The position numbers and the translations under genes are program-made. The notes under the pieces are model-generated. The model saw only the letters and a list, made by a program, of their open reading frames with translations, searched no databases and was not told where the DNA came from. A stretch of 64,000 nt of DNA from assembly GCF_044239695.1 (NCBI RefSeq), contig NZ_JBIIAW010000003.1, positions 5,316 to 69,315 on the forward strand. The letters are read 5' to 3'. Positions within the stretch are counted from its first letter, which is position 1. Each line of letters begins with the position of its first letter. Of the stretch, positions 1 to 64,000 are shown piece by piece. This stretch comes from Pseudolysinimonas sp. (GTDB lineage: Bacteria; Actinomycetota; Actinomycetes; Actinomycetales; Microbacteriaceae).

Positions 1-694
1 AGAGGAAGGTGTCGGCGCGCTTGCTCTCCTCGCCCTCCTCGAGCGGACGCTCGTCGACGAGCGAGATCGTCAGGCCCTTGTTGAGGAAGGCGGTCTGCTG
101 GAACCGCGTGCGCAGCGTCTCGTAGTCGAACTCGACGGTCTCGAAGATGTCGGCGTTCGGCCAGAAGGTGATCGTCGTGCCGGTCTCGTCGGTCGCCTCC
201 TCCTTCGCGAGCGGGGCGTCGGGCACACCGATGTGGTAGCTCTGCCGGTAGGCGTTGCCCTGCCGGCGCACCTCGACCTCGAGCTGCGACGAGAGCGCGT
301 TGACGACGCTCGAGCCGACGCCGTGGAGGCCGCCGGAGACGGCGTACCCGCCGCCGCCGAACTTGCCGCCGGCGTGCAGCACGGTCAGCACGACCTCGAC
401 CGTGGAGCGCTTCTCGACCGGGTGGATGTCGACCGGGATGCCGCGGCCGTTGTCGACGACGCGCAGCGCGCCGTCGGCGAGGATCGTCACGGCGATCGTG
501 TCGCAGTAGCCGGCGAGCGACTCGTCGACCGCGTTGTCGACGATCTCGTAGACGAGGTGGTGCAGGCCCCGGGGACCGGTCGACCCGATGTACATACCGG
601 GGCGCTTGCGGACGGCTTCGAGGCCTTCGAGGACTTGGATGTCCGAGGCGCCGTAGTTCGAATCGGCTTCGCCCTGACGCGAGGTGTTGCTCAT
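1..694 (-). CDS. gyrB: DNA gyrase subunit B, N-terminal part (3' end lies beyond window start)
   Basis: Not in ORF track because it is open at the edge. My translation from ATG 694-692 (minus): [58 protein letters not shown]..., a canonical GyrB GHKL N-terminus. Fits dnaA-dnaN-recF-gyrB synteny. Confidence 0.95.
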
Positions 695-840
695 GGGGAG
701 GTGGCTCCTGCCGCGGTCGTGCTCGACCGCCGGAAAAGCCGGCCGGCCAAGTAGTCGATTCTATCCCGCGAAGCGGGTCCAGACCGGGCGATTTCGCGAT
801 CTGAGGGGTTTTCCTTGCGCGGTCGACCAGATTTGCCTTG

Positions 841-1344
841 TCAACCGTAGGTATCGCGTGGACCCCGCCCTTGAACCGCCTTGGGGCCGTGTTTCCAGGA
901 GGGGGCGTGGGGGGCGAGAAAGCGCGCGGTTTCGACCCCGGCCGCCGGGAACAGCTCGGCGATGCTGTTCAGGACGGTCGCCGACATGATCCGCAACTGC
1001 TGCGCCCAGGCCGTCGAGTCGCATTGCACGGTCAGCACCCCGTCCTCGATGCCGATCGGGGTGGCGTGCGCAGCGGTGTCGGCGCCGACGATGTCGGGCC
1101 ACGACACGAGCAACTCGGCGCGGGCGAGCGGAGACTCCCACCCCCGCGCCGACGCCATCCCGCTGAGCACGTCGCCGAGGCCGCGCGGGTCACGGCCGAG
1201 CCCGTAGGGCTCGCTCGCGGCGGCGTCAGCCGCCCGGCGGCGGCGGCGGCCGTCGGTGCTGCGCAGCTCGGGGTCGCCGAACAGTCGGCGCAGTCGGCGG
1301 TACACCGCGATGTGCTCGGGAACCTTCTCTTCGGGCTCGCTCAC
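841..1344 (-). CDS. DUF721/DciA-like protein (conserved recF-gyrB spacer gene of Actinobacteria)
   Basis: 167-aa ORF. GTG start overlaps the recF stop (GTGA). Its position between recF and gyrB matches the Rv0004-type DUF721 gene (family recalled, not searched). Confidence 0.75.
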   Translation of the reverse strand: MSEPEEKVPEHIAVYRRLRRLFGDPELRSTDGRRRRRAADAAASEPYGLGRDPRGLGDVLSGMASARGWESPLARAELLVSWPDIVGADTAAHATPIGIEDGVLTVQCDSTAWAQQLRIMSATVLNSIAELFPAAGVETARFLAPHAPSWKHGPKAVQGRGPRDTYG

Positions 1345-2531
1345 GCGTCCTCCCCAGGCGGGGCGTCATCAGGGCGCCCGGCGTGCAGGATCTGCCCGGC
1401 TCGGATGTGGACGGTGTGCACGCGGAGCGCGTCCGGTACGTCGCCGAGCACCGCCGCCGTGATGAGCACCTGTTCGTAGCCCGCGATCCCGTCAGCGAGC
1501 CGTGCCCGTCGGGACTCGTCGAGCTCGGCGAACACGTCGTCGAGGATGATCACCGGATCCCCGAGCGGCGAGTCCGCGCGCAGGGTCGCGGCCGCCGCCA
1601 GCTTGAGGGCGAGCGCGAACGACCAGGACTCGCCATGACTGGCGTAGCCCTTCGCCGGCAGCCCGTTGAGGGTGAGCACGAGATCGTCGCGGTGCGGGCC
1701 GACGAGGGTGAGCCCGCGATCCAGCTCCTGCCGCCTCACCCGGGCGAGCGCGGCGGTGAAGGCCTCGCGCACGTCGGCCGGTTGCAGAACCGTGGGGATG
1801 CCGACATCCTCTGCGTCGTCGTCCGGGATGTCGCCCAGGATGCTGAGCCGCGCGGCGAGGTCGGCGCGCTGGTCGTCACCCGCGATCCGTCGGTAGGCGT
1901 CGGCCACGTGCGGGCGGATGCGGTCGATCAGCGCGGAGCGCTCGACGACGATCTGGGAGCCGAGGTCGCTGAGCCGTTCGTCCCAGACCTCGAGCGTCGA
2001 GAGCTGGGATTCCGCGACCCGGGCAGAACGCACCGACTTCAGCAGGGTCGTGCGCTGGCGCAGCACGCGCTCGTAGTCGCCGAGGACGCCGGCGAGCCGC
2101 GGGCTCAGCTGCACGAGGAGCTGATCGAGATAGCGGCGCCGCCCGCCCGGGTCGCCACGCACGAGCGCGAGATCCTCCGGCGCGAACAACACGCTCGTCG
2201 CGTAGCGCGGCAGCTCGCGCGGCTTCGTCGCGACGCGGTTGACCTGCGCGCGGTTCGCACCCGAGCGGTTGATCTGCACCTCGACGAGTACCGATCGGTC
2301 GGCGTGTTCGAGTCGCGCGCGCACGATCGCGGCATCCCGTCCCGCGCGGATGAGGGCCTGGTCGGTCGACACCCGGTGCGACCCGAGCGTGCTCAGGTAG
2401 CCGATCGCCTCGACCAGGTTCGTCTTGCCCTGTCCGTTGCGGCCGACGAACAGGTTCGGGCCGGCGACCAGGTCGACGTCGGCGATCTCGTAGTTGCGGA
2501 AGTCACTCAGCGAGAGATGGGTGACGATCAC
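1341..2531 (-). CDS. recF: DNA replication/repair protein RecF
   Basis: 396 aa. Walker A GRNGQGKTNLVEA near the N-terminus and Walker B-like IILDDVFAELD near the C-terminus. Synteny fits. Confidence 0.95.
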   Translation of the reverse strand: MIVTHLSLSDFRNYEIADVDLVAGPNLFVGRNGQGKTNLVEAIGYLSTLGSHRVSTDQALIRAGRDAAIVRARLEHADRSVLVEVQINRSGANRAQVNRVATKPRELPRYATSVLFAPEDLALVRGDPGGRRRYLDQLLVQLSPRLAGVLGDYERVLRQRTTLLKSVRSARVAESQLSTLEVWDERLSDLGSQIVVERSALIDRIRPHVADAYRRIAGDDQRADLAARLSILGDIPDDDAEDVGIPTVLQPADVREAFTAALARVRRQELDRGLTLVGPHRDDLVLTLNGLPAKGYASHGESWSFALALKLAAAATLRADSPLGDPVIILDDVFAELDESRRARLADGIAGYEQVLITAAVLGDVPDALRVHTVHIRAGQILHAGRPDDAPPGEDA

Positions 2532-2556
2532 GGGACGATTCTGCCCGTGAGAACCG

Positions 2557-3441
2557 TCACGCCTTGCGGACGGCGTGCCCGCCGAACTGCTTTCGCAGCG
2601 CGGCGACCGCCTTCATCGACGGCGAGTCCTTCTGGCGCGAGACGAAGCGCGCGAAGATCGCCGCGCTGATCGTCGGCACCGGCACCGCGTGGTCCAGCGC
2701 GTCGTGCACCGTCCACCGACCCTCGCCCGAGTCCTCGACGTAGCCCTCGATGTCGGCGAGTTCGGGATCGGCTTCGAGCGCCTTCACGAGCAACTCGAGC
2801 AGCCAGCTGCGCACGACGGTTCCGCGTTGCCAGGCCTTGAAAACGCCCGGAACATCGTGGATCAGGTCGTCCCGGGCATCCATCAGTTCGAAACCCTCGG
2901 CCCACGCCTGCATGAGCGCGTACTCGATGCCGTTGTGCACCATCTTCGAGTAGTGACCTGCGCCGACGGAGCCGGCGTGCACGAATCCCTCGTCGCGCGG
3001 TCCCTCCGGACGCAGGGCGTCGAAGACCGGCAGCAGTTCTTCGATGTCGGCCGGGTCGCCGCCGGCCATGAGCCCGTAGCCGTTCTCGAGACCCCAGATG
3101 CCGCCGGAGACGCCGCAGTCGACGAAGCGGATCTTCTTCTCGGCGAGCTGCGCGGAATGCACGGCGTCGTCGGTGAATCGCGAGTTGCCGCCATCGATCA
3201 CGAGATCGCCCGGCTCGAGCACGGCCGACACGTCCGCGATGACCTGGTCGGTGATCGCTCCCGACGGGACCATGATCCAGACGACTCGCGGCGCCGGCAG
3301 CGCCGCGGCGAGCGCGGCGAGATCCGCGACGTCGGTGACCTCCGGGTTCGGGTCGTATCCGGTGACCTCCACGCCTCCGCGCCGGAGGCGCTCGCGCATG
3401 TTGCCGCCCATCTTGCCCAAGCCGACGAGTCCGATGTGCAT
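2557..3441 (-). CDS. 6-phosphogluconate dehydrogenase (decarboxylating)-like, short form
   Basis: 294 aa. Rossmann start MHIGLVGLGKMGGNM. This gene commonly sits between dnaN and recF in actinobacteria. Confidence 0.8.
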   Translation of the reverse strand: MHIGLVGLGKMGGNMRERLRRGGVEVTGYDPNPEVTDVADLAALAAALPAPRVVWIMVPSGAITDQVIADVSAVLEPGDLVIDGGNSRFTDDAVHSAQLAEKKIRFVDCGVSGGIWGLENGYGLMAGGDPADIEELLPVFDALRPEGPRDEGFVHAGSVGAGHYSKMVHNGIEYALMQAWAEGFELMDARDDLIHDVPGVFKAWQRGTVVRSWLLELLVKALEADPELADIEGYVEDSGEGRWTVHDALDHAVPVPTISAAIFARFVSRQKDSPSMKAVAALRKQFGGHAVRKA

Positions 3442-3465
3442 GGAAGTCAGCTTGTCACGCGCTCA

Positions 3466-4611
3466 TCAGCGCAGCAGCAGATTCGGCTGGAGGAGGTACT
3501 TGTAGTTGTCGGCTCCGGGCTGGTCCTTGGAGGACTGGCTCGTGATGAGCACGGGGCCGGGCTTGTTCGGGTTGTCGGTCTTCGTGAACGAGATGCGCAC
3601 GTACTCGGAGTGCACCGCCCCGAGACCGTCGAGGAGGAACGACGGCTTGAGCGACACGACGGTGTCCTCGCCGTGCAGGTGCCCTTCGATCGTCTCCGAG
3701 GCCTGGGCGTTCTCCGCGCCGGCGGCCTCCAGGGTCACCCCGTCGATCGTGAACGAGAAGCGCAGTGCCGCCTCACGCTCGAGCACGAGGGACACCCGGC
3801 GGGTGGCCTCGACCAGGTCCGCGGTGTTCACGACGGCGTAGTTCTCGACCGACTCCGGGAAGAGCCGCTTGACCGGAGGGAAGTTGCCCTTGATGAGCAG
3901 CGACGTGACGGTCTTCTTGTCGGCGCTGAACGCGATCAGTTCGCGATCGTCGCCGCGTGCGATCGTCACCGAGACGGTGCCGCTGTGGGCGAAGGTCTTG
4001 CCGATCTCCGAGAGCGTGCGCGCCGGGATGAGCGCGGTCGTGCCCTCCGCGGTCGTCGCGCCGGAATCCCAGTCGATCTCACGCACGGCGACCCGGTAGC
4101 GGTCGGTCGCGACGAGCGACAGGTTGTTGTCGCCGACCTCGAGTTGCACGCCGGTGATCACCGGGGTGACGTCATCACGGGACGCCGCAACGGTGACCTG
4201 CGCGACGGCCGCCGCGAAGTCCTCGGCCGGGAGTACGCCGGTGCGTTCCTCGACCTGCGGCAGGGTCGGGTATTCCTCGACCGGCATGCTCCCCAGGGTG
4301 AACTTCGCGGAGCCGCACTGCACCGCGATCTTGCCGTCGACGGTGGAGAACTGCACGGGGGCGTTCGGCAGGCGGCTGGCGATGTCGGCCAGCAGCCGCC
4401 CGGAGACCAGAGCGCTGCCCGACTCGTCGACGTCGGCGGAGATCTCCGTTCGCGACGAGACCTCGTAGTCGAAGGACGACAGCACGAGCACGCCGTCGTT
4501 CGCCTCGAGCAGCACACCGCTGAGGATGGGCTGCGTCGTGCGCTGGGGGAGCAACTTGACCGCGAACGACACAGCCTCGCTGAAGACGTCCCGGTTGACC
4601 TGGAACTTCAC
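3466..4611 (-). CDS. dnaN: DNA polymerase III beta sliding clamp
   Basis: The ORF track gives 3466..4653. I prefer the GTG at 4611-4609 (VKFQVNRDVF...) because AAGGAG (complement of 4619-4624) lies 7 nt upstream. Product is about 381 aa and typical of the beta clamp. Confidence 0.93.
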   Translation of the reverse strand: MKFQVNRDVFSEAVSFAVKLLPQRTTQPILSGVLLEANDGVLVLSSFDYEVSSRTEISADVDESGSALVSGRLLADIASRLPNAPVQFSTVDGKIAVQCGSAKFTLGSMPVEEYPTLPQVEERTGVLPAEDFAAAVAQVTVAASRDDVTPVITGVQLEVGDNNLSLVATDRYRVAVREIDWDSGATTAEGTTALIPARTLSEIGKTFAHSGTVSVTIARGDDRELIAFSADKKTVTSLLIKGNFPPVKRLFPESVENYAVVNTADLVEATRRVSLVLEREAALRFSFTIDGVTLEAAGAENAQASETIEGHLHGEDTVVSLKPSFLLDGLGAVHSEYVRISFTKTDNPNKPGPVLITSQSSKDQPGADNYKYLLQPNLLLR

Positions 4612-5054
4612 GGAAGGACTCCTTGTTCGCCGCAGCAGAGCCGGCTGATTCACGAAAGCGGGTGGAAACCCGGGTGGGCCAGGATTTCACATCGATCCTG
4701 GCACAGGAAGAGCCGAGCGGTTTCTGGCACCTCGGGCGGCGCCGAGAGGTTGTCGAACAGCCGAAATGAGAAGAGAGAGCTAATCCTCTTAACCGGTGTT
4801 GACATGTGGATAACCGGCGACGATCCCTGTCGCACGTAAGGAACTACAGCGGTGTGAGTTGCGGAGTAGCTGTGGAGGCCGAGCCCGGCATCGGTGGAGA
4901 ACGCGCAACCCGTGCCGGGAGTTCCACAGTCGGACGGGCAGATGTCCACATTTCGTCCCCGCGCGGCGCGGGAGTTATCCACAGAGTTTCCACACCTTGT
5001 GGACTCCGCCAGATCGAAGACTGGTTCGTCTAGTCCCCCGTTCGGGGGCAGACC
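4612..5054. other. Candidate chromosomal origin oriC (dnaA-dnaN spacer with DnaA-box cluster)
   Basis: Perfect boxes TGTGGATAA 4805-4813 (reverse) and TTATCCACA 4975-4983. Near-boxes: CTGTGGAGG 4870-4878, GTTCCACAG 4921-4929, ATGTCCACA 4942-4950, GTTTCCACA 4986-4994, TTGTGGACT 4997-5005. A less GC-rich, purine-rich stretch lies at about 4758-4800. Confidence 0.8.
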
Positions 5055-6467
5055 TCACAGCTTGTTGAAGCGTTGATTCTGTTTGATGCGGGTGGTGAGC
5101 TCGGTGACCTGGTTGTAGATCGACCGGCGCTCCTTCATCAGCTCGCTGATCTTCTTGTTCGCGTACATCACCGTCGTGTGATCGCGGTTGCCGAACAGTT
5201 GCCCGATCTTGGGCAGGGAGAGGTTCGTCAGCTCGCGGCAGAGATACATCGCGATCTGTCGCGCGGTGGCGACCGCCTGCGACCGACTCGACCCGTAGAG
5301 GTCGTCGACCGAGAGTTTGAAGTACTCGGCCGTGTGATTGATGATGTCGACCGGCGCGATGACGTTGTCCTCATCGAGGGTGATGAGGTCCTTGAGTACC
5401 GTCTGCACGAGCTGCAGATCGACCGGGGTGCGGTTCAGGCTCGCGAACGCGGTGACGCGGATGAGCGTGCCCTCCAGCTCGCGGATGTTGCTCGACACCT
5501 TCGTGGCGATGAACTCGAGGATCTCATCGGGCGCCTGCAGCTTCTCGCTCTGCGCCTTCTTCCGGAGGATCGCGATACGGGTCTCGAGGTCGGGTGCCTG
5601 CACATCGGTGATGAGACCCCACTCGAAGCGCGACCGCATCCGGTCTTCGAAGCCGGTGAGGAACTTGGGCGCGACGTCGCTCGTGATCACGACCTGCTTG
5701 CTGTGATCGTGCAGCGTGTTGAAGGTGTGGAAGAAGGCCTCCTGCGTCTCCACCGCGCGCTGGAGGAACTGGATGTCGTCGATGAGCAGGATGTCGATCT
5801 CGCGGTAGCGCGACTGGAACGCGGCCGACCGGTTGTTCTGGATCGAGTTGATGAAGTCGTTCGTGAACTCCTCGCTCGACACGTAGCGCACCCGGATGCC
5901 GGTGTAGAGGTTCTCGGCGTAGTGGCCGATCGCGTGGAGGAGGTGGGTCTTGCCGAGGCCGGAGTCGCCGTAGATGAAGAGCGGGTTGTACGCCTTGGCC
6001 GGCGCCTCCGCGACCGCGACCGCGGCGGCGTGGGCGAAGCGGTTGGATCCGCCGATGACGAAGTTGTCGAAGTTGTACTTCGGGTTGAGCCGGGAGTCGC
6101 TGCGCCGGCTGCTGATGTCGCCGATCGCGGTCGCCGGTTCCGGGGCCGTGATCCCCAGGTCTCCGCTCCCCAGATCGGCGACCGGGGTCAGGGTGGCGGC
6201 CTGCATCTCGGGATTGACCACGATGGCGAAGTTGACGACCTCTTCGGCGGCACCGGTGATCGCTTCGATGAGAGGAACGCGGATGCGCTGCTCGAGCATC
6301 CCGCGCGTCAACTCGTTCGGCACCTCGAGGTAGAGCACGCCATTGAGGACGCCCTTGGCTTCGACCAGGTTCACGAAGCCATGGAGCTGCGGGGTGATGC
6401 GCTCGTCCGCTCCGAGCAGGGAGAGCACGGAGGACCACAACTCGCGGGTCGGATCGGTCTCGGTCAT
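5055..6467 (-). CDS. dnaA: Chromosomal replication initiator DnaA
   Basis: 470 aa. Walker [16 protein letters not shown], Walker B LLIDDIQF, and the C-terminal DNA-binding signature [21 protein letters not shown]. Confidence 0.97.
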
Positions 6468-6505
6468 GCCCTCATCCTGGAATGCTCACTCGGTTGTACA
6501 CAGGG

Positions 6506-6532
6506 TTATCCACCGATCTGATTCCTGTGGAC
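6506..6532. promoter_or_regulatory. DnaA-box pair in the dnaA upstream region (autoregulation candidate)
   Basis: TTATCCACC at 6506-6514 and inverted TGTGGAC at 6526-6532, 40-65 nt upstream of the dnaA start (6467). Confidence 0.5.
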
Positions 6533-6622
6533 GACGGAGTTCACCTTAGTTCGCGGCGGGCGGCAGAGGTCAACCAGAAGTGAGAAGGTGGGGAGGAGCT
6601 TCCCTACCGGCACAGCGGTCGT

Positions 6623-6651
6623 TTGACCAGGGGGCGCGCTGACCGTATCTT
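6623..6651 (+). promoter_or_regulatory. Candidate sigma-70-type promoter of rpmH-rnpA-yidD-yidC
   Basis: TTGACC 6623-6628, a 17-nt spacer, then TATCTT 6646-6651, about 90 nt upstream of the rpmH ATG. Confidence 0.4.
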
Positions 6652-6738
6652 TAATCAGTTCACCCGCGGTCGTCCGTGGGACCTACCTGATCTTCCCGGC
6701 CCGCCGAACGCATCGGCCGCCGGGCGTGGAGACCAATC

Positions 6739-6876
6739 ATGACCAAGCGAACCTTCCAGCCGAACAACCGTCGTCGCGCCAAGGTGCACGGCTTCCGCCT
6801 CCGCATGCGCACGCGCGCCGGCCGCGCCATCCTCGGTGCCCGTCGTCGCAAGGGGCGCACCGAGCTCTCCGCTTAA
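6739..6876 (+). CDS. rpmH: 50S ribosomal protein L34
   Basis: Below the ORF-track size cutoff. My translation: [45 protein letters not shown], the canonical L34. Confidence 0.97.
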
Positions 6877-6884
6877 GAGCCTCC

Positions 6885-7238
6885 GTGCTCGCCAGGGCGA
6901 ACCGAGTGGTGCTCCCTGCGGACTTCCGAGCCACCGTTCGTCGAGGACGGCGCGCGACCACGGCCTCCGCGGTGTACTACCGACTCGCCACCGACCCCGC
7001 TGCGCCCGCGCGCTTCGGGGTCGTCGTGTCGAAGGCGGTCGGCAACGCCGTCGTCCGCAACCGGGTGCGCCGTCGGCTGAAGGCCCTCGGGCGCGGCCGT
7101 ATCGATGCAGGTCACCGCGGTGAGGACGTCGTGATCCGGGTGCTCCCCGGAAGCGCGCAAGGGTCCTGGGATAGTCTCTCCGCCGACATGGATGCCGTGA
7201 TCCCCGCCCCTCAGGCTGGAAACTCCCCCACCGCATGA
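6885..7238 (+). CDS. rnpA: Ribonuclease P protein component
   Basis: In-frame GTG at 6885 within ORF 6726..7238 gives VLARANRVVLPADFRATVRRG..., 117 aa. It sits directly after rpmH. Confidence 0.9.
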   Translation: MLARANRVVLPADFRATVRRGRRATTASAVYYRLATDPAAPARFGVVVSKAVGNAVVRNRVRRRLKALGRGRIDAGHRGEDVVIRVLPGSAQGSWDSLSADMDAVIPAPQAGNSPTA

Positions 7239-7546
7239 TGCGCGCCCTCACCTTCCTCTGGCTGCTGCCGCGCAACGTCTGCGTACTGATCCTGCGCGGC
7301 TACCGCGCCGTGATCTCGCCGCTCTACGGCGACGTCTGCCGCTACTACCCGAGCTGCTCCGCCTACGCGCTCGGCTCGATCCAGCAGCATGGCGTGATCA
7401 AGGGCGTGGCCCTCGGTTCCTGGCGACTGCTGCGCTGCCACCCCTGGGCGAGAGGCGGCGTGGATGATGTCCGCGTCGCGTCCGTCCCCCGTTACCGCAT
7501 CACGAACTTCGGCTTCGTCATCCCGGCGAGCTTGGGAAAGGCCTGA
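7235..7546 (+). CDS. yidD: Membrane protein insertion efficiency factor YidD
   Basis: 103 aa with the YidD core ISPLYGDVCRYYPSCSAYA. ATGA overlap with rnpA. Confidence 0.9.
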   Translation: MMRALTFLWLLPRNVCVLILRGYRAVISPLYGDVCRYYPSCSAYALGSIQQHGVIKGVALGSWRLLRCHPWARGGVDDVRVASVPRYRITNFGFVIPASLGKA

Positions 7547-7553
7547 CACCACC

Positions 7554-8543
7554 GTGGACATCTTCGGTTTCTTCAATTCGCTGCTGTGGCCCATCAAGTG
7601 GGTCATCGAGGCGATCCTCGTGGGTTTCCACACGCTGCTCGACGCGCTCGGCATGGACCCGGCGGCCGGTCTCACCTGGGTGCTCTCGATCGTCGGCCTG
7701 GTGCTCGTCGTGCGTGCGGCCCTCATCCCGATCTTCGTTCGCCAGATCAAGAGCCAGCGCAAGATGCTCGAGGTCGCCCCGCAGCTCAAAAAGATCCAGG
7801 ACAAGTACAAGGGCAAGCGCGACCAGTTCTCGCGCGAGGCCATGCAGCGCGAGACGATGGACCTCTACAAGAAGGCGGGCACCAACCCGTTCGCGTCGTG
7901 CCTTCCCCTGCTGATCCAGATGCCGATCTTCTTCAGCCTGTTCTCGGTGCTCAACGAGTCCAAGCCGCAGGCCGACGGCAGCTACAAGGCCGGCGTCGGC
8001 CTGCTCAACCAGGAGCTCTCGGAGCAGTTCGGCAGCTCGTCGCTTTTCGACATCGCGCCGCTGCGCCACAGCATCCAGTCCGCGCTCGCGGCCAACCCGG
8101 TCGAGACCGTCGTGATCGTGATCGCGGTCGTCATGGTCGTACTGATGACCGCGTCGCAGTTCATCACGCAGCTGCAGATCATGTCGAAGAACCAGTCGCC
8201 GGAGATGAAGGCGAGCCCGATGTACCGCCAGCAGCGGATCCTGCTGTACATCCTCCCGCTGGTGTTCGCCTTCTCCGGTTTCGCGTTCCCGATCGGCGTC
8301 ATGTTCTACTGGCTGACCTCGAACGTCTGGACGATGGTGCAGCAGTTCCTCGTCATCCGGAACATGCCGACCCCCGGCAGCGAAGCCGCCCTCGCCCGTG
8401 AGGCTCGCCTCGCGAAGAAGCGCCGCAAGAGCATGACCGAAGACGCGGCCATCCTCGAGGAGATCGTCGAGGAGCCCAAGAAGATCCAGCGGCAGCAGCC
8501 GGTGGGCAAGAACCGATCGAAGAAGCAGGGCGGACGCCGATGA
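7554..8543 (+). CDS. yidC: Membrane protein insertase YidC
   Basis: The ORF track starts at 7464. The GTG at 7554 (VDIFGFFNSLLWPIKW...) follows the yidD stop, so I use it. 329 aa, polytopic, with a basic C-terminal tail. Confidence 0.92.
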   Translation: MDIFGFFNSLLWPIKWVIEAILVGFHTLLDALGMDPAAGLTWVLSIVGLVLVVRAALIPIFVRQIKSQRKMLEVAPQLKKIQDKYKGKRDQFSREAMQRETMDLYKKAGTNPFASCLPLLIQMPIFFSLFSVLNESKPQADGSYKAGVGLLNQELSEQFGSSSLFDIAPLRHSIQSALAANPVETVVIVIAVVMVVLMTASQFITQLQIMSKNQSPEMKASPMYRQQRILLYILPLVFAFSGFAFPIGVMFYWLTSNVWTMVQQFLVIRNMPTPGSEAALAREARLAKKRRKSMTEDAAILEEIVEEPKKIQRQQPVGKNRSKKQGGRR

Positions 8544-9103
8544 GCGACACCACCGAGACCCCCACCGTCGACGAGGCCGAGGCCGTCGTGGAGAGCGAGG
8601 GCGCGACCGAGGACGCCGCGCAGGGCGAGCTGTCCGAGCAGGACGTCATCGACGAGGGTGACGCCGCCGCCGATTACATCGAGGAACTCCTCGACATCGC
8701 GGACATCGACGGCGACATCGACATCGACGCCCGCGGTGGCCGCGCCTACCTCTCCGTCTCGGCGACCGGTGACTCCAACCTCCGGCTGCTGTCCAAGCCC
8801 GACACCGTCGCGGCGCTGCAGGAGCTCACACGTCTCGCGGTGCAGAACAAGACCAGCCGCTTCTCCCGGCTCATCCTCGACATCGGCGGCTCGCGGGATG
8901 CCCGCGCCACCGAGCTCGCAACGCTCGTCGATCACGCGATCACGCGCCTCGAGGGCGGGGCGGCCACGGCGTCGCTGCCCCCGATGTCGAGCTACGAGCG
9001 GAAGGTCGTGCACGACATCGTGGCGGAACGCGGCTACACCTCGGAGTCCGAGGGCGAGGGCCGCGATCGCCACACGGTGATCACCGCCCGCGCTGGAGCA
9101 TAG
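8540..9103 (+). CDS. jag: Jag/KhpB-type R3H RNA-binding protein
   Basis: 187 aa with an acidic N-terminus and a C-terminal R3H-like ERKVVHDIVAERGYTSESEGEGRDRHTVI. ATGA overlap with yidC. Confidence 0.88.
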   Translation: MSDTTETPTVDEAEAVVESEGATEDAAQGELSEQDVIDEGDAAADYIEELLDIADIDGDIDIDARGGRAYLSVSATGDSNLRLLSKPDTVAALQELTRLAVQNKTSRFSRLILDIGGSRDARATELATLVDHAITRLEGGAATASLPPMSSYERKVVHDIVAERGYTSESEGEGRDRHTVITARAGA

Positions 9104-9168
9104 AGCGAGGCCATTTCCGGCCTCGCCCCAGCGCCCCAGCGCCGACGTGCGTCTGGGGCGTCGGGCAA

Positions 9169-9184
9169 GGTTTCACGTGAAACA
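9169..9184. promoter_or_regulatory. parS centromere site (15/16 match)
   Basis: GGTTTCACGTGAAACA versus the consensus TGTTTCACGTGAAACA, in the jag-rsmG spacer. Confidence 0.85.
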
Positions 9185-9198
9185 TTGGTGGACATGAC

Positions 9199-9825
9199 GT
9201 GATCGTGGAAGACGAGCCTCCGTACGCGGCCGAGCTGTTCGGCGACCGCATCGACGTCGCACGCGCCTTCACCGCGGACCTCGCACGCTTCGGCGAGGAG
9301 CTCGGCCTGATCGGTCCACTCGAGGCCGAGAGGCTGTGGTCGCGACACGTAGTCAACTGCGTGTTGATGGCTCACCTGCTGCGCCCGGGACGTGTCGGCG
9401 ACGTGGGCAGTGGGGCGGGTTTGCCCGGCCTCGTGCTGGCGATCGCTCGTCCCGACGTGGACATGGTGCTCATCGAGCCGATGGAGCGCCGCACCGACTG
9501 GCTCAGCGCCGAGTCCGAACGACTCGGTCTGACCAACGTCACGGTCGCGCGGGGGAGGGCGGAAGAGATCCGACCCGAGCCGCTGCTCGACCAGGTCACC
9601 GCCCGTGCGGTGTCGGCGCTGAGCAAGCTCGTCCCGCTGTGCGCGCCCCTCCTCAAGCCCGGTGGGGAGATGTTGTTCATGAAGGGCGCGCGGGTCCAGG
9701 ATGAGGTCGTCGCGGCGGAGAAGGCTCTTCGCAAGGCTCGCATCCGCGACGCCGAGGTGCTCGTTCTGGGCGAGGGGATCGTGCCCGAGGTCACCCGGGT
9801 CTTTCGGGCTAGTCTGGGTCACTGA
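9199..9825 (+). CDS. rsmG: 16S rRNA (guanine527-N7)-methyltransferase RsmG (GidB)
   Basis: 208 aa with SAM motif DVGSGAGLPGLVLA. Synteny fits. Confidence 0.92.
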   Translation: MIVEDEPPYAAELFGDRIDVARAFTADLARFGEELGLIGPLEAERLWSRHVVNCVLMAHLLRPGRVGDVGSGAGLPGLVLAIARPDVDMVLIEPMERRTDWLSAESERLGLTNVTVARGRAEEIRPEPLLDQVTARAVSALSKLVPLCAPLLKPGGEMLFMKGARVQDEVVAAEKALRKARIRDAEVLVLGEGIVPEVTRVFRASLGH

Positions 9826-9849
9826 TCTGAGCCGGCCCTCCGCCGCCGA

Positions 9850-9865
9850 TGTTTCACGTGAAACA
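9850..9865. promoter_or_regulatory. parS centromere site (perfect 16-mer)
   Basis: TGTTTCACGTGAAACA, 28 nt upstream of the parA start. Confidence 0.92.
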
Positions 9866-9892
9866 CACTCCGCATCACCTTGAAAGGCCTCT

Positions 9893-10774
9893 GTGAGCAC
9901 GTTCGACCCTTCCACCCCCCTGGCCCAGGAGGTCGCCGATCTGACGCGCCGCCGCCTCGCTCTGGCCGACGCCACACTTCCCGTCCCGGCGGAAACCCGG
10001 ATCTTCACCGTCGCCAACCAGAAGGGCGGCGTCGGTAAGACCACCACGACCGTCAATCTCGCCGCCGCCCTCGCCCAGGGCGGAGCGCGGGTTCTCGTCA
10101 TCGACCTCGACCCGCAGGGCAACGCCTCGACGGCCCTCGGGGTGGAGCATCGCGCGGAGGTCGAGAGCGTCTACGACGTCATCGTGGGCGACGCCCCGAT
10201 CCGGGACGCGGTGCAGCAGAGCCCGGAGTTCCCCGGTCTGTGGTGCCTTCCCGCGACCATCCACCTCGCCGGCGCCGAGATCGAGCTGGTCTCGCTCGTC
10301 GCCCGTGAGCAGCGTCTGCGCACCGCGCTCGAGATCTACCTCGGTGAGGTCGAGGACATGTACCACTACGTCTTCATCGACTGTCCGCCGTCTCTGGGCC
10401 TGCTGACGATCAACGCCTTCGTCGCGGCCAAGGAGGTGCTCATCCCGATCCAGTGCGAGTACTACGCCCTCGAAGGCCTGAGCCAGCTGCTCGACAACAT
10501 CAAGCTGATCCAGCGTCACCTGAACCCGAAGCTGGCGCTGTCCACGATCCTGCTGACGATGTACGACTCGCGAACCAACCTCGCCAACCAGGTCGTCGAC
10601 GAGGTGCGCGAGCACTTTCCCGCCGAGACGCTGACGACCGTCATCCCGCGCTCGGTGCGCATCTCGGAGGCGCCGAGCTACGGGCAGAGCGTCATAACCT
10701 ACGACGGCAACTCGCCGGGATCGCTCTCCTACCGTGAGGCGGCGTCCGAGATCGCGCACCGGAGCGTCGTCTGA
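9893..10774 (+). CDS. parA: Chromosome partitioning ATPase ParA (Soj)
   Basis: 293 aa with the deviant Walker A NQKGGVGKTTTTVNLAAALA. Confidence 0.95.
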   Translation: MSTFDPSTPLAQEVADLTRRRLALADATLPVPAETRIFTVANQKGGVGKTTTTVNLAAALAQGGARVLVIDLDPQGNASTALGVEHRAEVESVYDVIVGDAPIRDAVQQSPEFPGLWCLPATIHLAGAEIELVSLVAREQRLRTALEIYLGEVEDMYHYVFIDCPPSLGLLTINAFVAAKEVLIPIQCEYYALEGLSQLLDNIKLIQRHLNPKLALSTILLTMYDSRTNLANQVVDEVREHFPAETLTTVIPRSVRISEAPSYGQSVITYDGNSPGSLSYREAASEIAHRSVV

Positions 10775-11730
10775 TGGCGGCTGCTCCCAAGCGCACCGGC
10801 CTCGGCCGGGGGATCGGCGCCCTCATCCCGACCGCCCCCGTCGACGACACGGGCGGCAACGAGCGTCCCGTCGACGTCTTCTTCGGCTCCGAGAGCGACC
10901 TCGTCGCCGTGCCCGGCGCCCGGCTCGCCGAGCTGGACCTCGGCGACATCGTCCCGAACGCCCAGCAGCCGCGCACCGAGTTCGAGCCGGAGGCGCTGCG
11001 CGAGCTCATCGTCTCGATCCGCGAGTTCGGTGTGCTGCAGCCGATCGTGGTGCGCCCGCGTGCGGGAGCCGCGCCCGGGGAGCCGCAGTACGAGCTCATC
11101 ATGGGCGAGCGCCGATTCCGCGCGTCGAAGGCCGCCGGACGCTCCACCATCCCCGCCGTCGTCAAGGACACGGCCGACGAGGCGATGCTGCGCGACGCGC
11201 TGCTGGAGAACATCCACCGCGCGCAGCTGAACCCGCTGGAAGAAGCGTCGGCCTACAAGCAGTTGCTCGAGGACTTCGGGATCACCCAGGAGCAGCTCGC
11301 CGATCGCATCGGACGCTCACGCCCGCAGATCACCAACACCATCCGGCTGCTCAGGCTGCCGGAGAGCATCCAGACGAAGGTCGCGGCCGGCGTACTGACC
11401 GCGGGCCACGCCCGTGCCATCCTCTCGGTCGGCGACGAGCCGGGGATGCGGAAGCTCGCCGACAAGATCATCAACGAGGAGCTGTCGGTGCGAGCCGCGG
11501 AGGCCGCGGCCGGGCTGCTCGCGCCGCCCAAGCCGAAGACCGCCAAGCCCACCGCCGGCAAGCGTCAGGACCACCTCGGCGAACTGGGGGAGCGCCTCGG
11601 CGACAAGCTCGACACCCGGGTGAAGATCGCGCTCGGGGCCTCGAAGGGCACGATCACGATCGACTTCGCGTCGGTCGCCGACCTCCGGCGCATCTTCGAG
11701 GTGCTCGGGGTCGACTCCGCGGTGGATTGA
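10774..11730 (+). CDS. parB: Chromosome partitioning protein ParB (Spo0J)
   Basis: 318 aa with the ParB box IMGERRFRASK and an HTH region. Its start overlaps the parA stop by 1 nt. Confidence 0.95.
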   Translation: MAAAPKRTGLGRGIGALIPTAPVDDTGGNERPVDVFFGSESDLVAVPGARLAELDLGDIVPNAQQPRTEFEPEALRELIVSIREFGVLQPIVVRPRAGAAPGEPQYELIMGERRFRASKAAGRSTIPAVVKDTADEAMLRDALLENIHRAQLNPLEEASAYKQLLEDFGITQEQLADRIGRSRPQITNTIRLLRLPESIQTKVAAGVLTAGHARAILSVGDEPGMRKLADKIINEELSVRAAEAAAGLLAPPKPKTAKPTAGKRQDHLGELGERLGDKLDTRVKIALGASKGTITIDFASVADLRRIFEVLGVDSAVD

Positions 11731-11750
11731 GACCACTTCCGCCCAGGTGA

Positions 11751-11773
11751 CCGACGCCCGGGACGGGCGTCGG
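11751..11773 (+). terminator. Hairpin downstream of parB
   Basis: CCGACGCCC-gggac-GGGCGTCGG, a 9-bp GC stem with no T-tract. Confidence 0.45.
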
Positions 11774-11784
11774 CGCACGACCGC

Positions 11785-11808
11785 GCGGAGGCGCGAAAGC
11801 GCCTCCGC
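11785..11808 (-). terminator. Hairpin immediately after the ddl stop
   Basis: GCGGAGGCGC-GAAA-GCGCCTCCGC, a perfect 10-bp stem with a GNRA loop. It abuts the ddl stop codon at 11809-11811. Confidence 0.55.
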
Positions 11809-12759
11809 CTACAGCGTGTTGTGCGCAGCTTCGGCCAGGCGGGTGTAGACCCAGCCGAGGTCGTGGCCGGCGGCCTCGAGTGCCTGCGGGAGCAACGAGG
11901 TCTCGGTGAGGCCCGGCAGCACGTTGGCCTCGAGGAACCACGGCGTCCCCGCCCCGTCGACGATCAGGTCGACGCGGGAGAGGTGGCGCATCCCGAGCGC
12001 GACATGCGCCGTGACGGCCGTCTCCGCGGCGCGGGCGGTCACCTCGGGCGAGAGGCGGGCGGGGGTGTAGAACCGCGTCTCGCCGGCGTTGTAGCGCGCC
12101 TCGAAGGAGTACACGCCCGACAGCGGTTCGATCTCGACCGCGGGCAGGGCGACCGGGCCGTCACCGGTGTCGATGACGCCGACCGCGATCTCGGTGCCGG
12201 TGATCTGCTGCTCGACGAGGGCGACGTCCCAGTAGGTGTAGGCCTCGACCATCGCGCGCGGCATGGCGGGGCGCTCGGTGACGATCGTGACGCCTTGCGC
12301 CGAGCCGCCCTGGGCGGGCTTCACGACGAGCGGCACGGGGAGCTCGTCGTCGATCGCGGCGAAGATGGCGTCGGCACCGAGCTCGCGGAAGGCGTCGCGC
12401 CCGAGCGTGATCGATCGGGGAGTAGCGACGCCGGCGCGGGCGACGATGATCTTGGCGGTGGGCTTGTCCCAGGCGAGCCGGGCGGCGGAGGAGTCCGAGC
12501 CGACGAAGGGAACGCCGAGGAACTCCAGGAGACCGCGCAGGGCGCCGTCTTCGCCGCTGGCGCCGTGCAGGGCGGGCCAGACGGCATCCGGTCGGTTGTC
12601 GCGGAGGTAGGCCAGCAGGGTGGCATCCGGATCGCGCAGCTCGACCTCGAGGCCGTGTTCGAGCAGGCTGTCGGCGACCTGCCGGCCGCTGCGCAGCGAG
12701 ATGTCGCGCTCGTGGGAGATGCCGCCGGCGAGGACGACGACGCGCTTCAGGGCACTCAC
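11809..12759 (-). CDS. ddl: D-alanine--D-alanine ligase
   Basis: 316 aa. N-terminus VVVLAGGISHERDISLRSG is typical of Ddl, followed by an ATP-grasp body. Confidence 0.9.
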   Translation of the reverse strand: MSALKRVVVLAGGISHERDISLRSGRQVADSLLEHGLEVELRDPDATLLAYLRDNRPDAVWPALHGASGEDGALRGLLEFLGVPFVGSDSSAARLAWDKPTAKIIVARAGVATPRSITLGRDAFRELGADAIFAAIDDELPVPLVVKPAQGGSAQGVTIVTERPAMPRAMVEAYTYWDVALVEQQITGTEIAVGVIDTGDGPVALPAVEIEPLSGVYSFEARYNAGETRFYTPARLSPEVTARAAETAVTAHVALGMRHLSRVDLIVDGAGTPWFLEANVLPGLTETSLLPQALEAAGHDLGWVYTRLAEAAHNTL

Positions 12760-12766
12760 GGCGCCC

Positions 12767-14068
12767 TCAGCCGGCGTACGGGGGCAGGACGCCCTCGGGC
12801 TCGGCGGGCAGGGTGGAGACCGGACCGGTCTGCTGGAACTCGTTGAGCAGCGCCAGCTCGCCGTTGATGACGATCGCCAGCCGGCGGATGCCTTCGCGGA
12901 TGAAGTCGGGCGTCGGGTAGCAGAACGAGAGCCGCATCGCGTTGCGGCCGGCCCCGTCGGCGTAGAACGCGGTGCCGGGAGTGTAGGCGACGAGCTCCTT
13001 CACGGCACGGGGGAGCATCGCCTTCGAGTCGAGGTGCTCGGGGAGTCGCAGCCAGACGTAGAAGCCACCCGTAGGCACCGTCCACGACAGGGTCGGCAGT
13101 TGTTCGGCGAGCGCTCCGAGCATCGCATCGCGGCGTTCCCGGTAGACGCCGCGGAAGGTGTCGATCTGACCCTTCCAGTCGGCCGAGCCGAGGTACTCCG
13201 AGATCACGGTCTGCGAGAACGACGACGGCGACAGCACGGCGGCTTCGTTCGCCAGGATGAGCTTCTCTCGAATGGCGTGCGGGGCGACCGCCCAGCCGAC
13301 TCGGAAGCCGGGCGCCAGGGTTTTCGAGAACGTGCCGAGGTAGATGACCCCGTCCTCTTCGATCGAACGCATCGCGTGCGGGGGAGCCTGATCGAAGTAC
13401 AGCAGTCCGTAGGGGTTGTCCTCGAGCACGAGGATGTCGTTCTGGCGGGCGATCTCGAGGATCTCCATCCGCCGCGCCCAGGGGAGCGTGACCCCCATCG
13501 GGTTGTGGAACGACGGGATCGTGTAGAGGAACTTGATCGTCTTACCCGAGGCCTTCACGCGCGCGATCGTCTGCCGCAGCGCCTCCGGCTCGAGGCCGTC
13601 GTCATCCATCGGCGAGTGCACGACCTCGGCCTGGAACGACTTGAACACCGTGATGGCGGTCACATAGGACGGGCCCTCGGCGAGCACGACGTCGCCCGGG
13701 TCGAGGAAGAGTTTCGCGACGAGTTCCAGCGCGTGCTGCGAGCCCGTCGTCACGACGAGGTCGTCGACGCCCGCATGGATGCCTTCGAGCGCCATGACCT
13801 CGAGGATCTGCTCGCGCAGCTGCGGCATCCCCTGCCCTGAGCCGTACTGCAGCGCGGTCGCCCCGCGCTCGCGCACCGTGCGCTCGACCGCACCGGTGAG
13901 CAGCTCCTGGGGGAGGGCCGAGACGAACGGCATGCCGCCGGCCAACGAGACCACCTCGGGGCGGCTGGCGACGGCGAACAGGGCACGGACCTCGGAGGCC
14001 GACAGGCCGGCCGTACGGGCGGCGTACAGCCCGCGCCACGGATCCATGTTGTTGCCCTGCATCTGCAT
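12767..14068 (-). CDS. PLP-dependent aminotransferase, class I/II (2-aminoadipate/MocR-core-like)
   Basis: The 508-aa ORF overlaps the next gene, so I chose the internal ATG at 14068 (alternatives 14062 and 14047). The PLP-lysine motif is TFSKTLAPGFRVGW. Confidence 0.85.
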   Translation of the reverse strand: MQMQGNNMDPWRGLYAARTAGLSASEVRALFAVASRPEVVSLAGGMPFVSALPQELLTGAVERTVRERGATALQYGSGQGMPQLREQILEVMALEGIHAGVDDLVVTTGSQHALELVAKLFLDPGDVVLAEGPSYVTAITVFKSFQAEVVHSPMDDDGLEPEALRQTIARVKASGKTIKFLYTIPSFHNPMGVTLPWARRMEILEIARQNDILVLEDNPYGLLYFDQAPPHAMRSIEEDGVIYLGTFSKTLAPGFRVGWAVAPHAIREKLILANEAAVLSPSSFSQTVISEYLGSADWKGQIDTFRGVYRERRDAMLGALAEQLPTLSWTVPTGGFYVWLRLPEHLDSKAMLPRAVKELVAYTPGTAFYADGAGRNAMRLSFCYPTPDFIREGIRRLAIVINGELALLNEFQQTGPVSTLPAEPEGVLPPYAG

Positions 14069-14151
14069 GGACGACAACGTTACCGGGCGATCCCCGGCGG
14101 GACCCGTCCCCCGGACGGGGAACGGGCCAGAACTGACTGACTGGCCCGCGA

Positions 14152-14571
14152 CTACTTCTTGATGGCGACGCCGCGTGAATCCCTGGGAACCTTCGCCGAA
14201 TAGATAGCGAACCCCGTGATCGAGAGTACGAGGGCAGCTACAGGGACCGGGCTTGCCAGCCACCACCATCCACCCCACGTCAAGACGAGCCACGCGGTCG
14301 AGACCGTAATGACGGCCAGAAGGACTGAAAGCACGATGCCGGGTACGTGCCGCCGAGCAGTCGAACGAAGCGCAAGGTCGTCGACCTGCTCTTCGATGCG
14401 AAGCATGAGCGAGCTCCGCGCTTTCCCCGGCGGCAGAGCGTTGTGTATTTCAACCATCTTGGAGATCGGGTTCAGCGGATCGCGATATAGACGAGGCGCC
14501 CCGATAATGGCGCTGCCAATGGCGGCAGCCGCCGCGATGATGCCAACGATGAGGGTGACCGGGCTCTCCAC
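14152..14571 (-). CDS. Hypothetical membrane protein (3 predicted TM helices), atypical codon usage
   Basis: 139 aa with hydrophobic segments at the N-terminus and a C-terminal WGGWWW region. Many A/T-ending codons contrast with GC3-rich neighbours. No family recognised. Confidence 0.55.
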   Translation of the reverse strand: MESPVTLIVGIIAAAAAIGSAIIGAPRLYRDPLNPISKMVEIHNALPPGKARSSLMLRIEEQVDDLALRSTARRHVPGIVLSVLLAVITVSTAWLVLTWGGWWWLASPVPVAALVLSITGFAIYSAKVPRDSRGVAIKK

Positions 14572-14632
14572 ACCCGCAATCTAGCGAGTGGGTGTGACAA
14601 CTTCGCCGACTCGCGCCCCCCGGAGAACGCCA

Positions 14633-14662
14633 GATGCCCCCTCCCGGGCGGAAGGGGGCATC
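14633..14662 (-). terminator. Hairpin downstream of trxA
   Basis: GATGCCCCCT-cccgggcgga-AGGGGGCATC, a 10-bp stem 25 nt past the trxA stop. No clear U-tract. Confidence 0.4.
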
Positions 14663-14686
14663 CGAAAAAGCCTGGTCAGAGGCCTG

Positions 14687-15013
14687 TTACGCGAGGAACT
14701 CCGCGAGGTCGGCCTCGAGCGCCGGCTTCGGCTTGGCGCCGATGACGCGCTTGACGACCTCGCCGTTCTTGAAGACGTACATCGCCGGGATCGAGGTGAT
14801 GCCGTACTTCTCGGCGGTGGCCGGGTTGTCGTCGACGTTGAGCTTGACGATGTCGAGCTTGTCGGCGTTCTCCTCGGCGATCTTGTCGAGGATGGGCGAC
14901 ACGGCGCGACACGGGCCGCACCACTCCGCCCAGAAGTCGACCATGATCGGCTTGTCGGACTTGAGGACGTCGGCCTCGAACGAGGCGTCGGTCACATCCC
15001 TGGCGCTGGACAT
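14687..15013 (-). CDS. trxA: Thioredoxin
   Basis: 108 aa with the active site WAEWCGPCR. Confidence 0.97.
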   Translation of the reverse strand: MSSARDVTDASFEADVLKSDKPIMVDFWAEWCGPCRAVSPILDKIAEENADKLDIVKLNVDDNPATAEKYGITSIPAMYVFKNGEVVKRVIGAKPKPALEADLAEFLA

Positions 15014-15078
15014 CTGTTTCCTTCTTCCTTCTTCAGGTCTGCTGATGCCAACCGCGGGGCGCGGTCGGTCATTCCGGG

Positions 15079-16080
15079 TCAGGCGGAGATGATCGCGGGG
15101 TCCGGCACCGGCGCAGCGGGCTCGCGCGGGTCGCCGCCGGCCGCCACGAGGAGGTCGTTCGGCAGGTCGGCGAGGTAGTGCTCCGCGTCGAGCGCCGCGA
15201 CCGTGCCCGAACCCGCCGCGGTGATCGCCTGCTTGTAGGTCGGGTCGACGACGTCGCCGGCCGCGAAGACGCCGGGGATGTTGGTGCGCGACGATCGGCC
15301 CTCGACGGCGATCGTGCCGGCCTCGGTGAGGTCGAGCTGGCCGTGGATGAGGTGGGTGCGCGGGTCGGAGCCGATCGCGACGAACATGCCCTGCACGTCG
15401 AGCGTGGTCTCGGTGCCGGTCTCGGTGTCGACGATGCCGATGCCGGTGACCTTCTCGTCGCCGTAGACGTGCGCGACCTCCTGGTTCCAGAGCACCTGGA
15501 TCTTGGGATCGGCGAACGCGCGCTCCTGCATCGCGACCGAGGCGCGGAAGGCATCCCGGCGGTGCACGAGGTAGACGGTGTCGGCGAACCGAGTGAGGAA
15601 GGTCGCCTCCTCGAGGGCGGAGTCACCGCCGCCGATGACCGCGACCTTCTTCTGCTTGAAGAACGCCCCGTCGCAGGTGGCGCACCACGAGACGCCGTAG
15701 CCGGAGAGCCGGGTCTCGTCGGCGAGCCCGAGCTTGCGGTACTCCGAGCCCGTCGCGTAGATGACGGCGAGGGCCTCGACCACGGTGCCGTCGCCGAGGT
15801 GGATCTTCTTGACGTCGCCGGCGAGTTCGACCTTCGTCACGTCGTCGTAGACGATCTCGGCGCCGAACCGCTCGGCCTGCGCCTGCATCTTCATCATCAG
15901 GTCGGGACCCATGATGCCGTCGGGGAAGCCCGGGAAGTTCTCGACCTCGGTGGTCTTCATCAGCTCGCCGCCGAACTCCACGCTCGAGGCGATCACGAGG
16001 GGCTTGAGGTTCGCGCGCGCGGCGTAGATCGCGGCGGTGTACCCCGCCGGTCCTGAGCCGATGATCACGATCTGACGCAT
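15079..16080 (-). CDS. trxB: Thioredoxin-disulfide reductase
   Basis: This is the C-terminal 333 aa of a 762-aa shadow-extended ORF, starting at ATG 16080 (MRQIVIIGSGPAGYTAAIYA). Redox motif is WCATCDG. Confidence 0.95.
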   Translation of the reverse strand: MRQIVIIGSGPAGYTAAIYAARANLKPLVIASSVEFGGELMKTTEVENFPGFPDGIMGPDLMMKMQAQAERFGAEIVYDDVTKVELAGDVKKIHLGDGTVVEALAVIYATGSEYRKLGLADETRLSGYGVSWCATCDGAFFKQKKVAVIGGGDSALEEATFLTRFADTVYLVHRRDAFRASVAMQERAFADPKIQVLWNQEVAHVYGDEKVTGIGIVDTETGTETTLDVQGMFVAIGSDPRTHLIHGQLDLTEAGTIAVEGRSSRTNIPGVFAAGDVVDPTYKQAITAAGSGTVAALDAEHYLADLPNDLLVAAGGDPREPAAPVPDPAIISA

Positions 16081-16166
16081 GGCGAAGCCTGCTTTCCGGA
16101 GCTCGCGCTCACATCCACCTGGTGCAACACATCCTAGGTATCCGTTATTTCTGAACCGGTTGCCGT

Positions 16167-17777
16167 TCAGTTTCGTCTGATGAAAGACACGGTGCCGCGC
16201 AGCTCCGGCGCGCGCGTCACGGCGAGCACGAGAAGGAAGACGAGGATGCCGACCACGCCGACCGCCGCCGTCGTGACGATCCCCTCCAGACGTCCCGCGG
16301 TCGCGAACCCGCCCGGGGCGAACCCGCCGAGCAGGGCCAGCACGCCGACCGCCGCTGCGGCCGCGGGGATCGTCGCGAGGGCGAAGATCCCGAAGCGCCG
16401 CACGATGCGACGCCCTCCGCCGCCGAGCCGCCGACGGAGGATGACGGCGCCGGCGAGGGCCTGCACGATGACGGAGAGGGAGGTGACCAGGCCGATGCCC
16501 GCCGCGATCCATGCCGACGGCGCGGCGAGGAGGGCGAGCGTGCCGGCGATGAAGAGTGCGGCCTGCACGACCTGGAGCAGGAACGGGGTGCGGGTGTCGC
16601 CGAGGGCGTAGAACGCGCGCTGCACGACGTAGAGGCTGCTGAACGGCACCAGACCGACGAGGAAGCCGAGGAGCACGATCGCGATCACCCGCGCCTCCTC
16701 GTCGCCGTCGGCGAAGAACCGCGCGAACGGCACCGCTGCCGCCGCGAGCGCGGCACCGGCTCCGGCCACCAGCATCCCGATCGCCCGCAGCGACGCGGAG
16801 AGGTCCGCGCGCAGGGCCGGGATGTCGGCATCCCGCACGGCTGCGGCCATCCGGGTGAAGTAGGGCGTCGCGATCGAGATCGCGATGATCGAGTGCGACA
16901 GCATGAAGATCAGCCAGGTGACCCGGAGCACGGCGAGCGAGGCATCGTCGGGGTTGGCGGTCGAGGCGACGTTGGTCTGCACCAGGTTGGTGAGCTGCAC
17001 GACGAGCACCATGCCGACGACCCAGCCGGCCGCCCGCGCGGGGGCTCCCAGCCCGGCCCCTCGCCAGCGGAAGTCGGGTCGGAACCGCAGGCCGGTCCGA
17101 CGCCAGAAGAACAGCAGCAGGATCGCCTGGAGCGCCACGCCGAGCGTCGCGCCGCCCCCGAGCACCGCGATGCGGTCCGGACTCCACTCCGCTGCCGCGT
17201 CGTGCGCCGGCACGACGCCGTACAGCGCGGCGAACAGCGCGAGGGTTCCGATCATCACGACGTTGTTGAGGGCCGGAGCCCACGCCGCCGGTCCGTAGAT
17301 GCCGCGGGCATTGAGCACCTCGCCGACGAGGGCGTAGACGGCGTAGAAGAAGATCTGAGGGAGGCACCAGTAGGCCAGCGACACCGCCAGCTCGAGGCCG
17401 CCTCCGGCCAGGGCTCCTTCTCGGCTGGCCAGGGCGTAGAGCCGCACGATCAGCGGCGCCGCGAAGGTGGCGGCGATCGTCGTGACCAGGAAGGCGGCGA
17501 CGCCGAGGGTCACCAGCCGGTTGACGAACGCCTGCCCGCCGTCGGCCTGCGTGGCCGCCTTGACGATGTGCGGCACGAGCACCGCCTGCAGCAGGCCCCC
17601 GGCGACGATGGCGTAGATGTAGGTCGGCAGTTGATTGGCGAGGGCGAAGGCGTTCGGTCCCGGCTGGGTGACGCCGATCACGGCGGCGAGCACCGCCGCG
17701 TTGGCGAAGCCGAGGAGGCGCGACAGGATCGTGCCGGACGCGAGAGCGGCACTCGCGCGTCCGACGGTCGCGCTCAC
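16167..17777 (-). CDS. murJ: Lipid II flippase MurJ (MviN)
   Basis: Internal GTG at 17777 (VSATVGRASAALASGTILSRLLGF) forms a GTGA overlap with the upstream gene stop. 536 aa, polytopic. Confidence 0.88.
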   Translation of the reverse strand: MSATVGRASAALASGTILSRLLGFANAAVLAAVIGVTQPGPNAFALANQLPTYIYAIVAGGLLQAVLVPHIVKAATQADGGQAFVNRLVTLGVAAFLVTTIAATFAAPLIVRLYALASREGALAGGGLELAVSLAYWCLPQIFFYAVYALVGEVLNARGIYGPAAWAPALNNVVMIGTLALFAALYGVVPAHDAAAEWSPDRIAVLGGGATLGVALQAILLLFFWRRTGLRFRPDFRWRGAGLGAPARAAGWVVGMVLVVQLTNLVQTNVASTANPDDASLAVLRVTWLIFMLSHSIIAISIATPYFTRMAAAVRDADIPALRADLSASLRAIGMLVAGAGAALAAAAVPFARFFADGDEEARVIAIVLLGFLVGLVPFSSLYVVQRAFYALGDTRTPFLLQVVQAALFIAGTLALLAAPSAWIAAGIGLVTSLSVIVQALAGAVILRRRLGGGGRRIVRRFGIFALATIPAAAAAVGVLALLGGFAPGGFATAGRLEGIVTTAAVGVVGILVFLLVLAVTRAPELRGTVSFIRRN

Positions 17778-19492
17778 TCGGTCTCCTGCGATCCGCCCGG
17801 CTCGGTGGCCGCCCGCTCGGCGACGGCCCGGCGGCGGCGCACGACGACGTTGCGGACGATCCCGACGGCGAAGACGATCGCCAGGACGGCGAAGACGATG
17901 AGTCCGACCGTCTCCCACTGCGCCTGCAAGTCGGCGTCGAAGCGCCGGGACTGCCCGATCGGGGTGCCGGTCGAGGGGCTCGAGAGGCTCACGTCGACCA
18001 CCACGCGGCCGTTGGTGATCGCCTGCGCATCGAGGCGGACCGTCTTCGACGATCCCGGTTCGATCGTCACCTCGGCCGGGCTGTCGATCTGCAGCAGCGG
18101 ACGCAACGGGCGGGCATCCAGTCGCACGGTGACGGCGAAGTCGAGCGCATTCGCGATGCGGATCGGGATCGAGGTGCTGGTGCTCGCGACGAACAGGCTG
18201 CCCGTGTCGACGATCTCCACCGACCCCAGGATTTCGGCGGACCGCTCGAGGAACACGTCGGCCTGCGCCTGCCATTCCGGATCGGCGACCTCCTGCACGC
18301 TCAGGAGCGCCAGCAGCTGCAGGCGCCGAGGAGCGGTGAGGAGCAGAGGATCGCTCAGGATGCTGGCGAACAGGTCCTCCGCCTGCAGCACGGCGGTGAG
18401 GCCCGGGGTAGCCAGCACGTGTGCGCCTGCGGCGCCGTCGACCACGGACGCCGGGTCGGCGGGGCCCGACAGCACGTCGGAGAGCCCGACCATCCGCGTC
18501 GTCTCGCGGGCCTCGATCGCACCGAACGCCTCGTCGAGTCCGTAGAACTTGAACGTCGACAGCCGGTCGAGGGTGAGCACGACGGAGCGACCCGGATGAG
18601 CGGCCCCGAGTCCGTCGAGCGCCGCGCCCAGGCGGGTGAGCGCCTGCTCCCGCGTCGCGTCGTCGATCGAGGTGCTCGCCTCGCGCAGCAGCTCGGAGGC
18701 GGCGGAGTCGGCGACGAGCCCCCGAATCTCGCCGAGATCGGCGAGGGCGCCGCCCGTCTCGGAGAGGTTGCCGGAGTTCAGCAGAACCGCCTCGTAGCCG
18801 GCGGCATCGTAGGCGGCGAGGTCGGCCGCCGCGGCGGAACCGGAGGCCGGCCAGGCGATCGCGGGGAGCGCGGCGGGCCAGGCGAGCAGCTCCTCGGTGC
18901 TCGGGAGCGGTGGCGGGTCCCCGGCACCCGCGTCGGCGGTCTCGGTCGGGGTCGGCGTCGGGGTCGGCGTCGGGGTCGCGGTCAGCTCCGGTCCGAAGTT
19001 CGCCGGGTCGATGGCGAACCCGAAGTCGAGGGCGGTCGCGAGGTCGAGCGACCCGTTCCGGGCCAGCGCCGTCAGGTCGGCGTCGGCGTAGCCGAGCAGG
19101 AAGACCTCGTTCGGCGCCGCGGCGAGCCGGTCGAGCCAGGCGAGTGCGGTGGGCGGAGCCGTCGAGCCCAGCACCCGGATCGAGGCGAGGATCATCGGAT
19201 CGAGCGCGATCGTCGCCGAGGTCGCCAGCAGCTCGTCGAGTTCCCGGGTGAGGGTTCCCGACGGGGAGGTGGCGGTCTCGAGCGTCTCGGCGCCGAGCAT
19301 CCCGTCGTCTCCGGCGCGGAGCGTGATCGGAACCACCACGCTGATCTCGATCGGGGCGGACACGGCCCGCGGTGCGGCGAGGGCCGGGCCGGAGATGATC
19401 GCGGGGGCCAGAACGACGGCGAACGCGAGGGCCGCGGCTGCCGCGCGGTGACGCGCGGGCAGGGCGCGTCCCTGCTCTCGCGCGGCCGACAT
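17774..19492 (-). CDS. Conserved actinobacterial exported/anchored protein upstream of murJ (Rv3909-like; DUF6049 by recollection)
   Basis: Start chosen at ATG 19492 (MSAAREQGRALPARH...), giving 572 aa. It has a signal-like N-terminus, a (TP)n linker and a C-terminal TM helix. The longer 683-aa ORF would overlap cca. Confidence 0.8.
   Translation of the reverse strand: MSAAREQGRALPARHRAAAAALAFAVVLAPAIISGPALAAPRAVSAPIEISVVVPITLRAGDDGMLGAETLETATSPSGTLTRELDELLATSATIALDPMILASIRVLGSTAPPTALAWLDRLAAAPNEVFLLGYADADLTALARNGSLDLATALDFGFAIDPANFGPELTATPTPTPTPTPTETADAGAGDPPPLPSTEELLAWPAALPAIAWPASGSAAAADLAAYDAAGYEAVLLNSGNLSETGGALADLGEIRGLVADSAASELLREASTSIDDATREQALTRLGAALDGLGAAHPGRSVVLTLDRLSTFKFYGLDEAFGAIEARETTRMVGLSDVLSGPADPASVVDGAAGAHVLATPGLTAVLQAEDLFASILSDPLLLTAPRRLQLLALLSVQEVADPEWQAQADVFLERSAEILGSVEIVDTGSLFVASTSTSIPIRIANALDFAVTVRLDARPLRPLLQIDSPAEVTIEPGSSKTVRLDAQAITNGRVVVDVSLSSPSTGTPIGQSRRFDADLQAQWETVGLIVFAVLAIVFAVGIVRNVVVRRRRAVAERAATEPGGSQETE
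18945..18980 (-). repeat. Coding 12-nt tandem repeat (about 3 copies) encoding a Thr-Pro linker
   Basis: GTCGGGGTCGGC x3 on the plus strand encodes TPTPTPTPTPT in the minus-strand CDS. Confidence 0.8.
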
Positions 19493-19562
19493 GACCCCGA
19501 GCTTAAGCGTCTGCGGGCCGCCGAGTCGCGTCATCCTCTGCCGCGCCGGGGACAATGGGGGG

Positions 19563-20996
19563 ATGGACAGTGTCGCGGAGGCGATGGAGCGCTTGCGCGA
19601 ACTGAGCGCCCGGCCCGCGGTGGCGGAGCTCGCACGGCTCTTCGCCGACGCGGGGCACGAGCTCGCGCTCGTCGGCGGGACGGTGCGGGACGCCTTCCTC
19701 GGCCGCGGCCTCGGCGGCGACGACATCGACCTCGACTTCACGACCGACGCCACCCCCGAGCAGACCGAGGCGGTGCTGAGGCCGCTGGGCAAGACGCTGT
19801 GGGACACCGGTCGCCGATTCGGCACGATCGGCGTGCGCCTGGGCGGCTACCTCTGCGAGATCACGACCTACCGCAGCGACGCGTACGACGGCACGACGCG
19901 CAAGCCCGAGGTGCAGTTCGGTGACAGCCTCGAAGCCGATCTCACCCGCCGGGACTTCACCGTGAACGCGATGGCGCTCCGCGTGCCGGCGATGGTGCTC
20001 GTCGACCCGACGGGCGGCTTCGACGATCTGCTCGCGGGACGGCTGCGCACCCCCGGTGCTCCGGAGATCTCGTTCGGCGACGACCCGCTGCGGATGCTGC
20101 GCGGCGCGCGGTTCCGGGCGCAACTCGGGTTCGACCTCGCGCCCGAGGCCGCCGACGCGGCCCGGCGCATGGCGCCGTCGCTGGAGATCGTCGCGGCCGA
20201 ACGCGTGCAGCAGGAGCTGGCGAAGCTGCTCCTGGCGCGCGAGCCCTCGGCGGGCATCCGCGTTCTTGTCGACATCGGACTCGCCGATCAGGTGCTGCCG
20301 GAGGTGCCGGCTCTGCGGCTCGAGATCGACGAGCACGCGCGCCACAAGGATGTCTACGAGCACAGCCTGACCGCCCTCGACCGCGCTCTCGAGCTCGAGC
20401 GCGAACGGGGACACGAGCCCGATCTCGTGCTGCGGCTCGCGGTGCTGCTGCACGACATCGGAAAGCCCGCGACCCGCGTGATCGAGCCGGACGGCGGGGT
20501 GACCTTCCATCACCACGACGTCCTCGGCGCGCGGCTGGCGACGAAGCGGTTGAAGGCCCTCCGCTTCGACAAGGCGACGATCGAGGCGGTCGCCGACCTC
20601 ATCCGCCTGCACCTGCGCTTCTTCGGCTACGCCGAGGGCGCCTGGACCGATGCGGCGGTCCGTCGCTACGTGCGCGACGCCGGCGACCAGTTGGAACGGC
20701 TGCACATCCTGTCGCGGGCCGACGTGACGACCCGCAACAAGCGCAAGGCCGACCGCCTGGCCCACGCCTACGACGACCTCGAGTCCCGGATCGCGGCGCT
20801 CGCCGAGGAGGAGGAGCTCGCGGCCTTGCGACCCGACCTCGACGGCGAGCAGATCATGAGCATCCTCGGTCTCTCGCCCGGCCGCGAGGTCGGCGAGGCC
20901 TACCGGTTCCTGATGGAGGCGCGCCTGGATGAAGGTCCGCTCGGAGCCGACGAGGCCGAGCGCCGACTCCGGAGCTGGTGGTCGGCCCGCGGCTGA
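19563..20996 (+). CDS. cca: CCA tRNA nucleotidyltransferase / poly(A) polymerase family with HD domain
   Basis: Start at ATG 19563 (MDSVAEAMERL...). Motifs include GGTVRDAFLGR, DIDLDF and HD (LLHDIGKP). 477 aa. Confidence 0.88.
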   Translation: MDSVAEAMERLRELSARPAVAELARLFADAGHELALVGGTVRDAFLGRGLGGDDIDLDFTTDATPEQTEAVLRPLGKTLWDTGRRFGTIGVRLGGYLCEITTYRSDAYDGTTRKPEVQFGDSLEADLTRRDFTVNAMALRVPAMVLVDPTGGFDDLLAGRLRTPGAPEISFGDDPLRMLRGARFRAQLGFDLAPEAADAARRMAPSLEIVAAERVQQELAKLLLAREPSAGIRVLVDIGLADQVLPEVPALRLEIDEHARHKDVYEHSLTALDRALELERERGHEPDLVLRLAVLLHDIGKPATRVIEPDGGVTFHHHDVLGARLATKRLKALRFDKATIEAVADLIRLHLRFFGYAEGAWTDAAVRRYVRDAGDQLERLHILSRADVTTRNKRKADRLAHAYDDLESRIAALAEEEELAALRPDLDGEQIMSILGLSPGREVGEAYRFLMEARLDEGPLGADEAERRLRSWWSARG

Positions 20997-21108
20997 CCTA
21001 TGATCGACAGGTTGTCCGCCTTCCGGTTCCTCGAATCCGGGCGGGCACACGTCACAACCCTCCTGCCGTAGAACGACTACGGCCGCTGAGACCAGAGGAG
21101 GTGGGTTA

Positions 21109-21567
21109 ATGACGCACCAGTATGAGCTGATGGTGATCCTCGATCCCGAGATCGATGAGCGCACCGTCGCACCCAGCCTGGACAAGTTCCTCAACGTGAT
21201 CCGCAACGACGGCGGCACGATCGAGAACGTGGACATCTGGGGCCGTCGCCGCCTGGCCTACGAGATCAAGAAGAAGGCCGAGGGCATCTACGCCGTCGTC
21301 ACCTTCACCGCGACCTCGGACGCCACCGTCGAACTCGACCGCCAGCTGAAGCTGTCCGAGGCCGTGCTGCGCACCAAGGTGCTGCGCGCCGAGGAGGCCG
21401 TGGCCCGCGTGGCCGCGCACGCCGTCGAAGAGGCCGCCAAGGCCGAGCGCAAGGCTGCCGCGATCGCCAAGAAGCCCGCCGCCCCGAAGGCCGAGGAGGC
21501 GCCCGCCGCCCCTGTCGCCGACGCGGCCCCGGCGGATGCCGCCGCGACGGCGTCTGACAAGGACTGA
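21109..21567 (+). CDS. rpsF: 30S ribosomal protein S6 with Ala/Glu/Lys/Pro-rich C-terminal extension
   Basis: 152 aa. The N-terminal roughly 95 aa ([20 protein letters not shown]...) is canonical S6. GGAGG RBS is present. Confidence 0.95.
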
Positions 21568-21570
21568 GCC

Positions 21571-22086
21571 ATGGCCGGCGAGACGATCATCACCGTGGTG
21601 GGCAACCTCACCGCCGACCCCGAACTGCGCTACACGCAGGGCGGGCTGGCCGTCGCCAACTTCACCATCGCGTCGACCCCGCGCACGTTCGACCGTCAGG
21701 CGAACGACTGGAAGGACGGCGACGCCCTCTTCCTGCGGGCCTCGTGCTGGCGTGAGTTCGCCGAGCACGTCGCCGGTTCGCTGACCAAGGGCAGCCGCGT
21801 CATCGCGACCGGCCGCCTGAAGCAGCGCAACTACGACGACCGCGACGGCAACAAGCGCACCGCGATCGAGCTGGAGGTCGACGAGATCGGCCCCTCGCTG
21901 CGCTACGCGACCGCGCAGGTCACCCGTGCCTCGGGTGGCAGCAGTGGCGGCGGGAACAGCGGCGGAGGCCGCGGCCAGGTGTCCGGCGGTGCCGAGGAGC
22001 CGTGGGCCGCGAGCGCGCCCGCGTCCGGCGGCGGCGACGACGTCTGGAACACCCCCGGCAACTACAACGACGAGACCCCGTTCTGA
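21571..22086 (+). CDS. ssb: Single-stranded DNA-binding protein
   Basis: 171 aa with an OB-fold N-terminus, a Gly-rich linker and the acidic tip DDETPF. Confidence 0.96.
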
Positions 22087-22129
22087 GCCCCGGCTCCTGA
22101 GAACGTAGAAACCGAAAAGGAAGACAGCA

Positions 22130-22396
22130 ATGGCTGGCAAGAGCAGCAGCAGCAGCGGCGACCGCCGCAAGCGCGCGCCGAAGGGTGGCAAGAACGCCGC
22201 TCCCGCGAAGAGCATCCGCGTCGGCGTCATCGACTACAAGGACGTCGCGACGCTTCGCAAGTTCATCTCCGAGCGTGGAAAGATCCGCGCCCGGCGCATC
22301 ACCGGCGTGTCGGTGCAGGAGCAGCGGCTCATCGCGCGCGCGGTCAAGAACGCGCGTGAGATGGCCCTCCTCCCCTACGCGGGATCGGGGCGATAG
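22130..22396 (+). CDS. rpsR: 30S ribosomal protein S18
   Basis: 88 aa with the motif [26 protein letters not shown]. Confidence 0.96.
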
Positions 22397-22399
22397 GCC

Positions 22400-22852
22400 A
22401 TGTCGAAGCTCATCCTCACCTCCGAGGTCTCCGGCCTCGGCTCCGCCGGTGACGTCGTCGACGTCAAGAACGGCTACGCCCGCAACTACCTCATCCCGCA
22501 GGGCTTCGCGATCGCCTGGTCCAAGGGCGCCGAGAAGCAGGTCGACTCGATCAAGGCGTCCCGCGCCGCGAAGGAGCTCGCCACCCTCGAAGAGGCTCAG
22601 GCACTGAAGGCCAAGCTCGAGGGCGCCACCGTGAAGCTCGTCGTCAAGTCGGGTCGCGAAGGTCGCCTGTTCGGCTCGGTCAAGACGTCGGATGTCGCGG
22701 ACGCGGTCAAGGCCGCCGGCCTCGGCGACGTCGACAAGCGCTCGATCGAGCTCTCCGCTCCGATCAAGAGCCTCGGCCGCCACGACGCCACCGTGCGTCT
22801 GCGCACCGACGTGCTCGCCGCGCTGACGCTCGACGTGGTCGCCGCGAAGTAG
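22400..22852 (+). CDS. rplI: 50S ribosomal protein L9
   Basis: 150 aa, starting [35 protein letters not shown]. Confidence 0.96.
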
Positions 22853-22861
22853 CCCCTCACC

Positions 22862-22895
22862 CGGAAGGCGCACCCCGCAGGGGGTGCGCCTTCCG
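22862..22895 (+). terminator. Strong intrinsic-type terminator after rplI
   Basis: CGGAAGGCGCACCCC-gcag-GGGGTGCGCCTTCCG, a perfect 15-bp stem followed by TCGTT. Confidence 0.8.
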
Positions 22896-22968
22896 TCGTT
22901 AACGGCGCGTGAACATGTCCCCCGGACGAGGGACATCAGCGCCGTACCCCGTCGAAATCCTCACGTTT

Positions 22969-23209
22969 CCGTCCACAGGTGACCTGTCAAGGCGCGAAGT
23001 CTCAAGTAGCAGTCCAAGCCTGTTTCCACACACAGGGTGTGGAAACGAAAACCCCAGGTCATCGCCGCTTTACCGGCGCAGATCCCGGAGTTTCACACAG
23101 CTGATTCCACAACTTCTTCACACACGTCACGGCGTTTCCCGGCGATTCCCCACAGCGTCATCCACAGGGCGGGTTGTCCCCCCGGGTGCAGTCTCCCTAC
23201 TGTGGGCAA
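22969..23209. promoter_or_regulatory. Cluster of DnaA-box-like TCCACA motifs upstream of dnaB
   Basis: CCGTCCACA 22969-22977, GTTTCCACA 23022-23030, TGTGGAAAC 23038-23046 (together a perfect 10-bp-arm palindrome 23022-23046), GATTCCACA 23103-23111, TCATCCACA 23158-23166. Weaker copies lie at 23089-23097, 23146-23154 and 23201-23209. Confidence 0.5.
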
Positions 23210-23314
23210 GCGCTCGCGGCGCGGGGTCAGCACTTCTCGAGCCGACGGACTTCGGGGTGTCTGTCGGCGATGTCGGCGTGCCCGCCTATCGTGACCAGCT
23301 GGAGGTCCTTTCTC

Positions 23315-24691
23315 ATGTCGATCGCCCATCTCGGACTCGCCGAACCGGCAGGCGGCGAGCGCGCGGGCTGGCAGGGCGAACGCACGCCGCCGCACGACCT
23401 CCTCGCCGAGCAGAGCGCCCTCGGCGGCATGATGCTCAGCAACGACGCCGTCGCGGACGTCACCGAGGTCGTGCGCGGGCTCGACTTCTACATGCCCAAG
23501 CACGAGGTCGTGTTCGACGCGATCCTCAACCTCTACTCGCACGGCGAGCCGACCGACGTGATCGCCGTCACCGACGAGCTGACGAAGACCGGTCTGCTGC
23601 CACGGGCCGGCGGCGCCGAATACCTCCACACCCTCACCGGCCTCGTGCCGACGGCGGCGAACGCCGGCTACTACGCGTCGATCGTCGCCGAGAAGGCCGT
23701 GCTCCGCCGTCTCGTCGAGGCCGGCACGCGCATCGTCCAGATGGGCTACGCGAGCGAGGGCGAGGTCACCGATCTCGTCAACAACGCGCAGGCCGAGATC
23801 TACGGTGTCACCGGGGGCCTCGACAGCGAGGACTACATCCCGCTCGTCGACGCCATCCACGACGCGGTCGAGGAGATCGAACTCGCCCGCGGCCGCGACG
23901 GCCAGCTCGCCGGCGTCCCGACCGGCTTCAGCGAGCTCGACTCCCTCACCAACGGCCTGCACGGCGGCCAGTTGATCATCGTCGGCGCCCGCCCCGCGAT
24001 GGGCAAGTCGACGCTCGCCCTCGACTTCGCGCGCACCGCCGCCGTGCACCACAAGCTGCCGACGATCTTCTTCTCGCTCGAGATGGGCCGCAGCGAGATC
24101 GCGACCCGGCTGCTCTCGGCCGAGTCCGGCATCCCGATGCACGTCCTCCGCAAGGGCAACATGGACGAGCGCGACTGGACGCGGCTGGCGAGCGTGCGCG
24201 GCGACATCGGCGACGCCCCGCTCTACATCGACGACAGCCCGAACATGACGCTCGTCGAGATCCGCGCGAAGTGCCGCAAGCTCAGCCAGCGCGTCGGGCT
24301 GAAGATGGTCGTCGTCGACTACCTCCAACTGATGACCTCCGGCAAGAAGGTCGAGTCGCGGCAGCAGGAGGTCAGCGAATTCTCGCGGGCGCTCAAGCTG
24401 CTCGCCAAGGAACTCCAGGTGCCGATCGTCGCCCTCGCCCAGCTCAACCGTGGTCCCGAGCAGCGCGCCGACAAGAAGCCCGCGCTCTCCGACCTGCGCG
24501 AGTCGGGCTCGCTCGAGCAGGACGCCGACATCGTGATCCTGCTGCACCGCGAAGCGGCCTACGACCGCGACCACCCGCGCGCGGGCGAAGCGGACCTCAT
24601 CGTGGCGAAGCACCGCAACGGCGCGACCGACGACATCGCCGTCGCGTTCCAGGGGATGTACTCCCGGTTCGCCGACATGCCCCGCACGTAG
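23315..24691 (+). CDS. dnaB: Replicative DNA helicase DnaB (no intein)
   Basis: Start at ATG 23315 with GGAGG at 23301-23305. 458 aa. Walker A is GARPAMGKSTLAL. Confidence 0.96.
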   Translation: MSIAHLGLAEPAGGERAGWQGERTPPHDLLAEQSALGGMMLSNDAVADVTEVVRGLDFYMPKHEVVFDAILNLYSHGEPTDVIAVTDELTKTGLLPRAGGAEYLHTLTGLVPTAANAGYYASIVAEKAVLRRLVEAGTRIVQMGYASEGEVTDLVNNAQAEIYGVTGGLDSEDYIPLVDAIHDAVEEIELARGRDGQLAGVPTGFSELDSLTNGLHGGQLIIVGARPAMGKSTLALDFARTAAVHHKLPTIFFSLEMGRSEIATRLLSAESGIPMHVLRKGNMDERDWTRLASVRGDIGDAPLYIDDSPNMTLVEIRAKCRKLSQRVGLKMVVVDYLQLMTSGKKVESRQQEVSEFSRALKLLAKELQVPIVALAQLNRGPEQRADKKPALSDLRESGSLEQDADIVILLHREAAYDRDHPRAGEADLIVAKHRNGATDDIAVAFQGMYSRFADMPRT

Positions 24692-24693
24692 CG

Positions 24694-25578
24694 ATGCGGC
24701 GACCGTTCCGCCAAATCGATGTCTTCGGCGAGGAGCCGGGCACGGGCAACCCCGTGGCGGTCGTCCTGGAAGCCGCGGGTCTGTCCGACGACGACATGCG
24801 GCGGTTCTCGAGGTGGACGAACCTCTCCGAGTGCACCTTCGTCCTGCCGCCGACGACCCCGGAGGCCGACTACCGCGTGCGCATCTTCTCGCTCGACGTC
24901 GAACTGCCGTTCGCCGGGCATCCGACGCTCGGCACCGCGCGCGCCTGGGTGGATGCCGGGGGCACGCCCGCCACGCCGGGCACCGTGGTGCAGGAGTGCG
25001 GCGCGGGCCTCATCCCGGTGCGCGTTGCCGGTGACGTGCTCGCGTTCGAGGCGCCCCCGCTGCTGCGCTCCGGCGCGGTCGAGCCGGGCCTGCTCGCCCG
25101 CGCGATCGCCGTGCTCGGTGTGGATCCCGCCGCGGTCGTCGCCGCGGAATGGCTCGACAACGGGCCCGGCTGGCTCGGGCTCCTGCTCGACGGCGCCGAC
25201 ACGGTGCTCGCCCTGCGTCCTGACGCGGCGCGCGCGGCCGGCGACGAGCACCGCGGGCGCTGGGATCTCGGCGTCATCGGGGCGCACCCCGACGGGTCCG
25301 CCGAGGCCTTCGAGGTGCGCGCGTTCTTCTCGGACGGCGTCGGCACCCTCGTCGAGGATCCGGTGACCGGCAGTCTCAACGCGGCTGCGGCGCAGTGGAT
25401 GCTGGCCTCCGGCCGGGCGACGGCGCCCTACGTCGTCCGTCAGGGGACGGCGCTCGGACGCCGTGGACGGGTCACGATCAGCACGGACGCCGACGGTTCC
25501 GCGGTGTGGGTCGGCGGCCGCACCGACGTCGTCCTGTCGGGCACCGCCGACCTCGGCGGAGCACCGGACGTAGACTGA
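24694..25578 (+). CDS. PhzF-family isomerase-like protein
   Basis: This is the C-terminal 294 aa of the 889-aa shadow ORF, starting MRRPFRQIDVFGEEPGTGNPVAVV, with FAGHPTLG typical of PhzF. Confidence 0.85.
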   Translation: MRRPFRQIDVFGEEPGTGNPVAVVLEAAGLSDDDMRRFSRWTNLSECTFVLPPTTPEADYRVRIFSLDVELPFAGHPTLGTARAWVDAGGTPATPGTVVQECGAGLIPVRVAGDVLAFEAPPLLRSGAVEPGLLARAIAVLGVDPAAVVAAEWLDNGPGWLGLLLDGADTVLALRPDAARAAGDEHRGRWDLGVIGAHPDGSAEAFEVRAFFSDGVGTLVEDPVTGSLNAAAAQWMLASGRATAPYVVRQGTALGRRGRVTISTDADGSAVWVGGRTDVVLSGTADLGGAPDVD

Positions 25579-25583
25579 TCCGC

Positions 25584-26192
25584 GTGGTAGCCGCCTGGAT
25601 CGCACAACTCGCACGCGGAGTCCTGGCACTCACGCTGGGGATCACGATCACCCTCACCCTCGACCACTCTCCCGCCTTCGGACTGGTGACCTTCGGGGTG
25701 TTCGCGCTGCTCTCCGGCGCCGTGCTCGTCGTCGCGTCGCTGCGCACCGCCTACGCGGGCCGGATGCGTGCGGGGTTCCTCGCCCAGGGGATCGCCACCG
25801 GGGCCGCGGGCATCCTGGCCGTCGCCGTGCCGAACGGGGGCGTCGCGTTTCTCGCGATCCTCGTCGGTGCGTGGGCGGTGGTGACGGGACTGCTCGAAGG
25901 TGCGAGCGGCATCCTGGGCCGGGCGTTCGCACCGCTGTCGCGCGACTGGATCATCACCGGGGCGCTCACCGTCGCCCTCGGCGTGGTGGCGTTCGTGCTC
26001 CCACCCGACTTCACCCAGGCCTTCTCCGGGGAACGCGGCGTCTCGGGAACGCTGACCTCGTCGGTGATCCTCATCGGCGTCGTCGGGGCGTGGGCGATTC
26101 TGGTCGGCGTGCTGCAGGTGATCTCGGCGATCACGATCCGCACCGATCGCGCGGTGCGCTCGAGTGCGACCGACCGGGTCGTGGCCTCGTGA
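25584..26192 (+). CDS. Polytopic membrane protein (HdeD/DUF308-like by recollection)
   Basis: GTG 25584 follows the phzF-like stop. 202 aa with about 6 hydrophobic helices. Confidence 0.6.
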   Translation: MVAAWIAQLARGVLALTLGITITLTLDHSPAFGLVTFGVFALLSGAVLVVASLRTAYAGRMRAGFLAQGIATGAAGILAVAVPNGGVAFLAILVGAWAVVTGLLEGASGILGRAFAPLSRDWIITGALTVALGVVAFVLPPDFTQAFSGERGVSGTLTSSVILIGVVGAWAILVGVLQVISAITIRTDRAVRSSATDRVVAS

Positions 26193-26437
26193 CCGAGCCC
26201 GGTCGCCGACGGCCGACGTTCCGGGAGCGCGCGCGCCCCGCGGAAGTGCTGGGTCTCGCGGCGGCGCTCGCCGGCTTCGTATTCGTCGGCGTGCTGTTCT
26301 CGTCGCGCAACCTGCTGCTCGCGATCGAGTTCTTCGGGGCCGCGTTCATCGTCTCGGTGGTCGTCTGCGCGACCCTGCTGTTGGCGATCTCGAAGCCCGA
26401 GACCCCGGCCGACGACGACCGACCGTCAGGCCACTAG
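26189..26437 (+). CDS. Small membrane protein (2 TM), translationally coupled
   Basis: GTGA overlap at 26189-26192. 82 aa: VTEPGRRRPTFRERARPAEVLGLAAALAGFVFVGVLF... Its stop overlaps the purB stop convergently. Confidence 0.45.
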   Translation: MTEPGRRRPTFRERARPAEVLGLAAALAGFVFVGVLFSSRNLLLAIEFFGAAFIVSVVVCATLLLAISKPETPADDDRPSGH

Positions 26438-27822
26438 GCCGGGTCGAGCGCTCCCACCAGCTCGTCGGCCAGCCCGGTGTAGGTGCCCGGGGTGAGCGCG
26501 AGCAGCCGCGCCTTGGCGTCGGCGCCGATATCGAGGCCGTCGACGAAGGTGCGCAGGTCGTCGCCGGTGATGCGCTTGCCGCGGGTCAGCTCCTTGAGCA
26601 TCGCGTAAGGGTCGGCGATCGAGGAGCGGCCGGCGGTCACCTCGGCGCGGATGACGGTCTGGATCGCTTCGCCGAGCACCTCCCAGTTGCCGTCGAGGTC
26701 GGCGGCGAGGGCATCCCCCGCGACCGCGACCTCATCCAGACCGCGGCGGATGTTGTCGAGCGCGAGCAGCGAGTGCCCGAGGGCGACCCCGATGTTGCGC
26801 TGCGTCGTGGAGTCGGTCAGGTCGCGCTGCAGCCGGCTGGTCACGAGCGTCGACGCCAGCGAGTCCAGCAGCGCGGCCGACAGTTCGAGGTTGGCTTCGG
26901 CGTTCTCGAACAGGATCGGGTTGACCTTATGCGGCATCGTCGAGGATCCCGTCGCGCCGGCCTGCGGGATCTGGGTGAGGTAGCCGATCGAGATGTAGGT
27001 CCACACGTCGGTGCAGAGGTTGTGCAGGATGCGGCCCGCGTGCGCGATCGCCGTGTACAGCTCGGCCTGCCAGTCGTGCGACTCGATCTGCGTCGTGAGC
27101 GGGTTCCAGTCCAGGCCGAGCGACGTCACGAACTCGCGCGAGAGGGCGGGCCAGTCGGCATCCGGGTCGGCGGCGACGTGCGCCGAGAACGTTCCGGTCG
27201 CCCCGCTGAACTTGCCGAGGTACTCGACGCCCTCGATGCGGGTGATCTGCCGCTCGAGCCGGTGCACGAAGACGGCGATCTCCTTGCCGAAGGTCGTCGG
27301 GGTCGCCGGCTGACCGTGGGTGCGGGCCAGGAGCGGGGTGGCGCGCTCGGCGATCGCGAGTGCGCGCAAGGCGCCCACGACATCCCGGAGCTTCGGCAGC
27401 CACACCCCGGTGATCGCGGCGCGGACCGTGAGCGCGTAGGAGAGGTTGTTGACGTCCTCGCTCGTGCAGGCGAAGTGCACGAGCTCGGCGACGGAGGTCA
27501 GGCCGAGTTCGGCGAGCTTCTCGCGCACGAGGTACTCGACGGCCTTCACGTCGTGCCGAGTGGTGGCTTCCAGCTCGGCGAGCCGGGCGATCTCGGCCTC
27601 GCCGAACTCGGCGGCGAACGCCCGCAGCGCCCGCTCCTGCTCGGCGTCCAGCGCGGCGGAGCCGAACATCCCGCGCTCGGTGAGGAAGAGCAACCACTCG
27701 ACCTCGACGCGGACCCGGGCCCGGTTGAGCCCCGCCTCGGAGAGGTGCTCGCCGAGGTCACCGACGGTGGCGCGATACCGCCCGTCGAGGGGGCTCAGCG
27801 GTTGCGGGGGCAGCGGGCTCAT
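26434..27822 (-). CDS. purB: Adenylosuccinate lyase
   Basis: Start at ATG 27822 (MSPLPPQPLSPLDGRYR). 462 aa. Signature is GSSTMPHKVNPI. Confidence 0.95.
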   Translation of the reverse strand: MSPLPPQPLSPLDGRYRATVGDLGEHLSEAGLNRARVRVEVEWLLFLTERGMFGSAALDAEQERALRAFAAEFGEAEIARLAELEATTRHDVKAVEYLVREKLAELGLTSVAELVHFACTSEDVNNLSYALTVRAAITGVWLPKLRDVVGALRALAIAERATPLLARTHGQPATPTTFGKEIAVFVHRLERQITRIEGVEYLGKFSGATGTFSAHVAADPDADWPALSREFVTSLGLDWNPLTTQIESHDWQAELYTAIAHAGRILHNLCTDVWTYISIGYLTQIPQAGATGSSTMPHKVNPILFENAEANLELSAALLDSLASTLVTSRLQRDLTDSTTQRNIGVALGHSLLALDNIRRGLDEVAVAGDALAADLDGNWEVLGEAIQTVIRAEVTAGRSSIADPYAMLKELTRGKRITGDDLRTFVDGLDIGADAKARLLALTPGTYTGLADELVGALDPA

Positions 27823-28337
27823 GAGACTCCCTGTCGGAGGACCGGTTCTAGCTGGCGGAACAGCGCGATGCTCGCGCGTTCGATGGTGGAGAGCACGGAG
27901 TCGAAGAGCGCGGGATCCGAGTAGTAGGGATCGGGCACTTCCGCCCCGCCGCTCGACTCGTCGAACGACAGCAGCATCTGCACCTTGGCGCCGGCGGACT
28001 CGTCGCCCGCCCATTCTCGCAGAGTGCGTTCCTGCCCACGGTCGAAGACGACGACGAGGTCGAGCGACGCGAACCAGGCGGCGTCGAATTGGCGGGCGCG
28101 GTGGCGTGCGGCGTCGTACCCGCGGCTCGCGAGGGCCGCGATGGTGCGGGCGTCGGCACGCTCGCCGACGTGCCAGTCGCCGGTCGCCGCCGAGCTCACC
28201 TCGAGCCGCGACTCGTATCCGCCCGCGGCGATGAGCCGCCGGAAGACCGCCTCGGCCATCGGCGACCGGCAGATGTTGCCCGTGCAGACGAAGCAGATGC
28301 GGAAGACCGGCCCCGGATCCGCGGGGACTCGCGCCAT
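27819..28337 (-). CDS. Low-molecular-weight protein-tyrosine phosphatase
   Basis: Start at ATG 28337. CX5R(S) P-loop is FVCTGNICRSP, and DPYY lies near the C-terminus. ATGA overlap with purB. Confidence 0.9.
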   Translation of the reverse strand: MARVPADPGPVFRICFVCTGNICRSPMAEAVFRRLIAAGGYESRLEVSSAATGDWHVGERADARTIAALASRGYDAARHRARQFDAAWFASLDLVVVFDRGQERTLREWAGDESAGAKVQMLLSFDESSGGAEVPDPYYSDPALFDSVLSTIERASIALFRQLEPVLRQGVS

Positions 28338-28450
28338 GGGCCCATCATCCCGCTTTCGCCCCGTCCTCCACAGCCCCTCCGTGGCCCCGGGGATGCGGAG
28401 GCCGGCCACCGCGACGGCCCGACGGCCCGGCCGCTGGCGACGATCGGGTC

Positions 28451-28702
28451 ATGAGCAACTTCGGTGATCCCGCGGTGCGCGTGGCGCTCGAGCGACAGCT
28501 GGCCCTCCTCGTGCCGGTCGTCGAGCATCTGTCCGCGGCCGCCGCCGGCCCACCACAGCTCGTCGCCGACGACTGGCGCGGACCCGCGGCCGAGCAAGCC
28601 ACCCGGTTCCTCGAGGACCTCCGGGCCGGCCTGAGCGAAGCCGCCGCCGCGGTCGACGACGAGGTGCGTCGCATCCGGGTGCACGTCGCGGGGATGCCGT
28701 GA
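28451..28702 (+). CDS. Small helical protein with central W-x-G motif (WXG100-like candidate)
   Basis: 83 aa. Helix-rich, with WRG at aa 42-44 (nt 28574-28582) followed by PAAEQATRF. GTGA coupling to the next gene. Confidence 0.55.
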   Translation: MSNFGDPAVRVALERQLALLVPVVEHLSAAAAGPPQLVADDWRGPAAEQATRFLEDLRAGLSEAAAAVDDEVRRIRVHVAGMP

Positions 28703-30120
28703 TCCCGCCGCTGGACTCCCGTCGCGGGCCCGACCTCGGCGGCCAGCTGCGGGTCACGGCGCCGGGCAGCGTCGTGGTCTCGACCGACGCCCTGCTCGCC
28801 TCGGCCGACCGGCTGCGCAGCCTCGAGCGCGGACTGCACGAGGACTGCCGCCGGGTGGTCGCCGCCGACGCCATCCACCCCGGCTGGCCGGTGTCCGCGC
28901 TCATCTCTCCACTGGACGCGCTCCGCGCCCGCTGCGAGCAGGCCCGCGACGCCTTCGATCGCGTGGCCGCCGACTACACGGCTCACGAGGCGGCGCTCGC
29001 GGGGGCGCAACGCGACCTCGCGGCGCTGATCGCCGCGACCATCGGCTCGTTCGCGGTGACCTTGCTCGCCCGCCTCGTGCTGCTCAACCCCGGCCTGCTC
29101 GTCGCGGTCGGCCTGTACGGCTGGTCGTCGATCCCCGACACCGGCGACGGTCGGCTCGACACCGTCAAGCAGTTCTTCCTCGACCACCCCGAGCTGATCA
29201 CCAGCCCCGAGTTCACCCGCTTCGTGTCGCTGCTCTCGACGAGCATCGACGACGCGGTGCTCGGCGCGGTCGGGGTGCCGCCGATCCTCGCCCCGCTTCC
29301 CGGCGTCGAGCTCGGCCCGGACGGCGGGGTCGCGGCCGGGGCCCTCACGCTCATCGGAGTGGGTGGGCTCTTCGGCATGTTCCGCGAGACGCCGGTGACG
29401 GTCGAGCGGGAGTCCACGAAGCCGGTCACGGCGCCGCCGTCCGGCGCGCGAGGGCACCTCGACCGCATCCCCGAAGCCAGCCAGGTGCGCATCGAGAAGT
29501 ACGAAGCCGACGGGATGCCCGATCGCTACGTCGTGTACGTCGCGCCGACCGAGACCTTCTCCCCGTTCGCCGAGTCCGAACCGCGCGACCTGACGAGCAA
29601 CATCCACGGCGTCGCGGGACTGGAGGCGGGGGCGTTCCGCGCCGTCGAGCAGGCGATGCGCGAGGCCGGCATCCGTCCCGACGACGAGGTCGTGGTGAGC
29701 GGCTTCTCGCAGGGCGGACTCGTCGCGACGATGGTGGCCGGCTCGGGCCACTGGAACGTCGTCGGAGCTGCGACCTTCGGGGCGCCCGCCGGCAACATCC
29801 CGCTTCCGCCCGACCTCGTCGGCATGGCCGTGCGCAACACCGACGACTTCATCCCCGCCCTCGCCGGACCGCAGCTCGACCATTCGCTGCTGCAGGTCGA
29901 GCGCGAGGCGTTCCGTGACGGCGTCGAGATCCCCGACGAGCAACCCGCACCGGCGCACCAGCGCTCGGCCTACACCCGCACCGCCGACGCGATCGACGCC
30001 GCCGAGTCGGCGGTGGTGCGCGAACAACTGCGCCTGCTCGACGACTTCACGTCGGGGTACCTCGACCAGCCCGGTGGCCGGGCGACCGAGACGGTCTACC
30101 GGTCGGTGCGCACGGGCTGA
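28699..30120 (+). CDS. Membrane protein with helical N-domain and C-terminal cutinase/PE-PPE-like serine hydrolase domain
   Basis: 473 aa. Hydrophobic helices at about aa 107-142 and 210-228. Nucleophile elbow G-F-S-Q-G at aa 335-339 (nt 29701-29715). Candidate Asp is in NTDDFIP and candidate His in APAHQRS. Confidence 0.7.
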   Translation: MIPPLDSRRGPDLGGQLRVTAPGSVVVSTDALLASADRLRSLERGLHEDCRRVVAADAIHPGWPVSALISPLDALRARCEQARDAFDRVAADYTAHEAALAGAQRDLAALIAATIGSFAVTLLARLVLLNPGLLVAVGLYGWSSIPDTGDGRLDTVKQFFLDHPELITSPEFTRFVSLLSTSIDDAVLGAVGVPPILAPLPGVELGPDGGVAAGALTLIGVGGLFGMFRETPVTVERESTKPVTAPPSGARGHLDRIPEASQVRIEKYEADGMPDRYVVYVAPTETFSPFAESEPRDLTSNIHGVAGLEAGAFRAVEQAMREAGIRPDDEVVVSGFSQGGLVATMVAGSGHWNVVGAATFGAPAGNIPLPPDLVGMAVRNTDDFIPALAGPQLDHSLLQVEREAFRDGVEIPDEQPAPAHQRSAYTRTADAIDAAESAVVREQLRLLDDFTSGYLDQPGGRATETVYRSVRTG

Positions 30121-30130
30121 CCGGGGATGC

Positions 30131-30556
30131 CTACCGCCGGTTGCGCGACTGCGTCTTGACGAACGGCCGCAGGAGGATGCCGATCAGCCAGCTGATGACG
30201 CCGAGCACGATCGCGCCGAGCACGCCCCACCAGAATCCGCCCGGCACCTGGAGGCCGAAGCCCAGCAGGCCGCTGATCCAGGCCACGAGCAGGAACAGCA
30301 GGCCGTTCACGATCAGCGAGATGAGACCGAGCGTCAGCACGTAGATCGGGAATGCGACCACCCGGATGATGCCGCCGATGATCCCGTTGACGAGACCGAA
30401 GATGAGCGCGACCAGGAGGTAGGTGACGACCAGCTCGACGCTCACGCCGGGCTCCGGGTCGTTGTAGGGCTGCACGTAGACGTTCGGGCTCAGGATGAGC
30501 GTCGTCAGCCAGAGGGCGAGCGCGTTGATCAGAAGACGGAGGATGAGGCGACCCAT
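30131..30556 (-). CDS. 4-TM membrane protein, phage-holin-4 (DUF360)-like
   Basis: Start at ATG 30556 (MGRLILRLLINALALWLTT...). 141 aa with four hydrophobic helices. Family recalled from the sequence pattern. Confidence 0.6.
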   Translation of the reverse strand: MGRLILRLLINALALWLTTLILSPNVYVQPYNDPEPGVSVELVVTYLLVALIFGLVNGIIGGIIRVVAFPIYVLTLGLISLIVNGLLFLLVAWISGLLGFGLQVPGGFWWGVLGAIVLGVISWLIGILLRPFVKTQSRNRR

Positions 30557-30647
30557 GCGCCCATCATGGCGCGCGCGGGCCCCCCAGGCCAGGAGCAGGC
30601 GTGCGGCCGTGTCGGCGTGCGTGCGGCCCGACTCTAGGCTGGACCGC

Positions 30648-31733
30648 ATGCCTGTGAACCTCCGCCCGGAGATCGCCGCCCTCCCGCCCTACCGGCAGGG
30701 CCGCGCGGCGGACGCGTCGGCGTTCAAGCTCTCCAGCAACGAGAACCCCGGCCCGACGCATCCGGCGATCCTCGCGGCGATCGGCGAATCCAACCTCAAC
30801 CGCTACCCGGATGCCGCGGCGACGGTGCTGCGCGCGCGTCTCGCCGAGCGCACGGGCGTCTCGATCGACGAAGTGCACGCCGCCTCCGGATCCGTGTCGA
30901 TCCTCGCCCAGTTGTTCCAGGCCGCCGCCGGGCCGGGCGACGAGATCGTCTACGCCTGGCGGTCGTTCGAGGCGTATCCGCTGCTGGCGATCGTCGCCGG
31001 AGCCACGAGCGTGCAGGTGCCGAACCTCCCGGGCGGCCACCACGACCTCGACGCGATGGCGGCGGCGATCACCGACCGCACCCGCGTCGTCATCGTCTGC
31101 TCCCCGAACAACCCCACCTCGACGATCGTCACGACGGCGCAGTTCACCGCGTTCATGGCGAAGGTGCCGCCGACGGTGCTCGTCATCCTCGACGAGGCCT
31201 ACCTCGAATTCGTCACCGACCCGCACGCGGTCAGCGGACTCGTCGAGCTGCAGAACCACCCGAACCTCGTCGTGCTCCGCACCTTCTCGAAGGCGTTCGG
31301 CCTCGCCGGTCTCCGCGTCGGCTGGGCGGTGGGGGCGTCCTACATCCTCGATGCCGCGCGCAGCGCGATGATCCCTCTCTCCCTCACGGAGCCCGCCCAA
31401 CGGGCCGCGCTCGCCGCGCTCGACGTCGAAGCCGACCTGCTGTCCGGAGTCGACGAGCTGGTCGAGCGTCGCACCCGCGTGTTCGAGGGGCTCACCGCGG
31501 CCGGCTGGACCGTCCCCGAGCCGCACGGCAACTTCGTCTGGTTCCCGGCCGGGGCCGAGACCTCGGCGGTCGCGGCGGTGCTCGAAGACGACGGGATCAT
31601 CGGCCGCGTCTTCGCCGGGGAGGGCGTGCGGATCTCCATCGGCGAGGAGGACTCTGTCGAGAGACTCCTGCATTCCGCCGCCCGCGTTGTGGCAACCCTC
31701 CCGCTGGCGGTCGAAAACGCCCGGTTAGGGTAG
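30648..31733 (+). CDS. Histidinol-phosphate/aromatic aminotransferase family (HisC-like)
   Basis: Start at ATG 30648 (MPVNLRPEIAALPPYRQG...LSSNENP). 361 aa. The PLP-lysine context is RTFSKAFGLAGLRVGW. Confidence 0.85.
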   Translation: MPVNLRPEIAALPPYRQGRAADASAFKLSSNENPGPTHPAILAAIGESNLNRYPDAAATVLRARLAERTGVSIDEVHAASGSVSILAQLFQAAAGPGDEIVYAWRSFEAYPLLAIVAGATSVQVPNLPGGHHDLDAMAAAITDRTRVVIVCSPNNPTSTIVTTAQFTAFMAKVPPTVLVILDEAYLEFVTDPHAVSGLVELQNHPNLVVLRTFSKAFGLAGLRVGWAVGASYILDAARSAMIPLSLTEPAQRAALAALDVEADLLSGVDELVERRTRVFEGLTAAGWTVPEPHGNFVWFPAGAETSAVAAVLEDDGIIGRVFAGEGVRISIGEEDSVERLLHSAARVVATLPLAVENARLG

Positions 31734-31738
31734 GCATC

Positions 31739-32872
31739 ATGTCCTACACCGAGGCGACGATCCAGTTGCTCTCGCCGGAGGGGTCCCTCGTCGAATCCGA
31801 CGCCGCCGCCCCGTACCTGGAGAAGATCACCGCGCTGAGCGACGCGCAGCTGCGGGACTTCCATCGGCAGATGGTCGTCACCCGCCGCTTCGACATCGAA
31901 GCCGGCAACCTCCAGCGCCAGGGCCAGCTCGCGCTGTGGATCCCGAGCCTCGGCCAGGAAGCCGCCCAGGTCGGGTCGGGCTACGCCGCGCGCGAGCAGG
32001 ACCACATCTTCCCCGCGTACCGCGAGCACGCGGTCGGTCGTCTGCGCGGCCTCGACCCGATGCGCATCATCGAGTTGCTCCGCGGGCTCAGTCACGGCGG
32101 CTGGAACCCGGCCGACACCGGCAACTTCCATCTCTACACGCTCGTCATCGGGTCCCAGGCGCTGCACGCGACCGGGTACGCGATGGGGCTCACCCTCGAC
32201 GGGGCGACCGCGACCGGCGATCCCGAGACCGACGCCGCGGTCGTGGCCTACTTCGGCGACGGCGCGACCAGCCAGGGGGACGTCAGCGAGGCGCTCGTCT
32301 TCGCCGCGAGCTACCAGGCGCCGATCCTGTTCTTCCTGCAGAACAACCATTGGGCGATCTCGGTGCCGGTCGAGCGCCAGTCGCGCACCCCGCTGTACCT
32401 GCGCGGCACCGGGTTCGGCATCCCGTCGGTGCAGATCGACGGCAACGACGTGCTGGCCTCCTACGCCGTGAGTTCGACGTTCCTCGACGCGGCCCGCGCC
32501 GGCGGCGGCCCGCGCTTCATCGAGGCGCTGACCTACCGGATGGGCGCGCACACCACGAGCGACGACCCGACGAAGTACCGCGAGAAGGAGGACGAGCGGT
32601 TCTGGGCCGAGCGCGACCCGATCGCCCGCTTCGAGACGTTCCTCCGCGCGAAGGGTGAGGCGGATGCCTTCTTCGCCGAGGTCTCCTCCGAAGCGGAGGA
32701 TCTCGCGGCCGACGTCCGGGCGCGCACCCTCGCGCTGGGGCTGCCGCCGGCGGACAAGATGTTCGCCGTCTATTCGGAGCCGCATCCGCTCATGGACGAG
32801 CAGCGTGAATGGCTCGCCGCCTACGAGGCGTCCCTCGAAGTGCCGGCTCACGACGGGGAGGCGCCCGCGTGA
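31739..32872 (+). CDS. 2-oxoacid (pyruvate/branched-chain) dehydrogenase E1 alpha subunit
   Basis: 377 aa. TPP-binding region is YFGDGATSQGD...LFFLQNNHWAIS. Confidence 0.9.
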   Translation: MSYTEATIQLLSPEGSLVESDAAAPYLEKITALSDAQLRDFHRQMVVTRRFDIEAGNLQRQGQLALWIPSLGQEAAQVGSGYAAREQDHIFPAYREHAVGRLRGLDPMRIIELLRGLSHGGWNPADTGNFHLYTLVIGSQALHATGYAMGLTLDGATATGDPETDAAVVAYFGDGATSQGDVSEALVFAASYQAPILFFLQNNHWAISVPVERQSRTPLYLRGTGFGIPSVQIDGNDVLASYAVSSTFLDAARAGGGPRFIEALTYRMGAHTTSDDPTKYREKEDERFWAERDPIARFETFLRAKGEADAFFAEVSSEAEDLAADVRARTLALGLPPADKMFAVYSEPHPLMDEQREWLAAYEASLEVPAHDGEAPA

Positions 32873-33846
32873 GCGAGACCATGACGATGACGAAGGCCCT
32901 CAACGAGGGTCTGCGCGCGGCGCTCGCCGCGAACGACCGGGTGCTGCTCATGGGCGAGGACATCGGCACGCTCGGCGGGGTGTTCCGGGTGACCGAGGGG
33001 CTCAAGGCCGAGTTCGGCGAGAACCGGGTGCTCGACACCCCGCTCGCCGAGTCGGGCATCATCGGCACCGCGATCGGCCTCGCGATGCGCGGCTTCCGCC
33101 CGGTCTGCGAGATCCAGTTCGACGGGTTCATCTACCCGGGCTTCGACCAGATCACCTCGCAGCTGGCGAAGCTGACCGCCCGCAACGAGGGCAACCAGTC
33201 GTTCCCGGTCGTCATCCGGGTGCCCTACGGCGGCCACATCGGCGCGGTCGAGCACCACCAGGAGAGCCCCGAGGCGTACTTCGCGCACACCGCCGGGCTG
33301 CGCGTCGTGAGCCCCGCGACCCCGCACGACGCGTACTGGATGATCCAGCAGGCGATCTCCAGCGACGACCCGGTGCTGTTCTTCGAGCCCAAGAGCCGGT
33401 ACTGGCCCAAGGGCGAGGTCGACCGCGGCGCCTCCGAGACCCCGTTGCACGCGACCCGCGTCGTGCGTCCCGGCAGCGACGCGACGCTCGTCGGCCACGG
33501 GGCCATGGTGGCGACGCTGTTGCAGGCCGCGGAGATCGCGGCCGAGGAGGGCACGAACCTCGAAGTGCTCGATCTGCGCTCGCTGTCGCCGATCGACTAC
33601 GCGCCGATCCTCTCCTCCGTGCAGAAGACCGGTCGGCTCGTCGTCGCCCAGGAGGCCCCGGGCCACGTGAGCGTCGGCTCGGAGATCGCCGCGACGATCG
33701 CCGAGCGCGCGTTCTACTCGTTGCAGGCGCCGGTGCTGCGGGTGAGCGGATTCGACACCCCGTTCCCCCCCGCGAAGCTGGAGAGCGCCTACCTGCCCGA
33801 CGCCGACCGGGTGCTCGAGGCCGTCGACCGGGCGCTGGCGTACTAG
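32869..33846 (+). CDS. 2-oxoacid dehydrogenase E1 beta subunit
   Basis: GTGA overlap start at 32869 (alternative ATG 32881). About 325 aa with a transketolase-like pyrimidine-binding domain. Confidence 0.9.
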   Translation: MSETMTMTKALNEGLRAALAANDRVLLMGEDIGTLGGVFRVTEGLKAEFGENRVLDTPLAESGIIGTAIGLAMRGFRPVCEIQFDGFIYPGFDQITSQLAKLTARNEGNQSFPVVIRVPYGGHIGAVEHHQESPEAYFAHTAGLRVVSPATPHDAYWMIQQAISSDDPVLFFEPKSRYWPKGEVDRGASETPLHATRVVRPGSDATLVGHGAMVATLLQAAEIAAEEGTNLEVLDLRSLSPIDYAPILSSVQKTGRLVVAQEAPGHVSVGSEIAATIAERAFYSLQAPVLRVSGFDTPFPPAKLESAYLPDADRVLEAVDRALAY

Positions 33847-33858
33847 GAGGCATGCCGC

Positions 33859-35181
33859 ATGGCACAGGAATTCCCGCTCCCCGACGTCGGTGAGGGTCTC
33901 ACCGAGGCCGAGATCGTCTCGTGGAAGGTCAAGCCGGGCGACACTGTCGCGGTCAACCAGGTGCTCGTCGAGATCGAGACCGCGAAGTCGCTCGTCGAGC
34001 TGCCGTCGCCGTTCGCCGGCACCGTGACCGAGCTGCTCTTCGAGGAGGGGGCGACGGTCGAGGTCGGAGCCCCCATCATCCGGGTCGACTCGGCCGGCGG
34101 CACGATCGAGCTGCAGGCCCCGCGCGACGCGGACGTGGTCGGCGAGGTCGCCGACCCGGCGGGCGAGAGCTCCGGGGCGGTGCTCGTCGGCTACGGCTCG
34201 TCGGGCCACGGGGCGACGCGTCGCCGCCGCCGCCCGGGTGCGGTCGCGACGACCGCCGAAGGCACGACTGCCGACGGCGCGAAGGCGTCCGCTCGTCGGC
34301 CGGTCGCGACGGGGTCGCCGATGCCGATCATCGCGAAGCCGCCGATCCGCAAGCTCGCGAAGGACCTCGACGTCGATCTCGCCACGGTGACCGGCACCGG
34401 GCTCGGCGGGGAGATCACCCGCGACGACGTCGTGCGCGGCGCGCAGCAGGCCAGCGTCTTCCGCAACATCGAGACCCCGGCCTGGCCGCAGGAGCGCGAG
34501 GAGCGCATCCCGGTGAAGGGCGTGCGCAAGGCGATCGCGACCGCGATGGTGCAGAGCGCGTTCACCGCGCCCCACGTCAGCGTCTTCACCGACGTCAACG
34601 CCACCCGCACGATGGAGTTCACCCGACGGCTGAAGGATTCGGCGCAGTTCGCCGGCATCCGCGTCTCGCCCCTGCTGGTCATGGCGAAGGCGGTCATCTG
34701 GGCGGTGCAGCGCAACCCCACGGTGAACTCGACGTGGACCGACACGGAGATCATCGTCCACCACTACGTGAACCTCGGGATCGCGGCCGCGACCCCGCGC
34801 GGGCTCATCGTGCCGAACATCAAGGATGCGCAGAACCTCAGCCTGCGCGAGCTGGCGATGGCGCTCGAACAGCTCACGGTGACGGCGCGCGACGGCAAGA
34901 CGACACCGGCCGACATGTCGAACGGCACGATCACGATCACCAACCTCGGTTCGTTCGGGATGGACACCGGCACGCCGATCCTCAATCCGGGCGAAGTCGG
35001 CATCGTCGCGCTCGGTGCGATCAAGCAGAAGCCCTGGGTCATCGACGGCGAAGTGCGTCCCGCCTTCGTCACGACGGTCTCGGCGGCGTTCGACCACCGC
35101 ATCGTCGACGGGGATGTCGCCAGCCGCTTCACGGCCGACCTCGCGTCGGTCATCGAGGAGCCGGCGCTTCTGCTCGACTAA
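33859..35181 (+). CDS. Dihydrolipoamide acyltransferase E2
   Basis: 440 aa. Lipoyl motif is [15 protein letters not shown], and the catalytic motif is DHRIVDG. AGGAGG RBS is present. Confidence 0.92.
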
Positions 35182-35201
35182 CCCCCCAAGCAGCGGCTTA
35201 T

Positions 35202-35242
35202 TGAGAACCGTTTTGACAACAGTTCTCATTACGGACTAGCGT
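35202..35242 (+). promoter_or_regulatory. Candidate znuA promoter overlapped by two 7-1-7 Zur-box-like palindromes
   Basis: TGAGAAC-c-GTTTTGA 35202-35216 and TGACAAC-a-GTTCTCA 35214-35228. The outer arms TGAGAAC/GTTCTCA are perfect complements. -35 TTGACA 35213-35218, an 18-nt spacer, then -10-like TAGCGT 35237-35242. Confidence 0.5.
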
Positions 35243-35278
35243 GGCGACGTTCCCATCCACTCCGTCCGTGAGGCCCCC

Positions 35279-36274
35279 ATGTCCCGCCATTCCCTTCCCG
35301 CCCTGACCGCGGCGACCGTCCTCGCCGCCGCCGGACTCGCCGGCTGCGCGGCCTCGCCCGCCTCCGACGACTCGGCGCTCACGGTCGTCGCGTCCACCAA
35401 CGTCTACGGCGACATCGCGGCGCGGATCGCCGGCAGCGGGATCGAGGTGCGCAGCATCATCACGAGCGCCGCGCAGGACCCGCACAGCTACGAGGCGTCC
35501 GCACAGGACCAGCTCGCCGTCTCGGACGCCGACCTCGTCATCCAGAACGGCGGAGGCTACGACGCGTTCATGGAGACGCTCCTCGACGCGTCGGGCAACG
35601 ACTCGGTGCTCGTCCTCGACGCGGTCGAGATCTCGGGACTCGCCCCGGAGGGCGACGACGAGCACGCCGAGGAGGAGCACGCCGACGAGGACGAGCACGC
35701 CGACGAAGAGCACGCCGAGGAAGACGGACACGACGGCCACGACCACATCGAGGGCTTCAACGAGCACGTGTGGTACTCCTTCGAGGCGATGGATGCCCTC
35801 GCCGAGGAGATCGCGGAGCACCTCGGCGAACTCGACGCCGCGAACGCCGCCACGTACACGGCCAACTACGAGTCCTTCGCGACCGACCTCGCCGCCCTCG
35901 AGGAGCGCGCGCACGAACTGCACGAGGGATTCGAGGGCACCGGGGTGGCGATCACCGAGCCCGTGCCGCTCTACCTGCTCGCCGAACTCGGCTTCGACAA
36001 CCTGACGCCGGATGAGTTCTCGGAGGCGATCGAGGAGGGCACCGACGTGCCGCCGCTCGTGCTCGACGAGACCCTCGAGCTGTTCCGGTCCGGGGCCGTC
36101 GGGCTGCTGGCCTACAACGAGCAGACCGCCGGAGCCGAGACCGAGGAGGTGCGGGCGGCGGCCGAGGCGGCCGGCATCCCGGTGGTCTCGTTCACCGAGA
36201 CGCTGCCGGATGGCGCAGACTACCTCTCGTGGATGACGGACAACATCGACGCCGTCGCCAACGCCCTGAGCTGA
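35279..36274 (+). CDS. znuA: Zinc ABC transporter substrate-binding lipoprotein (ZnuA/TroA family)
   Basis: 331 aa with lipobox LAGCAAS and an acidic/His-rich loop EGDDEHAEEEHADEDEHADEEHAEEDGHDGHDH characteristic of ZnuA. Confidence 0.88.
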   Translation: MSRHSLPALTAATVLAAAGLAGCAASPASDDSALTVVASTNVYGDIAARIAGSGIEVRSIITSAAQDPHSYEASAQDQLAVSDADLVIQNGGGYDAFMETLLDASGNDSVLVLDAVEISGLAPEGDDEHAEEEHADEDEHADEEHAEEDGHDGHDHIEGFNEHVWYSFEAMDALAEEIAEHLGELDAANAATYTANYESFATDLAALEERAHELHEGFEGTGVAITEPVPLYLLAELGFDNLTPDEFSEAIEEGTDVPPLVLDETLELFRSGAVGLLAYNEQTAGAETEEVRAAAEAAGIPVVSFTETLPDGADYLSWMTDNIDAVANALS

Positions 36275-37101
36275 TGCCGACGACCGACGCCTCGTCGGTC
36301 GTCGCGACCCGGAGCCCCGTTCTCGAGATCGAGAGCGGGGCACTCGGCTTCGGCGACCGGACTCTCTGGCGCGACCTGGATCTGCGCATCGAACCCGGGG
36401 AGTTCCTCGCGGTGCTCGGCTCCAACGGCTCGGGCAAGACGAGCCTGCTGCGCACGATCCTCGGGATGCAGCGCCTGGATGCCGGCGAGGCGCGCCTGCT
36501 CGGCGGTCCGATCCGTGGCGGCGACCGTCGCATCGGCTACATCCCGCAGCAGAAGATCCTCCCGCCGGGCACCCCGCTCCGCGGCCGTGACCTCGTCGCG
36601 CTCGGCGTCGACGGTCATCGCTTCGGCATCCCGGTCAGCCGGTCCGCCGACCGGGCGCGGGTCGCCGAACTGATCTCGTCCGTGGGGGCCGACGCGTACG
36701 CCGATCGGCCGGTCGGGCTGCTCTCCGGCGGTGAGCAGCAGCGTCTGCGCGTCGCTCAGGCCCTCGCCGGGGATCCCGTGCTGCTGCTCTGCGACGAGCC
36801 GCTGCTCAGCCTCGACCTGCAGAACCAGCGTGCGGTGTCGGAATTGATCGACCGGCGGCGCCGGGAGCACGATACCGCCGTCGTATTCGTCACGCATGAC
36901 GTCAACCCGGTGCTCGGCCTCGTCGACCGGGTGCTCTACCTCGCCGGCGGCCGCTTCCGCGAAGGCACCCCGGACGAGGTGCTGCGCAGCGACGTGCTCA
37001 CCGAGCTCTACGGCACCCCCGTCGAGGTCATCCGCAGCGGAGGTCGCGTGATCGTCATCGGCGGCCAGGAGCACGCCCACCACGCGGAGGTCGTCGCGTG
37101 A
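36274..37101 (+). CDS. znuC: Zinc ABC transporter ATP-binding protein
   Basis: Start at ATG 36274, overlapping the znuA stop by 1 nt. Walker A is GSNGSGKTSLL and the ABC signature is LSGGEQQR. Confidence 0.9.
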   Translation: MPTTDASSVVATRSPVLEIESGALGFGDRTLWRDLDLRIEPGEFLAVLGSNGSGKTSLLRTILGMQRLDAGEARLLGGPIRGGDRRIGYIPQQKILPPGTPLRGRDLVALGVDGHRFGIPVSRSADRARVAELISSVGADAYADRPVGLLSGGEQQRLRVAQALAGDPVLLLCDEPLLSLDLQNQRAVSELIDRRRREHDTAVVFVTHDVNPVLGLVDRVLYLAGGRFREGTPDEVLRSDVLTELYGTPVEVIRSGGRVIVIGGQEHAHHAEVVA

Positions 37102-37970
37102 CGCTCGACGACCTGTGGGAGCAGATGTTCTCGTTCGAGAACTACGGGCGTCTCCTCGCCCTCGTGCAGAACTCGATCGTCGCCGCCGCGATCCTCGGCA
37201 TCGTCGGCGGGCTCATCGGCGTCTTCGTCATGCAGCGCGACATGGCGTTCGCCGTGCACGGCATCAGCGAGCTCTCCTTCGCCGGGGCGGCCGGTGCTCT
37301 GTTGCTCGGGGTCAACGTCGTCGCCGGCTCGCTGGTCGGGTCGCTGATCGCCGCCGCGCTCATCGGACTCCTGGGGGCTCGCGCCCGCGATCGCAACTCG
37401 ATCATCGGCGTGCTCATGCCGTTCGGTCTCGGCCTCGGCATCCTGTTCCTCGCGTTGTATCCGGGCCGCAGCGGCAACAAGTTCGGGCTGCTCACCGGCC
37501 AGATCATCGCCGTCGACTTCGAGCAGCTCGGCCTGCTCATCGGCATCGCCGTGCTCGTGCTCGCCGTGCTGCTGGTGATCTGGCGTCCGCTGGCCTTCGA
37601 CAGCGTCGACCCCGAGGTGGCCCAGGCCCGCGGTGTGCCGACCCGCACCGTCTCGCTGGTGTTCATGCTGCTGCTCGGGCTGACGGTCGCCGTCTCGGTG
37701 CAGATCATCGGCGCCCTGCTCGTGCTCGCGCTGCTGGTCACGCCGGCGGCCGCCGCGCTGCGGGTGTCGTCGTCGCCGCTGATGGTGCCGCTGCTGAGCA
37801 TGACCTTCGGGTTCGTGTCGGCGGTCGGCGGCATCCTGCTCGCCCTCGGCGGGTCGCTGCCGATCAGCCCGTACATCACGACGATCTCGTTCCTGATCTA
37901 CCTCGTCTGCCGCATCGTCGGTCGGGCCCGGCGTGGCACAGTGGTACGCAGGGAGGCGGTGGTGACGTGA
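37098..37970 (+). CDS. znuB: Zinc ABC transporter permease
   Basis: 290 aa, polytopic, ABC-3 family-like. GTGA overlap with znuC. Confidence 0.88.
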   Translation: MTLDDLWEQMFSFENYGRLLALVQNSIVAAAILGIVGGLIGVFVMQRDMAFAVHGISELSFAGAAGALLLGVNVVAGSLVGSLIAAALIGLLGARARDRNSIIGVLMPFGLGLGILFLALYPGRSGNKFGLLTGQIIAVDFEQLGLLIGIAVLVLAVLLVIWRPLAFDSVDPEVAQARGVPTRTVSLVFMLLLGLTVAVSVQIIGALLVLALLVTPAAAALRVSSSPLMVPLLSMTFGFVSAVGGILLALGGSLPISPYITTISFLIYLVCRIVGRARRGTVVRREAVVT

Positions 37971-38350
37971 AGCGGAACACCTGGCAACGCGAGGCGGTGC
38001 GCGAGGCGCTCGGCGAGTCGGAGGGCTTCGTGAGCGCGCAGTCGCTGCACGCGTCACTCAAGGGCTCGGGGTCGACCGTCGGACTGGCGACCGTCTACCG
38101 GGCGCTCGCCGATCTCGCGGTCGAAGGGGATGCCGACTCCCTCCAGCAGGACGGCGAGAGCCTCTACCGCGCCTGCACCCCGGGAACCCACCACCATCAC
38201 CTGATCTGCCGGTCCTGCGGCACGACCGTGGAGATCGCGGCCGACGAGGTCGAGGCCTGGGCGCAAGACGTCGCGGCCCAGCACGGCTTCACCCGACCGC
38301 AGCACGTCGTCGACGTGTTCGGCTACTGCCCGGAGTGCTCACGGAGCTAG
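37967..38350 (+). CDS. zur: Fur-family zinc uptake regulator
   Basis: GTGA-coupled GTG at 37967. 127 aa: VKRNTWQREAVREAL...HHHHLICRSCG...CPEC. It is the last gene of the znu operon. Confidence 0.85.
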   Translation: MKRNTWQREAVREALGESEGFVSAQSLHASLKGSGSTVGLATVYRALADLAVEGDADSLQQDGESLYRACTPGTHHHHLICRSCGTTVEIAADEVEAWAQDVAAQHGFTRPQHVVDVFGYCPECSRS

Positions 38351-38534
38351 CCGGTCTCGAGCTTGGCGGACCGGCCATCCTCACGTAGGATCGAGAAGTT
38401 GTCCCGGAGACGGGGCTTCTTGTGCGTGCCGGAGAGCCTTGGCTCCTCGGTTCACGTGCCGACAAGTGACCTTGGGTGAGGCGATCGCCTCACGGTAGCC
38501 GGGCGGAGCGATCCGCCCACAATTGGAGGAAACC

Positions 38535-38771
38535 ATGGCAGCTGTCTGCCAGGTGACCGGAGCCGTCCCCGGTTTCGGACACAACATCTCGCACTCGCAC
38601 CGCCGTACGAAGCGCCGCTTCGACCCGAACGTGCAGAAGAAGAAGTACTACGTGCCGTCGCTCAAGCGCACCGTCAGCCTGACGCTGTCCGCCAAGGGCA
38701 TCAAGGTGATCGACGCGCGCGGCATCGAAGCTGTGGTCCAGGACCTCCTGGCCCGTGGGGAGAAGATCTGA
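38535..38771 (+). CDS. rpmB: 50S ribosomal protein L28 (no Zn-ribbon cysteines)
   Basis: ATG 38535 with GGAGGA at 38525-38530. Begins [29 protein letters not shown]... and contains a single Cys. Confidence 0.93.
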
Positions 38772-38938
38772 TGGCCAAGCAGCAGGACGTCCGCCCCATC
38801 ATCAAGCTCCGTTCGACCGCCGGCACCGGGTACACGTACGTGACGCGTAAGAACCGTCGCAACAACCCCGACCGCATCGTGCTGAAGAAGTACGACCCGG
38901 TCATCCGCAAGCACGTCGAATTCCGAGAGGAGCGGTAA
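38771..38938 (+). CDS. rpmG: 50S ribosomal protein L33 (cysteine-free C- form)
   Basis: Below the ORF-track cutoff. My translation: [55 protein letters not shown]. Its start overlaps the rpmB stop by 1 nt. Confidence 0.93.
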
Positions 38939-38942
38939 CCAC

Positions 38943-39248
38943 ATGGCCAAGAAGAGCAAGATCGCCAAGAACGATCAGCGCGCCGTCATCATCGAGCGGT
39001 GGGCCGCCAAGCGGCTCGAACTGAAGAAGGCGCTCGTCGACCCGAACGGCACCGACGAGAGCCGCGAGGCCGCGCGCCTCGGTCTGCAGAAGCTGCCGCG
39101 CGACGCCTCGCCGGTGCGCTACCGCAACCGCGACGCGATCGACGGTCGCCCGCGGGGAAACCTCTCCCGCTACGGCATCTCGCGTGTGCGGTTCCGCGAC
39201 ATGGCGCACCGCGGTGAGCTGCCCGGCATCACCAAGTCGAGCTGGTAA
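38943..39248 (+). CDS. rpsN: 30S ribosomal protein S14, long cysteine-free (C-) form
   Basis: 101 aa with no Cys, ending [17 protein letters not shown]. Confidence 0.93.
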
Positions 39249-39300
39249 CCCGTCTCAACTCGGTGATCGAGGAGCACCCGCAGGGTGCGTGTCGAGATCA

Positions 39301-39340
39301 GAACCCCGGTCCCTCACAGGGCCGGGGTTCTTCGCATTTC
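39301..39340 (+). terminator. Terminator after rpsN
   Basis: GAACCCCGG(t)CCCT-cac-AGGGCCGGGGTTC hairpin at 39301-39330, followed by TTCGCATTTC. Confidence 0.65.
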
Positions 39341-39466
39341 CTGGGGGAAGTGCGCCACGGAGGCGAAATGCCCGGAATCATCGGTGTTTGCTGTTAGTTT
39401 CAACTCGGTTCCGGGGGCGTTCTCCCTCGGCCGCCACCAGAAATATCAAGGTCCGAGGAGGACACA

Positions 39467-39754
39467 ATGGCTGATTCGATCAACAAGGCGGACCTCGTCG
39501 CCGCTATCGCCGCGGACTCCGGCCAGGGCCAGGCTGCGGTCTCCACCGTCGTGGACTCGCTCTTCACGGTGCTCGCCAAGTCGCTGTCGGATGGCAAGAA
39601 GGTCAGCATCCCCGGATGGCTGAGCGTCGAGCCGACCCAGCGCGCCGCCCGTCAGGGCCGCAACCCCGCGACCGGTGAGACGATCCAGATCGCCGCGAGC
39701 GTCGGCGTCAAGATCTCCGCCGGCAGCAAGCTCAAGGCCGCGGCCAAGAAGTAA
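39467..39754 (+). CDS. hup: Nucleoid-associated protein HU (short form)
   Basis: 95 aa with ADSINKADLVAAIA... and RNPATGETIQIAAS, typical of HU. GAGGAGG RBS is present. Confidence 0.93.
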   Translation: MADSINKADLVAAIAADSGQGQAAVSTVVDSLFTVLAKSLSDGKKVSIPGWLSVEPTQRAARQGRNPATGETIQIAASVGVKISAGSKLKAAAKK

Positions 39755-39766
39755 CGACTTCTTCCG

Positions 39767-39800
39767 CGAAGGGCGCCGACTGTGCAGGCGGCGCCCTTCG
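39767..39800 (+). terminator. Terminator after hup
   Basis: CGAAGGGCGCC-12 nt-GGCGCCCTTCG, an 11-bp stem followed by TCGTT. Confidence 0.6.
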
Positions 39801-39829
39801 TCGTTCCCGGCGCGACGTAGGCTCGTCTG

Positions 39830-41797
39830 GTGCCCCGCCTCGCCTGGATCGCCGGACCCGCCGCGCTCCTCGCGGCGGCGTTCGCCGCGGTGCTCGTCAG
39901 CCTCGCGGTCGGGGGCGGTGCGACTCCCGGCCTGCTGAGCACGGGCGACGAGACCGTGCTGGTGGGGCTGCCGCTGGCGAAGCTGCTGGTGAATCTGGCC
40001 ATCGCGACGACCCTCGGGGCGCTGCTGCTCGCGGTGTTCGCTCTCGATCCCGACGAGCCCGAGTACGGTCGGGCCCTCGATGTCGCGGCGGCCGGCGCCG
40101 GCGTCTGGACGGTGGCCGGGGCCGCCGCGGCGTTCTTCACCTACTCGAGCATCTTCCAGTCGGAGCTGCGGCTCGACGACCGCGTCGGGGCGGAGCTCGC
40201 GACGTTCCTGTCGCAGGTGGCGATCGGTCGCGCCTGGCTCGTCGTCGTGCTGATCGGCGCCCTGCTCACCGTCGTGTGCTTCGCCGTACGCAACCGCACG
40301 CTGCTGGCGATCGTGCTGGTCGCCGCGAGCCTCGGACTCATCCCGCTGTCGGCCGACGGCGGGCACGCCGCCTCCAGCTCGAGCCACGATCTGGCGTTCA
40401 CCTCCATCTGGTTGCACACGATCTTCGCCGCGCTGTGGGTCGGCGGGTTGCTGACCCTCGTGCTGCTCCGGCCGGTGCTCAGCCCGGGCCGGCTCGCGGC
40501 GCTCCTGCCGCGCTACTCGACGGTCGCCCTCATCGCGTTCGTCGTGGTCGCGGCGTCGGGCTACGTCAGCGCCGCCATCCGGGTCGGCGACCTGCCGGCG
40601 CTGCTGACGCCCTACGGCATCCTCGTGCTGGCGAAGGTCGCCGCGCTCGGACTCCTCGGGGTCTTCGGCGCCCTCCAGCGCCGGTGGCTCGTCGGCAAGA
40701 TCACCGCCGGCGCCGCTCCTCGGTGGTTCTGGCTGCTCGTCGCGTCGGAGCTCGCGGTGATGGGCATCGCCTCGGGGGTGGCCGCGGCCCTCGCCCGCAC
40801 GGCGAAGCCGGTGCCCGACACGGAGCCGGCGATCGGCGTTCTGACTCCGGCGGAGGTGCTCACCGAGAGCCCGCTGCCGCCCGAACTCACCCCCGAGCGG
40901 TGGATCACCGCCTGGGACTTCGACCTGCTGTGGACGCTGATCGTCGGCTTCGGCATTCTCTTCTATCTCGCCGGGGTGTGGCGCCTGCACCGCCGCGGCG
41001 ACCGCTGGCCCGTGCACCGCTCGGTGCTGTGGGTCGCCGGGATGCTCGGCATCCTCTGGGTGACGAACGGTGCGCTCAACGTCTACGAGCAGTACCTGTT
41101 CAGTGCGCACATGCTCGGTCACATGCTGCTGAGCATGGCGATCCCGGTGCTCCTCGTGCTGAGCGCCCCGATCACCCTCGCGCTGCGCACGATCCGCAAG
41201 AGGGATGACGGCAGCCGCGGGCCGCGCGAGTGGATCCTGCTGCTCGTGCATTCGCGGTACGCGACGGTGCTCACGCATCCGCTCGTCTCCGGTGGGCTGT
41301 TCGCGGCATCCCTCTGGGTGTTCTACTACACGCCGATCTTCCGCTGGGCGACCGAGGACCACGTCGGGCACATGTGGATGATCATCCACTTCCTGCTCGT
41401 CGGCTACCTGTTCGCGCAGACGCTCGTCGGCATCGACCCGGTCGCCGGGCAGCCGCCGTATCCGCTGCGGCTCATCCTGTTGCTGGCGACGATGGCGATG
41501 CACGCGTTTTTCGGGCTGTCGCTGGTCGAGGGCGAGGGGTTGCTGCTCGCCGACTGGTACGGCGCGATGGGCCGCGAGTGGGGCGCCGACCCGCTGCAGG
41601 ATCAGCAGAACGCCGGCGCGATCGCCTGGAGCGTCGGCGAGATCCCGACCGTCGTGCTCGCGGTGCTCGTCGCGATCCTCTGGGGGCGCAGCGACGCCCG
41701 GGACGCGAAGCGCGGCGACCGCCAGGCCGACCGCGACGGGGATGCCGAGCTCGCCGAATACAACGCGATGCTCGAGGCGCGGGCAAGCCGGCGCTAA
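39830..41797 (+). CDS. Fused CopD-like copper resistance / cytochrome c oxidase assembly (CtaG/caa3-type) membrane protein
   Basis: 655 aa with about 14 TM helices. The N-terminal half is CopD-like and the C-terminal half is CtaG-like (HMLGHMLLSMAIPVLL). The family fusion is recalled from actinobacterial annotations. Confidence 0.8.
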   Translation: MPRLAWIAGPAALLAAAFAAVLVSLAVGGGATPGLLSTGDETVLVGLPLAKLLVNLAIATTLGALLLAVFALDPDEPEYGRALDVAAAGAGVWTVAGAAAAFFTYSSIFQSELRLDDRVGAELATFLSQVAIGRAWLVVVLIGALLTVVCFAVRNRTLLAIVLVAASLGLIPLSADGGHAASSSSHDLAFTSIWLHTIFAALWVGGLLTLVLLRPVLSPGRLAALLPRYSTVALIAFVVVAASGYVSAAIRVGDLPALLTPYGILVLAKVAALGLLGVFGALQRRWLVGKITAGAAPRWFWLLVASELAVMGIASGVAAALARTAKPVPDTEPAIGVLTPAEVLTESPLPPELTPERWITAWDFDLLWTLIVGFGILFYLAGVWRLHRRGDRWPVHRSVLWVAGMLGILWVTNGALNVYEQYLFSAHMLGHMLLSMAIPVLLVLSAPITLALRTIRKRDDGSRGPREWILLLVHSRYATVLTHPLVSGGLFAASLWVFYYTPIFRWATEDHVGHMWMIIHFLLVGYLFAQTLVGIDPVAGQPPYPLRLILLLATMAMHAFFGLSLVEGEGLLLADWYGAMGREWGADPLQDQQNAGAIAWSVGEIPTVVLAVLVAILWGRSDARDAKRGDRQADRDGDAELAEYNAMLEARASRR

Positions 41798-42753
41798 CCC
41801 CAGAGGGTGATGAGCAGGGTCGTGTCGTCGGCTCCGATCGTCACGACGTAGCTCGCGGTGACCGGGAGGTCCGCGTCGAAGGTCGTGATGCTGCCGTCGA
41901 AGAGCGACTGCACGTCGACCGTCAGGTGCGGCACGAGCTCCGCGTCGGGCACGAGCCAGGTGCCGAACTCGGTGCCCGGTTCCACGGTGAGGTCGGGGTA
42001 CTCCGCGATCGACCAGACCGGGGTCGAGGCGACACGATTGGCGATCGCGTGACCGAACGGGCACCCGGTCGGGAACAGCACCTCCTGGGTGGCGCAGGCG
42101 TCGAGATCGGCGTGCACCTGACGGGTGATCTGCTCGACGAATCCGTCGGCCGGCTGCACGTCGAGCGTCGCGCCGAGCTCCGACCCCGGCCGATCGGCGA
42201 CGAGGCCGACGGCGTCGGCCTGCAGATACCGCGAGTGGTGGTCGAGGCGGTAGACCCCCGGGACGAGTACGGCGTAGGCGGTCGGCTCGTCGGTGGCGGC
42301 CCGCACGCCGTTGAGGTCGAAGCGCGGGTCGTGGTCGATGGTGAGCCCCAGCGTCGCGACCGGGGAGACGGCGAACGCCCACTTCGGGAAGAGGCCGAGC
42401 CGCGATCCCACGCGTTCGACGGTGAAGGACGACACCGCCTCGGTGTCGCCGCGCGACCACGCCACGGTGACGATCTCCGTGCCGGCGTCGCCGGGGGCGA
42501 CCGTCATCTCGCGCACCGCCGTCGGGCCACCCAGTGCGTCGTCGGCGAGGAAGTCGTCGCGCAGGCGCGGGTCGACGGTGACGCCCGCGAGCGACAGGGC
42601 GCCGGCGGCATCCCCGCGGGAGACCGCGTCGAGGTAGACGCGCACGAACCCCGCGGCGCCGAAGGTCGTCGCGTTGAGGGCGACGAGGAAGCCGGCGCCC
42701 GTCGCGACGGCGACCGCGACGATCACCACCCAGGCCACCACCGCGCGTCGCAC
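41794..42753 (-). CDS. Hypothetical N-terminally anchored extracytoplasmic protein
   Basis: 319 aa with a GTG start and one N-terminal TM helix (VVAWVVIVAVAVATGAGFLVAL). Coding-like GC3. No family recognised. Confidence 0.6.
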   Translation of the reverse strand: MRRAVVAWVVIVAVAVATGAGFLVALNATTFGAAGFVRVYLDAVSRGDAAGALSLAGVTVDPRLRDDFLADDALGGPTAVREMTVAPGDAGTEIVTVAWSRGDTEAVSSFTVERVGSRLGLFPKWAFAVSPVATLGLTIDHDPRFDLNGVRAATDEPTAYAVLVPGVYRLDHHSRYLQADAVGLVADRPGSELGATLDVQPADGFVEQITRQVHADLDACATQEVLFPTGCPFGHAIANRVASTPVWSIAEYPDLTVEPGTEFGTWLVPDAELVPHLTVDVQSLFDGSITTFDADLPVTASYVVTIGADDTTLLITLWG

Positions 42754-42819
42754 CCCGTCATCCTACGAACCCGGCTGGGCGGCCCGGTTCGGGGCGGGCC
42801 GCCGGTCTAGACTCGCCCG

Positions 42820-44112
42820 GTGGATCTCCCCGAACTGTCGCCCGAGCAGGCGGCGGTCGTCGCGGCGATCGAGAACACCCGGGACCACATCTTCGTCACC
42901 GGGCGCGCGGGAACCGGCAAGTCGACGCTGCTCGAGTATCTGTCGTGGCACTCGTCGCACACCCTCGCGATCTGCGCGCCGACCGGCGTCGCGGCGCTCA
43001 ACGTCGGCGGACAGACCATCCATTCGCTGTTCCGGCTGCCGATCGGGGTCATCGCCGATCACGACATCGACCAAGGCCCCGAGGTGCGCAAACTGCTGAG
43101 CGCGATCGACACCCTCGTGATCGACGAGGTGTCGATGGTCAACGCCGACCTGATGGATGCCATCGACCGTTCGCTGCGCCAGGCGCGCAGCCGGCCGCAC
43201 GAGGCGTTCGGCGGCACCCAGATCATCCTCTTCGGCGACCCGTACCAGTTGGCTCCGGTGCCCGGCGAGAACGAGGAGCGGGCCTACTTCGCCGACCACT
43301 ACCGCTCGATGTGGTTCTTCGACGCGAAAGTGTGGGACGAGGCCGACCTGCGCATCTTCGAACTCACGACCATCCACCGGCAGCACGAGCTGGAGTTCAA
43401 GCAACTGCTGACCGCCGTGCGGCACGGCTCCGTCACCGCCGAGATGGCGCACCGGCTCAACTCCGTGGGGGCGCGCCCGGCACCGACCGAGGGGGCGATC
43501 ACCCTCGCGACGACGAACGCCGCGGTGAACCGCATCAACGCCCAGGGACTCGGCAAGCTCCCGGGCCGCGCGCTGTCGGCGGTCGCCGAGGTGACGGGCG
43601 ACTTCGGCAACCGCTCCTACCCGGCCGACGAGAGGCTCGAGCTGAAGATCGGCGCGCAGGTGATGTTCCTGCGCAACGACACCGGCATCGACCGGCGCTG
43701 GGTCAACGGCACGATCGGCGAGGTCGTGAAGATCGCCGACACCGTCACGGTCGAGGTCGATGGCGAGGACTTCGAGGTGCAGCCCGCGATCTGGGAGCGC
43801 TACAAGTACTCCTACGAGCCGGCGACGAAGACGCTGCGGAAAGATGTCGTGGCCGAGTTCCAGCAGTTCCCGCTGCGGCTCGCCTGGGCGGTCACCATCC
43901 ACAAGTCGCAGGGCAAGACGTACGACTCCGCGATCGTCCACCTCGGCGCCCGGTCGTTCGCGCCGGGTCAGACCTACGTGGCCTTGTCGCGCATCACCGA
44001 ACTCGAGGGCCTCTACCTCACCCGGCCGCTTCGGCCGAGCGACATCATCGTCGACGACAACGTGCGGCGCTTCATGTCGGGCGTTCAGGCCATCCCGGCG
44101 ATCCAGGCCTAG
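42820..44112 (+). CDS. PIF1/RecD-like P-loop DNA helicase
   Basis: 430 aa. Walker A is GRAGTGKST and Walker B is LVIDEVSMV. Also FGDPYQLAP, and the C-terminal TIHKSQGKTY motif of the SF1B family. Confidence 0.85.
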   Translation: MDLPELSPEQAAVVAAIENTRDHIFVTGRAGTGKSTLLEYLSWHSSHTLAICAPTGVAALNVGGQTIHSLFRLPIGVIADHDIDQGPEVRKLLSAIDTLVIDEVSMVNADLMDAIDRSLRQARSRPHEAFGGTQIILFGDPYQLAPVPGENEERAYFADHYRSMWFFDAKVWDEADLRIFELTTIHRQHELEFKQLLTAVRHGSVTAEMAHRLNSVGARPAPTEGAITLATTNAAVNRINAQGLGKLPGRALSAVAEVTGDFGNRSYPADERLELKIGAQVMFLRNDTGIDRRWVNGTIGEVVKIADTVTVEVDGEDFEVQPAIWERYKYSYEPATKTLRKDVVAEFQQFPLRLAWAVTIHKSQGKTYDSAIVHLGARSFAPGQTYVALSRITELEGLYLTRPLRPSDIIVDDNVRRFMSGVQAIPAIQA

Positions 44113-44756
44113 GCGGCGGCCTTCGCGGCGGTGAGGTCCTCGAACATCTCGGTGTTGAACCGGTAGGCGACGAGCACCTCGTCGATGACGCGCTCCCGCT
44201 CGACCGCATCCCAGGTGGCCGCGTCGAGCTGCTCGCGATAGGTCTCCTTGAACGCCTTCGGGTCGGCGATCTGGTCGAACAGATAGAACAGGATGCCGTT
44301 GGTCTCGAAACCGAAGTGGCGCTTCATGAGTCGGCCGATGGCCTGGCCACCCGACAGGTCGCCGAGGTAGCGCGTGTAGTGGTGGGCGACGAACCCGCCC
44401 GACCAGCCCTCGGCCTCGATCTCGCGGATGCGGGCGACGTAGTGCTCGGTCGACGGGAGCGGGGTGATCTGCGCGCGCCAGTCGTCGCCGAGGAGGAAGA
44501 CGAGGTCGGCCTCGAGGGCGGGCATGCGCGTGAGCTGGTCGCTCAGGAACGGCTGCGCCTCGGCATCCGCCTCGAACGTGCGGGCCGCGGCTTCGAGCGC
44601 CTCGTAGACGAAGTAGTGCTGCACGACGAGGGCGATGTAGTCCTCGCGGGTGCCCTTGCCGGTCATCAGGTCGTGCATGAAGCCGGCGCCCTCGCTCTCG
44701 CCGTGGCCGGACCAGGTGCGCTCGCGGAGGGCCTGCGAGAAGGGGATGACGGACAC
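44109..44756 (-). CDS. hmuO: Heme oxygenase (biliverdin-producing)
   Basis: 215 aa with HmuO/HO-1-like motifs RERTWSGHGESE and HHYTRYLGDLSGGQ. Confidence 0.85.
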   Translation of the reverse strand: MSVIPFSQALRERTWSGHGESEGAGFMHDLMTGKGTREDYIALVVQHYFVYEALEAAARTFEADAEAQPFLSDQLTRMPALEADLVFLLGDDWRAQITPLPSTEHYVARIREIEAEGWSGGFVAHHYTRYLGDLSGGQAIGRLMKRHFGFETNGILFYLFDQIADPKAFKETYREQLDAATWDAVERERVIDEVLVAYRFNTEMFEDLTAAKAAA

Positions 44757-44833
44757 GTTCGCTCCTGAGACTGCGGGGTAAGGGTGACCTTAGTGTCTCA
44801 CAGCGGTCAATCGTCCGGTGAAAGACTCGAGCC

Positions 44834-45133
44834 ATGCCTGATCGACCCGAGATCGTCTGCATCTGCGGGTCCGCGCGGTTCGTGAACGAGATGCGGGCGG
44901 CCAACCGTGAGCTGACCCTTGCCGGTGTCATCGTTGTGGCGCCCGGCGAAGCAGCCGACGTGATCACCGACGAGCAGAAGAGTGCCTTGGGCTCTCTGCA
45001 CCTGCGCAAGATCGATCTTGCCGACCGGGTTCTGATCGTCAACCCGGGCGGGTACATCGGCGAAACCACGAGCAGAGAGATTGCCTATGCGCGTGCTGCC
45101 GGGAAGCCGGTCTCATTCACTGATCCGGTCTGA
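44834..45133 (+). CDS. Small Rossmann-like protein (nucleoside 2-deoxyribosyltransferase-like fold suspected)
   Basis: 99 aa: IVCICGSARF...LHLRKIDLADRVLIVNPGGYIGETTSREIAYARAAGKPV. Lower GC3 than its neighbours. Functional call is weak. Confidence 0.5.
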   Translation: MPDRPEIVCICGSARFVNEMRAANRELTLAGVIVVAPGEAADVITDEQKSALGSLHLRKIDLADRVLIVNPGGYIGETTSREIAYARAAGKPVSFTDPV

Positions 45134-45154
45134 CACGTCTCCTGCCGACTCGTC

Positions 45155-45685
45155 CTAGTGCGCGGGTTCTTGGTGCACCGGGAGGTCGCCCAGGCGTTGC
45201 GGCACTTCGGTCGCGATGAGTGCCGGCACGGTGATCGCGGCGACGGCGAGTCCGGCGACGGCGATGCCGAGGGCCGGATGCCGGGGTTCCTGCGTGTTCT
45301 CACGACGGAGCCCGATGGCGAGGAGCGCTGCGACGGCGAGGCCGAGCACGGTCGCCGCGAGCATCGGCAGCGGCCGCGGACCTTCGACGCCGAGGAGGAG
45401 CAGCACGACCCACGCCGCCGCCGGCACGAGAGCCCCGGCGATCGCCGCCCGCGGGAGCGGCACCCCGGGGAGGGACACCGCGAGCACGCCCCAGAGGAAC
45501 TCGACACCGCCGACCACCGCGAGCCCCACCGCCAGCCCCACGGGTGCGTCGACCGCGAGGGCGAGGTGCAGGAGCCCGGCACCGAGGGCGGCGAATCCGA
45601 GGGCGCTGCGAGTGACGGCGGTCCAGCGCCTCGGGCCGCCCGTGCTGTTCACGGGGTCCACCGTAATCTGAGGGGGTGGGTTCAC
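45155..45685 (-). CDS. Hypothetical polytopic membrane protein
   Basis: 176 aa with about 5 hydrophobic helices. Start is uncertain because it overlaps the GNAT start divergently by 10 nt. Confidence 0.5.
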   Translation of the reverse strand: MNPPPQITVDPVNSTGGPRRWTAVTRSALGFAALGAGLLHLALAVDAPVGLAVGLAVVGGVEFLWGVLAVSLPGVPLPRAAIAGALVPAAAWVVLLLLGVEGPRPLPMLAATVLGLAVAALLAIGLRRENTQEPRHPALGIAVAGLAVAAITVPALIATEVPQRLGDLPVHQEPAH

Positions 45686-46134
45686 TCGTGTTGCGGGCCG
45701 CCCGGGCGGGCGAGGAGGCGGAGCTCACCGAACTGGCCCTTCGGTCCAAAGGTCACTGGGGGTACTCGGCGGAGTTCCTGGATGCCTGCCGGCCCGAGCT
45801 CACGGTGCGACCCGAGCAGCTCGCCGACATCCTCGTCGCCGAGCCGGACGGGGTGCTCGCGGGCTTCCGGCTGCTCGTCGTCGACGGCACGCACGGCGAA
45901 CTCGAGGCCCTCTTCGTCGACCCGCCGTTCATCGGCTCGGGCATCGGACGCCTGCTGATGGACGAGGTGCTCGTCACGGCGCGGGCGCGCGGGGTGCAGA
46001 CCCTGATTCTCGATGCCGACCCCGGCGCCGAGGCGTTCTACGCGCGGTTCGGGGCGCGCACGACCCGGCTCACTCCGAGCGGATCGATCCCGGGGCGGTC
46101 GCTGCCTCGGATGGAGTGGGATCTGCGGGAGTGA
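45676..46134 (+). CDS. GNAT-family N-acetyltransferase
   Basis: 152 aa. Acetyl-CoA motif is LFVDPPFIGSGIGRLLM. Start is uncertain (other in-frame GTG/TTG candidates nearby). Confidence 0.8.
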   Translation: MGSLVLRAARAGEEAELTELALRSKGHWGYSAEFLDACRPELTVRPEQLADILVAEPDGVLAGFRLLVVDGTHGELEALFVDPPFIGSGIGRLLMDEVLVTARARGVQTLILDADPGAEAFYARFGARTTRLTPSGSIPGRSLPRMEWDLRE

Positions 46135-46483
46135 CGGCGGCGACGTCGCGCCGGGCGCCGAGTCCGACGGCGAGGTGGATGACGGCGGCGGCAAACAGAC
46201 CGACCTCGAGCACCGCGCCGAGTCCGAGCACGTTGTACGCGGTGCCGACGAGGAACAGACCCGCGTAGCCGAGAGCGAGCCAGGCCGTGCCGACGGCGAT
46301 GTTCGCCACACGAGCCGGCGCGATCCCGCGCGCGGCGGTGAGGATCAGCGCGACGGCGCCGATCTCGAAGAGGGCCGCGAGCAACGGGCGACCGGTCGCG
46401 ACGGCGAACACGCCGTACGGCGCGTATCCGGCGCCGAGCGCGAGCGCGACGATCCGGTTCGGCGAACTCAGCAGCGTGCGCAT
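46070..46483 (-). CDS. Hypothetical 4-TM membrane protein
   Basis: Start at ATG 46483 (MRTLLSSPNRIVALALGAGY...). 137 aa. Its 3' end overlaps the GNAT 3' end by 65 nt. Confidence 0.55.
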   Translation of the reverse strand: MRTLLSSPNRIVALALGAGYAPYGVFAVATGRPLLAALFEIGAVALILTAARGIAPARVANIAVGTAWLALGYAGLFLVGTAYNVLGLGAVLEVGLFAAAVIHLAVGLGARRDVAAVTPADPTPSEAATAPGSIRSE

Positions 46484-46488
46484 GGACG

Positions 46489-46797
46489 TCAGTGCGGGCG
46501 GGCCTCGACGCCGAGCTTCTCGCAGGCGGCGTCGTAGAGAACGACGACGTCGCGGCGGATCTCCGCACGCTCGGTGAGCGGGGCGCCCGGCCACGGGATG
46601 TGCAGCTCGAGGTCTTCGCCCTCCGACACGTACTTCCACGTGCCGCCGTGCTCGTCGAGGTCGTGCATCGTCGCGTCGCGCACCTCACGACCGGAGAACG
46701 CCCGCACGATGAGCACGTTGTCCTCGATGTGGTCGTCGTTCATGTGGTGCAGCACCGCGGCGACGACGTCGGGGGAGAAGACTGCCATGCCGTCCAC
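46489..46797 (-). CDS. DUF2470-like (heme-utilisation associated) small protein
   Basis: 102 aa: AVLHHMNDDHIEDNVLIVRAF... matches my recollection of the DUF2470 N-terminal motif. Heme oxygenase lies nearby. Confidence 0.6.
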   Translation of the reverse strand: MDGMAVFSPDVVAAVLHHMNDDHIEDNVLIVRAFSGREVRDATMHDLDEHGGTWKYVSEGEDLELHIPWPGAPLTERAEIRRDVVVLYDAACEKLGVEARPH

Positions 46798-46866
46798 GCT
46801 AACCGACGGTCCCTGCGGAGAAGAGATGGTGCGCGCCGTAGGCGTCGACGGCGCGCACCGCGATCT

Positions 46867-46977
46867 TCATCCCTTACCGAGCGTCTTGCCCGCTTGGGAC
46901 TTGGCGGACGCGGAAGAGCTCCCCGACGCGAGCGTGCTTCCGGCCTTCGACAGTTGGGACTTGGACGGCTTCGCCAT
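46867..46977 (-). CDS. Candidate 36-aa Ser/Lys/Ala/Gly-rich small protein
   Basis: ATG 46977 is preceded by GGAGAGGAGG (complement of 46984-46993). Product is MAKPSKSQLSKAGSTLASGSSSASAKSQAGKTLGKG*. The 81-aa track ORF extends it upstream implausibly. Confidence 0.35.
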   Translation of the reverse strand: MAKPSKSQLSKAGSTLASGSSSASAKSQAGKTLGKG

Positions 46978-47137
46978 TCGTATCCCTCCTCTCCGACTAA
47001 CCGCGGATGCGGCAATCGAAGGATAGATCGGGCGTCCGACAAGACTCCGGACGTTCGCTTCTTGGCTCGCAAACGTGACGTCATGGATCGGTGGTCGTTG
47101 CGTCAGCCCCAACCTCGACTACCACCCCAAAACACGA

Positions 47138-47167
47138 CAGCCGCACCCACAAACGCGGGTGCGGCTG
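47138..47167 (-). terminator. Orphaned intrinsic terminator of the original tRNA-Gly 3' end
   Basis: CAGCCGCACCC-8 nt-GGGTGCGGCTG, an 11-bp stem. On the minus strand it is followed by TCGTGTTTTGGGG. It lies 28 nt downstream of the displaced tRNA 3' half. Confidence 0.6.
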
Positions 47168-47194
47168 TCAACGATGTCCTGAGACATCACATGG

Positions 47195-47236
47195 GAGCGG
47201 ATGACGGGAATCGAACCCGCGCTATCAGCTTGGGAA
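47195..47236. repeat. att direct repeat (displaced 3' half of tRNA-Gly)
   Basis: GAGCGGATGACGGGAATCGAACCCGCGCTATCAGCTTGGGAA is identical to 56401-56442. The flanking bases differ on both sides. Confidence 0.95.
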
Positions 47237-47355
47237 AACGACGCCGACCCTTTCTCTGTCAGTCGAGATCGCGGGTGAAGCCCGCTATCTCGGTGAAGTG
47301 ACCTTAACAGTCGATGCCGGTTAGCGACAGTTCGCGACACGTTGCGACGGACCAG

Positions 47356-47376
47356 GAGTCCACGTCGCGTCCACGA
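47356..47376. promoter_or_regulatory. GTCCACG doublet (candidate integrase arm-type site), copy 1
   Basis: GAGTCCACGTCGCGTCCACGA. A near-identical GAGTCCACGTGCGTCCACGA lies at 56308-56327 in the same orientation. Each is about 75-140 nt inside an att repeat. Confidence 0.5.
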
Positions 47377-47435
47377 GATTGACCGCTGTCGTCGGGCGCC
47401 GTTACCTTGCGAGCGACGCGACGAGAGGGCGACGA

Positions 47436-48911
47436 ATGACCGCTGCACCCGCTGACCCCCGGCTCGACCCGGCCGCTGCGCAACGCACCGAGGACGTCTG
47501 GGCGACCGCGCTCGACGAGCACCGCGGATACCTCGCTCAGGTCGACGGCCTTGCCGAGTCGACGGTGACGGTGCGAATGCGGATGCTCAGCGCGATGGCG
47601 CGGAGCATCGGGCTCGGGCCGTGGGCCCTCTCGGACGAGGCCTTTTCGCTGTGGCTCGATCAGCGCGGGCTCGCTCGAGAAAGTCAGCGAACCTACCGCA
47701 AGGTCTCCCGCGGGTTCTATCGGTGGGCTGTGGCGGTCGGCTACATCGAGCGGCAGCCCCTCGCCGACCGACCAACGCGAGTTCGCCGAGCGCCCGAAGG
47801 TGCTTGGAGCGCCGGGTTGGAGGAGTGGGAGGTGCACGAGTCTCGGGTCGGCGCGAGCCCCGAGTACGTCCGGACTCGGGCAAAGCATCTCCGTCGCTTC
47901 GCCGACGAATGCGGTGTCGCCTCGCCCTGGAACGTCGAGCCGGCGCACGTGCATGGGTGGCTCGCTCGACTCAACGTGAGCGGCAGTACCGTCGCCGCGG
48001 CGCGGAACGCGCTGCGATCCTTCTACCGTTGGGCCTGCCACGACGGCCGGATCGAGCACGATCCTACGGACGAACCCTCTCGTCGAGCGAGCACCCGGTT
48101 CGCGCCCGAACGGTGGGAGGTCGAGATCTCGGCTTGGCGTCGCGCGATGCTCGCCGAGTCGAAGCCCTCGACGACGCTCATGCTGCGCGTGCAGCACCTT
48201 CGCCGCTTCGCGCGCGAGAACAGCCACCTCGCGCCGTTCGAGCCGACCACCGACGAACTGCTCGACTGGCTATCTCACAAGCGTTGGAGTCCCGAAACGC
48301 GGCGCTCGGTGCGCGGGTCACTGCGCGGGTTCTATCGCTGGGCGAAGCAGAGCGGCCGCGTGGCGAAGAATCCCGCGGCGAAACTGCCGGCCGTGAAGGC
48401 ACCGCTCTCGCACGCACGTCCCGCGGCCGACGCCGACTACCGGGCTGCCCTGGCGAAGGCGGACCGCTCCGAGCGGATGGCGTTGCGGCTGGCCGCCGAA
48501 CTCGGGCTGCGACGCGCCGAGGTCGCCGTGGTCCACACCTCCGACCTGCGACACACCGAGACCGGAATGCTCATCCTCGTCCACGGCAAGGGTCGCCGCG
48601 ATCGGGTGCTCCCGGTGCCGCAGTCCCTCGCAGACTCGCTCCGCGCGGTGACCCCCGGGTTCGTGTTCCCCGGGAAGATCGACGGGCACATTTCCCCGCA
48701 GTACCTGAGCAAGCGACTCGGGGCGCTGCTGCCGCCCGGGGTGAGCATGCACATGCTTCGACACCGCTTCGCGACTAACGCCTACGCCGTCGATCGCGAC
48801 GTGCTTACGGTCCAGCGTCTGCTCGGCCACTCTTCGCCGGCCACGACTCAGCGGTACGTCGCGGTGACCGATGATCGCATGCGCGAACTCGTGGAGGCGA
48901 TCGCATCGTGA
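47436..48911 (+). CDS. Tyrosine recombinase with three tandem core-binding (SAM-like) domains
   Basis: Start at ATG 47436 (track 47379). There are three repeats of about 90 aa, each ending in FYRWA(V/C/K). The single catalytic domain has R (GLRRAEV), K (HGKGRRDR), HxxR (HMLRHRF), H (LGHSS) and Y (TQRYV). Confidence 0.85.
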   Translation: MTAAPADPRLDPAAAQRTEDVWATALDEHRGYLAQVDGLAESTVTVRMRMLSAMARSIGLGPWALSDEAFSLWLDQRGLARESQRTYRKVSRGFYRWAVAVGYIERQPLADRPTRVRRAPEGAWSAGLEEWEVHESRVGASPEYVRTRAKHLRRFADECGVASPWNVEPAHVHGWLARLNVSGSTVAAARNALRSFYRWACHDGRIEHDPTDEPSRRASTRFAPERWEVEISAWRRAMLAESKPSTTLMLRVQHLRRFARENSHLAPFEPTTDELLDWLSHKRWSPETRRSVRGSLRGFYRWAKQSGRVAKNPAAKLPAVKAPLSHARPAADADYRAALAKADRSERMALRLAAELGLRRAEVAVVHTSDLRHTETGMLILVHGKGRRDRVLPVPQSLADSLRAVTPGFVFPGKIDGHISPQYLSKRLGALLPPGVSMHMLRHRFATNAYAVDRDVLTVQRLLGHSSPATTQRYVAVTDDRMRELVEAIAS

Positions 48912-49195
48912 CGCTGAACTTCGACTGCCCGGTCGCCTGGTGTAGCGGCTACCGTCCCGAGCACGGCGACGAGGGCGACGGGCCGCAGAAGTGGCTACAC
49001 ACGTCGGAGCACGAGGACATCGCCGAACTCGCGATCGGGGTGTTCTTCAGAGAGGGGATCGGGCCGACCACCTTCGCCGTGAGCATCACCACCACGGAAC
49101 TCGGCGGGAGCGCGGAGCAACTCCGTGCGGACGCCAAGAGGCTGCGCACGCTCGCCGCGGTCATGGAAGCGCGAGCGGGCTCGGTCGAGCAGTAG
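48908..49195 (+). CDS. Hypothetical protein with N-terminal C-P-x-x-W-C motif
   Basis: 95 aa, GTGA-coupled to the recombinase. Begins MTLNFDCPVAWCSGYRPEHGDEGDG. Confidence 0.55.
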   Translation: MTLNFDCPVAWCSGYRPEHGDEGDGPQKWLHTSEHEDIAELAIGVFFREGIGPTTFAVSITTTELGGSAEQLRADAKRLRTLAAVMEARAGSVEQ

Positions 49196-49291
49196 ACCTC
49201 GGGTCGGGGCTCCCAAGTCGAAGGCTTCGCTCAGTGGCGCGGCGCGCCGCTCCGACCGGTGACGGTCGCCCGATGTACGTTCAGCGGGTTG

Positions 49292-49309
49292 GCGGCCCGA
49301 AAGGGCCGC
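49292..49309 (+). terminator. Hairpin downstream of the recombinase operon
   Basis: GCGGCCC-GAAA-GGGCCGC followed by TGCTTCG. Confidence 0.5.
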
Positions 49310-49431
49310 TGCTTCGCCGTGCTCGCGCGAAGGCAGGGGGAACGCGGGACAACCCGAGGAGTTCCCGCGCGATCGCGCTTGTAGAGAGAGAAATCCGTGC
49401 TGCCGTCTAGCGGAGGTACGACGCATTCCTC

Positions 49432-49481
49432 AAAAAGATCGGGGCTAGGGCGAGTGTGAGCAGTGCTCTGTCGCCCTAGCC
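49432..49481 (-). terminator. Hairpin plus T-tract (intrinsic terminator on the minus strand)
   Basis: GGCTAGGGCGA...TCGCCCTAGCC (11-bp stem at 49443-49481 with an inner GAGCA/TGCTC stem). On the minus strand it is followed by CCGATCTTTTTG. Confidence 0.55.
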
Positions 49482-49500
49482 GCGTGCGCTTCGCTGGGAC

Positions 49501-49547
49501 GCGGGAACATCGGTAACGATCATCGGTCACATCGGTGACTCGGTCAC
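49501..49547. repeat. Repeat array A: GCGGGAAC + 4 x (A)TCGGTNAC
   Basis: GCGGGAAC 49501-49508, ATCGGTAAC 49509-49517, ATCGGTCAC 49522-49530, ATCGGTGAC 49531-49539, TCGGTCAC 49540-49547. Confidence 0.85.
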
Positions 49548-49653
49548 AAGCGCCATGTCTACCCGGCTGCCCGCGTGCCCGCTGTGCTCGTTGTCGAGGA
49601 GCGCGCACGCCGGACACCTCCACCAGAACCCAGGAAGTACCGTGGTGGCGCAC

Positions 49654-49688
49654 GCCGGGCAGGTGACCAGAAACGACACCTGCCCGGC
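49654..49688 (-). terminator. Hairpin just after the stop of the minus-strand operon
   Basis: GCCGGGCAGGTG-11 nt-CACCTGCCCGGC, a perfect 12-bp stem 18 nt past the stop at 49706. Confidence 0.6.
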
Positions 49689-49705
49689 GCAGCGACACCG
49701 CTCCA

Positions 49706-51106
49706 TCAGAGGACTTCCTGCCCGTAACGGGTGAAGAGTTTCGCCCGGATGTTCACAGGGTTGCGGCGGAAATACTCCTGGGCCGTCGAGTGATACGCGG
49801 CCGCATCTGCGGAGGGATTGAAGGTGACCCTCGGCGCGGGGACGGTCGATGCGCCGAGGGCGGCGCCGATCTCCGTGACGTAGGTGCCCGAGTTCTGCTT
49901 GCCGGCCTCGCTCCAGAATCGATCGAGTTCGGCACGCTGGGAAGTCGAAGCGCTCTGGTAGCCCGCGAGCATCGTGGCTGCCGCCTCCACACCCTGCTCG
50001 TTGAGGAACGCCTTCGCCTCGGCGCTGAGACCCGCGGTCGCAAGCGTCGCCTGGTAGTCGCGCAGAGCGGTCTCCCTCTCCTGCATCGCGGCAAGATACG
50101 CCGACACGTCGAACAGACCGGTCTCGGCGTCGATGAAGCCCTGCGTGCTGCCCGCCGCCTCGTCGTAGGCGGTGTTCACCGCCTTGATCAGCGCGACCTT
50201 GCCCTCGATCTCTGAGACCCCGGACGAGTAGTACAACTCCTGCATCTGGGTCGCCTCGCTGATCGCGTCGCGTTGCGCCCGCAGAAGCCCGAGTTCGTGC
50301 TCCAGGTCGGCGGCGCGGTTGCTCGCCTCCGTTGAGGCGAACTCGTTGTTGCCCTGCAACTCCAGGGCGCGGATGCGCTCGGCCGCTGCGAGTGCTTCTG
50401 TCTTGTCGATGAGGTCGTCGAGCGGTTCACCGCCTCCGGCGTACGCGTTAACGACGTCCTCGAAGTTCGATTCGAGATCGGCGGCGAGGCCGCTGAGCCG
50501 CTCCAGGTTCGCCTTGCTGTCATCGGTCTCTGTGGCGAGTCCGCGTACTTCATCCGCGATCCCGGAGAACGCGCGGCCCGCGATCGCGCCGGTGTCGATG
50601 AACTCGCTGGTGAGTTCCGCGACCTTGGCGCGGAACTCTTCGGAGTCCTCTTCCGCGCCAGTGATCGCGGCCGCGATCGTGCCGATAGTCGCCGCGGCTG
50701 CGACCGCGACGGGCACGAGCGCCGGGTTGACTTGCGCGAGGCCTGCGACCAGACCGCCGAACGTGCCCTGCACGCCGTCGACGAACGACGACACCGAGCC
50801 GTCGAACGACGAGAACGTCTCGGATGCGTTGGACAGCGCTTCGGCCTTGACTTCGCGCATCGACGCCGACGCTTTCGTGGCGCCGCGGTCGAGCCCGTCC
50901 GCGAGGTTCTGCCCGGCCTTGTTGCCGTCGCGCTCAGCCGCGCGGGCGAGATCCCGGAACGAACCTTCGAGCCGCTCTGTCGACTGATCGCCGTCGCGCG
51001 CAGCGTCGTCGAGCGCGTCGGCGACCTGGTCGAGCGCGCCGGCCACGTCCTTGATTCCGGCTTGTGCATCGCGAGTGTTCGCAGCGATGTCGAGACTGAG
51101 TGCCAT
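49706..51106 (-). CDS. Coiled-coil protein with central hydrophobic segment (tape-measure-like?)
   Basis: Start at ATG 51106, overlapping the upstream stop by 1 nt (TGATG). 466 aa, Ala/Glu/Asp-rich and helical. The hydrophobic core is GGLVAGLAQVNPALVPVAVAAAATIGTIAAAITGA. Confidence 0.65.
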   Translation of the reverse strand: MALSLDIAANTRDAQAGIKDVAGALDQVADALDDAARDGDQSTERLEGSFRDLARAAERDGNKAGQNLADGLDRGATKASASMREVKAEALSNASETFSSFDGSVSSFVDGVQGTFGGLVAGLAQVNPALVPVAVAAAATIGTIAAAITGAEEDSEEFRAKVAELTSEFIDTGAIAGRAFSGIADEVRGLATETDDSKANLERLSGLAADLESNFEDVVNAYAGGGEPLDDLIDKTEALAAAERIRALELQGNNEFASTEASNRAADLEHELGLLRAQRDAISEATQMQELYYSSGVSEIEGKVALIKAVNTAYDEAAGSTQGFIDAETGLFDVSAYLAAMQERETALRDYQATLATAGLSAEAKAFLNEQGVEAAATMLAGYQSASTSQRAELDRFWSEAGKQNSGTYVTEIGAALGASTVPAPRVTFNPSADAAAYHSTAQEYFRRNPVNIRAKLFTRYGQEVL

Positions 51107-51867
51107 CAGCGCGCCTCCATCCCGAGAGCCCGGGCGACGACCACGCGGCGAGTCTCGCCGTCCCGAGTTCGCTCGACCCGAACGGCTTCGGCGTAGATCT
51201 CGGCAGCGACGAGGTGACACTTCGCGCAGGCGAGGAGTGTCGGCACAGGAAGGCCGCGGGGGGTGAGTGTCGAGGGTGAGACCCAGTTCACGACTTCGAC
51301 GGGGGCGAGGGGGCGCGCCATGGGAGCACCTGCCTCGACCGCGCCGCAGACGGGACAGGTGTAGACGCTGCGCGCTGCCTCTTCGGCGCGGACTCGCTTC
51401 GCGTGCCGCTCGGCGTGGTGCTTGACGTGCGCGGCCGTGATCGTGAAGCGCGCCATTGACTCGTACCGGGTCGGCTCCTGCTCGAGGAGGTCGTCGACGA
51501 GGCGATCGATCGAGTCGCCCGCCCAGAGCGGTCGGGCGTACGGCCCGAGGAGCGCATCGGTGAGCGCGAACCCCGACAGAGGCTCGTCTTGCTCCTCGTC
51601 GGCAGAGGAGTCGGTAAGCGGCCGATGAGACCGCGTGCCGGCTCGCGCGGCTTCTCGGGCGCGCTCATCCTCTCGGCGTTCCGCGCGGTGCTTTGCGCTG
51701 AGCTCAAGGACCGCGATGTTCTGAGACACCGCGCGGGGGATTCGGCCGGGGGCGGTCGCTGAATGCTCCGTCCACGCGGCCCGGTGGCTTTCCGGGATGA
51801 AGTAGAACGACGCCTGGTCGTCGAAGCCCTCGGGCAGGGGATCGACGGTGCTGGGCTTGAGGCTCAT
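51106..51867 (-). CDS. Hypothetical protein with CxxC...CxxC zinc-ribbon-like motif
   Basis: Start at ATG 51867 (the track TTG at 51882 is possible). Motifs are CPVCG and CAKCH, about 45 aa apart. Confidence 0.55.
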   Translation of the reverse strand: MSLKPSTVDPLPEGFDDQASFYFIPESHRAAWTEHSATAPGRIPRAVSQNIAVLELSAKHRAERREDERAREAARAGTRSHRPLTDSSADEEQDEPLSGFALTDALLGPYARPLWAGDSIDRLVDDLLEQEPTRYESMARFTITAAHVKHHAERHAKRVRAEEAARSVYTCPVCGAVEAGAPMARPLAPVEVVNWVSPSTLTPRGLPVPTLLACAKCHLVAAEIYAEAVRVERTRDGETRRVVVARALGMEAR

Positions 51868-51925
51868 GGTGATGACGTCCAATCGAATTACAGGGTTGCG
51901 CGCAGATCCGCTGCACGCGCCGGGG

Positions 51926-53104
51926 CTAGAACGGCTCGTCCTCGTCGAATAGCGTCGAGGCCGGCGGTGGTGCCTCGTCCGTCTCGGGCTCCGCGGGCAG
52001 GTACCGCTCCCAGGCGTCGGCGAGGTGGTGGCGGGCGTAGCCCTTGGCAGTGCCGAGGGAGCCGAAGCGAATCGTGTTGTTCGTCGGGACGCCGTACTTC
52101 GAGAGTTGCCGGGCGATGAACCGGCTGTCGATCGGGGTGCCCTTGATGCTCGCCCAAGGCGCGGTCTCCATCGAGACCAGCGCGTCGAGGATGACCGTCG
52201 TGCGGAGCGCCTCCTCGCCCTCTGCGTCGAACACGGCGCGGAGGTCCGCGAGGAGCCGGATGCCGAGCGTGGCGGGGCGGTGGCTCTGCTCGTCGACCAT
52301 CGCGACGGCGGCGGCGCGGAGTCGGGTCGGCCACTCGCCGCCCGCGGCGTCCGCGATCGCGATGAGGGGCTCCCAGACGTCGGCGTTGCGGTCGACGATC
52401 GTCAACGGCAACTCGGGCCACACACCTTCCACGAGCGGCCGCGCGCTCAGGGCCCAGCGCTCCAAGTCGGCGCGGAGAATCGCCGCATCGGCCTCCGTGG
52501 CTCGGCGGCGGTAGGGCTCGATCTGCTCGCTCGGGCTGCGGCGCCGCATCGCGATGACGATCGACCGCGTCATCAGGGTGTCGGGCAGGCTGTTGAGCCC
52601 TGCCATAGCGACTGGCGCGAACGAGGACCATTCTTCGGTCACCACCTCTTTGCCGCGCACGCTCGCGCGGCCGACGACGGCGCCCTTGCGGTAGCCGCTG
52701 TTGAGCAGTCCACGGATCTCTTCGGTCGATTCGCTTGGTCGGTTGGTGAAGATCGAGTCGACCTCGTCGAACAGCAGTGTCGGGAGCGGTACCTCGTCTT
52801 CGACCGAGAGGCGTCGGAACAGGTAGGAGACCGTGGCGTTGACGGTGAGCACGGCGTCGGGCACGAGCGGCTCGGTGACCTCCAAGGCGCGGGACTTGCC
52901 GCTCCCCGGCTCAGGCGACAGGAACGCCAGGCGGGGGGAGTTGTCGAAGCAGCGCGCCAGGTGGGTGTGCGCGATCCACACGGTGTGCGCGACCCGGGCG
53001 TGCTCGGATGGGTACGCGACGAACCGTCGCAGGAATGCCTCGATGCTGTCGAGGACGTCGGCTCCGGCCGGAGCGGCTGGAGCCTTGGGCGGGCGGGGTG
53101 TCAC
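51926..53104 (-). CDS. DUF3631-type P-loop ATPase (PrimPol-associated replication protein)
   Basis: 392 aa. Walker A is EPGSGKSRALE and Walker B is LLFDEVD. GTGA overlap with PrimPol. Family recalled from typical PrimPol-DUF3631 pairs. Confidence 0.75.
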   Translation of the reverse strand: MTPRPPKAPAAPAGADVLDSIEAFLRRFVAYPSEHARVAHTVWIAHTHLARCFDNSPRLAFLSPEPGSGKSRALEVTEPLVPDAVLTVNATVSYLFRRLSVEDEVPLPTLLFDEVDSIFTNRPSESTEEIRGLLNSGYRKGAVVGRASVRGKEVVTEEWSSFAPVAMAGLNSLPDTLMTRSIVIAMRRRSPSEQIEPYRRRATEADAAILRADLERWALSARPLVEGVWPELPLTIVDRNADVWEPLIAIADAAGGEWPTRLRAAAVAMVDEQSHRPATLGIRLLADLRAVFDAEGEEALRTTVILDALVSMETAPWASIKGTPIDSRFIARQLSKYGVPTNNTIRFGSLGTAKGYARHHLADAWERYLPAEPETDEAPPPASTLFDEDEPF

Positions 53105-53847
53105 GAGGACGTGGCTCCGTAACGTCGGCGGGCGGAGGCGATGGTCTTCGCGATCTCGCTGTCGGTGAGACCGACGACCGAAGCCGCGGCCTCCAGGAGG
53201 TCAAAGGCGTCGGAGGAAAGGCCGGCTTCTGCGGCGCGGCACGCTGCCCAGAACAGCGCGGCGTTGCGGTTGCCCTCGGTCCTCGTTGACACGAACTCGG
53301 CGAGGTGCAGCGCTTTGCGCTCAGTCCGGCCCGCGGGGGCCGCCCGCTTGGGCGGCTCGACGGGACGCAATAGGGCGACCACCGACGCCGGGAGCGGGAC
53401 GGGCGGCCGCGACGCCCACGTGTACGGCTTGCCGGTCGACGGGTGGAGGCTTGGGGGCATGACGCAGTAGCCGCGGTCGGTCTTGACGTCGATCCCGGTT
53501 GGGAGGCGGGTGGCGCTCAGCGAGCCTGGGGGGCGACGGTAGTAGCGGTGTTGCCCTCCCGTGCCACGGCCGCTGTGAACGGTGAGGGTCTCGGGGAGGG
53601 GCTCACCCGTCGCCGCTTCGAGGTCGGCGACGGTGCCGCCGTTCTGCGGGTCGAAGTCGAGGACGACGAGCGTGGCCGGTACGCGAGCGCCGACGTTGTG
53701 CGCTTGCGTCGACCACCACCCGCGAATGGTCCGCTCGTCGGTGGTGGCGTCCTTGACGCCGTGCTGCGTGAGCGGCACTTTTCCGCGAAGCGGCAGGATC
53801 TCCCAGCCCGCATTAGCGAGGGCGAGGGCCTGGTCGAGGTCAGGCAT
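53101..53847 (-). CDS. Bifunctional DNA primase/polymerase (PrimPol, AEP family) N-terminal domain protein
   Basis: Contains the LVVLDFD acidic motif and TVHSGRGTGGQHRYY. Start at ATG 53847 (the track start at 53886 is possible). Confidence 0.8.
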   Translation of the reverse strand: MPDLDQALALANAGWEILPLRGKVPLTQHGVKDATTDERTIRGWWSTQAHNVGARVPATLVVLDFDPQNGGTVADLEAATGEPLPETLTVHSGRGTGGQHRYYRRPPGSLSATRLPTGIDVKTDRGYCVMPPSLHPSTGKPYTWASRPPVPLPASVVALLRPVEPPKRAAPAGRTERKALHLAEFVSTRTEGNRNAALFWAACRAAEAGLSSDAFDLLEAAASVVGLTDSEIAKTIASARRRYGATSS

Positions 53848-54109
53848 CGTCGGATCCCAGCGCGCGGCGCGTGCGGATGCGGTCATCGCGGCTCGCCTGC
53901 GAGTACTCGCCCGGGTTGGCGAGCCTCTGCCGCAGTCGAGCGGCTTCAGACGTCAGTGCAGCGCGGGAGGGTGATTCGGCCGGCTCGACGAGGGCCTTCC
54001 GTTCAAGGGCCGCGAGGCGGGCTACGAGCGGGGCCGCGGCTTCGGCGCGGGTGGGGCCGGGGGCGTGCGAGGCGAAGAGCGCCGCGCCCTCGTCGTCGTG
54101 CGCGGTCAC
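53840..54109 (-). CDS. Hypothetical protein
   Basis: 89 aa from GTG 54109 (GTGA overlap with the upstream stop). Ala/Arg-rich and helical. Weak call. Confidence 0.4.
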   Translation of the reverse strand: MTAHDDEGAALFASHAPGPTRAEAAAPLVARLAALERKALVEPAESPSRAALTSEAARLRQRLANPGEYSQASRDDRIRTRRALGSDDA

Positions 54110-54339
54110 GGCTGACCCATCCAGGGTGCGAGTCGTCCCCGATCGCGAAGGCACGCGATCGCCTGCCGGGTCTCGCGTCGGCTGGGCATGAGGTAGACCG
54201 GGAGGGTCCGGGCGAATTCGTCGAGCGCGAGCCGGAAGTCGCGCGAGCCGGGGTTGGCGCACACCTCTCTCGGCACGACGTTCTGAGCGTGCTCGACGAA
54301 CTGGGCTGCGAGAGGCAGTCGCTGCTCGGTCGCGGTCAT
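54106..54339 (-). CDS. Hypothetical protein
   Basis: 77 aa. ATGA overlap with the Xis-like gene. Confidence 0.45.
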   Translation of the reverse strand: MTATEQRLPLAAQFVEHAQNVVPREVCANPGSRDFRLALDEFARTLPVYLMPSRRETRQAIACLRDRGRLAPWMGQP

Positions 54340-54539
54340 CGGTTCGCGGCGACGGGGCGCATGTGCGCCTCGATGTACTCGTCGACGGCGGACTCGGGGA
54401 CTCGGACCGAGCGACCGACCTTGACGGTGCGGAGGGCTCGACCTTGGGTGAGCGTGCGCGCTTGGCGCGGCGTGATGCTCAGCACCTCGGCGAGCTCGGC
54501 GGGCGTGTAGAGGCGTTCGCGGGATGGTGAAGACGTCAC
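54336..54539 (-). CDS. Excisionase/AlpA-type helix-turn-helix DNA-binding protein
   Basis: 67 aa. GTG start with AGGAG 7 nt upstream. HTH is YTPAELAEVLSITPRQARTL...GRSVRVPESAVDEYI. Confidence 0.75.
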   Translation of the reverse strand: MTSSPSRERLYTPAELAEVLSITPRQARTLTQGRALRTVKVGRSVRVPESAVDEYIEAHMRPVAANR

Positions 54540-54874
54540 GGGCGTGCTCCTAGGGAGGCGACCGCGGCTTACCCCGTACGGGTGCGATGGAGAGGGCTAC
54601 TCTCGCCGGCCTACTACTTTCGGAGCCCGATTCCGTCCGGGCCTTGACCTTCTACGCAGCGGGGCGACCGCTGCTCTCATCCGACAGGCCCTCTCCCAGG
54701 AGCACGGTGCCGGGTTGACCTTCCGCCTGGCGGGCGGCTGCGGTCTTGCGGCGCTGACCTCCGTTTGCCTGGCGGCTCGGGAGGGTCCTTTTCTGTCGTG
54801 TTGCCGAAAACTTAACCCTCGCGACCGACTGTGACTCCTCGCGACACGCCGTGTCGAGTCGCGCCATTTCGAAT

Positions 54875-54921
54875 GTTCCCGCTGTTACCGATGTGACCGC
54901 ACGGTGTGACCGCTGTTACCG
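54875..54921. repeat. Repeat array B: GTTCCCGC + 4 x GTNACCG (inverted relative to array A)
   Basis: GTTCCCGC 54875-54882, GTTACCGAT 54884-54892, GTGACCG 54893-54899, GTGACCG 54906-54912, GTTACCG 54915-54921. The last copy overlaps the int stop codon. Confidence 0.85.
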
Positions 54922-56283
54922 CTCTGCGGGGTGAGACAGGAGGGGTACGCTCGGCGCGCCCGCACCGAAGAGCGCGTCGATCCGGTCGGCGAGCGAGCGG
55001 TCGGCGCCCTCGGCGAGGTGAGCGTAGATCGCCGCGGCACGCATGGTCGAGTGCCCGAGTCGTGCCTGCACCTCGGGGACGCTCGCGCCCGCACGGTAAG
55101 CGAGAGTCGCCCCGGTGTGTCGGAGGTCGTGCCAGGTGAGTTCGGGTCGGTCGATCGCGGCTCGCGCCCTGCGGAACAGGAACGAGACTCGGGCGTTCGT
55201 GACCGGCGCGCCGTCGATCGCGAACAGTAGCGCCTCGGGGTCGGCCGCGACGTAGGTATCGAGGTGGTCGACCAGGGCAGCGTGCACGAACCCGGGGAGG
55301 TGCACGACGCGTCGGCTGCGCTCGGTCTTCGGGGGGCCGAAGCGGATCGGTTCGCCAGGGACGCAGACCAGTGCTCTCTCGACGCTCACCGTTCCTGCCG
55401 CGACGTCGACGTGGCGCCGGGCGAGCGCGAAGAGTTCGCCGTAGCGCAGGCTCGACCAGGCTGCGATCGTCACCGCGGCTGCGAGCGGCCCCGGCATCGT
55501 CGCTGCGATCGCGCGGACCTCGGCGGGGCTCGCCGTCGCACGTTCGCGGTGGCGGACCGCTCCGGCGTTCGGGATCTGGCAGGGGTTGGTCGCGATCAGC
55601 CCGTCGTGCAGGGCCGTGCCCATTACGGTCCTGAGCACTCGGTAGGCGTGCGCGGCGGCGGTGCGGCCGGCTGCATCCGGGACGACGTCAGGCGCGCCTG
55701 CGAGCGTCGACGTCGGCGACCCCGCTGAACGCCACGCGCTGAGGACTGCGGGGCTGAGGCGCCCGGTAGCCGCTGCGGCCAAGCCGCGCTCTCGTGCCCA
55801 CTCTCGGGCAGGGTGCGCGCGCCGCGCCGCATCACGGCGCAGGCGCGCCTCGGCCGCGGTGCGGGTCGCTGCGAACACGGCGGCGTACCAGGTGCGTACG
55901 ACAGCGGGTGTGACGTCCGCGACCCGCATCCGCCCGAGGTCGATGATGCGGCCGCGCGAGGTGGTGACCGGGGCGAGCACGCGTCGTTGAAGGGTCCGTC
56001 GATACAGGTCGACGGTGCGGGGTGCGAGGTCGGGGCGGGACTCCAGCCAGTCGCCGATGTACGCCCCGAGGGTGACGTCGCCGAGCCGGGGGTCCTGCCA
56101 CGTGCCGCGTGACCGGTCGGCCCGCTCCTGCGCGAGCCACCCCTGCGCGGCGGCTTTGGTGTCGAAGGTGTGCGGTGCGCCGTAGCGCGATCCGTCGACG
56201 CGGTAGAAAGCGCGGTACCGGCCAGAGGGGAGCAGTTCTACGGTTCCCCAGCCGCCCGGGGTCTTGCGGGGTTTGCGACTCAT
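54916..56283 (-). CDS. int: Tyrosine integrase with N-terminal arm-type (AP2-like) DNA-binding domain
   Basis: Start at ATG 56283 (MSRKPRKTPGGWGTVELLPSGRYRAFYRVDG...). Catalytic residues are LRYGEL (R), HDLRHTG (HxxR), LGHST (H) and AIYAH (Y). It lies adjacent to the tRNA. Confidence 0.9.
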   Translation of the reverse strand: MSRKPRKTPGGWGTVELLPSGRYRAFYRVDGSRYGAPHTFDTKAAAQGWLAQERADRSRGTWQDPRLGDVTLGAYIGDWLESRPDLAPRTVDLYRRTLQRRVLAPVTTSRGRIIDLGRMRVADVTPAVVRTWYAAVFAATRTAAEARLRRDAARRAHPAREWARERGLAAAATGRLSPAVLSAWRSAGSPTSTLAGAPDVVPDAAGRTAAAHAYRVLRTVMGTALHDGLIATNPCQIPNAGAVRHRERATASPAEVRAIAATMPGPLAAAVTIAAWSSLRYGELFALARRHVDVAAGTVSVERALVCVPGEPIRFGPPKTERSRRVVHLPGFVHAALVDHLDTYVAADPEALLFAIDGAPVTNARVSFLFRRARAAIDRPELTWHDLRHTGATLAYRAGASVPEVQARLGHSTMRAAAIYAHLAEGADRSLADRIDALFGAGAPSVPLLSHPAER

Positions 56284-56307
56284 CACGAGCCTCTCTCGTA
56301 GGCACGT

Positions 56308-56327
56308 GAGTCCACGTGCGTCCACGA
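56308..56327. promoter_or_regulatory. GTCCACG doublet (candidate arm-type site), copy 2
   Basis: GAGTCCACGTGCGTCCACGA, 25-45 nt upstream of the int start and 74 nt from the att repeat. Confidence 0.5.
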
Positions 56328-56400
56328 AAGGGTCTGAACTCGCTTTCGGCTGGAGGCTGCTCAGCCCGTCGATCGCTTGGATCTCAGGGTTGAGTACTCC

Positions 56401-56442
56401 GAGCGGATGACGGGAATCGAACCCGCGCTATCAGCTTGGGAA
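56401..56442. repeat. att direct repeat inside the intact tRNA-Gly
   Basis: Identical 42-mer to 47195-47236. Covers the tRNA from the anticodon loop to the 3' end. Confidence 0.95.
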
Positions 56443-56472
56443 GCTGAAGTTCTGCCATTGAACTACATCCGC
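56402..56472 (-). tRNA. tRNA-Gly (anticodon CCC)
   Basis: Hand-folded 71-nt cloverleaf. Acceptor GCGGATG/CATCCGC, D stem GTTC/GAAC, anticodon stem TCAGC/GCTGA with loop TTCCCAA, T arm GCGGG-TTCGATT-CCCGT, discriminator T. No encoded CCA. Confidence 0.92.
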
Positions 56473-56540
56473 GTATCGGTGAGGGGGTGGAGCCCCGTCA
56501 CCGACTTCGACAGTCTAACCGAGCCCGGTAGCCTCGTCCC

Positions 56541-57146
56541 ATGCTGCTGAGCGACCGCGACATCCGCAAGGAACTGGATGAAGGCCGCATCGGCCTCGAC
56601 CCGCTCGACCGCGAGATGATCCAGCCGTCGAGCATCGACGTGCGCCTCGACCGGTTCTTCCGGCTCTTCGACAACCACAAGTACCCGTTCATCGATCCCG
56701 CCGAGGATCAGCCCGAGCTGACCCGGCTCATCGAGACGAAGCCCGACGAGCCGTTCATCCTGCACCCGGGCGAGTTCGTGCTCGGCTCGACGTTCGAGCT
56801 GGTCACGCTGCCCGACGATGTCGCCGCGCGGCTCGAAGGCAAGTCGAGCCTCGGGCGCCTCGGACTGCTCACGCACTCCACCGCCGGCTTCGTCGATCCC
56901 GGATTCTCCGGACACGTCACGCTCGAGCTGAGCAACGTGGCGACGCTGCCGATCAAGCTCTGGCCGGGGATGAAGATCGGGCAGCTCTGTTTCATCCGCA
57001 CGAGCTCCCCCGTCGACAACCCGTACGGTTCGGGCCAGTACGGCAACCGCTACCAGGGGCAGCGCGGGCCGACGGCATCCCGGTCGTTCCAGAACTTCCA
57101 CCGCACCGACGTCACGACGACCGACGCGGGGTCGGCGGGGAGCTGA
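56541..57146 (+). CDS. dcd: dCTP deaminase (dUMP-forming type likely)
   Basis: 201 aa with [17 protein letters not shown] and [11 protein letters not shown] typical of Dcd. Confidence 0.93.
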
Positions 57147-57206
57147 GCCCCGGGCAGCTAGAGGGTCTCGATACACCGCGCGACGCGCGGCACTCGACCC
57201 GCGGGG

Positions 57207-57761
57207 TCACGAGCGAGGGGGAGGCGTCGGCTTCCACTGCTTGAGCTGCAGCACGAGCCAGGGGCTGAACGCGAACGGCGTCGCCGCGACCGCCTTCGCC
57301 AGGTCGGCGGGCACCACCCAGGCCCAGTCGTCGACCTCGTCGGGCTTGGGCATCGGGTCGTCGCGGGCGATCGTGCGGAACACCGGGCAGATCTCGTTCT
57401 CGACGACGCCGCCGGAGTCGACGGCGCGGTAGCGGAAGCCGGGCAGCACCAGGTCGAGGTCGCCGATCGGCAGGGCGAGCTCCCGCAGGCCCCGGCGGCG
57501 CACGGCATCCTCGAGGTCCTCGCCGGGGGCGGGATGGCCGCAGAAGGCGTTGGTCCAGACGCCCGGGAAGGTCAGTTTCGTGATCGCGCGGCGGGTGACG
57601 AGCATGCGTCCGCGGGCGTCGAAGACGTGGCACGAGAAGGCGAGGTGCAGCGGGGTGTTCTCGTCGTGCACGGTCGCCTTGTCGGCGACGCCGATCGGCG
57701 AACCGTCTTCGGCGAGGAGCACGACCTGCTCGGGGGCCGGAAGTCCTGGGGGCTGTGACAT
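57207..57761 (-). CDS. idi: Isopentenyl-diphosphate delta-isomerase, type 1 (Nudix)
   Basis: 184 aa with motifs WTNAFCGHP and VENEICPVF. Confidence 0.9.
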   Translation of the reverse strand: MSQPPGLPAPEQVVLLAEDGSPIGVADKATVHDENTPLHLAFSCHVFDARGRMLVTRRAITKLTFPGVWTNAFCGHPAPGEDLEDAVRRRGLRELALPIGDLDLVLPGFRYRAVDSGGVVENEICPVFRTIARDDPMPKPDEVDDWAWVVPADLAKAVAATPFAFSPWLVLQLKQWKPTPPPRS

Positions 57762-57782
57762 GGGGGGAGGTAGTCTGCCTGA

Positions 57783-58847
57783 ATGGATGCTGGGGTCGCG
57801 ACGGCGGCGGAGCGGCAGTCGCAGGTCGACGCCGTTCTGGCGCGTCTGTTCAGCCTAGCCCGCAAGCGTGCCGCACCCTTGGGTGCCGCCTACCTCTCCC
57901 TCTGGGATTCGATCGAAGCCGCGACGACGGGGGGCAAGCGCTTCCGTCCCCGGATGGTGTTCGCCGCCTACGAGTCGCTCGGCGGCACCGATCGTGAGGC
58001 CGCCGCCTACGTCGGTGCCGCGTTCGAGCTGCTGCACACGTCGCTGTGCGTGCACGACGACGTCATCGACCACGACTTCGTGCGCCGGGGCCTGCCCAAC
58101 GTCTCGGGCACCTTCCGCGACCGCGCGGTCGCGGCGGGGGTCGAGCCGCGGGTCGCCGAGCACCACGGCATCAGCGCCGCCGTCATCGCGGGCGACCTCG
58201 CCCTGTTCAACGCCTACCGGCTGATCGACAAGAGCGGCGTCGGCGACGAGGTGCGCGGTCGGCTGCTCGAGGTCATGGACGAGGCCCTCTTCGCGAGTGC
58301 GGCCGGCGAGTTGATCGACATCGACTTCACCCTCCGCCCCGAGGCGCCGCACGTCGACGACATCCTCGCGATGGAGCGGTTGAAGACCGCCGTGTACTCG
58401 TTCGAGGGGCCGCTCCAGGCGGGCGCGATCCTGGCCGGTGCCTCCGAGGAGACGGTCGCGACGCTGGGCGAGTTCGGGCGCGAGATCGGCATCGCCTATC
58501 AGCTCGTCGACGACGTGCTCGGCGTGTTCGGCGCCGAATCCGAGACCGGCAAGACGACGATCGGCGACCTGCGCGAGGGCAAGCGCACGGTGCTGATCGC
58601 CTACGCCTCCTCCGCCCCCGGCTGGGAGGAGCTCACCGCCCTGTTCGGCGATCCCGAACTCGACGACGCGGGGGCCGCGCGCCTCCGCGCCCACCTCGTG
58701 CAGTCCGGAGCCCGCGGCTTCGCCGAAGGCCTCGCGCGCTACTACGCCAACCGCGCCCTCGCGCGCCTGGTCGAGCCGCACATCCCGGCGGCCCTGCGCG
58801 CGGAACTGCATCCCGTCGCCGACGCGATCCTCGGTCGCGTCAAGTGA
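57783..58847 (+). CDS. crtE: Geranylgeranyl diphosphate synthase (polyprenyl synthetase)
   Basis: 354 aa. First Asp-rich motif is VHDDVIDHD and the second is YQLVDDVLG. Confidence 0.88.
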   Translation: MDAGVATAAERQSQVDAVLARLFSLARKRAAPLGAAYLSLWDSIEAATTGGKRFRPRMVFAAYESLGGTDREAAAYVGAAFELLHTSLCVHDDVIDHDFVRRGLPNVSGTFRDRAVAAGVEPRVAEHHGISAAVIAGDLALFNAYRLIDKSGVGDEVRGRLLEVMDEALFASAAGELIDIDFTLRPEAPHVDDILAMERLKTAVYSFEGPLQAGAILAGASEETVATLGEFGREIGIAYQLVDDVLGVFGAESETGKTTIGDLREGKRTVLIAYASSAPGWEELTALFGDPELDDAGAARLRAHLVQSGARGFAEGLARYYANRALARLVEPHIPAALRAELHPVADAILGRVK

Positions 58848-59737
58848 GCCGCGACAAGGGAGGCGACGGGGGACCGCGCCTCACCCTCTACGACGAGGTG
58901 GCGCAGGCGACGGCGAGTCTCGTCATCCGCCGCTACTCCACGTCGTTCGGGATGGCGGCGCGGCTGCTCGGGGCCGGCATCCGGCAGCCGGTGGAGAACA
59001 TCTACGCGCTCGTGCGGGTCGCCGACGAGATCGTCGACGGCGGGGCCGAAGAGGCGGGCCTCGACCGGCTGGCCACGGGCCGGCTGCTCAACGCCTACGA
59101 GGAGGAGACCGAACGCGCGCTCGACGAGGGCTACTCGGCCGACCTCGTCGTGCACGCCTTCGCCCGCACCGCCCGGGCGGCGGGATTCGGCCCGGAGCTG
59201 ACGAAGCCGTTCTTCGCCTCGATGCGCGCCGACCTGCACGAGACGGTGCACGACGCGGCGAGTTTCGCGGAGTACGTGTACGGCTCCGCCGAGGTGGTCG
59301 GTCTGATGTGCCTCCGGGTCTTCCTCGTCGGCCACGAGCGCACCCCGGCCGAACTCGAGACGCTCGAACGGGGTGCCCGCGCGCTCGGCGCGGCGTTCCA
59401 GAAGGTCAACTTCCTCCGCGACCTGGCGGCCGACCACGACAAGCTGGGTCGTAGCTACTTCCCCGGCATCGACGTCTCCCGGCTGACCGACACCGAGAAG
59501 CTCGCCCTGGTCGACGACATCGACGCCGACCTCGCCCACGCCGCGGCGACCCTCCCGCTCCTCCCGCCCAGCTCGCGGCGCGCGGTCGCGCTCGCCCACG
59601 GCCTGTTCGCGGAACTGTCGCGGCGCATCCGCCGCACCCCGGCATCCGTTCTGATCACCACCCGCGTGCGGGTTCCCGACCCGGTGAAGCTGCGCATCGC
59701 GCTCGCCGCCGCCACGACCACAGGAGGCCGCGCATGA
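58844..59737 (+). CDS. crtB: Phytoene synthase
   Basis: GTGA-coupled GTG at 58844. 297 aa. Motifs are YALVRVADEIVD and FQKVNFLRDLAAD. Confidence 0.9.
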   Translation: MSRDKGGDGGPRLTLYDEVAQATASLVIRRYSTSFGMAARLLGAGIRQPVENIYALVRVADEIVDGGAEEAGLDRLATGRLLNAYEEETERALDEGYSADLVVHAFARTARAAGFGPELTKPFFASMRADLHETVHDAASFAEYVYGSAEVVGLMCLRVFLVGHERTPAELETLERGARALGAAFQKVNFLRDLAADHDKLGRSYFPGIDVSRLTDTEKLALVDDIDADLAHAAATLPLLPPSSRRAVALAHGLFAELSRRIRRTPASVLITTRVRVPDPVKLRIALAAATTTGGRA

Positions 59738-61311
59738 GCCGCATCGTTCTCATCGGAGGCGGGATCGGCGGTCTCGCCGCCGCCGCTCTGCTCAGCCGCG
59801 AGGGCCACGAGGTCGTGCTGCTCGAACGCAACGCCGAGTTCGGCGGGCGCGCCGGGTCGTGGGAGAAGGACGGCTTCCGCTTCGACACCGGCCCGTCCTG
59901 GTACCTGATGCCCGAGGTCTTCGACCACTTCTACCGGCTGCTCGGCACGAGCGCGGCGGCCGAACTCGAGCTCGTGCAGCTCGACCCCGGCTACCGCGTC
60001 TACGCCGAGGGCGAGAAGGAGCCGGTGGATGTCTCCGCCGACGTGCACGAGACGCTCGAGACCTTCGACCGCCTCGAGCCGGGCTCGGCGCTCAAGGTCG
60101 CGAAGTACCTCGATCGCGCCCGCGAGATCTACGAACTCGCCAAGGAGCGCTTCCTCTACTCGACGTTCGTGAAGCTCGGTCCGGTGTTCCGCGGCGAGGT
60201 GATCGCGAGCGGCGGCCGGCTCGGGCGTCTGCTGCTCGAGCCGCTGGACAAGCTGGTCAACCGCACCGTGAAGGACATCCGGCTGCGGCAGGTGCTCGGC
60301 TATCCGGCGGTCTTCCTCGGCTCGGCACCCGCCCTCGCCCCGAGCATGTACTCGCTGATGAGCCACCTCGACCTCGTCGACGGCGTGCTCTATCCGGTCG
60401 GCGGCTTCACCCGCGTGATCTCGTCGATCGAGAACCTCGCCCGCGCCGCCGGGGCCGAGCTGCGGGCCGGGGCCCAGGTGCGGCGCATTATCGTGACCGA
60501 CGGCGTCGCGACGGGCGTCGAACTCGCCGACGGCGAGGTGATCGAGGCCGACATGGTCGTGTCGGCGGCCGACCTGCACCACACCGAGACGGTGCTGCTC
60601 ACCGACGACTCCTCCCGGTCGTACCCGGAGGAGTACTGGCAGAAAGCCGTCGCGGGACCCTCGGCTCTGCTGGTCTACCTCGGGGTGCAGGGGGAGCTGC
60701 CCGAACTCGAGCACCACACCCTGTTCTTCGCGCAGGCCTGGGCGGCGAACTTCGAGGCGATCTTCGGCAAGACCCCGCGCATCCCGGACGTGCCGTCGTT
60801 CTACGTCTGCAAGCCGAGCGGCATCGACCCGTCGGTCGCGCCCGAGGGCACCGAGAACGTGTTCGTGCTCGTTCCGCTGCCCGCCGACCCGGGGCTCGGC
60901 CACGGCGGTCTCGACGGCGCGGGCGACGAACGGATGGAGGCGCTCGCCGACTCGGTGATCGCGCGCATCGCGGAGGAGGCCGGCATCCCCGACCTGGCGA
61001 CCCGCATCGTGCTGCGCCGCACCGTCGGCCCCGCCGACTTCGTGAGCGACCTGAACGCCTGGAAGGGCACGGCGCTCGGGCCGGCCCACATCCTCAAGCA
61101 GAGCGCCTTCTTCCGCCCCGGCAACATGTCGAAGCGGGTGAAGAACCTCTACTACGTCGGGTCGTCGACGATCCCCGGCATCGGCCTGCCGATGTGCCTG
61201 ATCTCCGCCGAGGTGCTCGTCAAGCGCCTGCGCGGCGACACCACCGCGGGTCCGCTCGAGGCCCCGCTGCGCAGCGTCACCACGACCGCGACCGGGCGGA
61301 TGCTGGGGTGA
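59734..61311 (+). CDS. crtI: Phytoene desaturase
   Basis: 525 aa. N-terminal FAD fold is VLIGGGIGGLAAAALL. ATGA coupling. Confidence 0.92.
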   Translation: MSRIVLIGGGIGGLAAAALLSREGHEVVLLERNAEFGGRAGSWEKDGFRFDTGPSWYLMPEVFDHFYRLLGTSAAAELELVQLDPGYRVYAEGEKEPVDVSADVHETLETFDRLEPGSALKVAKYLDRAREIYELAKERFLYSTFVKLGPVFRGEVIASGGRLGRLLLEPLDKLVNRTVKDIRLRQVLGYPAVFLGSAPALAPSMYSLMSHLDLVDGVLYPVGGFTRVISSIENLARAAGAELRAGAQVRRIIVTDGVATGVELADGEVIEADMVVSAADLHHTETVLLTDDSSRSYPEEYWQKAVAGPSALLVYLGVQGELPELEHHTLFFAQAWAANFEAIFGKTPRIPDVPSFYVCKPSGIDPSVAPEGTENVFVLVPLPADPGLGHGGLDGAGDERMEALADSVIARIAEEAGIPDLATRIVLRRTVGPADFVSDLNAWKGTALGPAHILKQSAFFRPGNMSKRVKNLYYVGSSTIPGIGLPMCLISAEVLVKRLRGDTTAGPLEAPLRSVTTTATGRMLG

Positions 61312-61664
61312 ACTTCCTGTACCTCGGCGCGCTGCTCGTGTCGATCGCCGGGATGGTCGTGCTCGACCTGCGGTTCAAGCTGTTCTTCGCCGCGGCACCC
61401 CTCCGCGCGGCGATCGTGCTCGTCGTCGGCCTGGCGTTCTTCCTCGCCTGGGACGTCGCCGGCATCACCCTCGGCATCTTCTTCCGCGGCAATCCCGGGC
61501 TGCTGACCGGCGTGCTGCTGGCGCCCGAACTCCCCCTCGAGGAACTCTTCTTCCTCACCCTCCTCATCTTCACGACGATGAACTCCTATGCCGCCCTCTC
61601 CCGTGGGTTGAGTAGCGGGCGGCGTAGCCGCACGCGTATCGAAACCGGGAGCGCAGACGCATGA
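61308..61664 (+). CDS. crtYe: C50 carotenoid cyclase subunit (lycopene cyclase domain)
   Basis: GTGA-coupled GTG at 61308. 118 aa with 3 TM helices. Its position between crtI and crtEb matches the heterodimeric CrtYe/Yf arrangement. Confidence 0.8.
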   Translation: MNFLYLGALLVSIAGMVVLDLRFKLFFAAAPLRAAIVLVVGLAFFLAWDVAGITLGIFFRGNPGLLTGVLLAPELPLEELFFLTLLIFTTMNSYAALSRGLSSGRRSRTRIETGSADA

Positions 61665-61996
61665 CGTACTGGATGCTCAACGCCCCGTTCCTCGCCCTAG
61701 TCGCTCTCGTCGCCGTGGTCGCCCTGATCGCCCGCCGGTCACCGTCGTGGCGCGGCATCGGCCTCGCCGCGATCGTCGTGCTCGTGCTGACGGCGATCTT
61801 CGACAACGTCCTGGTCGGCACCGGCATCGTGGGCTACGACCCCGCGCTGATCTCGGGCGCGAAGATCGGCGTCGCCCCCCTCGAGGACTTCGCCTACGCG
61901 ATCGCCGCCCTCGTGCTGCTGCCGTCGCTCTGGTCGCTGCTGACCCCTCGGTCGTCGAGTAGCGCGCAGCGCGTGTCGAGACGGGCATCCGAATGA
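61661..61996 (+). CDS. crtYf: C50 carotenoid cyclase subunit (lycopene cyclase domain)
   Basis: 111 aa with 3 TM helices. ATGA coupling on both sides. Confidence 0.8.
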   Translation: MTYWMLNAPFLALVALVAVVALIARRSPSWRGIGLAAIVVLVLTAIFDNVLVGTGIVGYDPALISGAKIGVAPLEDFAYAIAALVLLPSLWSLLTPRSSSSAQRVSRRASE

Positions 61997-62862
61997 TGCG
62001 TTCGCTGTTCCTCACGAGCCGCCCGCTGAGCTGGGTGAACACGGCGTTCCCGTTCGCCGCGGCCTACTTCATGACGACGCGCGAGATCGATGCGACGCTG
62101 ATCGTCGGCACCCTGTTCTTCCTCGTGCCGTACAACTTCGCGATGTACGGCATCAACGACGTCTTCGACTACCAGTCGGATCTGCGCAACCCGCGCAAGG
62201 GTGGCGTCGAGGGTGCGCTGCTCGAGCCGCGCTGGCACCGCCTCGTGCTCTGGCTGTCCGGCATCCTCGCGCTGCCCTTCGTGGTCTACCTCGTCGTGGT
62301 CGGCGACCCGGCGAGTTGGGCGGCGCTGGCCGTGAGCCTCTTCGCGGTCGTCGCGTATTCGGCCGCGGGCCTGCGTTTCAAGGAGCGCCCCGTGCTGGAC
62401 TCGCTCACCTCGAGCACCCACTTCGTCTCGCCCGCGGTCTACGGCCTGCTGCTGGCCGGCGCCGACTTCACGCCGGCGCTGTACGCGCTGCTCGCCGCGT
62501 TCTTCCTCTGGGGCGCGGCGTCGCACGCCTTCGGAGCGGTTCAGGATGTCGTGGCCGACCGGGAAGGCGGGATCGGCTCGATCGCCACCGTCATCGGGGC
62601 GCGCCGCACCGTGCGCCTCTCGGTCGTGCTCTACCTGCTCGCCGGCATCCTGCTGCTCGCCACGGACTGGCCGGGTCCGCTCGGTGCCGTGCTCGCCCTG
62701 CCGTATGCGATCAACGTCGCCGGCTGGTGGCGGGTCACCGACGAGACCGCGCCCGACGCCAACCGGGGGTGGCGCCGGTTCCTCTGGCTCAACTTCGCGA
62801 CCGGGTTCGGCGTCACGATGCTGCTGATCGCCTACGCCTTCGTGGCGCCCGCCGCGCCCTGA
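61993..62862 (+). CDS. crtEb: Lycopene elongase (UbiA-family prenyltransferase)
   Basis: 289 aa, polytopic. UbiA Asp-rich motif is NDVFDYQSD. Confidence 0.85.
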   Translation: MMRSLFLTSRPLSWVNTAFPFAAAYFMTTREIDATLIVGTLFFLVPYNFAMYGINDVFDYQSDLRNPRKGGVEGALLEPRWHRLVLWLSGILALPFVVYLVVVGDPASWAALAVSLFAVVAYSAAGLRFKERPVLDSLTSSTHFVSPAVYGLLLAGADFTPALYALLAAFFLWGAASHAFGAVQDVVADREGGIGSIATVIGARRTVRLSVVLYLLAGILLLATDWPGPLGAVLALPYAINVAGWWRVTDETAPDANRGWRRFLWLNFATGFGVTMLLIAYAFVAPAAP

Positions 62863-64000
62863 ACCTGCTGCGGCAGCTTCACGAAGAGGAACAGCACCAG
62901 GCCCACCGCGAGGATGAGCAGGATGCCGACGATGCCCCAGGCCTGCACCCCGCCCGAGAGCGCGATGAACGCGCCCCAGAGCAGCGGTGAGAAGAAGCTA
63001 GTGGCGCGGCCGGTGGTGGCGTAGAGGCCGAAGATCTCGCCCTCACGACCGGCCGGGGCGATGCGGGTCAGCAGCGAGCGGCTCGCCGTCTGCGCGGGTC
63101 CGACGAACGCCGCGAGGGTGAGCCCACCCGCCCAGAACACGGCCGGTCCGAGGTCGCGCAGAGAGAACACCAGGATGCCGACGATCACGAGGCCGGTGAG
63201 GGCGAACACGATGACGCGCTTCGGGCCGAAGGCGTCGTCGAAGCGTCCCGAGATGATCGTGCTGATCCCGGCGACGACGTTCGCGACGACACCGAAGATC
63301 ACGACGCCGAAGAAGTCGAACCCGAACGTGATCGCGGCGATCGACCCGGCGAAGGTGAAGATGCCGGCGAGCCCGTCGCGGTAGACGGCGCTCGCGAGCA
63401 GGAACCAGAAGATGCCGCGCGCCTCGCGCCACAGCTGACGGATGTCCTGGAACAGCACGACGTACGAGCGGAAGAAGTTCACGCGCGGCCGGCCCGCGGC
63501 GGGCGCGGCCTCCGGCACGGCGAGGAACAGCGGGATGCAGAAGACGAGGGTCCAGACCGCGCAGCCGACGGCGACGAGGCGGAGGCCGGTCGACTGGTCG
63601 AGCCCTGACCATCCGGAGAGCTGCCAGGCGATGACGAGCGTCAGCATGATGATGCCGCCGAGGTAGCCGAAGCCCCAGCCGAGCCCGCTGACCCGGCCGA
63701 CGGTCGACCTCGTCGAGACCTGCGTGAGCATCGCGTAGTAGTTGACGGCGGCGATCTCGCTGATGACGCTCGCGAACGCGATGAGGATCGCGCCGAAGAG
63801 GAAGTAGCCGGGCGCGGGCTCGACGAAGAACAGGGCTCCGGTGGCGACGATCAGCAGCCCTGTCCAGATGCCGAGCCACTTCTTGCGGTTGCCGGCGGCG
63901 TCGTTGCGCTGCCCGAGCACGGGGGCGACGAGCGCGATGATGAGCGCTCCGAGACCGATGATGAGCCCCATCTGACCGGACAGGTCGTCGTCGGTCTGCC
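62832..64000 (-). CDS. MFS transporter (UMF1/Atg22-like), 5' end beyond the window
   Basis: The frame stays open upstream of the first Met (63971) to the window end. About 12-TM character. Its 3' end overlaps the crtEb 3' end by 31 nt. Confidence 0.8.
   Translation of the reverse strand, partial: QTDDDLSGQMGLIIGLGALIIALVAPVLGQRNDAAGNRKKWLGIWTGLLIVATGALFFVEPAPGYFLFGAILIAFASVISEIAAVNYYAMLTQVSTRSTVGRVSGLGWGFGYLGGIIMLTLVIAWQLSGWSGLDQSTGLRLVAVGCAVWTLVFCIPLFLAVPEAAPAAGRPRVNFFRSYVVLFQDIRQLWREARGIFWFLLASAVYRDGLAGIFTFAGSIAAITFGFDFFGVVIFGVVANVVAGISTIISGRFDDAFGPKRVIVFALTGLVIVGILVFSLRDLGPAVFWAGGLTLAAFVGPAQTASRSLLTRIAPAGREGEIFGLYATTGRATSFFSPLLWGAFIALSGGVQAWGIVGILLILAVGLVLFLFVKLPQQVQGAAGATKA

Follow-up and report, generated by a model that had tools for sequence, protein, structure and literature searches.

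A tape-measure gene of tiny siphoviruses in a 9.2-kb tRNA-Gly island of Microbacteriaceae, a candidate phage satellite

A 9.2-kb island integrated in tRNA-Gly(CCC) of a Microbacteriaceae genome was found to carry a single virus-particle gene, which encodes a tape-measure protein (TMP) and, from sequence comparison, appears to have been acquired from tiny (15–17 kb) siphoviruses. The island, lying in a 64-kb stretch of DNA that was analysed as a whole (the window), belongs to a previously undescribed family of small (7.5–10.4 kb) Microbacteriaceae islands that are predicted to integrate into tRNA genes and to replicate themselves. We see about an even chance that these islands are satellites of PensacolaC28-type temperate siphoviruses of 15–17 kb, on which they would depend as helpers. 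Satellites that bear a TMP gene are already known (PLE and EPIP, reported in 2025–2026).

The island is bounded by a perfect 42-bp direct repeat (47195–47236 and 56401–56442, 100% identity) that covers tRNA positions 31–72, from the anticodon loop to the 3′ end, with the attL core (56401–56442) formed by the 3′ 42 nt of the intact tRNA-Gly(CCC); by our own estimate, the number of 42-mer repeats expected by chance in 64 kb is ~1e-16. The hairpin running from 47170 to 47135 is, judged by its sequence, the original tRNA-Gly terminator. The repeat, the intact tRNA and the orphaned terminator, all described in an earlier note on this DNA, were confirmed by repeat search, ARAGORN, Rfam and hairpin analysis. 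No third att copy, whole, partial or degenerate, was found within the element, which together with the perfect repeat in tRNA-Gly(CCC) indicates intact boundaries, and the island is an intact element, not debris. Neither an empty tRNA site nor an excised circular junction was recovered, and one contig (L232) merely breaks inside the repeat.

Table 1 Features of the island and its boundaries (window coordinates)
Feature	Coordinates	Strand	Evidence or remark
Orphaned intrinsic-terminator-like hairpin	47135..47170	-	16-bp stem and T-run, after displaced tRNA half
attR core	47195..47236	-	Displaced 3′ 42 nt of tRNA-Gly(CCC)
rec2, long tyrosine recombinase	47379..48911	+	Pfam; alignment; alternative ATG start 47436
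orf95	48908..49195	+	Translationally coupled to rec2 (GTGA)
Iteron-like cluster, 4 x CGGTNAC	49511..49547	.	Repeat search of 64-kb window
11-bp-stem hairpin	49655..49687	-	19 nt downstream of TMP stop
TMP homologue, 466 aa, full length	49706..51106	-	TGATG-coupled to upstream gene
orf258 (253 aa from ATG 51867)	51106..51882	-	C-terminal CPVCG...C..C motif; rare family
RepAM (DUF3631) replication initiator	51926..53104	-	Pfam E = 3.9e-56
PrimPol with PriCT_1 domain	53101..53886	-	Pfam, PHROGs
89-aa ORF	53840..54109	-	GTGA-coupled
77-aa ORF	54106..54339	-	ATGA-coupled
xis, HTH_17/excisionase-family DNA-binding protein (Xis/AlpA-like)	54336..54539	-	Pfam 7e-11; TIGR01764 3e-10
Second cluster, 4 x GTNACCG	54884..54921	.	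Inverted relative to 49511–49547
int1, tyrosine integrase, phage-type N-terminal domain	54916..56325	-	Pfam Phage_integrase; PHROGs
Intact tRNA-Gly(CCC)	56401..56472	-	ARAGORN; Rfam 71.5 bits

Pfam, PHROGs and NCBIfam bore out the two recombinases, Xis-like HTH, PrimPol and DUF3631 protein reported earlier, and the ATGA, GTGA and TGATG couplings of the minus-strand genes lie where they had been placed. The probable start of int1 is the ATG at 56283, and an arm-type N-terminus, as previously proposed, is supported by a precomputed Integrase_N_phage match on the identical int1 gene in another contig; across the family, it is with int1 identity that the tRNA target co-varies. The second recombinase, rec2, consists of three tandem SAM-like/core-binding (CB) repeats, 30–36% identical to one another and all with FYRWA at their end, and, after these, of a complete catalytic domain that is 37–45% identical to tiny-phage integrases (37% to that of phage contig L001, 43% to PensacolaC28 gp17). 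The rec2–orf95 pair is conserved in the family, and the orf95 homologue of member L007 matches DUF6907.

Because DUF3631 is the RepAM of pMEA300 (PMC3218068), the PrimPol and RepAM genes constitute the known pMEA300-type AICE replication module; its use by conjugative AICEs too is an observation that runs against a satellite reading. The module was also detected in one tiny phage. RepAM relatives (~50% identity) also occur in other small tRNA-integrated elements with single morphogenesis genes, for example MCP in L055 and TerL in L013 and L041, and one such relative belongs to a tiny phage, L230. Members of the orf258 family directly follow RepAM, as in L142, where an orf258-like gene comes after DUF3631; the AF2 model of orf258 was unusable (pLDDT 45.7). 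The two repeat clusters are the only ones of their kind in the 64-kb window and both lie inside the element, the second at the upstream end of a 376-bp non-coding region before xis. Analogous element-specific clusters are present in L007, L062, L064 and L066, with sequences that differ in every member, and the cluster at 49511–49547 is probably a replication origin or protein-binding site. The hairpin at 49655–49687 is likely the operon terminator.

Searches of the island with Pfam, PHROGs, NCBIfam and 24 custom tiny-phage HMMs returned no FtsK/Tra, relaxase, capsid, portal or terminase gene, upholding the earlier view that the element is neither an AICE, since Tra is absent, nor a complete prophage. 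Genes for the head, terminase, tail tube, lysis and conjugation are all missing from the island; neither a repressor nor an antirepressor-sensing gene was identified in it, and PADLOC gave zero defence matches. Nor does it contain pseudogenes left over from head, tail or lysis genes, and none of its unknown ORFs is a phage gene in decay. One apparent phage-remnant match was rejected as an alternate-frame artefact.

The 466-aa protein, previously regarded as an anonymous coiled coil, proved to be homologous to the tape measure, a structural protein of virions. It is 69% identical in amino acids (76.8% in nucleotides) to the TMP of L001, a 15.7-kb phage contig that also encodes TerL, portal, MCP-protease fusion, minor tail, integrase, repressor, RepO and HNH, with nearly the same length (466 versus 468 aa) and a dN/dS of 0.31. 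The family HMM recovers PensacolaC28 gp8, annotated as 'tape measure protein' (E = 6e-74), weak matches to Pfam TMP_N and phrog_1535 were obtained, and the AF2 model is all-helical. The 56 TMP homologues are mostly on contigs of 14.7–16.4 kb. Similarity between island and phage is limited to the TMP ORF, no non-coding similarity being detected to the tiny phages in hand. As the closest phage TMP, that of L001, reaches only 69% identity, the true donor or helper may be a different phage.

The island is one of a recurrent family, with five further members of 7.5–10.4 kb from other genomes or metagenomes, bounded by perfect repeats in tRNA-Gly or tRNA-Arg and sharing the layout int1, xis, PrimPol, replication protein and a convergent rec2. 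These are L007 from the isolate Microbacterium sp. F2 (10.4 kb, tRNA-Gly(TCC)), L066 (9.1 kb, tRNA-Arg(CCT)), which has a TMP, and L008 (7.55 kb), L062 (7.9 kb) and L064 (8.6 kb), all in tRNA-Gly(CCC) and without a TMP, so that the gene is accessory. The att repeats measure 23–46 bp, the cargo is divergent, and the backbones, at 65–72% nucleotide identity, are not fixed identical copies. TMP homologues are present in three bounded members, namely the window island, L007 (E = 1e-42) and L066 (E = 1e-27), while that of L061 is a fragment cut by the contig end. Each of the three is nearer to a phage TMP than to the TMPs of the other islands, which points to TMP genes having been repeatedly captured from, or exchanged with, phages. 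The L007 TMP is closest to those of the complete tiny prophages L140 (59%) and L141 (57%), and island TMPs are at most 42% identical to one another, over only ~100–130 N-terminal residues, whereas the backbone proteins of the window island and L007 are 46–59% identical. The slot is the same each time, and the TMPs that recur in it are intact, full-length, of different phage subfamilies and under purifying selection.

A satellite lifestyle gains support from the origin of the TMP gene in 15–17 kb siphoviruses, from the likeness of the rec2 catalytic domain to the integrases of the same phages, from the reappearance of the reduced architecture, bounded by perfect att repeats, in five or more further genomes or metagenomes, and from the independent TMP exchanges in different members. 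Of the earlier description as PICI-like, the satellite part is partly supported and the PICI label does not hold, there being no TerS, capsid-remodelling gene or identified repressor. Actinobacterial satellites on record include MiniFlayer/MulchRoom, the EPIPs and predicted phiRv1-like PICIs; the earlier remark on how little such elements have been characterised in Actinobacteria is a fair one. No cos/pac site was found in the island, no helper prophage in the 64-kb window, and no direct sign of helper dependence; the metagenome JGI 3300059473 contains the island's contig together with a 15.4-kb tiny phage. Under the proposed life cycle, int1 and Xis would excise the island on induction or when a helper tiny phage infects the cell, PrimPol and RepAM would amplify it from the iteron region, and the helper terminase would package it into helper capsids through a putative cos/pac mimic. 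The island TMP might then be incorporated into tails that the helper otherwise makes, which would be chimeric like those of the Vibrio PLEs, or might instead compete with the helper TMP and disturb helper tail assembly. PensacolaC28, a cultured Microbacterium phage, has a 16,749-bp genome with a 3′ cos overhang; its head measures 36 nm and its tail 90 nm. Because the island is ~55–60% of a helper genome, an unmodified cos capsid would fit neither monomer nor dimer.

Three other readings were weighed. The island could be a tra-less derivative of the AICE lineage, an integrative plasmid or integrative mobilisable element inherited vertically or mobilised in trans by a co-resident FtsK-like TraB, with the TMP as phage-derived passenger DNA and the repeat clusters as clt; we consider this unlikely. 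Its int, xis, PrimPol and RepAM correspond exactly to the modules by which AICEs integrate and replicate (PMC3218068), the 7–12-bp repeat clusters resemble clt/TRS site architecture, and three members lack any phage gene, but Tra was found in none of the six bounded members, and repeats that differ per member fit Rep-specific iterons better than a shared clt. Passenger status also leaves unexplained why intact TMPs under purifying selection recur in one slot, as well as the likeness of rec2 to the integrases of the same phages, and RepAM occurs in a tiny phage and in capsid- or terminase-bearing islands too. Least credible by far is a tandem or nested composite, in which an int1-xis-PrimPol-RepAM island and a tiny-prophage remnant (TMP ... 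integrase) share the tRNA-Gly, even though the recombinases stand at opposite ends, each beside one att copy, and both the TMP and the rec2 catalytic domain have tiny-phage affinities. The element has no third or degenerate att inside, the two-recombinase layout including rec2-orf95 is kept in the three TMP-less members, and rec2, with its three CB repeats, is a long form in its own right and no remnant of a phage integrase; the composite was rejected because no relatives were found with the two halves separate, each with its own att pair, in the same tRNA.

Closer to the phages, the island could descend by reduction from a tiny RepAM-type prophage and no longer be transmissible, a cryptic lineage that is never packaged and is kept for a host benefit; its TMP copy might, for instance, serve as a dominant-negative decoy and so block the assembly of tails by infecting tiny phages. 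Tail-assembly-targeting defence has recently been reported (PMC12987554), and the shared genes (TMP, integrase, RepAM/PrimPol) all come from the phage pool. At the end of the integrated 16-kb prophages L003 and L140, which have 38-bp att repeats in tRNAs, a convergent integrase adjoins the displaced tRNA half, exactly where rec2 sits in the island, and the island map is partly collinear (RepAM ... TMP ... integrase) with L230, a tiny phage in which RepAM precedes TerL-portal-MCP and then TMP. This partial collinearity makes descent from a RepAM-bearing tiny phage plausible, and it bears on the decayed-prophage test set by the earlier note, although the unknown ORFs are no remnants of decayed phage genes. 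Even so, we hold a cryptic lineage to be improbable, to about the same degree as the AICE derivative: besides the missing pseudogene remnants and PADLOC matches, the tRNA-side int1 and xis, the triple-CB rec2, orf95 and orf258 are family traits absent from the tiny phages examined, and the perfect att repeats, two kinds of tRNA target and divergent cargo suggest ongoing site-specific mobility.

Among known systems, the island shares with the PensacolaC28-like tiny temperate siphoviruses (16.7 kb) a TMP, the integrase catalytic domain, tRNA integration with an integrase-type gene adjoining the displaced tRNA half and, in some (L230), RepAM; unlike them, it lacks TerL, portal, MCP-protease fusion, adaptor, tail terminator, major tail protein, TAC, minor tail proteins, lysin, holin, repressor and HNH. 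Arthrobacter cluster AN and small Gordonia phages are less closely related. With AICEs of the pMEA300, pSE211 and SLP1 clades it has in common Xis, PrimPol with RepAM and a tyrosine integrase placed at the 3′ end of a tRNA (PMC3218068), whereas it is without FtsK/SpoIIIE Tra and spread genes, resides in a non-mycelial host family and has a phage tail gene. PICIs and the phiRv1-phiRv2-like satellites predicted by SatelliteFinder show the same order of int, AlpA/Xis-type HTH and primase-replicase, a size of 8–15 kb and a fixed integration site (PMC10085698); the island differs in having no TerS, capsid-morphogenesis or redirecting genes or Stl-like repressor and in having a second recombinase and a TMP.

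EPIPs, 11-kb satellites of the Mycolicibacterium aichiense prophage HerbertWM, are likewise actinobacterial, roughly 10 kb and TMP-encoding (PMC12822802, preprint). They also have TerS, head-tail adaptor and stopper, scaffold, MCP and a serine integrase, none of which the island has, and they were isolated as particles, whereas the island is known from its sequence. PLEs of Vibrio cholerae, whose helper is phage ICP1, are small, integrated, without most morphogenesis genes and equipped with their own TMP, like the island, and their use of that TMP for chimeric tails has been shown experimentally (PMC12987554). They differ in their large serine recombinase, TAC, baseplate hub and myovirus helper, the island having tyrosine recombinases and PrimPol-RepAM, with TAC and hub not found; PLE TMPs are ~20% identical to the helper TMP, compared with 57–69% between the island-family and tiny-siphovirus TMPs. 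The logic of the PLEs is nevertheless the one proposed for the island, in which the virion would come from the helper and the TMP would be swapped by the satellite.

The 9.2-kb island is bounded by a perfect 42-bp direct repeat. On the right it coincides with the last 42 nt of tRNA-Gly(CCC), positions 31-72, and the hairpin 3′ of the left-hand copy is the original terminator of that tRNA. No third or degenerate att copy was found inside the island, and a tandem-array origin was rejected. Gene calls were confirmed by GC3 framing and profile searches (Pfam, PHROGs, NCBIfam). The features described in the earlier note (repeat, tRNA, terminator, genes and couplings) were all recovered with ARAGORN, Rfam and profile searches, the ATGA, GTGA and TGATG couplings lying where that note had placed them, and its statement that FtsK/Tra, relaxase, capsid, portal and terminase genes are missing was borne out, as none was detected in the island with the Pfam, PHROGs and NCBIfam profiles. 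Elsewhere in the window, ARAGORN calls a 96-nt tRNA-Gly(GCC), probably a false positive since Rfam, at the gathering threshold, finds no tRNA there.

Features of the island and of related elements
Locus	Feature	Position	Strand	Description
Window	att repeat, left	47195-47236		42 bp, perfect
Window	att repeat, right	56401-56442		42 bp, perfect
Window	tRNA-Gly(CCC)	56401-56472	-	ARAGORN; Rfam 71.5 bits
Window	terminator hairpin	47170->47135	-	16-bp stem + T-run
Window	rec2	47379-48911	+	tyrosine recombinase, several SAM-like domains
Window	orf95	48908-49195	+	no assigned function
Window	CGGTNAC/GTNACCG cluster	49511-49547		four copies
Window	59-aa ORF	49527-49706	-	probably not a gene
Window	hairpin in 59-aa ORF	49655-49687		11-bp stem
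Window	TMP, 466-aa ORF	49706-51106	-	tape-measure homologue
Window	orf258	51106-51882	-	no assigned function
Window	RepAM	51926-53104	-	DUF3631, Pfam 4e-56
Window	PrimPol	53101-53886	-	Prim-Pol (Pfam 1e-36) + PriCT_1
Window	two small ORFs	between PrimPol and xis		no assigned function
Window	xis	54336-54539	-	HTH_17/excisionase
Window	CGGTNAC/GTNACCG cluster	54884-54921		four copies, inverted relative to the other cluster
Window	int1	54916-56325	-	tyrosine integrase, Pfam Phage_integrase
Window	tRNA-Gly(GCC) call	15751-15846		probable false positive
Window	island	47195-56442		9.2 kb; Gly(CCC); 42-bp repeat
L007 (Microbacterium sp. F2)	island			10.4 kb; Gly(TCC); 45-bp repeat; cluster 3 x 52 bp
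L007	rec2, long form	14724-16163
L007	degenerate tRNA-Gly(TCC) 3′ end	16787-16831
L008	island			7.55 kb; Gly(CCC); 43-bp repeat, att same as window's
L008	rec2, long form	6239-7666
L062	island			7.9 kb; Gly(CCC); 45-bp repeat; cluster about 7 x CCTACCG around AT-rich spacer
L064	island			8.6 kb; Gly(CCC); 46-bp repeat; cluster 5 x GTGTGGCG
L066	island			9.1 kb; Arg(CCT); 23-bp repeat; cluster 4 x GGGGCACCGCAG
L055 (Nocardioides sp. URHA0020)	element	7861-17440		9.55 kb; 29-bp repeat in tRNA-Val(GAC)
L013 (Acidimicrobiales MAG)	element	6224-18325		12.1 kb; 45-bp repeat in tRNA-Lys(CTT)

Five further elements with perfect direct repeats share the order tRNA, int1 (the integrase at the tRNA side), xis, PrimPol, replication protein, optional cargo and a convergent rec2 (the long recombinase at the opposite end). 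Their backbones are 65-72% identical at the nucleotide level, indicating that the members are diverged relatives and not the identical, fixed decayed copies that the earlier note had held would count against a satellite. The island is intact, recurrent and site-specifically mobile. No excised form was found; the second contig with the identical island (L232) ends inside the att repeat. In L007, a third, degenerate copy of the tRNA-Gly(TCC) 3′ end, of which the last 23 nt alone are identical, lies 150 bp past the island's attR and resembles what a previous integration into this tRNA would leave behind.

Comparison of the two recombinases across the family points to different roles. In L066, int1 is 25% identical and the tRNA target differs while rec2 is conserved, so that target specificity tracks int1, which is thus the integrase, leaving rec2 with another role. 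In rec2, three tandem core-binding-type (SAM-like) repeats of ~95 aa, with 30-36% mutual identity and each ending in FYRWA, are followed by a complete catalytic domain that is 37-45% identical to the short integrases of tiny phages, siphoviruses of 15-17 kb; the one-repeat relatives of rec2 are the integrases of these phages. At least 10 loci, L007 and L008 among them, retain the long form; the gene that usually comes after rec2 is orf95, and its homologue in L007 matches DUF6907. Three other loci (L071, L073 and L086) carry int1-like and rec2-like genes in tandem on the same strand, unlike the island family, and may represent a multi-recombinase element.

DUF3631 is RepAM, the pMEA300 replication initiator, and PrimPol with RepAM is a recognised replication module of actinomycete integrative and conjugative elements (AICEs) (PMC3218068). 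RepAM relatives of ~50% identity are widespread (51 loci), and some in Actinomycetota lie in other small tRNA-bounded elements with single phage morphogenesis genes. The L055 element, which encodes an int, a RepAM-type protein, an HK97-type major capsid protein (MCP; Pfam 2e-40) and a 753-aa Laminin_G_3 protein, is a further RepAM island in which just one head gene is present; the L013 element combines RepAM with a large terminase (TerL), apparently split over two ORFs, and has a 19-23-bp repeat, TGTCAGCGGAATGTCAGCG, near both ends and directly after RepAM; and L041 also has a RepAM relative with TerL. In the tiny phage L230 (IMGVR_UViG_2839637960_000002, 13.7 kb), a RepAM 49% identical to the window's lies upstream of TerL-portal-MCP-TMP, so that phages, too, use an initiator of the AICE type for replication. 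Its presence in AICEs, this phage and small tRNA islands indicates a replicon common to conjugative elements, tiny phages and satellite-like islands.

Clusters of CGGTNAC/GTNACCG occur only twice in the whole window, and the corresponding intergenic region of each family member contains a repeat cluster peculiar to that member; these are presumably Rep-specific origin iterons or, alternatively, clt-like sites. The orf258 protein was an orphan in a search of 5.8 billion proteins, and its family is rare (10 relatives among 1.84 billion cluster representatives), with a member directly after RepAM even where TMP is absent (L142). Its AF2 single-sequence model (pLDDT 45.7) was too poor for a fold search.

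The 466-aa ORF encodes a tape measure (TMP). Of 56 homologues found in the databases, the overwhelming majority lie on contigs of 14.7-16.4 kb, the closest (69% aa, 76.8% nt) on the 15.7-kb contig L001, which encodes TerL, portal, an MCP-protease fusion, four small head-tail genes, TMP and minor tail proteins, together with a 279-aa integrase, a repressor, a RepO-like initiator and an HNH protein. Prophages of 16 kb that share this architecture are integrated in tRNA-Arg (L003) and tRNA-Lys (L140), bounded by 38-bp att repeats, and TerL, portal and MCP are present in at least 78 of the 80 IMG/VR loci (13-17-kb UViGs) retrieved with the TMP alignment. A tblastn search of INPHARED with the island TMP gave no match at 1e-3, and a cultured relative was reached by way of the MCP instead: the MCP fusion ties the tiny-phage contigs to Microbacterium phage PensacolaC28 (16,749 bp, 3′ cos overhang, 36-nm capsid, 90-nm tail), whose annotated tape measure, gp8, was matched full-length by an HMM of 48 homologues (E = 6e-74). 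The island protein itself gave weak matches to Pfam TMP_N and phrog_1535, and its all-helical AF2 model (mean pLDDT 66.7) had tape measures as its top, non-significant Foldseek matches in BFVD (E = 5e-3). Nucleotide homology to L001 ends at the borders of the TMP ORF, which is intact (466 aa versus 468 aa in L001; dN/dS = 0.31). JGI sample 3300059473 holds the window's contig plus a 15,367-bp tiny-phage contig, whose TMP (P0008) is 52% identical to the island's and not a close match.

Besides the window's island, L007 (E = 1e-42) and L066 (E = 1e-27) have TMP homologues, and L061 has a partial one, truncated where its contig ends. The L007 protein belongs to a different subfamily (~390 aa); at about 1.5 Å per residue, its 384 aa would correspond to a tail of roughly 58 nm. 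It is nearest to the TMPs of the complete tiny prophages L140 (59%) and L141 (57%), whereas the island TMPs are at most 42% identical to each other, over the N-terminal 100-130 residues only. Since int1, PrimPol, RepAM and rec2 of the window and L007 are 46-59% identical, the closer kinship of island TMPs to phage TMPs than to one another indicates that this slot has been filled or replaced from different phage lineages.

Little else of these phages was detected in the island. Searches with L001 proteins (tblastn) and with 24 family HMMs built from nine tiny-phage loci returned TMP and integrase alone, and an apparent match to the phage post-TMP gene was rejected as an alternate-frame artefact of the TMP DNA homology. 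A 59-aa ORF begins at a TGATG overlap with the TMP stop, like the phages' post-TMP gene, to which it shows no similarity; it is probably not a real gene because it has no homologues and contains a hairpin. A blastn search for cos/pac mimicry, in which all non-coding segments were compared with the genomes of eight tiny phages and with joined genome ends, gave chance-level matches only; the family intergenic regions share no 10-mer, and PADLOC gave no credible defense gene. A lipobox was seen in PensacolaC28 gp16 alone among the tiny phages checked, and superinfection exclusion by an Ltp-type lipoprotein next to the phage integrase is purely speculative.

The island is predicted to replicate itself and has no means of its own of leaving the cell. 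The one structural gene that it carries derives from one specific phage group, as does a portion of one of its recombinases. For these reasons, a satellite lifestyle with tiny siphoviruses as helpers is the best explanation, to which we give about an even chance. Confidence stops there because neither a cos/pac site nor TerS was detected, nor any helper, excised form or association with virions, because 9.2 kb fits a 16-kb cos capsid neither as monomer nor as dimer, and because the nearest phage TMP is just 69% identical. As a satellite, the island would have its TMP incorporated into helper-made tails or interfering with their assembly. Satellite TMPs are known from experiments on PLEs (PMC12987554) and from genomic and EM data on actinobacterial EPIPs (PMC12822802). 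A more elaborate version, offered tentatively and rather doubtful as a whole, is a new Microbacteriaceae satellite family living on the smallest tailed phages known (15-17 kb), itself nearly devoid of morphogenetic genes, with a swapped TMP and a helper-directed rec2. The tape measure would then be exchanged again and again so as to fit the local helper or, deliberately, not to fit it. As for rec2, it would descend from a helper integrase, with its core-binding domain triplicated, and its target would be the helper prophage, whose excision it might for example trigger or block, and not the island att.

The island shares with AICEs the site-specific tyrosine integrase, the att in a tRNA 3′ end and the PrimPol and RepAM module (AICEs being defined with RepSA, RepAM or Prim-Pol; PMC3218068), but no FtsK/SpoIIIE-domain Tra (TraB) was found with Pfam, PHROGs and NCBIfam in any of its ORFs, and none was seen in L007, L008, L062, L064 or L066. 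Lacking the Tra translocase, the island is not an AICE, in agreement with the earlier view that it is no actinomycete conjugative element, and a tra-less AICE-type integrative or mobilisable element with TMP as a passenger is unlikely. Descent by reduction from a tiny prophage, with loss of transmission and perhaps a TMP that acts as a decoy, also appears improbable; the order RepAM, TMP, recombinase is collinear with L230-type phages, and tblastn and HMM searches found no TerL, portal, MCP-protease fusion, other tail genes or pseudogene remnants. The proposal that the unassigned genes are remnants of a decayed siphovirus prophage would have gone against the satellite idea, and these searches yielded just TMP and an integrase domain; nor can the island be called a defective prophage if that term implies decayed structural genes. 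A composite of two elements is very improbable given that there is no third att copy and that the two-recombinase layout also occurs in TMP-less relatives.

If these islands are satellites, satellite biology takes in Microbacteriaceae as well as helpers that are about as small as tailed phages get, for which packaging constraints are extreme. They would add independently to the very recent (2025-2026) finding of satellite-encoded tape measures, here as the sole structural gene with evidence of repeated exchange with helper lineages. The PrimPol-RepAM replicon would likewise serve conjugative elements, tiny phages and satellite-like islands, and such islands would be misclassified by genome-mining rules under which int with RepAM/PrimPol signifies an AICE. 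The system lends itself to experiments: one member of the family resides in Microbacterium sp. F2, which has been isolated in culture, and cultured tiny phages of Microbacterium exist as well.

Among known satellites, the suggested likeness to PICIs holds for the order of int1, HTH_17/excisionase and PrimPol-RepAM and for size (9.2 kb against 8-20 kb in the SatelliteFinder definition), but not for packaging or capsid hijacking: no TerS, Ppi/Rpp or Cpm-type gene was found in the island with Pfam, PHROGs, NCBIfam or custom tiny-phage HMMs, for which reason it is not a PICI by that definition, and the replicase family is not the classical PICI Pri-Rep. Small ORFs with no assigned function could hide analogues of such genes. 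Like PLEs and EPIPs, the island encodes its own tape-measure homologue and is otherwise unlike them in gene content, as neither the TAC and baseplate hub of PLEs nor the TerS/MCP/adaptor set of EPIPs was detected in it, and both its recombinases are of the tyrosine type, in contrast to their serine integrase. With P4-like satellites the PrimPol domain is the sole common feature, no other match to the P4 core families (alpha primase-helicase, psu/delta/sid, ash/cos) being found with Pfam, PHROGs and NCBIfam. The island is a new variant within the broad kind of phage satellites and phage-related integrative islands.

Follow-up and report, generated by a model that had tools for sequence, protein, structure and literature searches.

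A tyrosine recombinase with three tandem core-binding domains in a tRNA-Gly island of Pseudolysinimonas

The island and its two recombinase genes

The window, a 64,000-nucleotide stretch of the genome of a Pseudolysinimonas sp., carries a 9.2-kb island in the 3′ end of tRNA-Gly(CCC), framed by a 42-nt exact direct repeat. The intact tRNA-Gly(CCC) gene lies on the minus strand (nt 56401–56472), and its 3′ 42 nt (56401–56442) make up one copy of the repeat. The distal copy (nt 47195–47236), 100% identical and equal to the 3′ part of the tRNA, is the island boundary beside the gene of interest, which encodes a tyrosine recombinase (YR) with several core-binding (CB) domains and is here called the multi-CB YR (nt 47436–48911, plus strand). 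A conventional tyrosine integrase of 469 aa, YR2, is encoded beside the tRNA (nt 54916–56325, minus strand) and gives no match to the CB repeats. The original prediction had placed the multi-CB gene in an island with a conventional integrase, at the end away from the tRNA, and the 42-nt repeat, which bounds the island, bears this out. The two recombinase genes occupy opposite strands at the ends of the island, with 6 kb between them, and would diverge from attP in its circular form. The third-position GC of the island codons is below that of the flanks. A degenerate third copy of the att repeat, as expected of two tandem elements, was not found at three or fewer mismatches.

Other genes of the island encode a small HTH_17 protein resembling Xis/AlpA (nt 54336–54539, minus strand) and a replication module (nt 51926–53886, minus strand) made up of a Prim-Pol (53101–53886) and a DUF3631/RepAM protein (51926–53104). 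A gene of 95 aa (nt 48908–49195, plus strand) overlaps the stop codon of the multi-CB gene. Its match to DUF6907 is weak (E 0.22), while the homologue in locus L003 scores 28.8 bits against a Pfam cut-off of 26. In many islands a homologue of this gene directly precedes or follows the multi-CB gene; a homologue search with the 95-aa protein returned only the identical protein. The gene content recalls the pMEA300/SLP1-type AICEs, which are integrated in tRNA genes and carry a tyrosine integrase, Xis, Prim-Pol and RepAM (DUF3631), and an FtsK/SpoIIIE Tra protein (PMC3218068). The window island shares with them the tRNA integration and the Int, Xis, Prim-Pol and DUF3631 genes, but none of its ORFs matches an FtsK/SpoIIIE-type Tra, which places it outside the AICE definition. 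A multi-CB second recombinase is also absent from the AICE modules listed in that survey (PMC3218068).

Several short repeats lie near the two recombinase genes. Three tandem repeats of about 11 bp (GTTAGCGACA, GTTCGCGACAC and GTTGCGACGG; nt 47320–47350) are situated between the repeat core and a tandem pair, GAGTCCACG / GCGTCCACG, whose members are 11 bp apart (nt 47356–47375), just 5′ of the multi-CB gene. A second tandem GTCCACG pair is found at the tRNA-proximal end (nt 56308–56326) in the same orientation as the first. The two GTCCACG pairs are putative arm-type sites of the conventional integrase, and the ~11-bp repeats are putative Xis-binding sites. Ten related islands have two to four ~11-bp repeats at the equivalent place, in numbers unrelated to the CB number. 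These repeats were considered as binding sites of the three CB domains and rejected, since similar numbers occur in two-CB and three-CB islands and the position is the one expected for Xis.

A ATCGGTNAC repeat array lies 3′ of the multi-CB/DUF6907 pair (nt 49505–49550), with an inverted copy at nt 54878–54922. The arrays are probably origin iterons or operators, because the motif tracks the type of replication protein and not the multi-CB YR. For instance, ATCGGTNAC also occurs in L003, which shares RepAM, whereas islands with other replication proteins carry ACCCGCAT together with F2, and GTGAAGCA or CCTGCTAC, with AT-rich centres, beside D5-like primases. The 3′ arrays were discarded as CB binding sites on the same ground. 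Short palindromes 3′ of the gene were likewise set aside as core sites; they are located at gene ends and look terminator-like, given that one of them has a T-run after it and is conserved beside an integrase stop codon in another island. Among the nearby arrays and downstream palindromes, no recombination site for the multi-CB YR was found.

Three core-binding domains ahead of one catalytic domain

The usual tyrosine recombinase is described as one core-binding domain joined to one catalytic domain, to which an arm-binding domain may be added. In the multi-CB YR the core-binding domain is triplicated ahead of one catalytic domain. In the numbering of the longer, 510-aa frame, CB1 spans aa 38–135 (nt 47490–47783), CB2 aa 140–237 (nt 47796–48086), and CB3, which is proximal to the catalytic domain, aa 243–340 (nt 48108–48398), all on the plus strand. 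The bounds, set by HMM, give domains of about 97 aa with a period of about 102 aa, the same period as first reported. Pairwise BLASTP between the copies yields 30–34% identity (E 1e-11 to 7e-15), and profile-profile comparison of CB1, CB2 and CB3 alignments by hhalign, built on 63 three-copy proteins, gives probabilities of 99.8–99.9% (E 1e-30 to 1e-36). Pfam SAM-like/core-binding models match each copy: Phage_int_SAM_5 in CB1 (aa 87–128), SAM_4/SAM_1 in CB2 (aa 169–221), and Phage_int_M in CB3 (aa 290–336). The AlphaFold2 model (mean pLDDT 87.6) has three four-helix bundles (H12–101, H123–202 and H225–305 in 491-aa numbering) followed by a single catalytic domain. The prediction of three tandem CB repeats with one catalytic domain is therefore upheld by all four methods, including the structure prediction that it had itself proposed, where three CB-like four-helix folds are predicted.

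The catalytic domain (nt 48459–48872, plus strand) matches Pfam Phage_integrase (PF00589) at aa 361–498, with 63 bits where the cut-off is 27.1. The R-K-H-R-H-Y residues, which had been said to be complete, are all present, and aligning 20 three-copy homologues shows no variation at R359, K385, H439, R442, H465 and Y474. Judged by its sequence, the multi-CB YR is a member of the tyrosine recombinase superfamily with an intact catalytic domain, and within it would be classed as a "simple" tyrosine recombinase, Brujita/Xer-like, with complete catalytic residues and without an arm-binding domain.

Two start codons have to be considered, ATG at nt 47436 for a product of 491 aa and TTG at nt 47379 for one of 510 aa. 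The ATG is the likelier start, since the 491-aa product is a 100% match to an NCBI-annotated Pseudolysinimonas sp. protein, a GAGAGGG Shine-Dalgarno-like motif stands directly 5′ of it, and nt 47379–47435 lack the GC bias of coding sequence; the codon-position GC there is flat (0.68/0.68/0.68), whereas the bias is seen in all three CB repeats (GC3 0.77–0.86). The objection that a start far downstream might leave a single repeat does not apply, as all three repeats are translated from either codon.

The copies differ in conservation. Among homologues the mean pairwise identity is 28.6% for CB1, the least conserved, 37.1% for CB2 and 42.9% for CB3, and it is to CB3 that the matched phage integrases align with their only CB. 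The signature W...R...LRxFYRWA...G..P is kept in CB1 and CB2 across genera. Among the best 120 homologues three CB domains are found in 51 and two in the other 69, and the two-CB and three-CB proteins are interleaved in the tree, with gains or losses of CB domains scattered through it. The multi-CB family is large, has been seen so far in Actinomycetota, and has one to four CB copies; a repeat-profile search, with about 1,900 hits in all, brought up proteins with as many as six. A six-CB relative of the repeat lies within a trio of recombinase genes (L161) and is only 22% identical to the window protein.

No description of tandem CBs beyond two copies was found in the literature searched, the two-copy cases being RitA and TnsF. 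The original prediction, to which no described family with three CBs was known, holds in so far as none is described in that literature; the architecture itself is common, all of the best 120 homologues having two or three CBs. The counter-argument that the protein might belong to a common, already characterised family is correct as to common and, in the literature searched, incorrect as to characterised. Searches of phage genomes gave matches that cover only the single-CB part, with no phage record covering 80% or more of the multi-CB YR. Similarly, matches in plasmid collections were confined to the single-CB part, with no multi-CB member on plasmids. Relatives in IMG/VR are almost all single-CB, and multi-CB forms are rare there.

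In a Foldseek search of the PDB, Brujita integrase (5vfz, E 2.4e-13) ranks first, ahead of XerA, XerH, IntI and the lambda Int core; the aligned length of the lambda Int matches is near that of the core-binding and catalytic fragment, residues 75–356. Lambda-type heterobivalent integrases have an arm-binding domain at the N-terminus, where the multi-CB YR has a CB repeat. The XerC/XerD models score below their NCBIfam cut-offs (TIGR02224, 112.7 bits against 335; TIGR02225, 94.2 against 329.6), as does the integron integrase model TIGR02249 (49.8 bits against 265). The Brujita-type simple integrases (IntBrujita subgroup) resemble the multi-CB YR in the absence of an arm-binding domain and in having hosts of the same phylum, and phage integrases of this general type are 40–44% identical to it over CB3 and the catalytic domain. 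Brujita integrase drives integration and excision of its phage and has one CB, in contrast to the three of the multi-CB YR, two beyond the published definition of a simple YR (PMC8138268). Also unlike the Brujita phage integrase, the multi-CB YR is in a non-phage island beside a separate conventional integrase.

Recombinase-in-trio (RIT) elements encode RitA, described as a simple tyrosine recombinase in which one CB domain follows another (PMC8138268). The likeness, drawn by description, stops at two CBs against three, and RIT elements consist of three adjacent co-oriented recombinase genes where the window island has only its two distant and opposed ones. The Tsy element has TnsF as its second tyrosine recombinase, in which CB1 and CB2 stand in tandem (Faure et al. 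2023, PMC10293859), and the two systems are alike in that an integrative element combines a tandem-CB second YR with a conventional recombinase and a small HTH protein. TnsF, however, has an N-terminal zinc-finger region and serves as a target selector for comM, whereas the multi-CB islands have tRNA targets; the multi-CB YR has no Pfam zinc-finger, and CB1 begins at residue 19 of the 491-aa protein.

Recurrent two-recombinase islands

At least 18 islands, distributed over several genera, share the two-recombinase layout. Ten genome loci (L001, L003–L006, L008, L010, L012, L017 and L072) have a distal multi-CB YR and a YR2 homologue at the tRNA-Gly end; the YR2 homologues are 53–63% identical, and all ten islands are framed by repeats of 42–46 nt. 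A metagenome locus, L166, is laid out in the same way. Further islands with a multi-CB YR and an integrase lie at tRNA-Lys, Ser, Met, Asn and Arg, and their integrases are unrelated. In the Bifidobacteriaceae loci L021, L062 and L063, both recombinase genes overlap in one operon. All delimitable islands with a two- or three-CB member have a separate conventional integrase beside the tRNA. The multi-CB gene is found mid-island in L002, L007, L009, L027 and L245, with translational coupling to a replication-type protein in the first four, and it lies within the xis-rep operon in L245 and L246. An iteron region adjoins it in most islands. A YR2 scan of viral contigs returned two distant loci only.

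The multi-CB YR follows neither the target nor the integrase. Between islands with the same and with different targets, the identity of the accessory YRs is 57.5 versus 56.2% for the catalytic domain, and 44.6 versus 45.1, 37.2 versus 37.0, and 32.3 versus 32.1% for the CB domains. Same-target and different-target identities are thus indistinguishable, unlike what is expected of a target selector such as TnsF, though the test is an indirect one. A Mantel test shows no correlation between the distance matrices of accessory YR and YR2 (r=0.04, p=0.36). For instance, the YR2 proteins of L001 and L005 are 94% identical, and their accessory YRs only 54%. In L008 and L013 nucleotide identity is confined to the accessory YR/DUF6907 module, and integrases and targets differ. 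The loci L165, L171 and L205 have the same bounding tRNA-Gly repeat with a YR2-type integrase alone; L165 is a complete 8.2-kb tRNA-Gly island with that integrase, Xis and Prim-Pol and without an accessory YR, although it may itself have arisen by degradation.

At the two ends of the islands, the short tandem motifs differ from one integrase type to another (GTCCACG, GTACACG, ATGCAAC, CCCCGCA and others). Because these paired motifs change with the integrase at both ends, tRNA integration and excision are presumably performed by the conventional integrase with Xis. The integrase-dependent motifs, the failure of the multi-CB YR to track target or integrase, and the existence of L165 without the gene together suggest that the multi-CB YR, in most cases accompanied by the DUF6907 gene, forms an accessory module that can be exchanged independently, and that it is neither the tRNA integrase nor its obligate partner. 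The original suggestion of a role other than tRNA integration fits this comparative evidence.

Possible roles of the tandem core-binding domains

We tentatively propose that the multi-CB YR recombines its own separate site once the island has been excised and replicates as a circle, with the extra CBs reading flanking DNA. It would resolve multimers of the excised circular island or make a secondary site-specific exchange on it. A core half-site would be gripped between CB3 and the catalytic domain, in the manner of Cre, Xer and Brujita integrase. CB1 and CB2, which short linkers connect to CB3, may bind adjacent or bridged DNA and so provide the extra contacts for which other recombinases rely on an arm-binding domain or on accessory sites, such as the DR1/DR2 repeats of TnpI. 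The coupling of the gene to replication-type and xis-rep genes, the iteron regions beside it and the signature kept in CB1 and CB2 count in favour of the proposal. TnpI of Tn4430/Tn5401 binds core repeats and adjacent accessory repeats, which confers resolution selectivity. The likeness lies in the functional logic proposed for the extra CBs; TnpI uses several single-CB protomers, whereas the multi-CB YR fuses the modules in one chain, and no comparable TnpI-like site was found for it. The proposal is weakened by the lack of multi-CB members on plasmids, where dedicated resolvases are common, and the case for DNA binding by CB1 is weakened by its low conservation.

Alternatively, the multi-CB YR may be one half of a two-recombinase integration machine like YRec and TnsF of Tsy, cooperating at attP/attB with the integrase, for instance by selecting the target or by making one pair of strand exchanges. 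The overlapping operon of the Bifidobacteriaceae and the precedent of Tsy, in which the second recombinase with tandem CB1-CB2 is catalytically required and acts alongside YRec and an HTH protein (PMC10293859), point to such cooperation, as do a conventional integrase in all delimitable islands, an Xis-like HTH_17 protein where one was detected, and the divergence of both genes from attP in the circular window island. We consider it unlikely, however, as no domain of the accessory YR co-varies with the tRNA target, co-variation with the integrase is equally lacking, the module has been swapped between islands with different integrases, three islands with the same tRNA-Gly repeat do with a YR2-type integrase only, the arm-type motifs go with the integrase type, and the TnsF-like zinc-finger N-terminus is missing. 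That the protein is instead a second, self-sufficient integrase of the arm-less Brujita type, serving an alternative attachment site with extra CBs in place of arm binding, would agree with its closest characterised relatives being the sole integrases of temperate actinobacteriophages, and with the gene adjoining the island end and reading inward in many islands. This is quite unlikely, given that a multi-CB member is never the sole boundary recombinase in delimitable loci, that its position in the island varies, and that multi-CB forms are essentially absent from phage genomes and rare in IMG/VR.

A role in cargo capture or interference with a helper phage, in which the enzyme acts on foreign DNA such as a helper phage or a cassette rather than in island maintenance, is improbable. 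In some islands, variable defence-type cargo does lie directly 3′ of the gene (Fic in L013; AbiJ and ParE/Phd in L248), L245 has a satellite-like set of repressor, Xis, a candidate replication gene (an HTH_36 match only) and Terminase_6, and the catalytic part has homologues among the phage integrases of the same hosts. Cassette-like repeats or attC-like sites were not seen, though, PADLOC defence models gave no match, and cargo beside integrase genes is common for trivial reasons. The original prediction had suggested an invertase or regulatory switch, working on the arrays near 49.5 and 54.9 kb, which are inverted relative to each other. Inverted copies at nt 49501–49539 and 54884–54922, 74% complementary over 39 nt, do flank the whole minus-strand operon. 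Yet the sharing of the motif with L003 goes with RepAM, other replication proteins go with other motifs, the two matching sites in L072 are direct and not inverted, and the number of array repeats is independent of the CB number. The suggestion is thus unsupported and this role highly improbable.

A broader and rather doubtful extension of our proposal is that the tandem CBs form a modular DNA-reading head of variable copy number, with one to six units repeatedly gained and lost, each reading a segment of an extended asymmetric site, and that the family marks an undescribed class of two-recombinase replicative islands in Actinomycetota. If true, such a head would be a third route to long-range site recognition and control of the synapse, beside arm-binding domains and accessory proteins.

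The multi-CB gene flags a recurrent, undescribed island type in Microbacteriaceae and relatives. Such islands are small, lie in tRNA genes, have two unrelated recombinases and, from their gene content, would be able to replicate. The multi-CB family illustrates that the core-binding domain can be multiplied, from one to six copies. If every CB reads DNA, multiplying the domain would offer these enzymes a natural way to lengthen their sites and gain specificity, a prospect of interest to designers of recombinases.

A tyrosine recombinase with three core-binding domains

The recombinase gene lies within the longest open reading frame at its locus, 47379–48911 (+), in a window of about 70% G+C. 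The 491-aa product read from ATG 47436 is identical to an NCBI Pseudolysinimonas sp. protein labelled only as a "tyrosine-type recombinase/integrase". Codon-position GC bias is absent in the 57 nt between TTG 47379 and ATG 47436 and a GAGAGGG motif lies upstream of the ATG, and therefore ATG 47436 is the likely start codon. The bias is present in all three repeats and in the catalytic part (GC3 0.77–0.86). Translation from either the TTG or the ATG includes all three repeats.

The core-binding (CB) repeats occupy aa 38–135, 140–237 and 243–340 of the 510-aa frame. They are 30–34% identical to one another in pairwise comparison (E 1e-11 to 7e-15), and repeat profiles built for each position from 63 three-copy homologues match each other at 99.8–99.9% probability. 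Each repeat is matched by a SAM-like/core-binding model of Pfam, followed by a single Phage_integrase domain at aa 361–498. The AlphaFold2 model (pLDDT 87.6) contains three four-helix bundles and one catalytic domain; its pTM of 0.45 means that the individual domain folds are confident while their relative placement is not fixed. The PDB structure closest to the model is that of the arm-less integrase of phage Brujita; Xer, IntI, the lambda Int core and Cre come next. Across the multi-CB family, the six catalytic residues (R, K, H, R, H, Y) do not vary. The identity and architecture of the enzyme are secure, and the original observation of three tandem repeats with one catalytic domain is confirmed in full.

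Distribution and precedents of multiple core-binding domains

The architecture is not a one-off. More than one repeat is found in all 120 best matches from a collection of 5.8 billion proteins, with three repeats in 51 (465–533 aa) and two in 69 (342–416 aa); the matches with a named organism come mostly from Microbacteriaceae and in a few cases from Arthrobacter, Tessaracoccus and Haloactinopolyspora. A profile of the repeat only retrieved 1,899 proteins at E≤0.001 from 1.84 billion representative proteins. Among 263 listed proteins pooled from the whole-protein and repeat-profile searches, one CB copy was counted in 40, two in 143, three in 70, four in 7, five in 2 and six in 1. P0125, P0127 and P0128, with four copies each, are Ala/Arg-rich, resembling the high-G+C members of the family. 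Two of them have similar contexts: P0125 is preceded by a DUF6907 gene, and the P0127 locus contains an HTH_17 gene. The six-copy protein P0184 is Lys/Asn-rich, which suggests a low-G+C organism, and is 22% identical to the window protein. It is encoded at 835–3399 of locus L161 as an 854-aa recombinase flanked by two recombinase genes of about 280 aa, and the position of a six-CB gene inside a trio of recombinase genes is reminiscent of the recombinase-in-trio (RIT) elements.

Multi-copy forms are absent among the best phage matches, where no record covers at least 80% of the protein and the best 30 span about 800 bp, equivalent to one CB. None were found on the plasmids searched, and they are hardly present in IMG/VR. 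A neighbour-joining tree built on the region in common (the last CB and the catalytic domain) intermixes proteins with two copies and proteins with three, which suggests that CBs have been gained or lost repeatedly. Mean pairwise identity rises from 28.6% in CB1, the N-terminal and least conserved copy, through 37.1% in CB2 and 42.9% in CB3 to about 57% in the catalytic domain.

Tandem CBs have published precedents. The RitA recombinases of RIT elements have "two sequential CB domains", described as "absent in all other YRs" (Smyshlyaev et al. 2021, PMC8138268), and TnsF is a recombinase-derived protein with tandem CB1-CB2 (Faure et al. 2023, PMC10293859). The full texts of open-access papers and bioRxiv yielded no account of a recombinase with three or more CBs, nor of this actinobacterial family; a search of this scope is not proof of absence.

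The tRNA-Gly island and its relatives

A 42-nt exact direct repeat at 47195–47236 and 56401–56442, the 3′ part of tRNA-Gly(CCC) (56401–56472), bounds 9.2 kb with a third-position GC of 0.82–0.90, against about 0.93 in the flanks. A 96-nt tRNA-Gly(GCC) called by ARAGORN at 15751–15846 is probably false, since the Rfam tRNA model finds nothing there. The multi-CB gene (47436–48911, +) overlaps a 95-aa gene with a weak DUF6907 match (48908–49195, +). The minus strand encodes a weakly tape-measure-like protein (49706–51220), an unknown protein (51106–51882), DUF3631/RepAM (51926–53104), Prim-Pol (53101–53886), a 77-aa ORF without family match (54106–54339), an HTH_17 Xis-like protein (54336–54539) and, adjoining the tRNA, the conventional 469-aa tyrosine integrase YR2 (54916–56325). 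The combination of Prim-Pol and RepAM is known as a replication module from actinomycete integrative elements (PMC3218068); no FtsK-type transfer protein was found in the island. The tape-measure-like N-terminus of the 504-aa product of 49706–51220 is weak (PHROG 1535; Pfam TMP_N below threshold) and the protein has a hydrophobic segment; its homologues ("F1") recur in islands with the accessory recombinase, and a PhageMin_Tail protein is encoded in a four-CB island. A strong terminator-like hairpin (47135–47170, −; 16 pairs and a T-run) just outside the distal boundary probably terminates the flanking host gene. Another hairpin at 49440–49484, with 14-nt arms and then a T-run on the minus strand, looks like a shared terminator element: its flanking sequence resembles L005 11831–11879, which is 94% identical to L007 5120–5168.

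Among 185,579 species genomes scanned, 80 loci were found. Ten of them, from Protaetiibacter, Microbacterium, Leifsonia, Leucobacter, Agrococcus and an unclassified Microbacteriaceae MAG, carry a YR2 homologue (53–63% identical) on the opposite strand, 6–8 kb further downstream and in most cases together with Prim-Pol. All ten islands are bounded by a 42–46-nt repeat of tRNA-Gly(CCC or TCC), with the multi-CB gene distal and reading inward. Further multi-CB islands occupy tRNA-Lys, Ser, Met, Asn and Arg, and the conventional integrase beside the tRNA is a different one in each case. The accessory gene often shares an operon with excision and replication genes, and homologues of the 95-aa gene, some exceeding the Pfam threshold for DUF6907, adjoin it on either side in many islands; a full-text search found no paper on "DUF6907". 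Other islands have a satellite-like or defence-island flavour: L245 carries an HTH_3 repressor, HTH_17, a possible replication gene (HTH_36 match only) and Terminase_6, L248 AbiJ, ParE/Phd and a PhageMin_Tail protein, and L013 Fic. Within L013 lie at least 9 intergenic tandem copies of a ~28-bp unit, GGCCAGGCTGAGCCTGGGGTGCAG (16048–16318). Locus L072 has a direct internal duplication of about 150–250 bp (~17200–19400) between its YR2-type integrase match and the tRNA, within a long extra stretch absent from other islands.

Tandem short motifs near both ends are the classical layout of arm-type sites. Such a pair lies near both island ends and is distinct for every integrase type; in the window it is GTCCACG, in the same orientation at 47358/47369 and 56310/56320. 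One arm also carries two to four ~11-bp repeats, whose number is independent of CB number and whose position is that expected of putative excisionase sites; three lie between the distal repeat core and its GTCCACG pair. Since the end motifs follow the integrase type and the repeats lie where excisionase sites would be expected, we infer that integration and excision at the tRNA would be carried out by the conventional integrase and Xis.

A ATCGGTNAC array at 49505–49550 and its inverted copy at 54878–54922 flank the whole minus-strand xis/Prim-Pol/RepAM operon. Across islands the array motif tracks the replication protein: ATCGGTNAC with RepAM (window, L003), ACCCGCAT with the "F2" AAA protein (L001, L005), and GTGAAGCA or CCTGCTAC around an AT-rich centre with a D5-like primase (L004, L008). 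In the simplest reading, the arrays are likely origin iterons or (promoter) operators. Since a GTGAC-type core recurs more widely than these motifs, it may have some link to another shared protein. No site assignable to the multi-CB enzyme was found.

Possible roles: integrase partner or independent module

That the multi-CB enzyme is a partner of the conventional integrase is still a live explanation. In Bifidobacteriaceae (L021, L062, L063) a single operon contains the conventional gene and the accessory gene, which overlap each other, and in the Tsy element TnsF is active and works alongside a conventional recombinase and an HTH protein, with both catalytic activities needed (PMC10293859). 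However, per-domain accessory identities are equal for island pairs with the same and with different tRNA targets, and the distances of accessory enzyme and YR2 are uncorrelated over 11 islands (Mantel r=0.04, p=0.36). For instance, the integrases of L001 and L005 are 94% identical and the accessory enzymes 54%. L008 and L013 differ in integrase and target; their nucleotide similarity is restricted to the accessory gene and the first part of the adjoining DUF6907 gene. Scanning metagenomes with the conventional integrase as query also recovered L165 (1194–9447), a tRNA-Gly island that is complete at 8.2 kb and encodes a YR2-type integrase, Xis and Prim-Pol but not the accessory recombinase; its sister locus L166 has the full two-recombinase layout, and L171 and L205 are tRNA-Gly mini-islands of 1.8 and 2.8 kb with little beyond a YR2-type integrase. 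These target, Mantel, L008/L013 and L165 comparisons, statistical and circumstantial in nature, argue against an obligate and specific partnership.

The best-supported reading, though a tentative one, is that the enzyme could be an independent accessory site-specific recombinase. It would act on the excised, replicating form of the island, with the usual clamp made up of CB3 and the catalytic domain and with further DNA contacts supplied by CB1 and CB2. The multi-CB family departs clearly in structure from the plan of textbook recombinases; it is widespread and has a conserved genomic setting.
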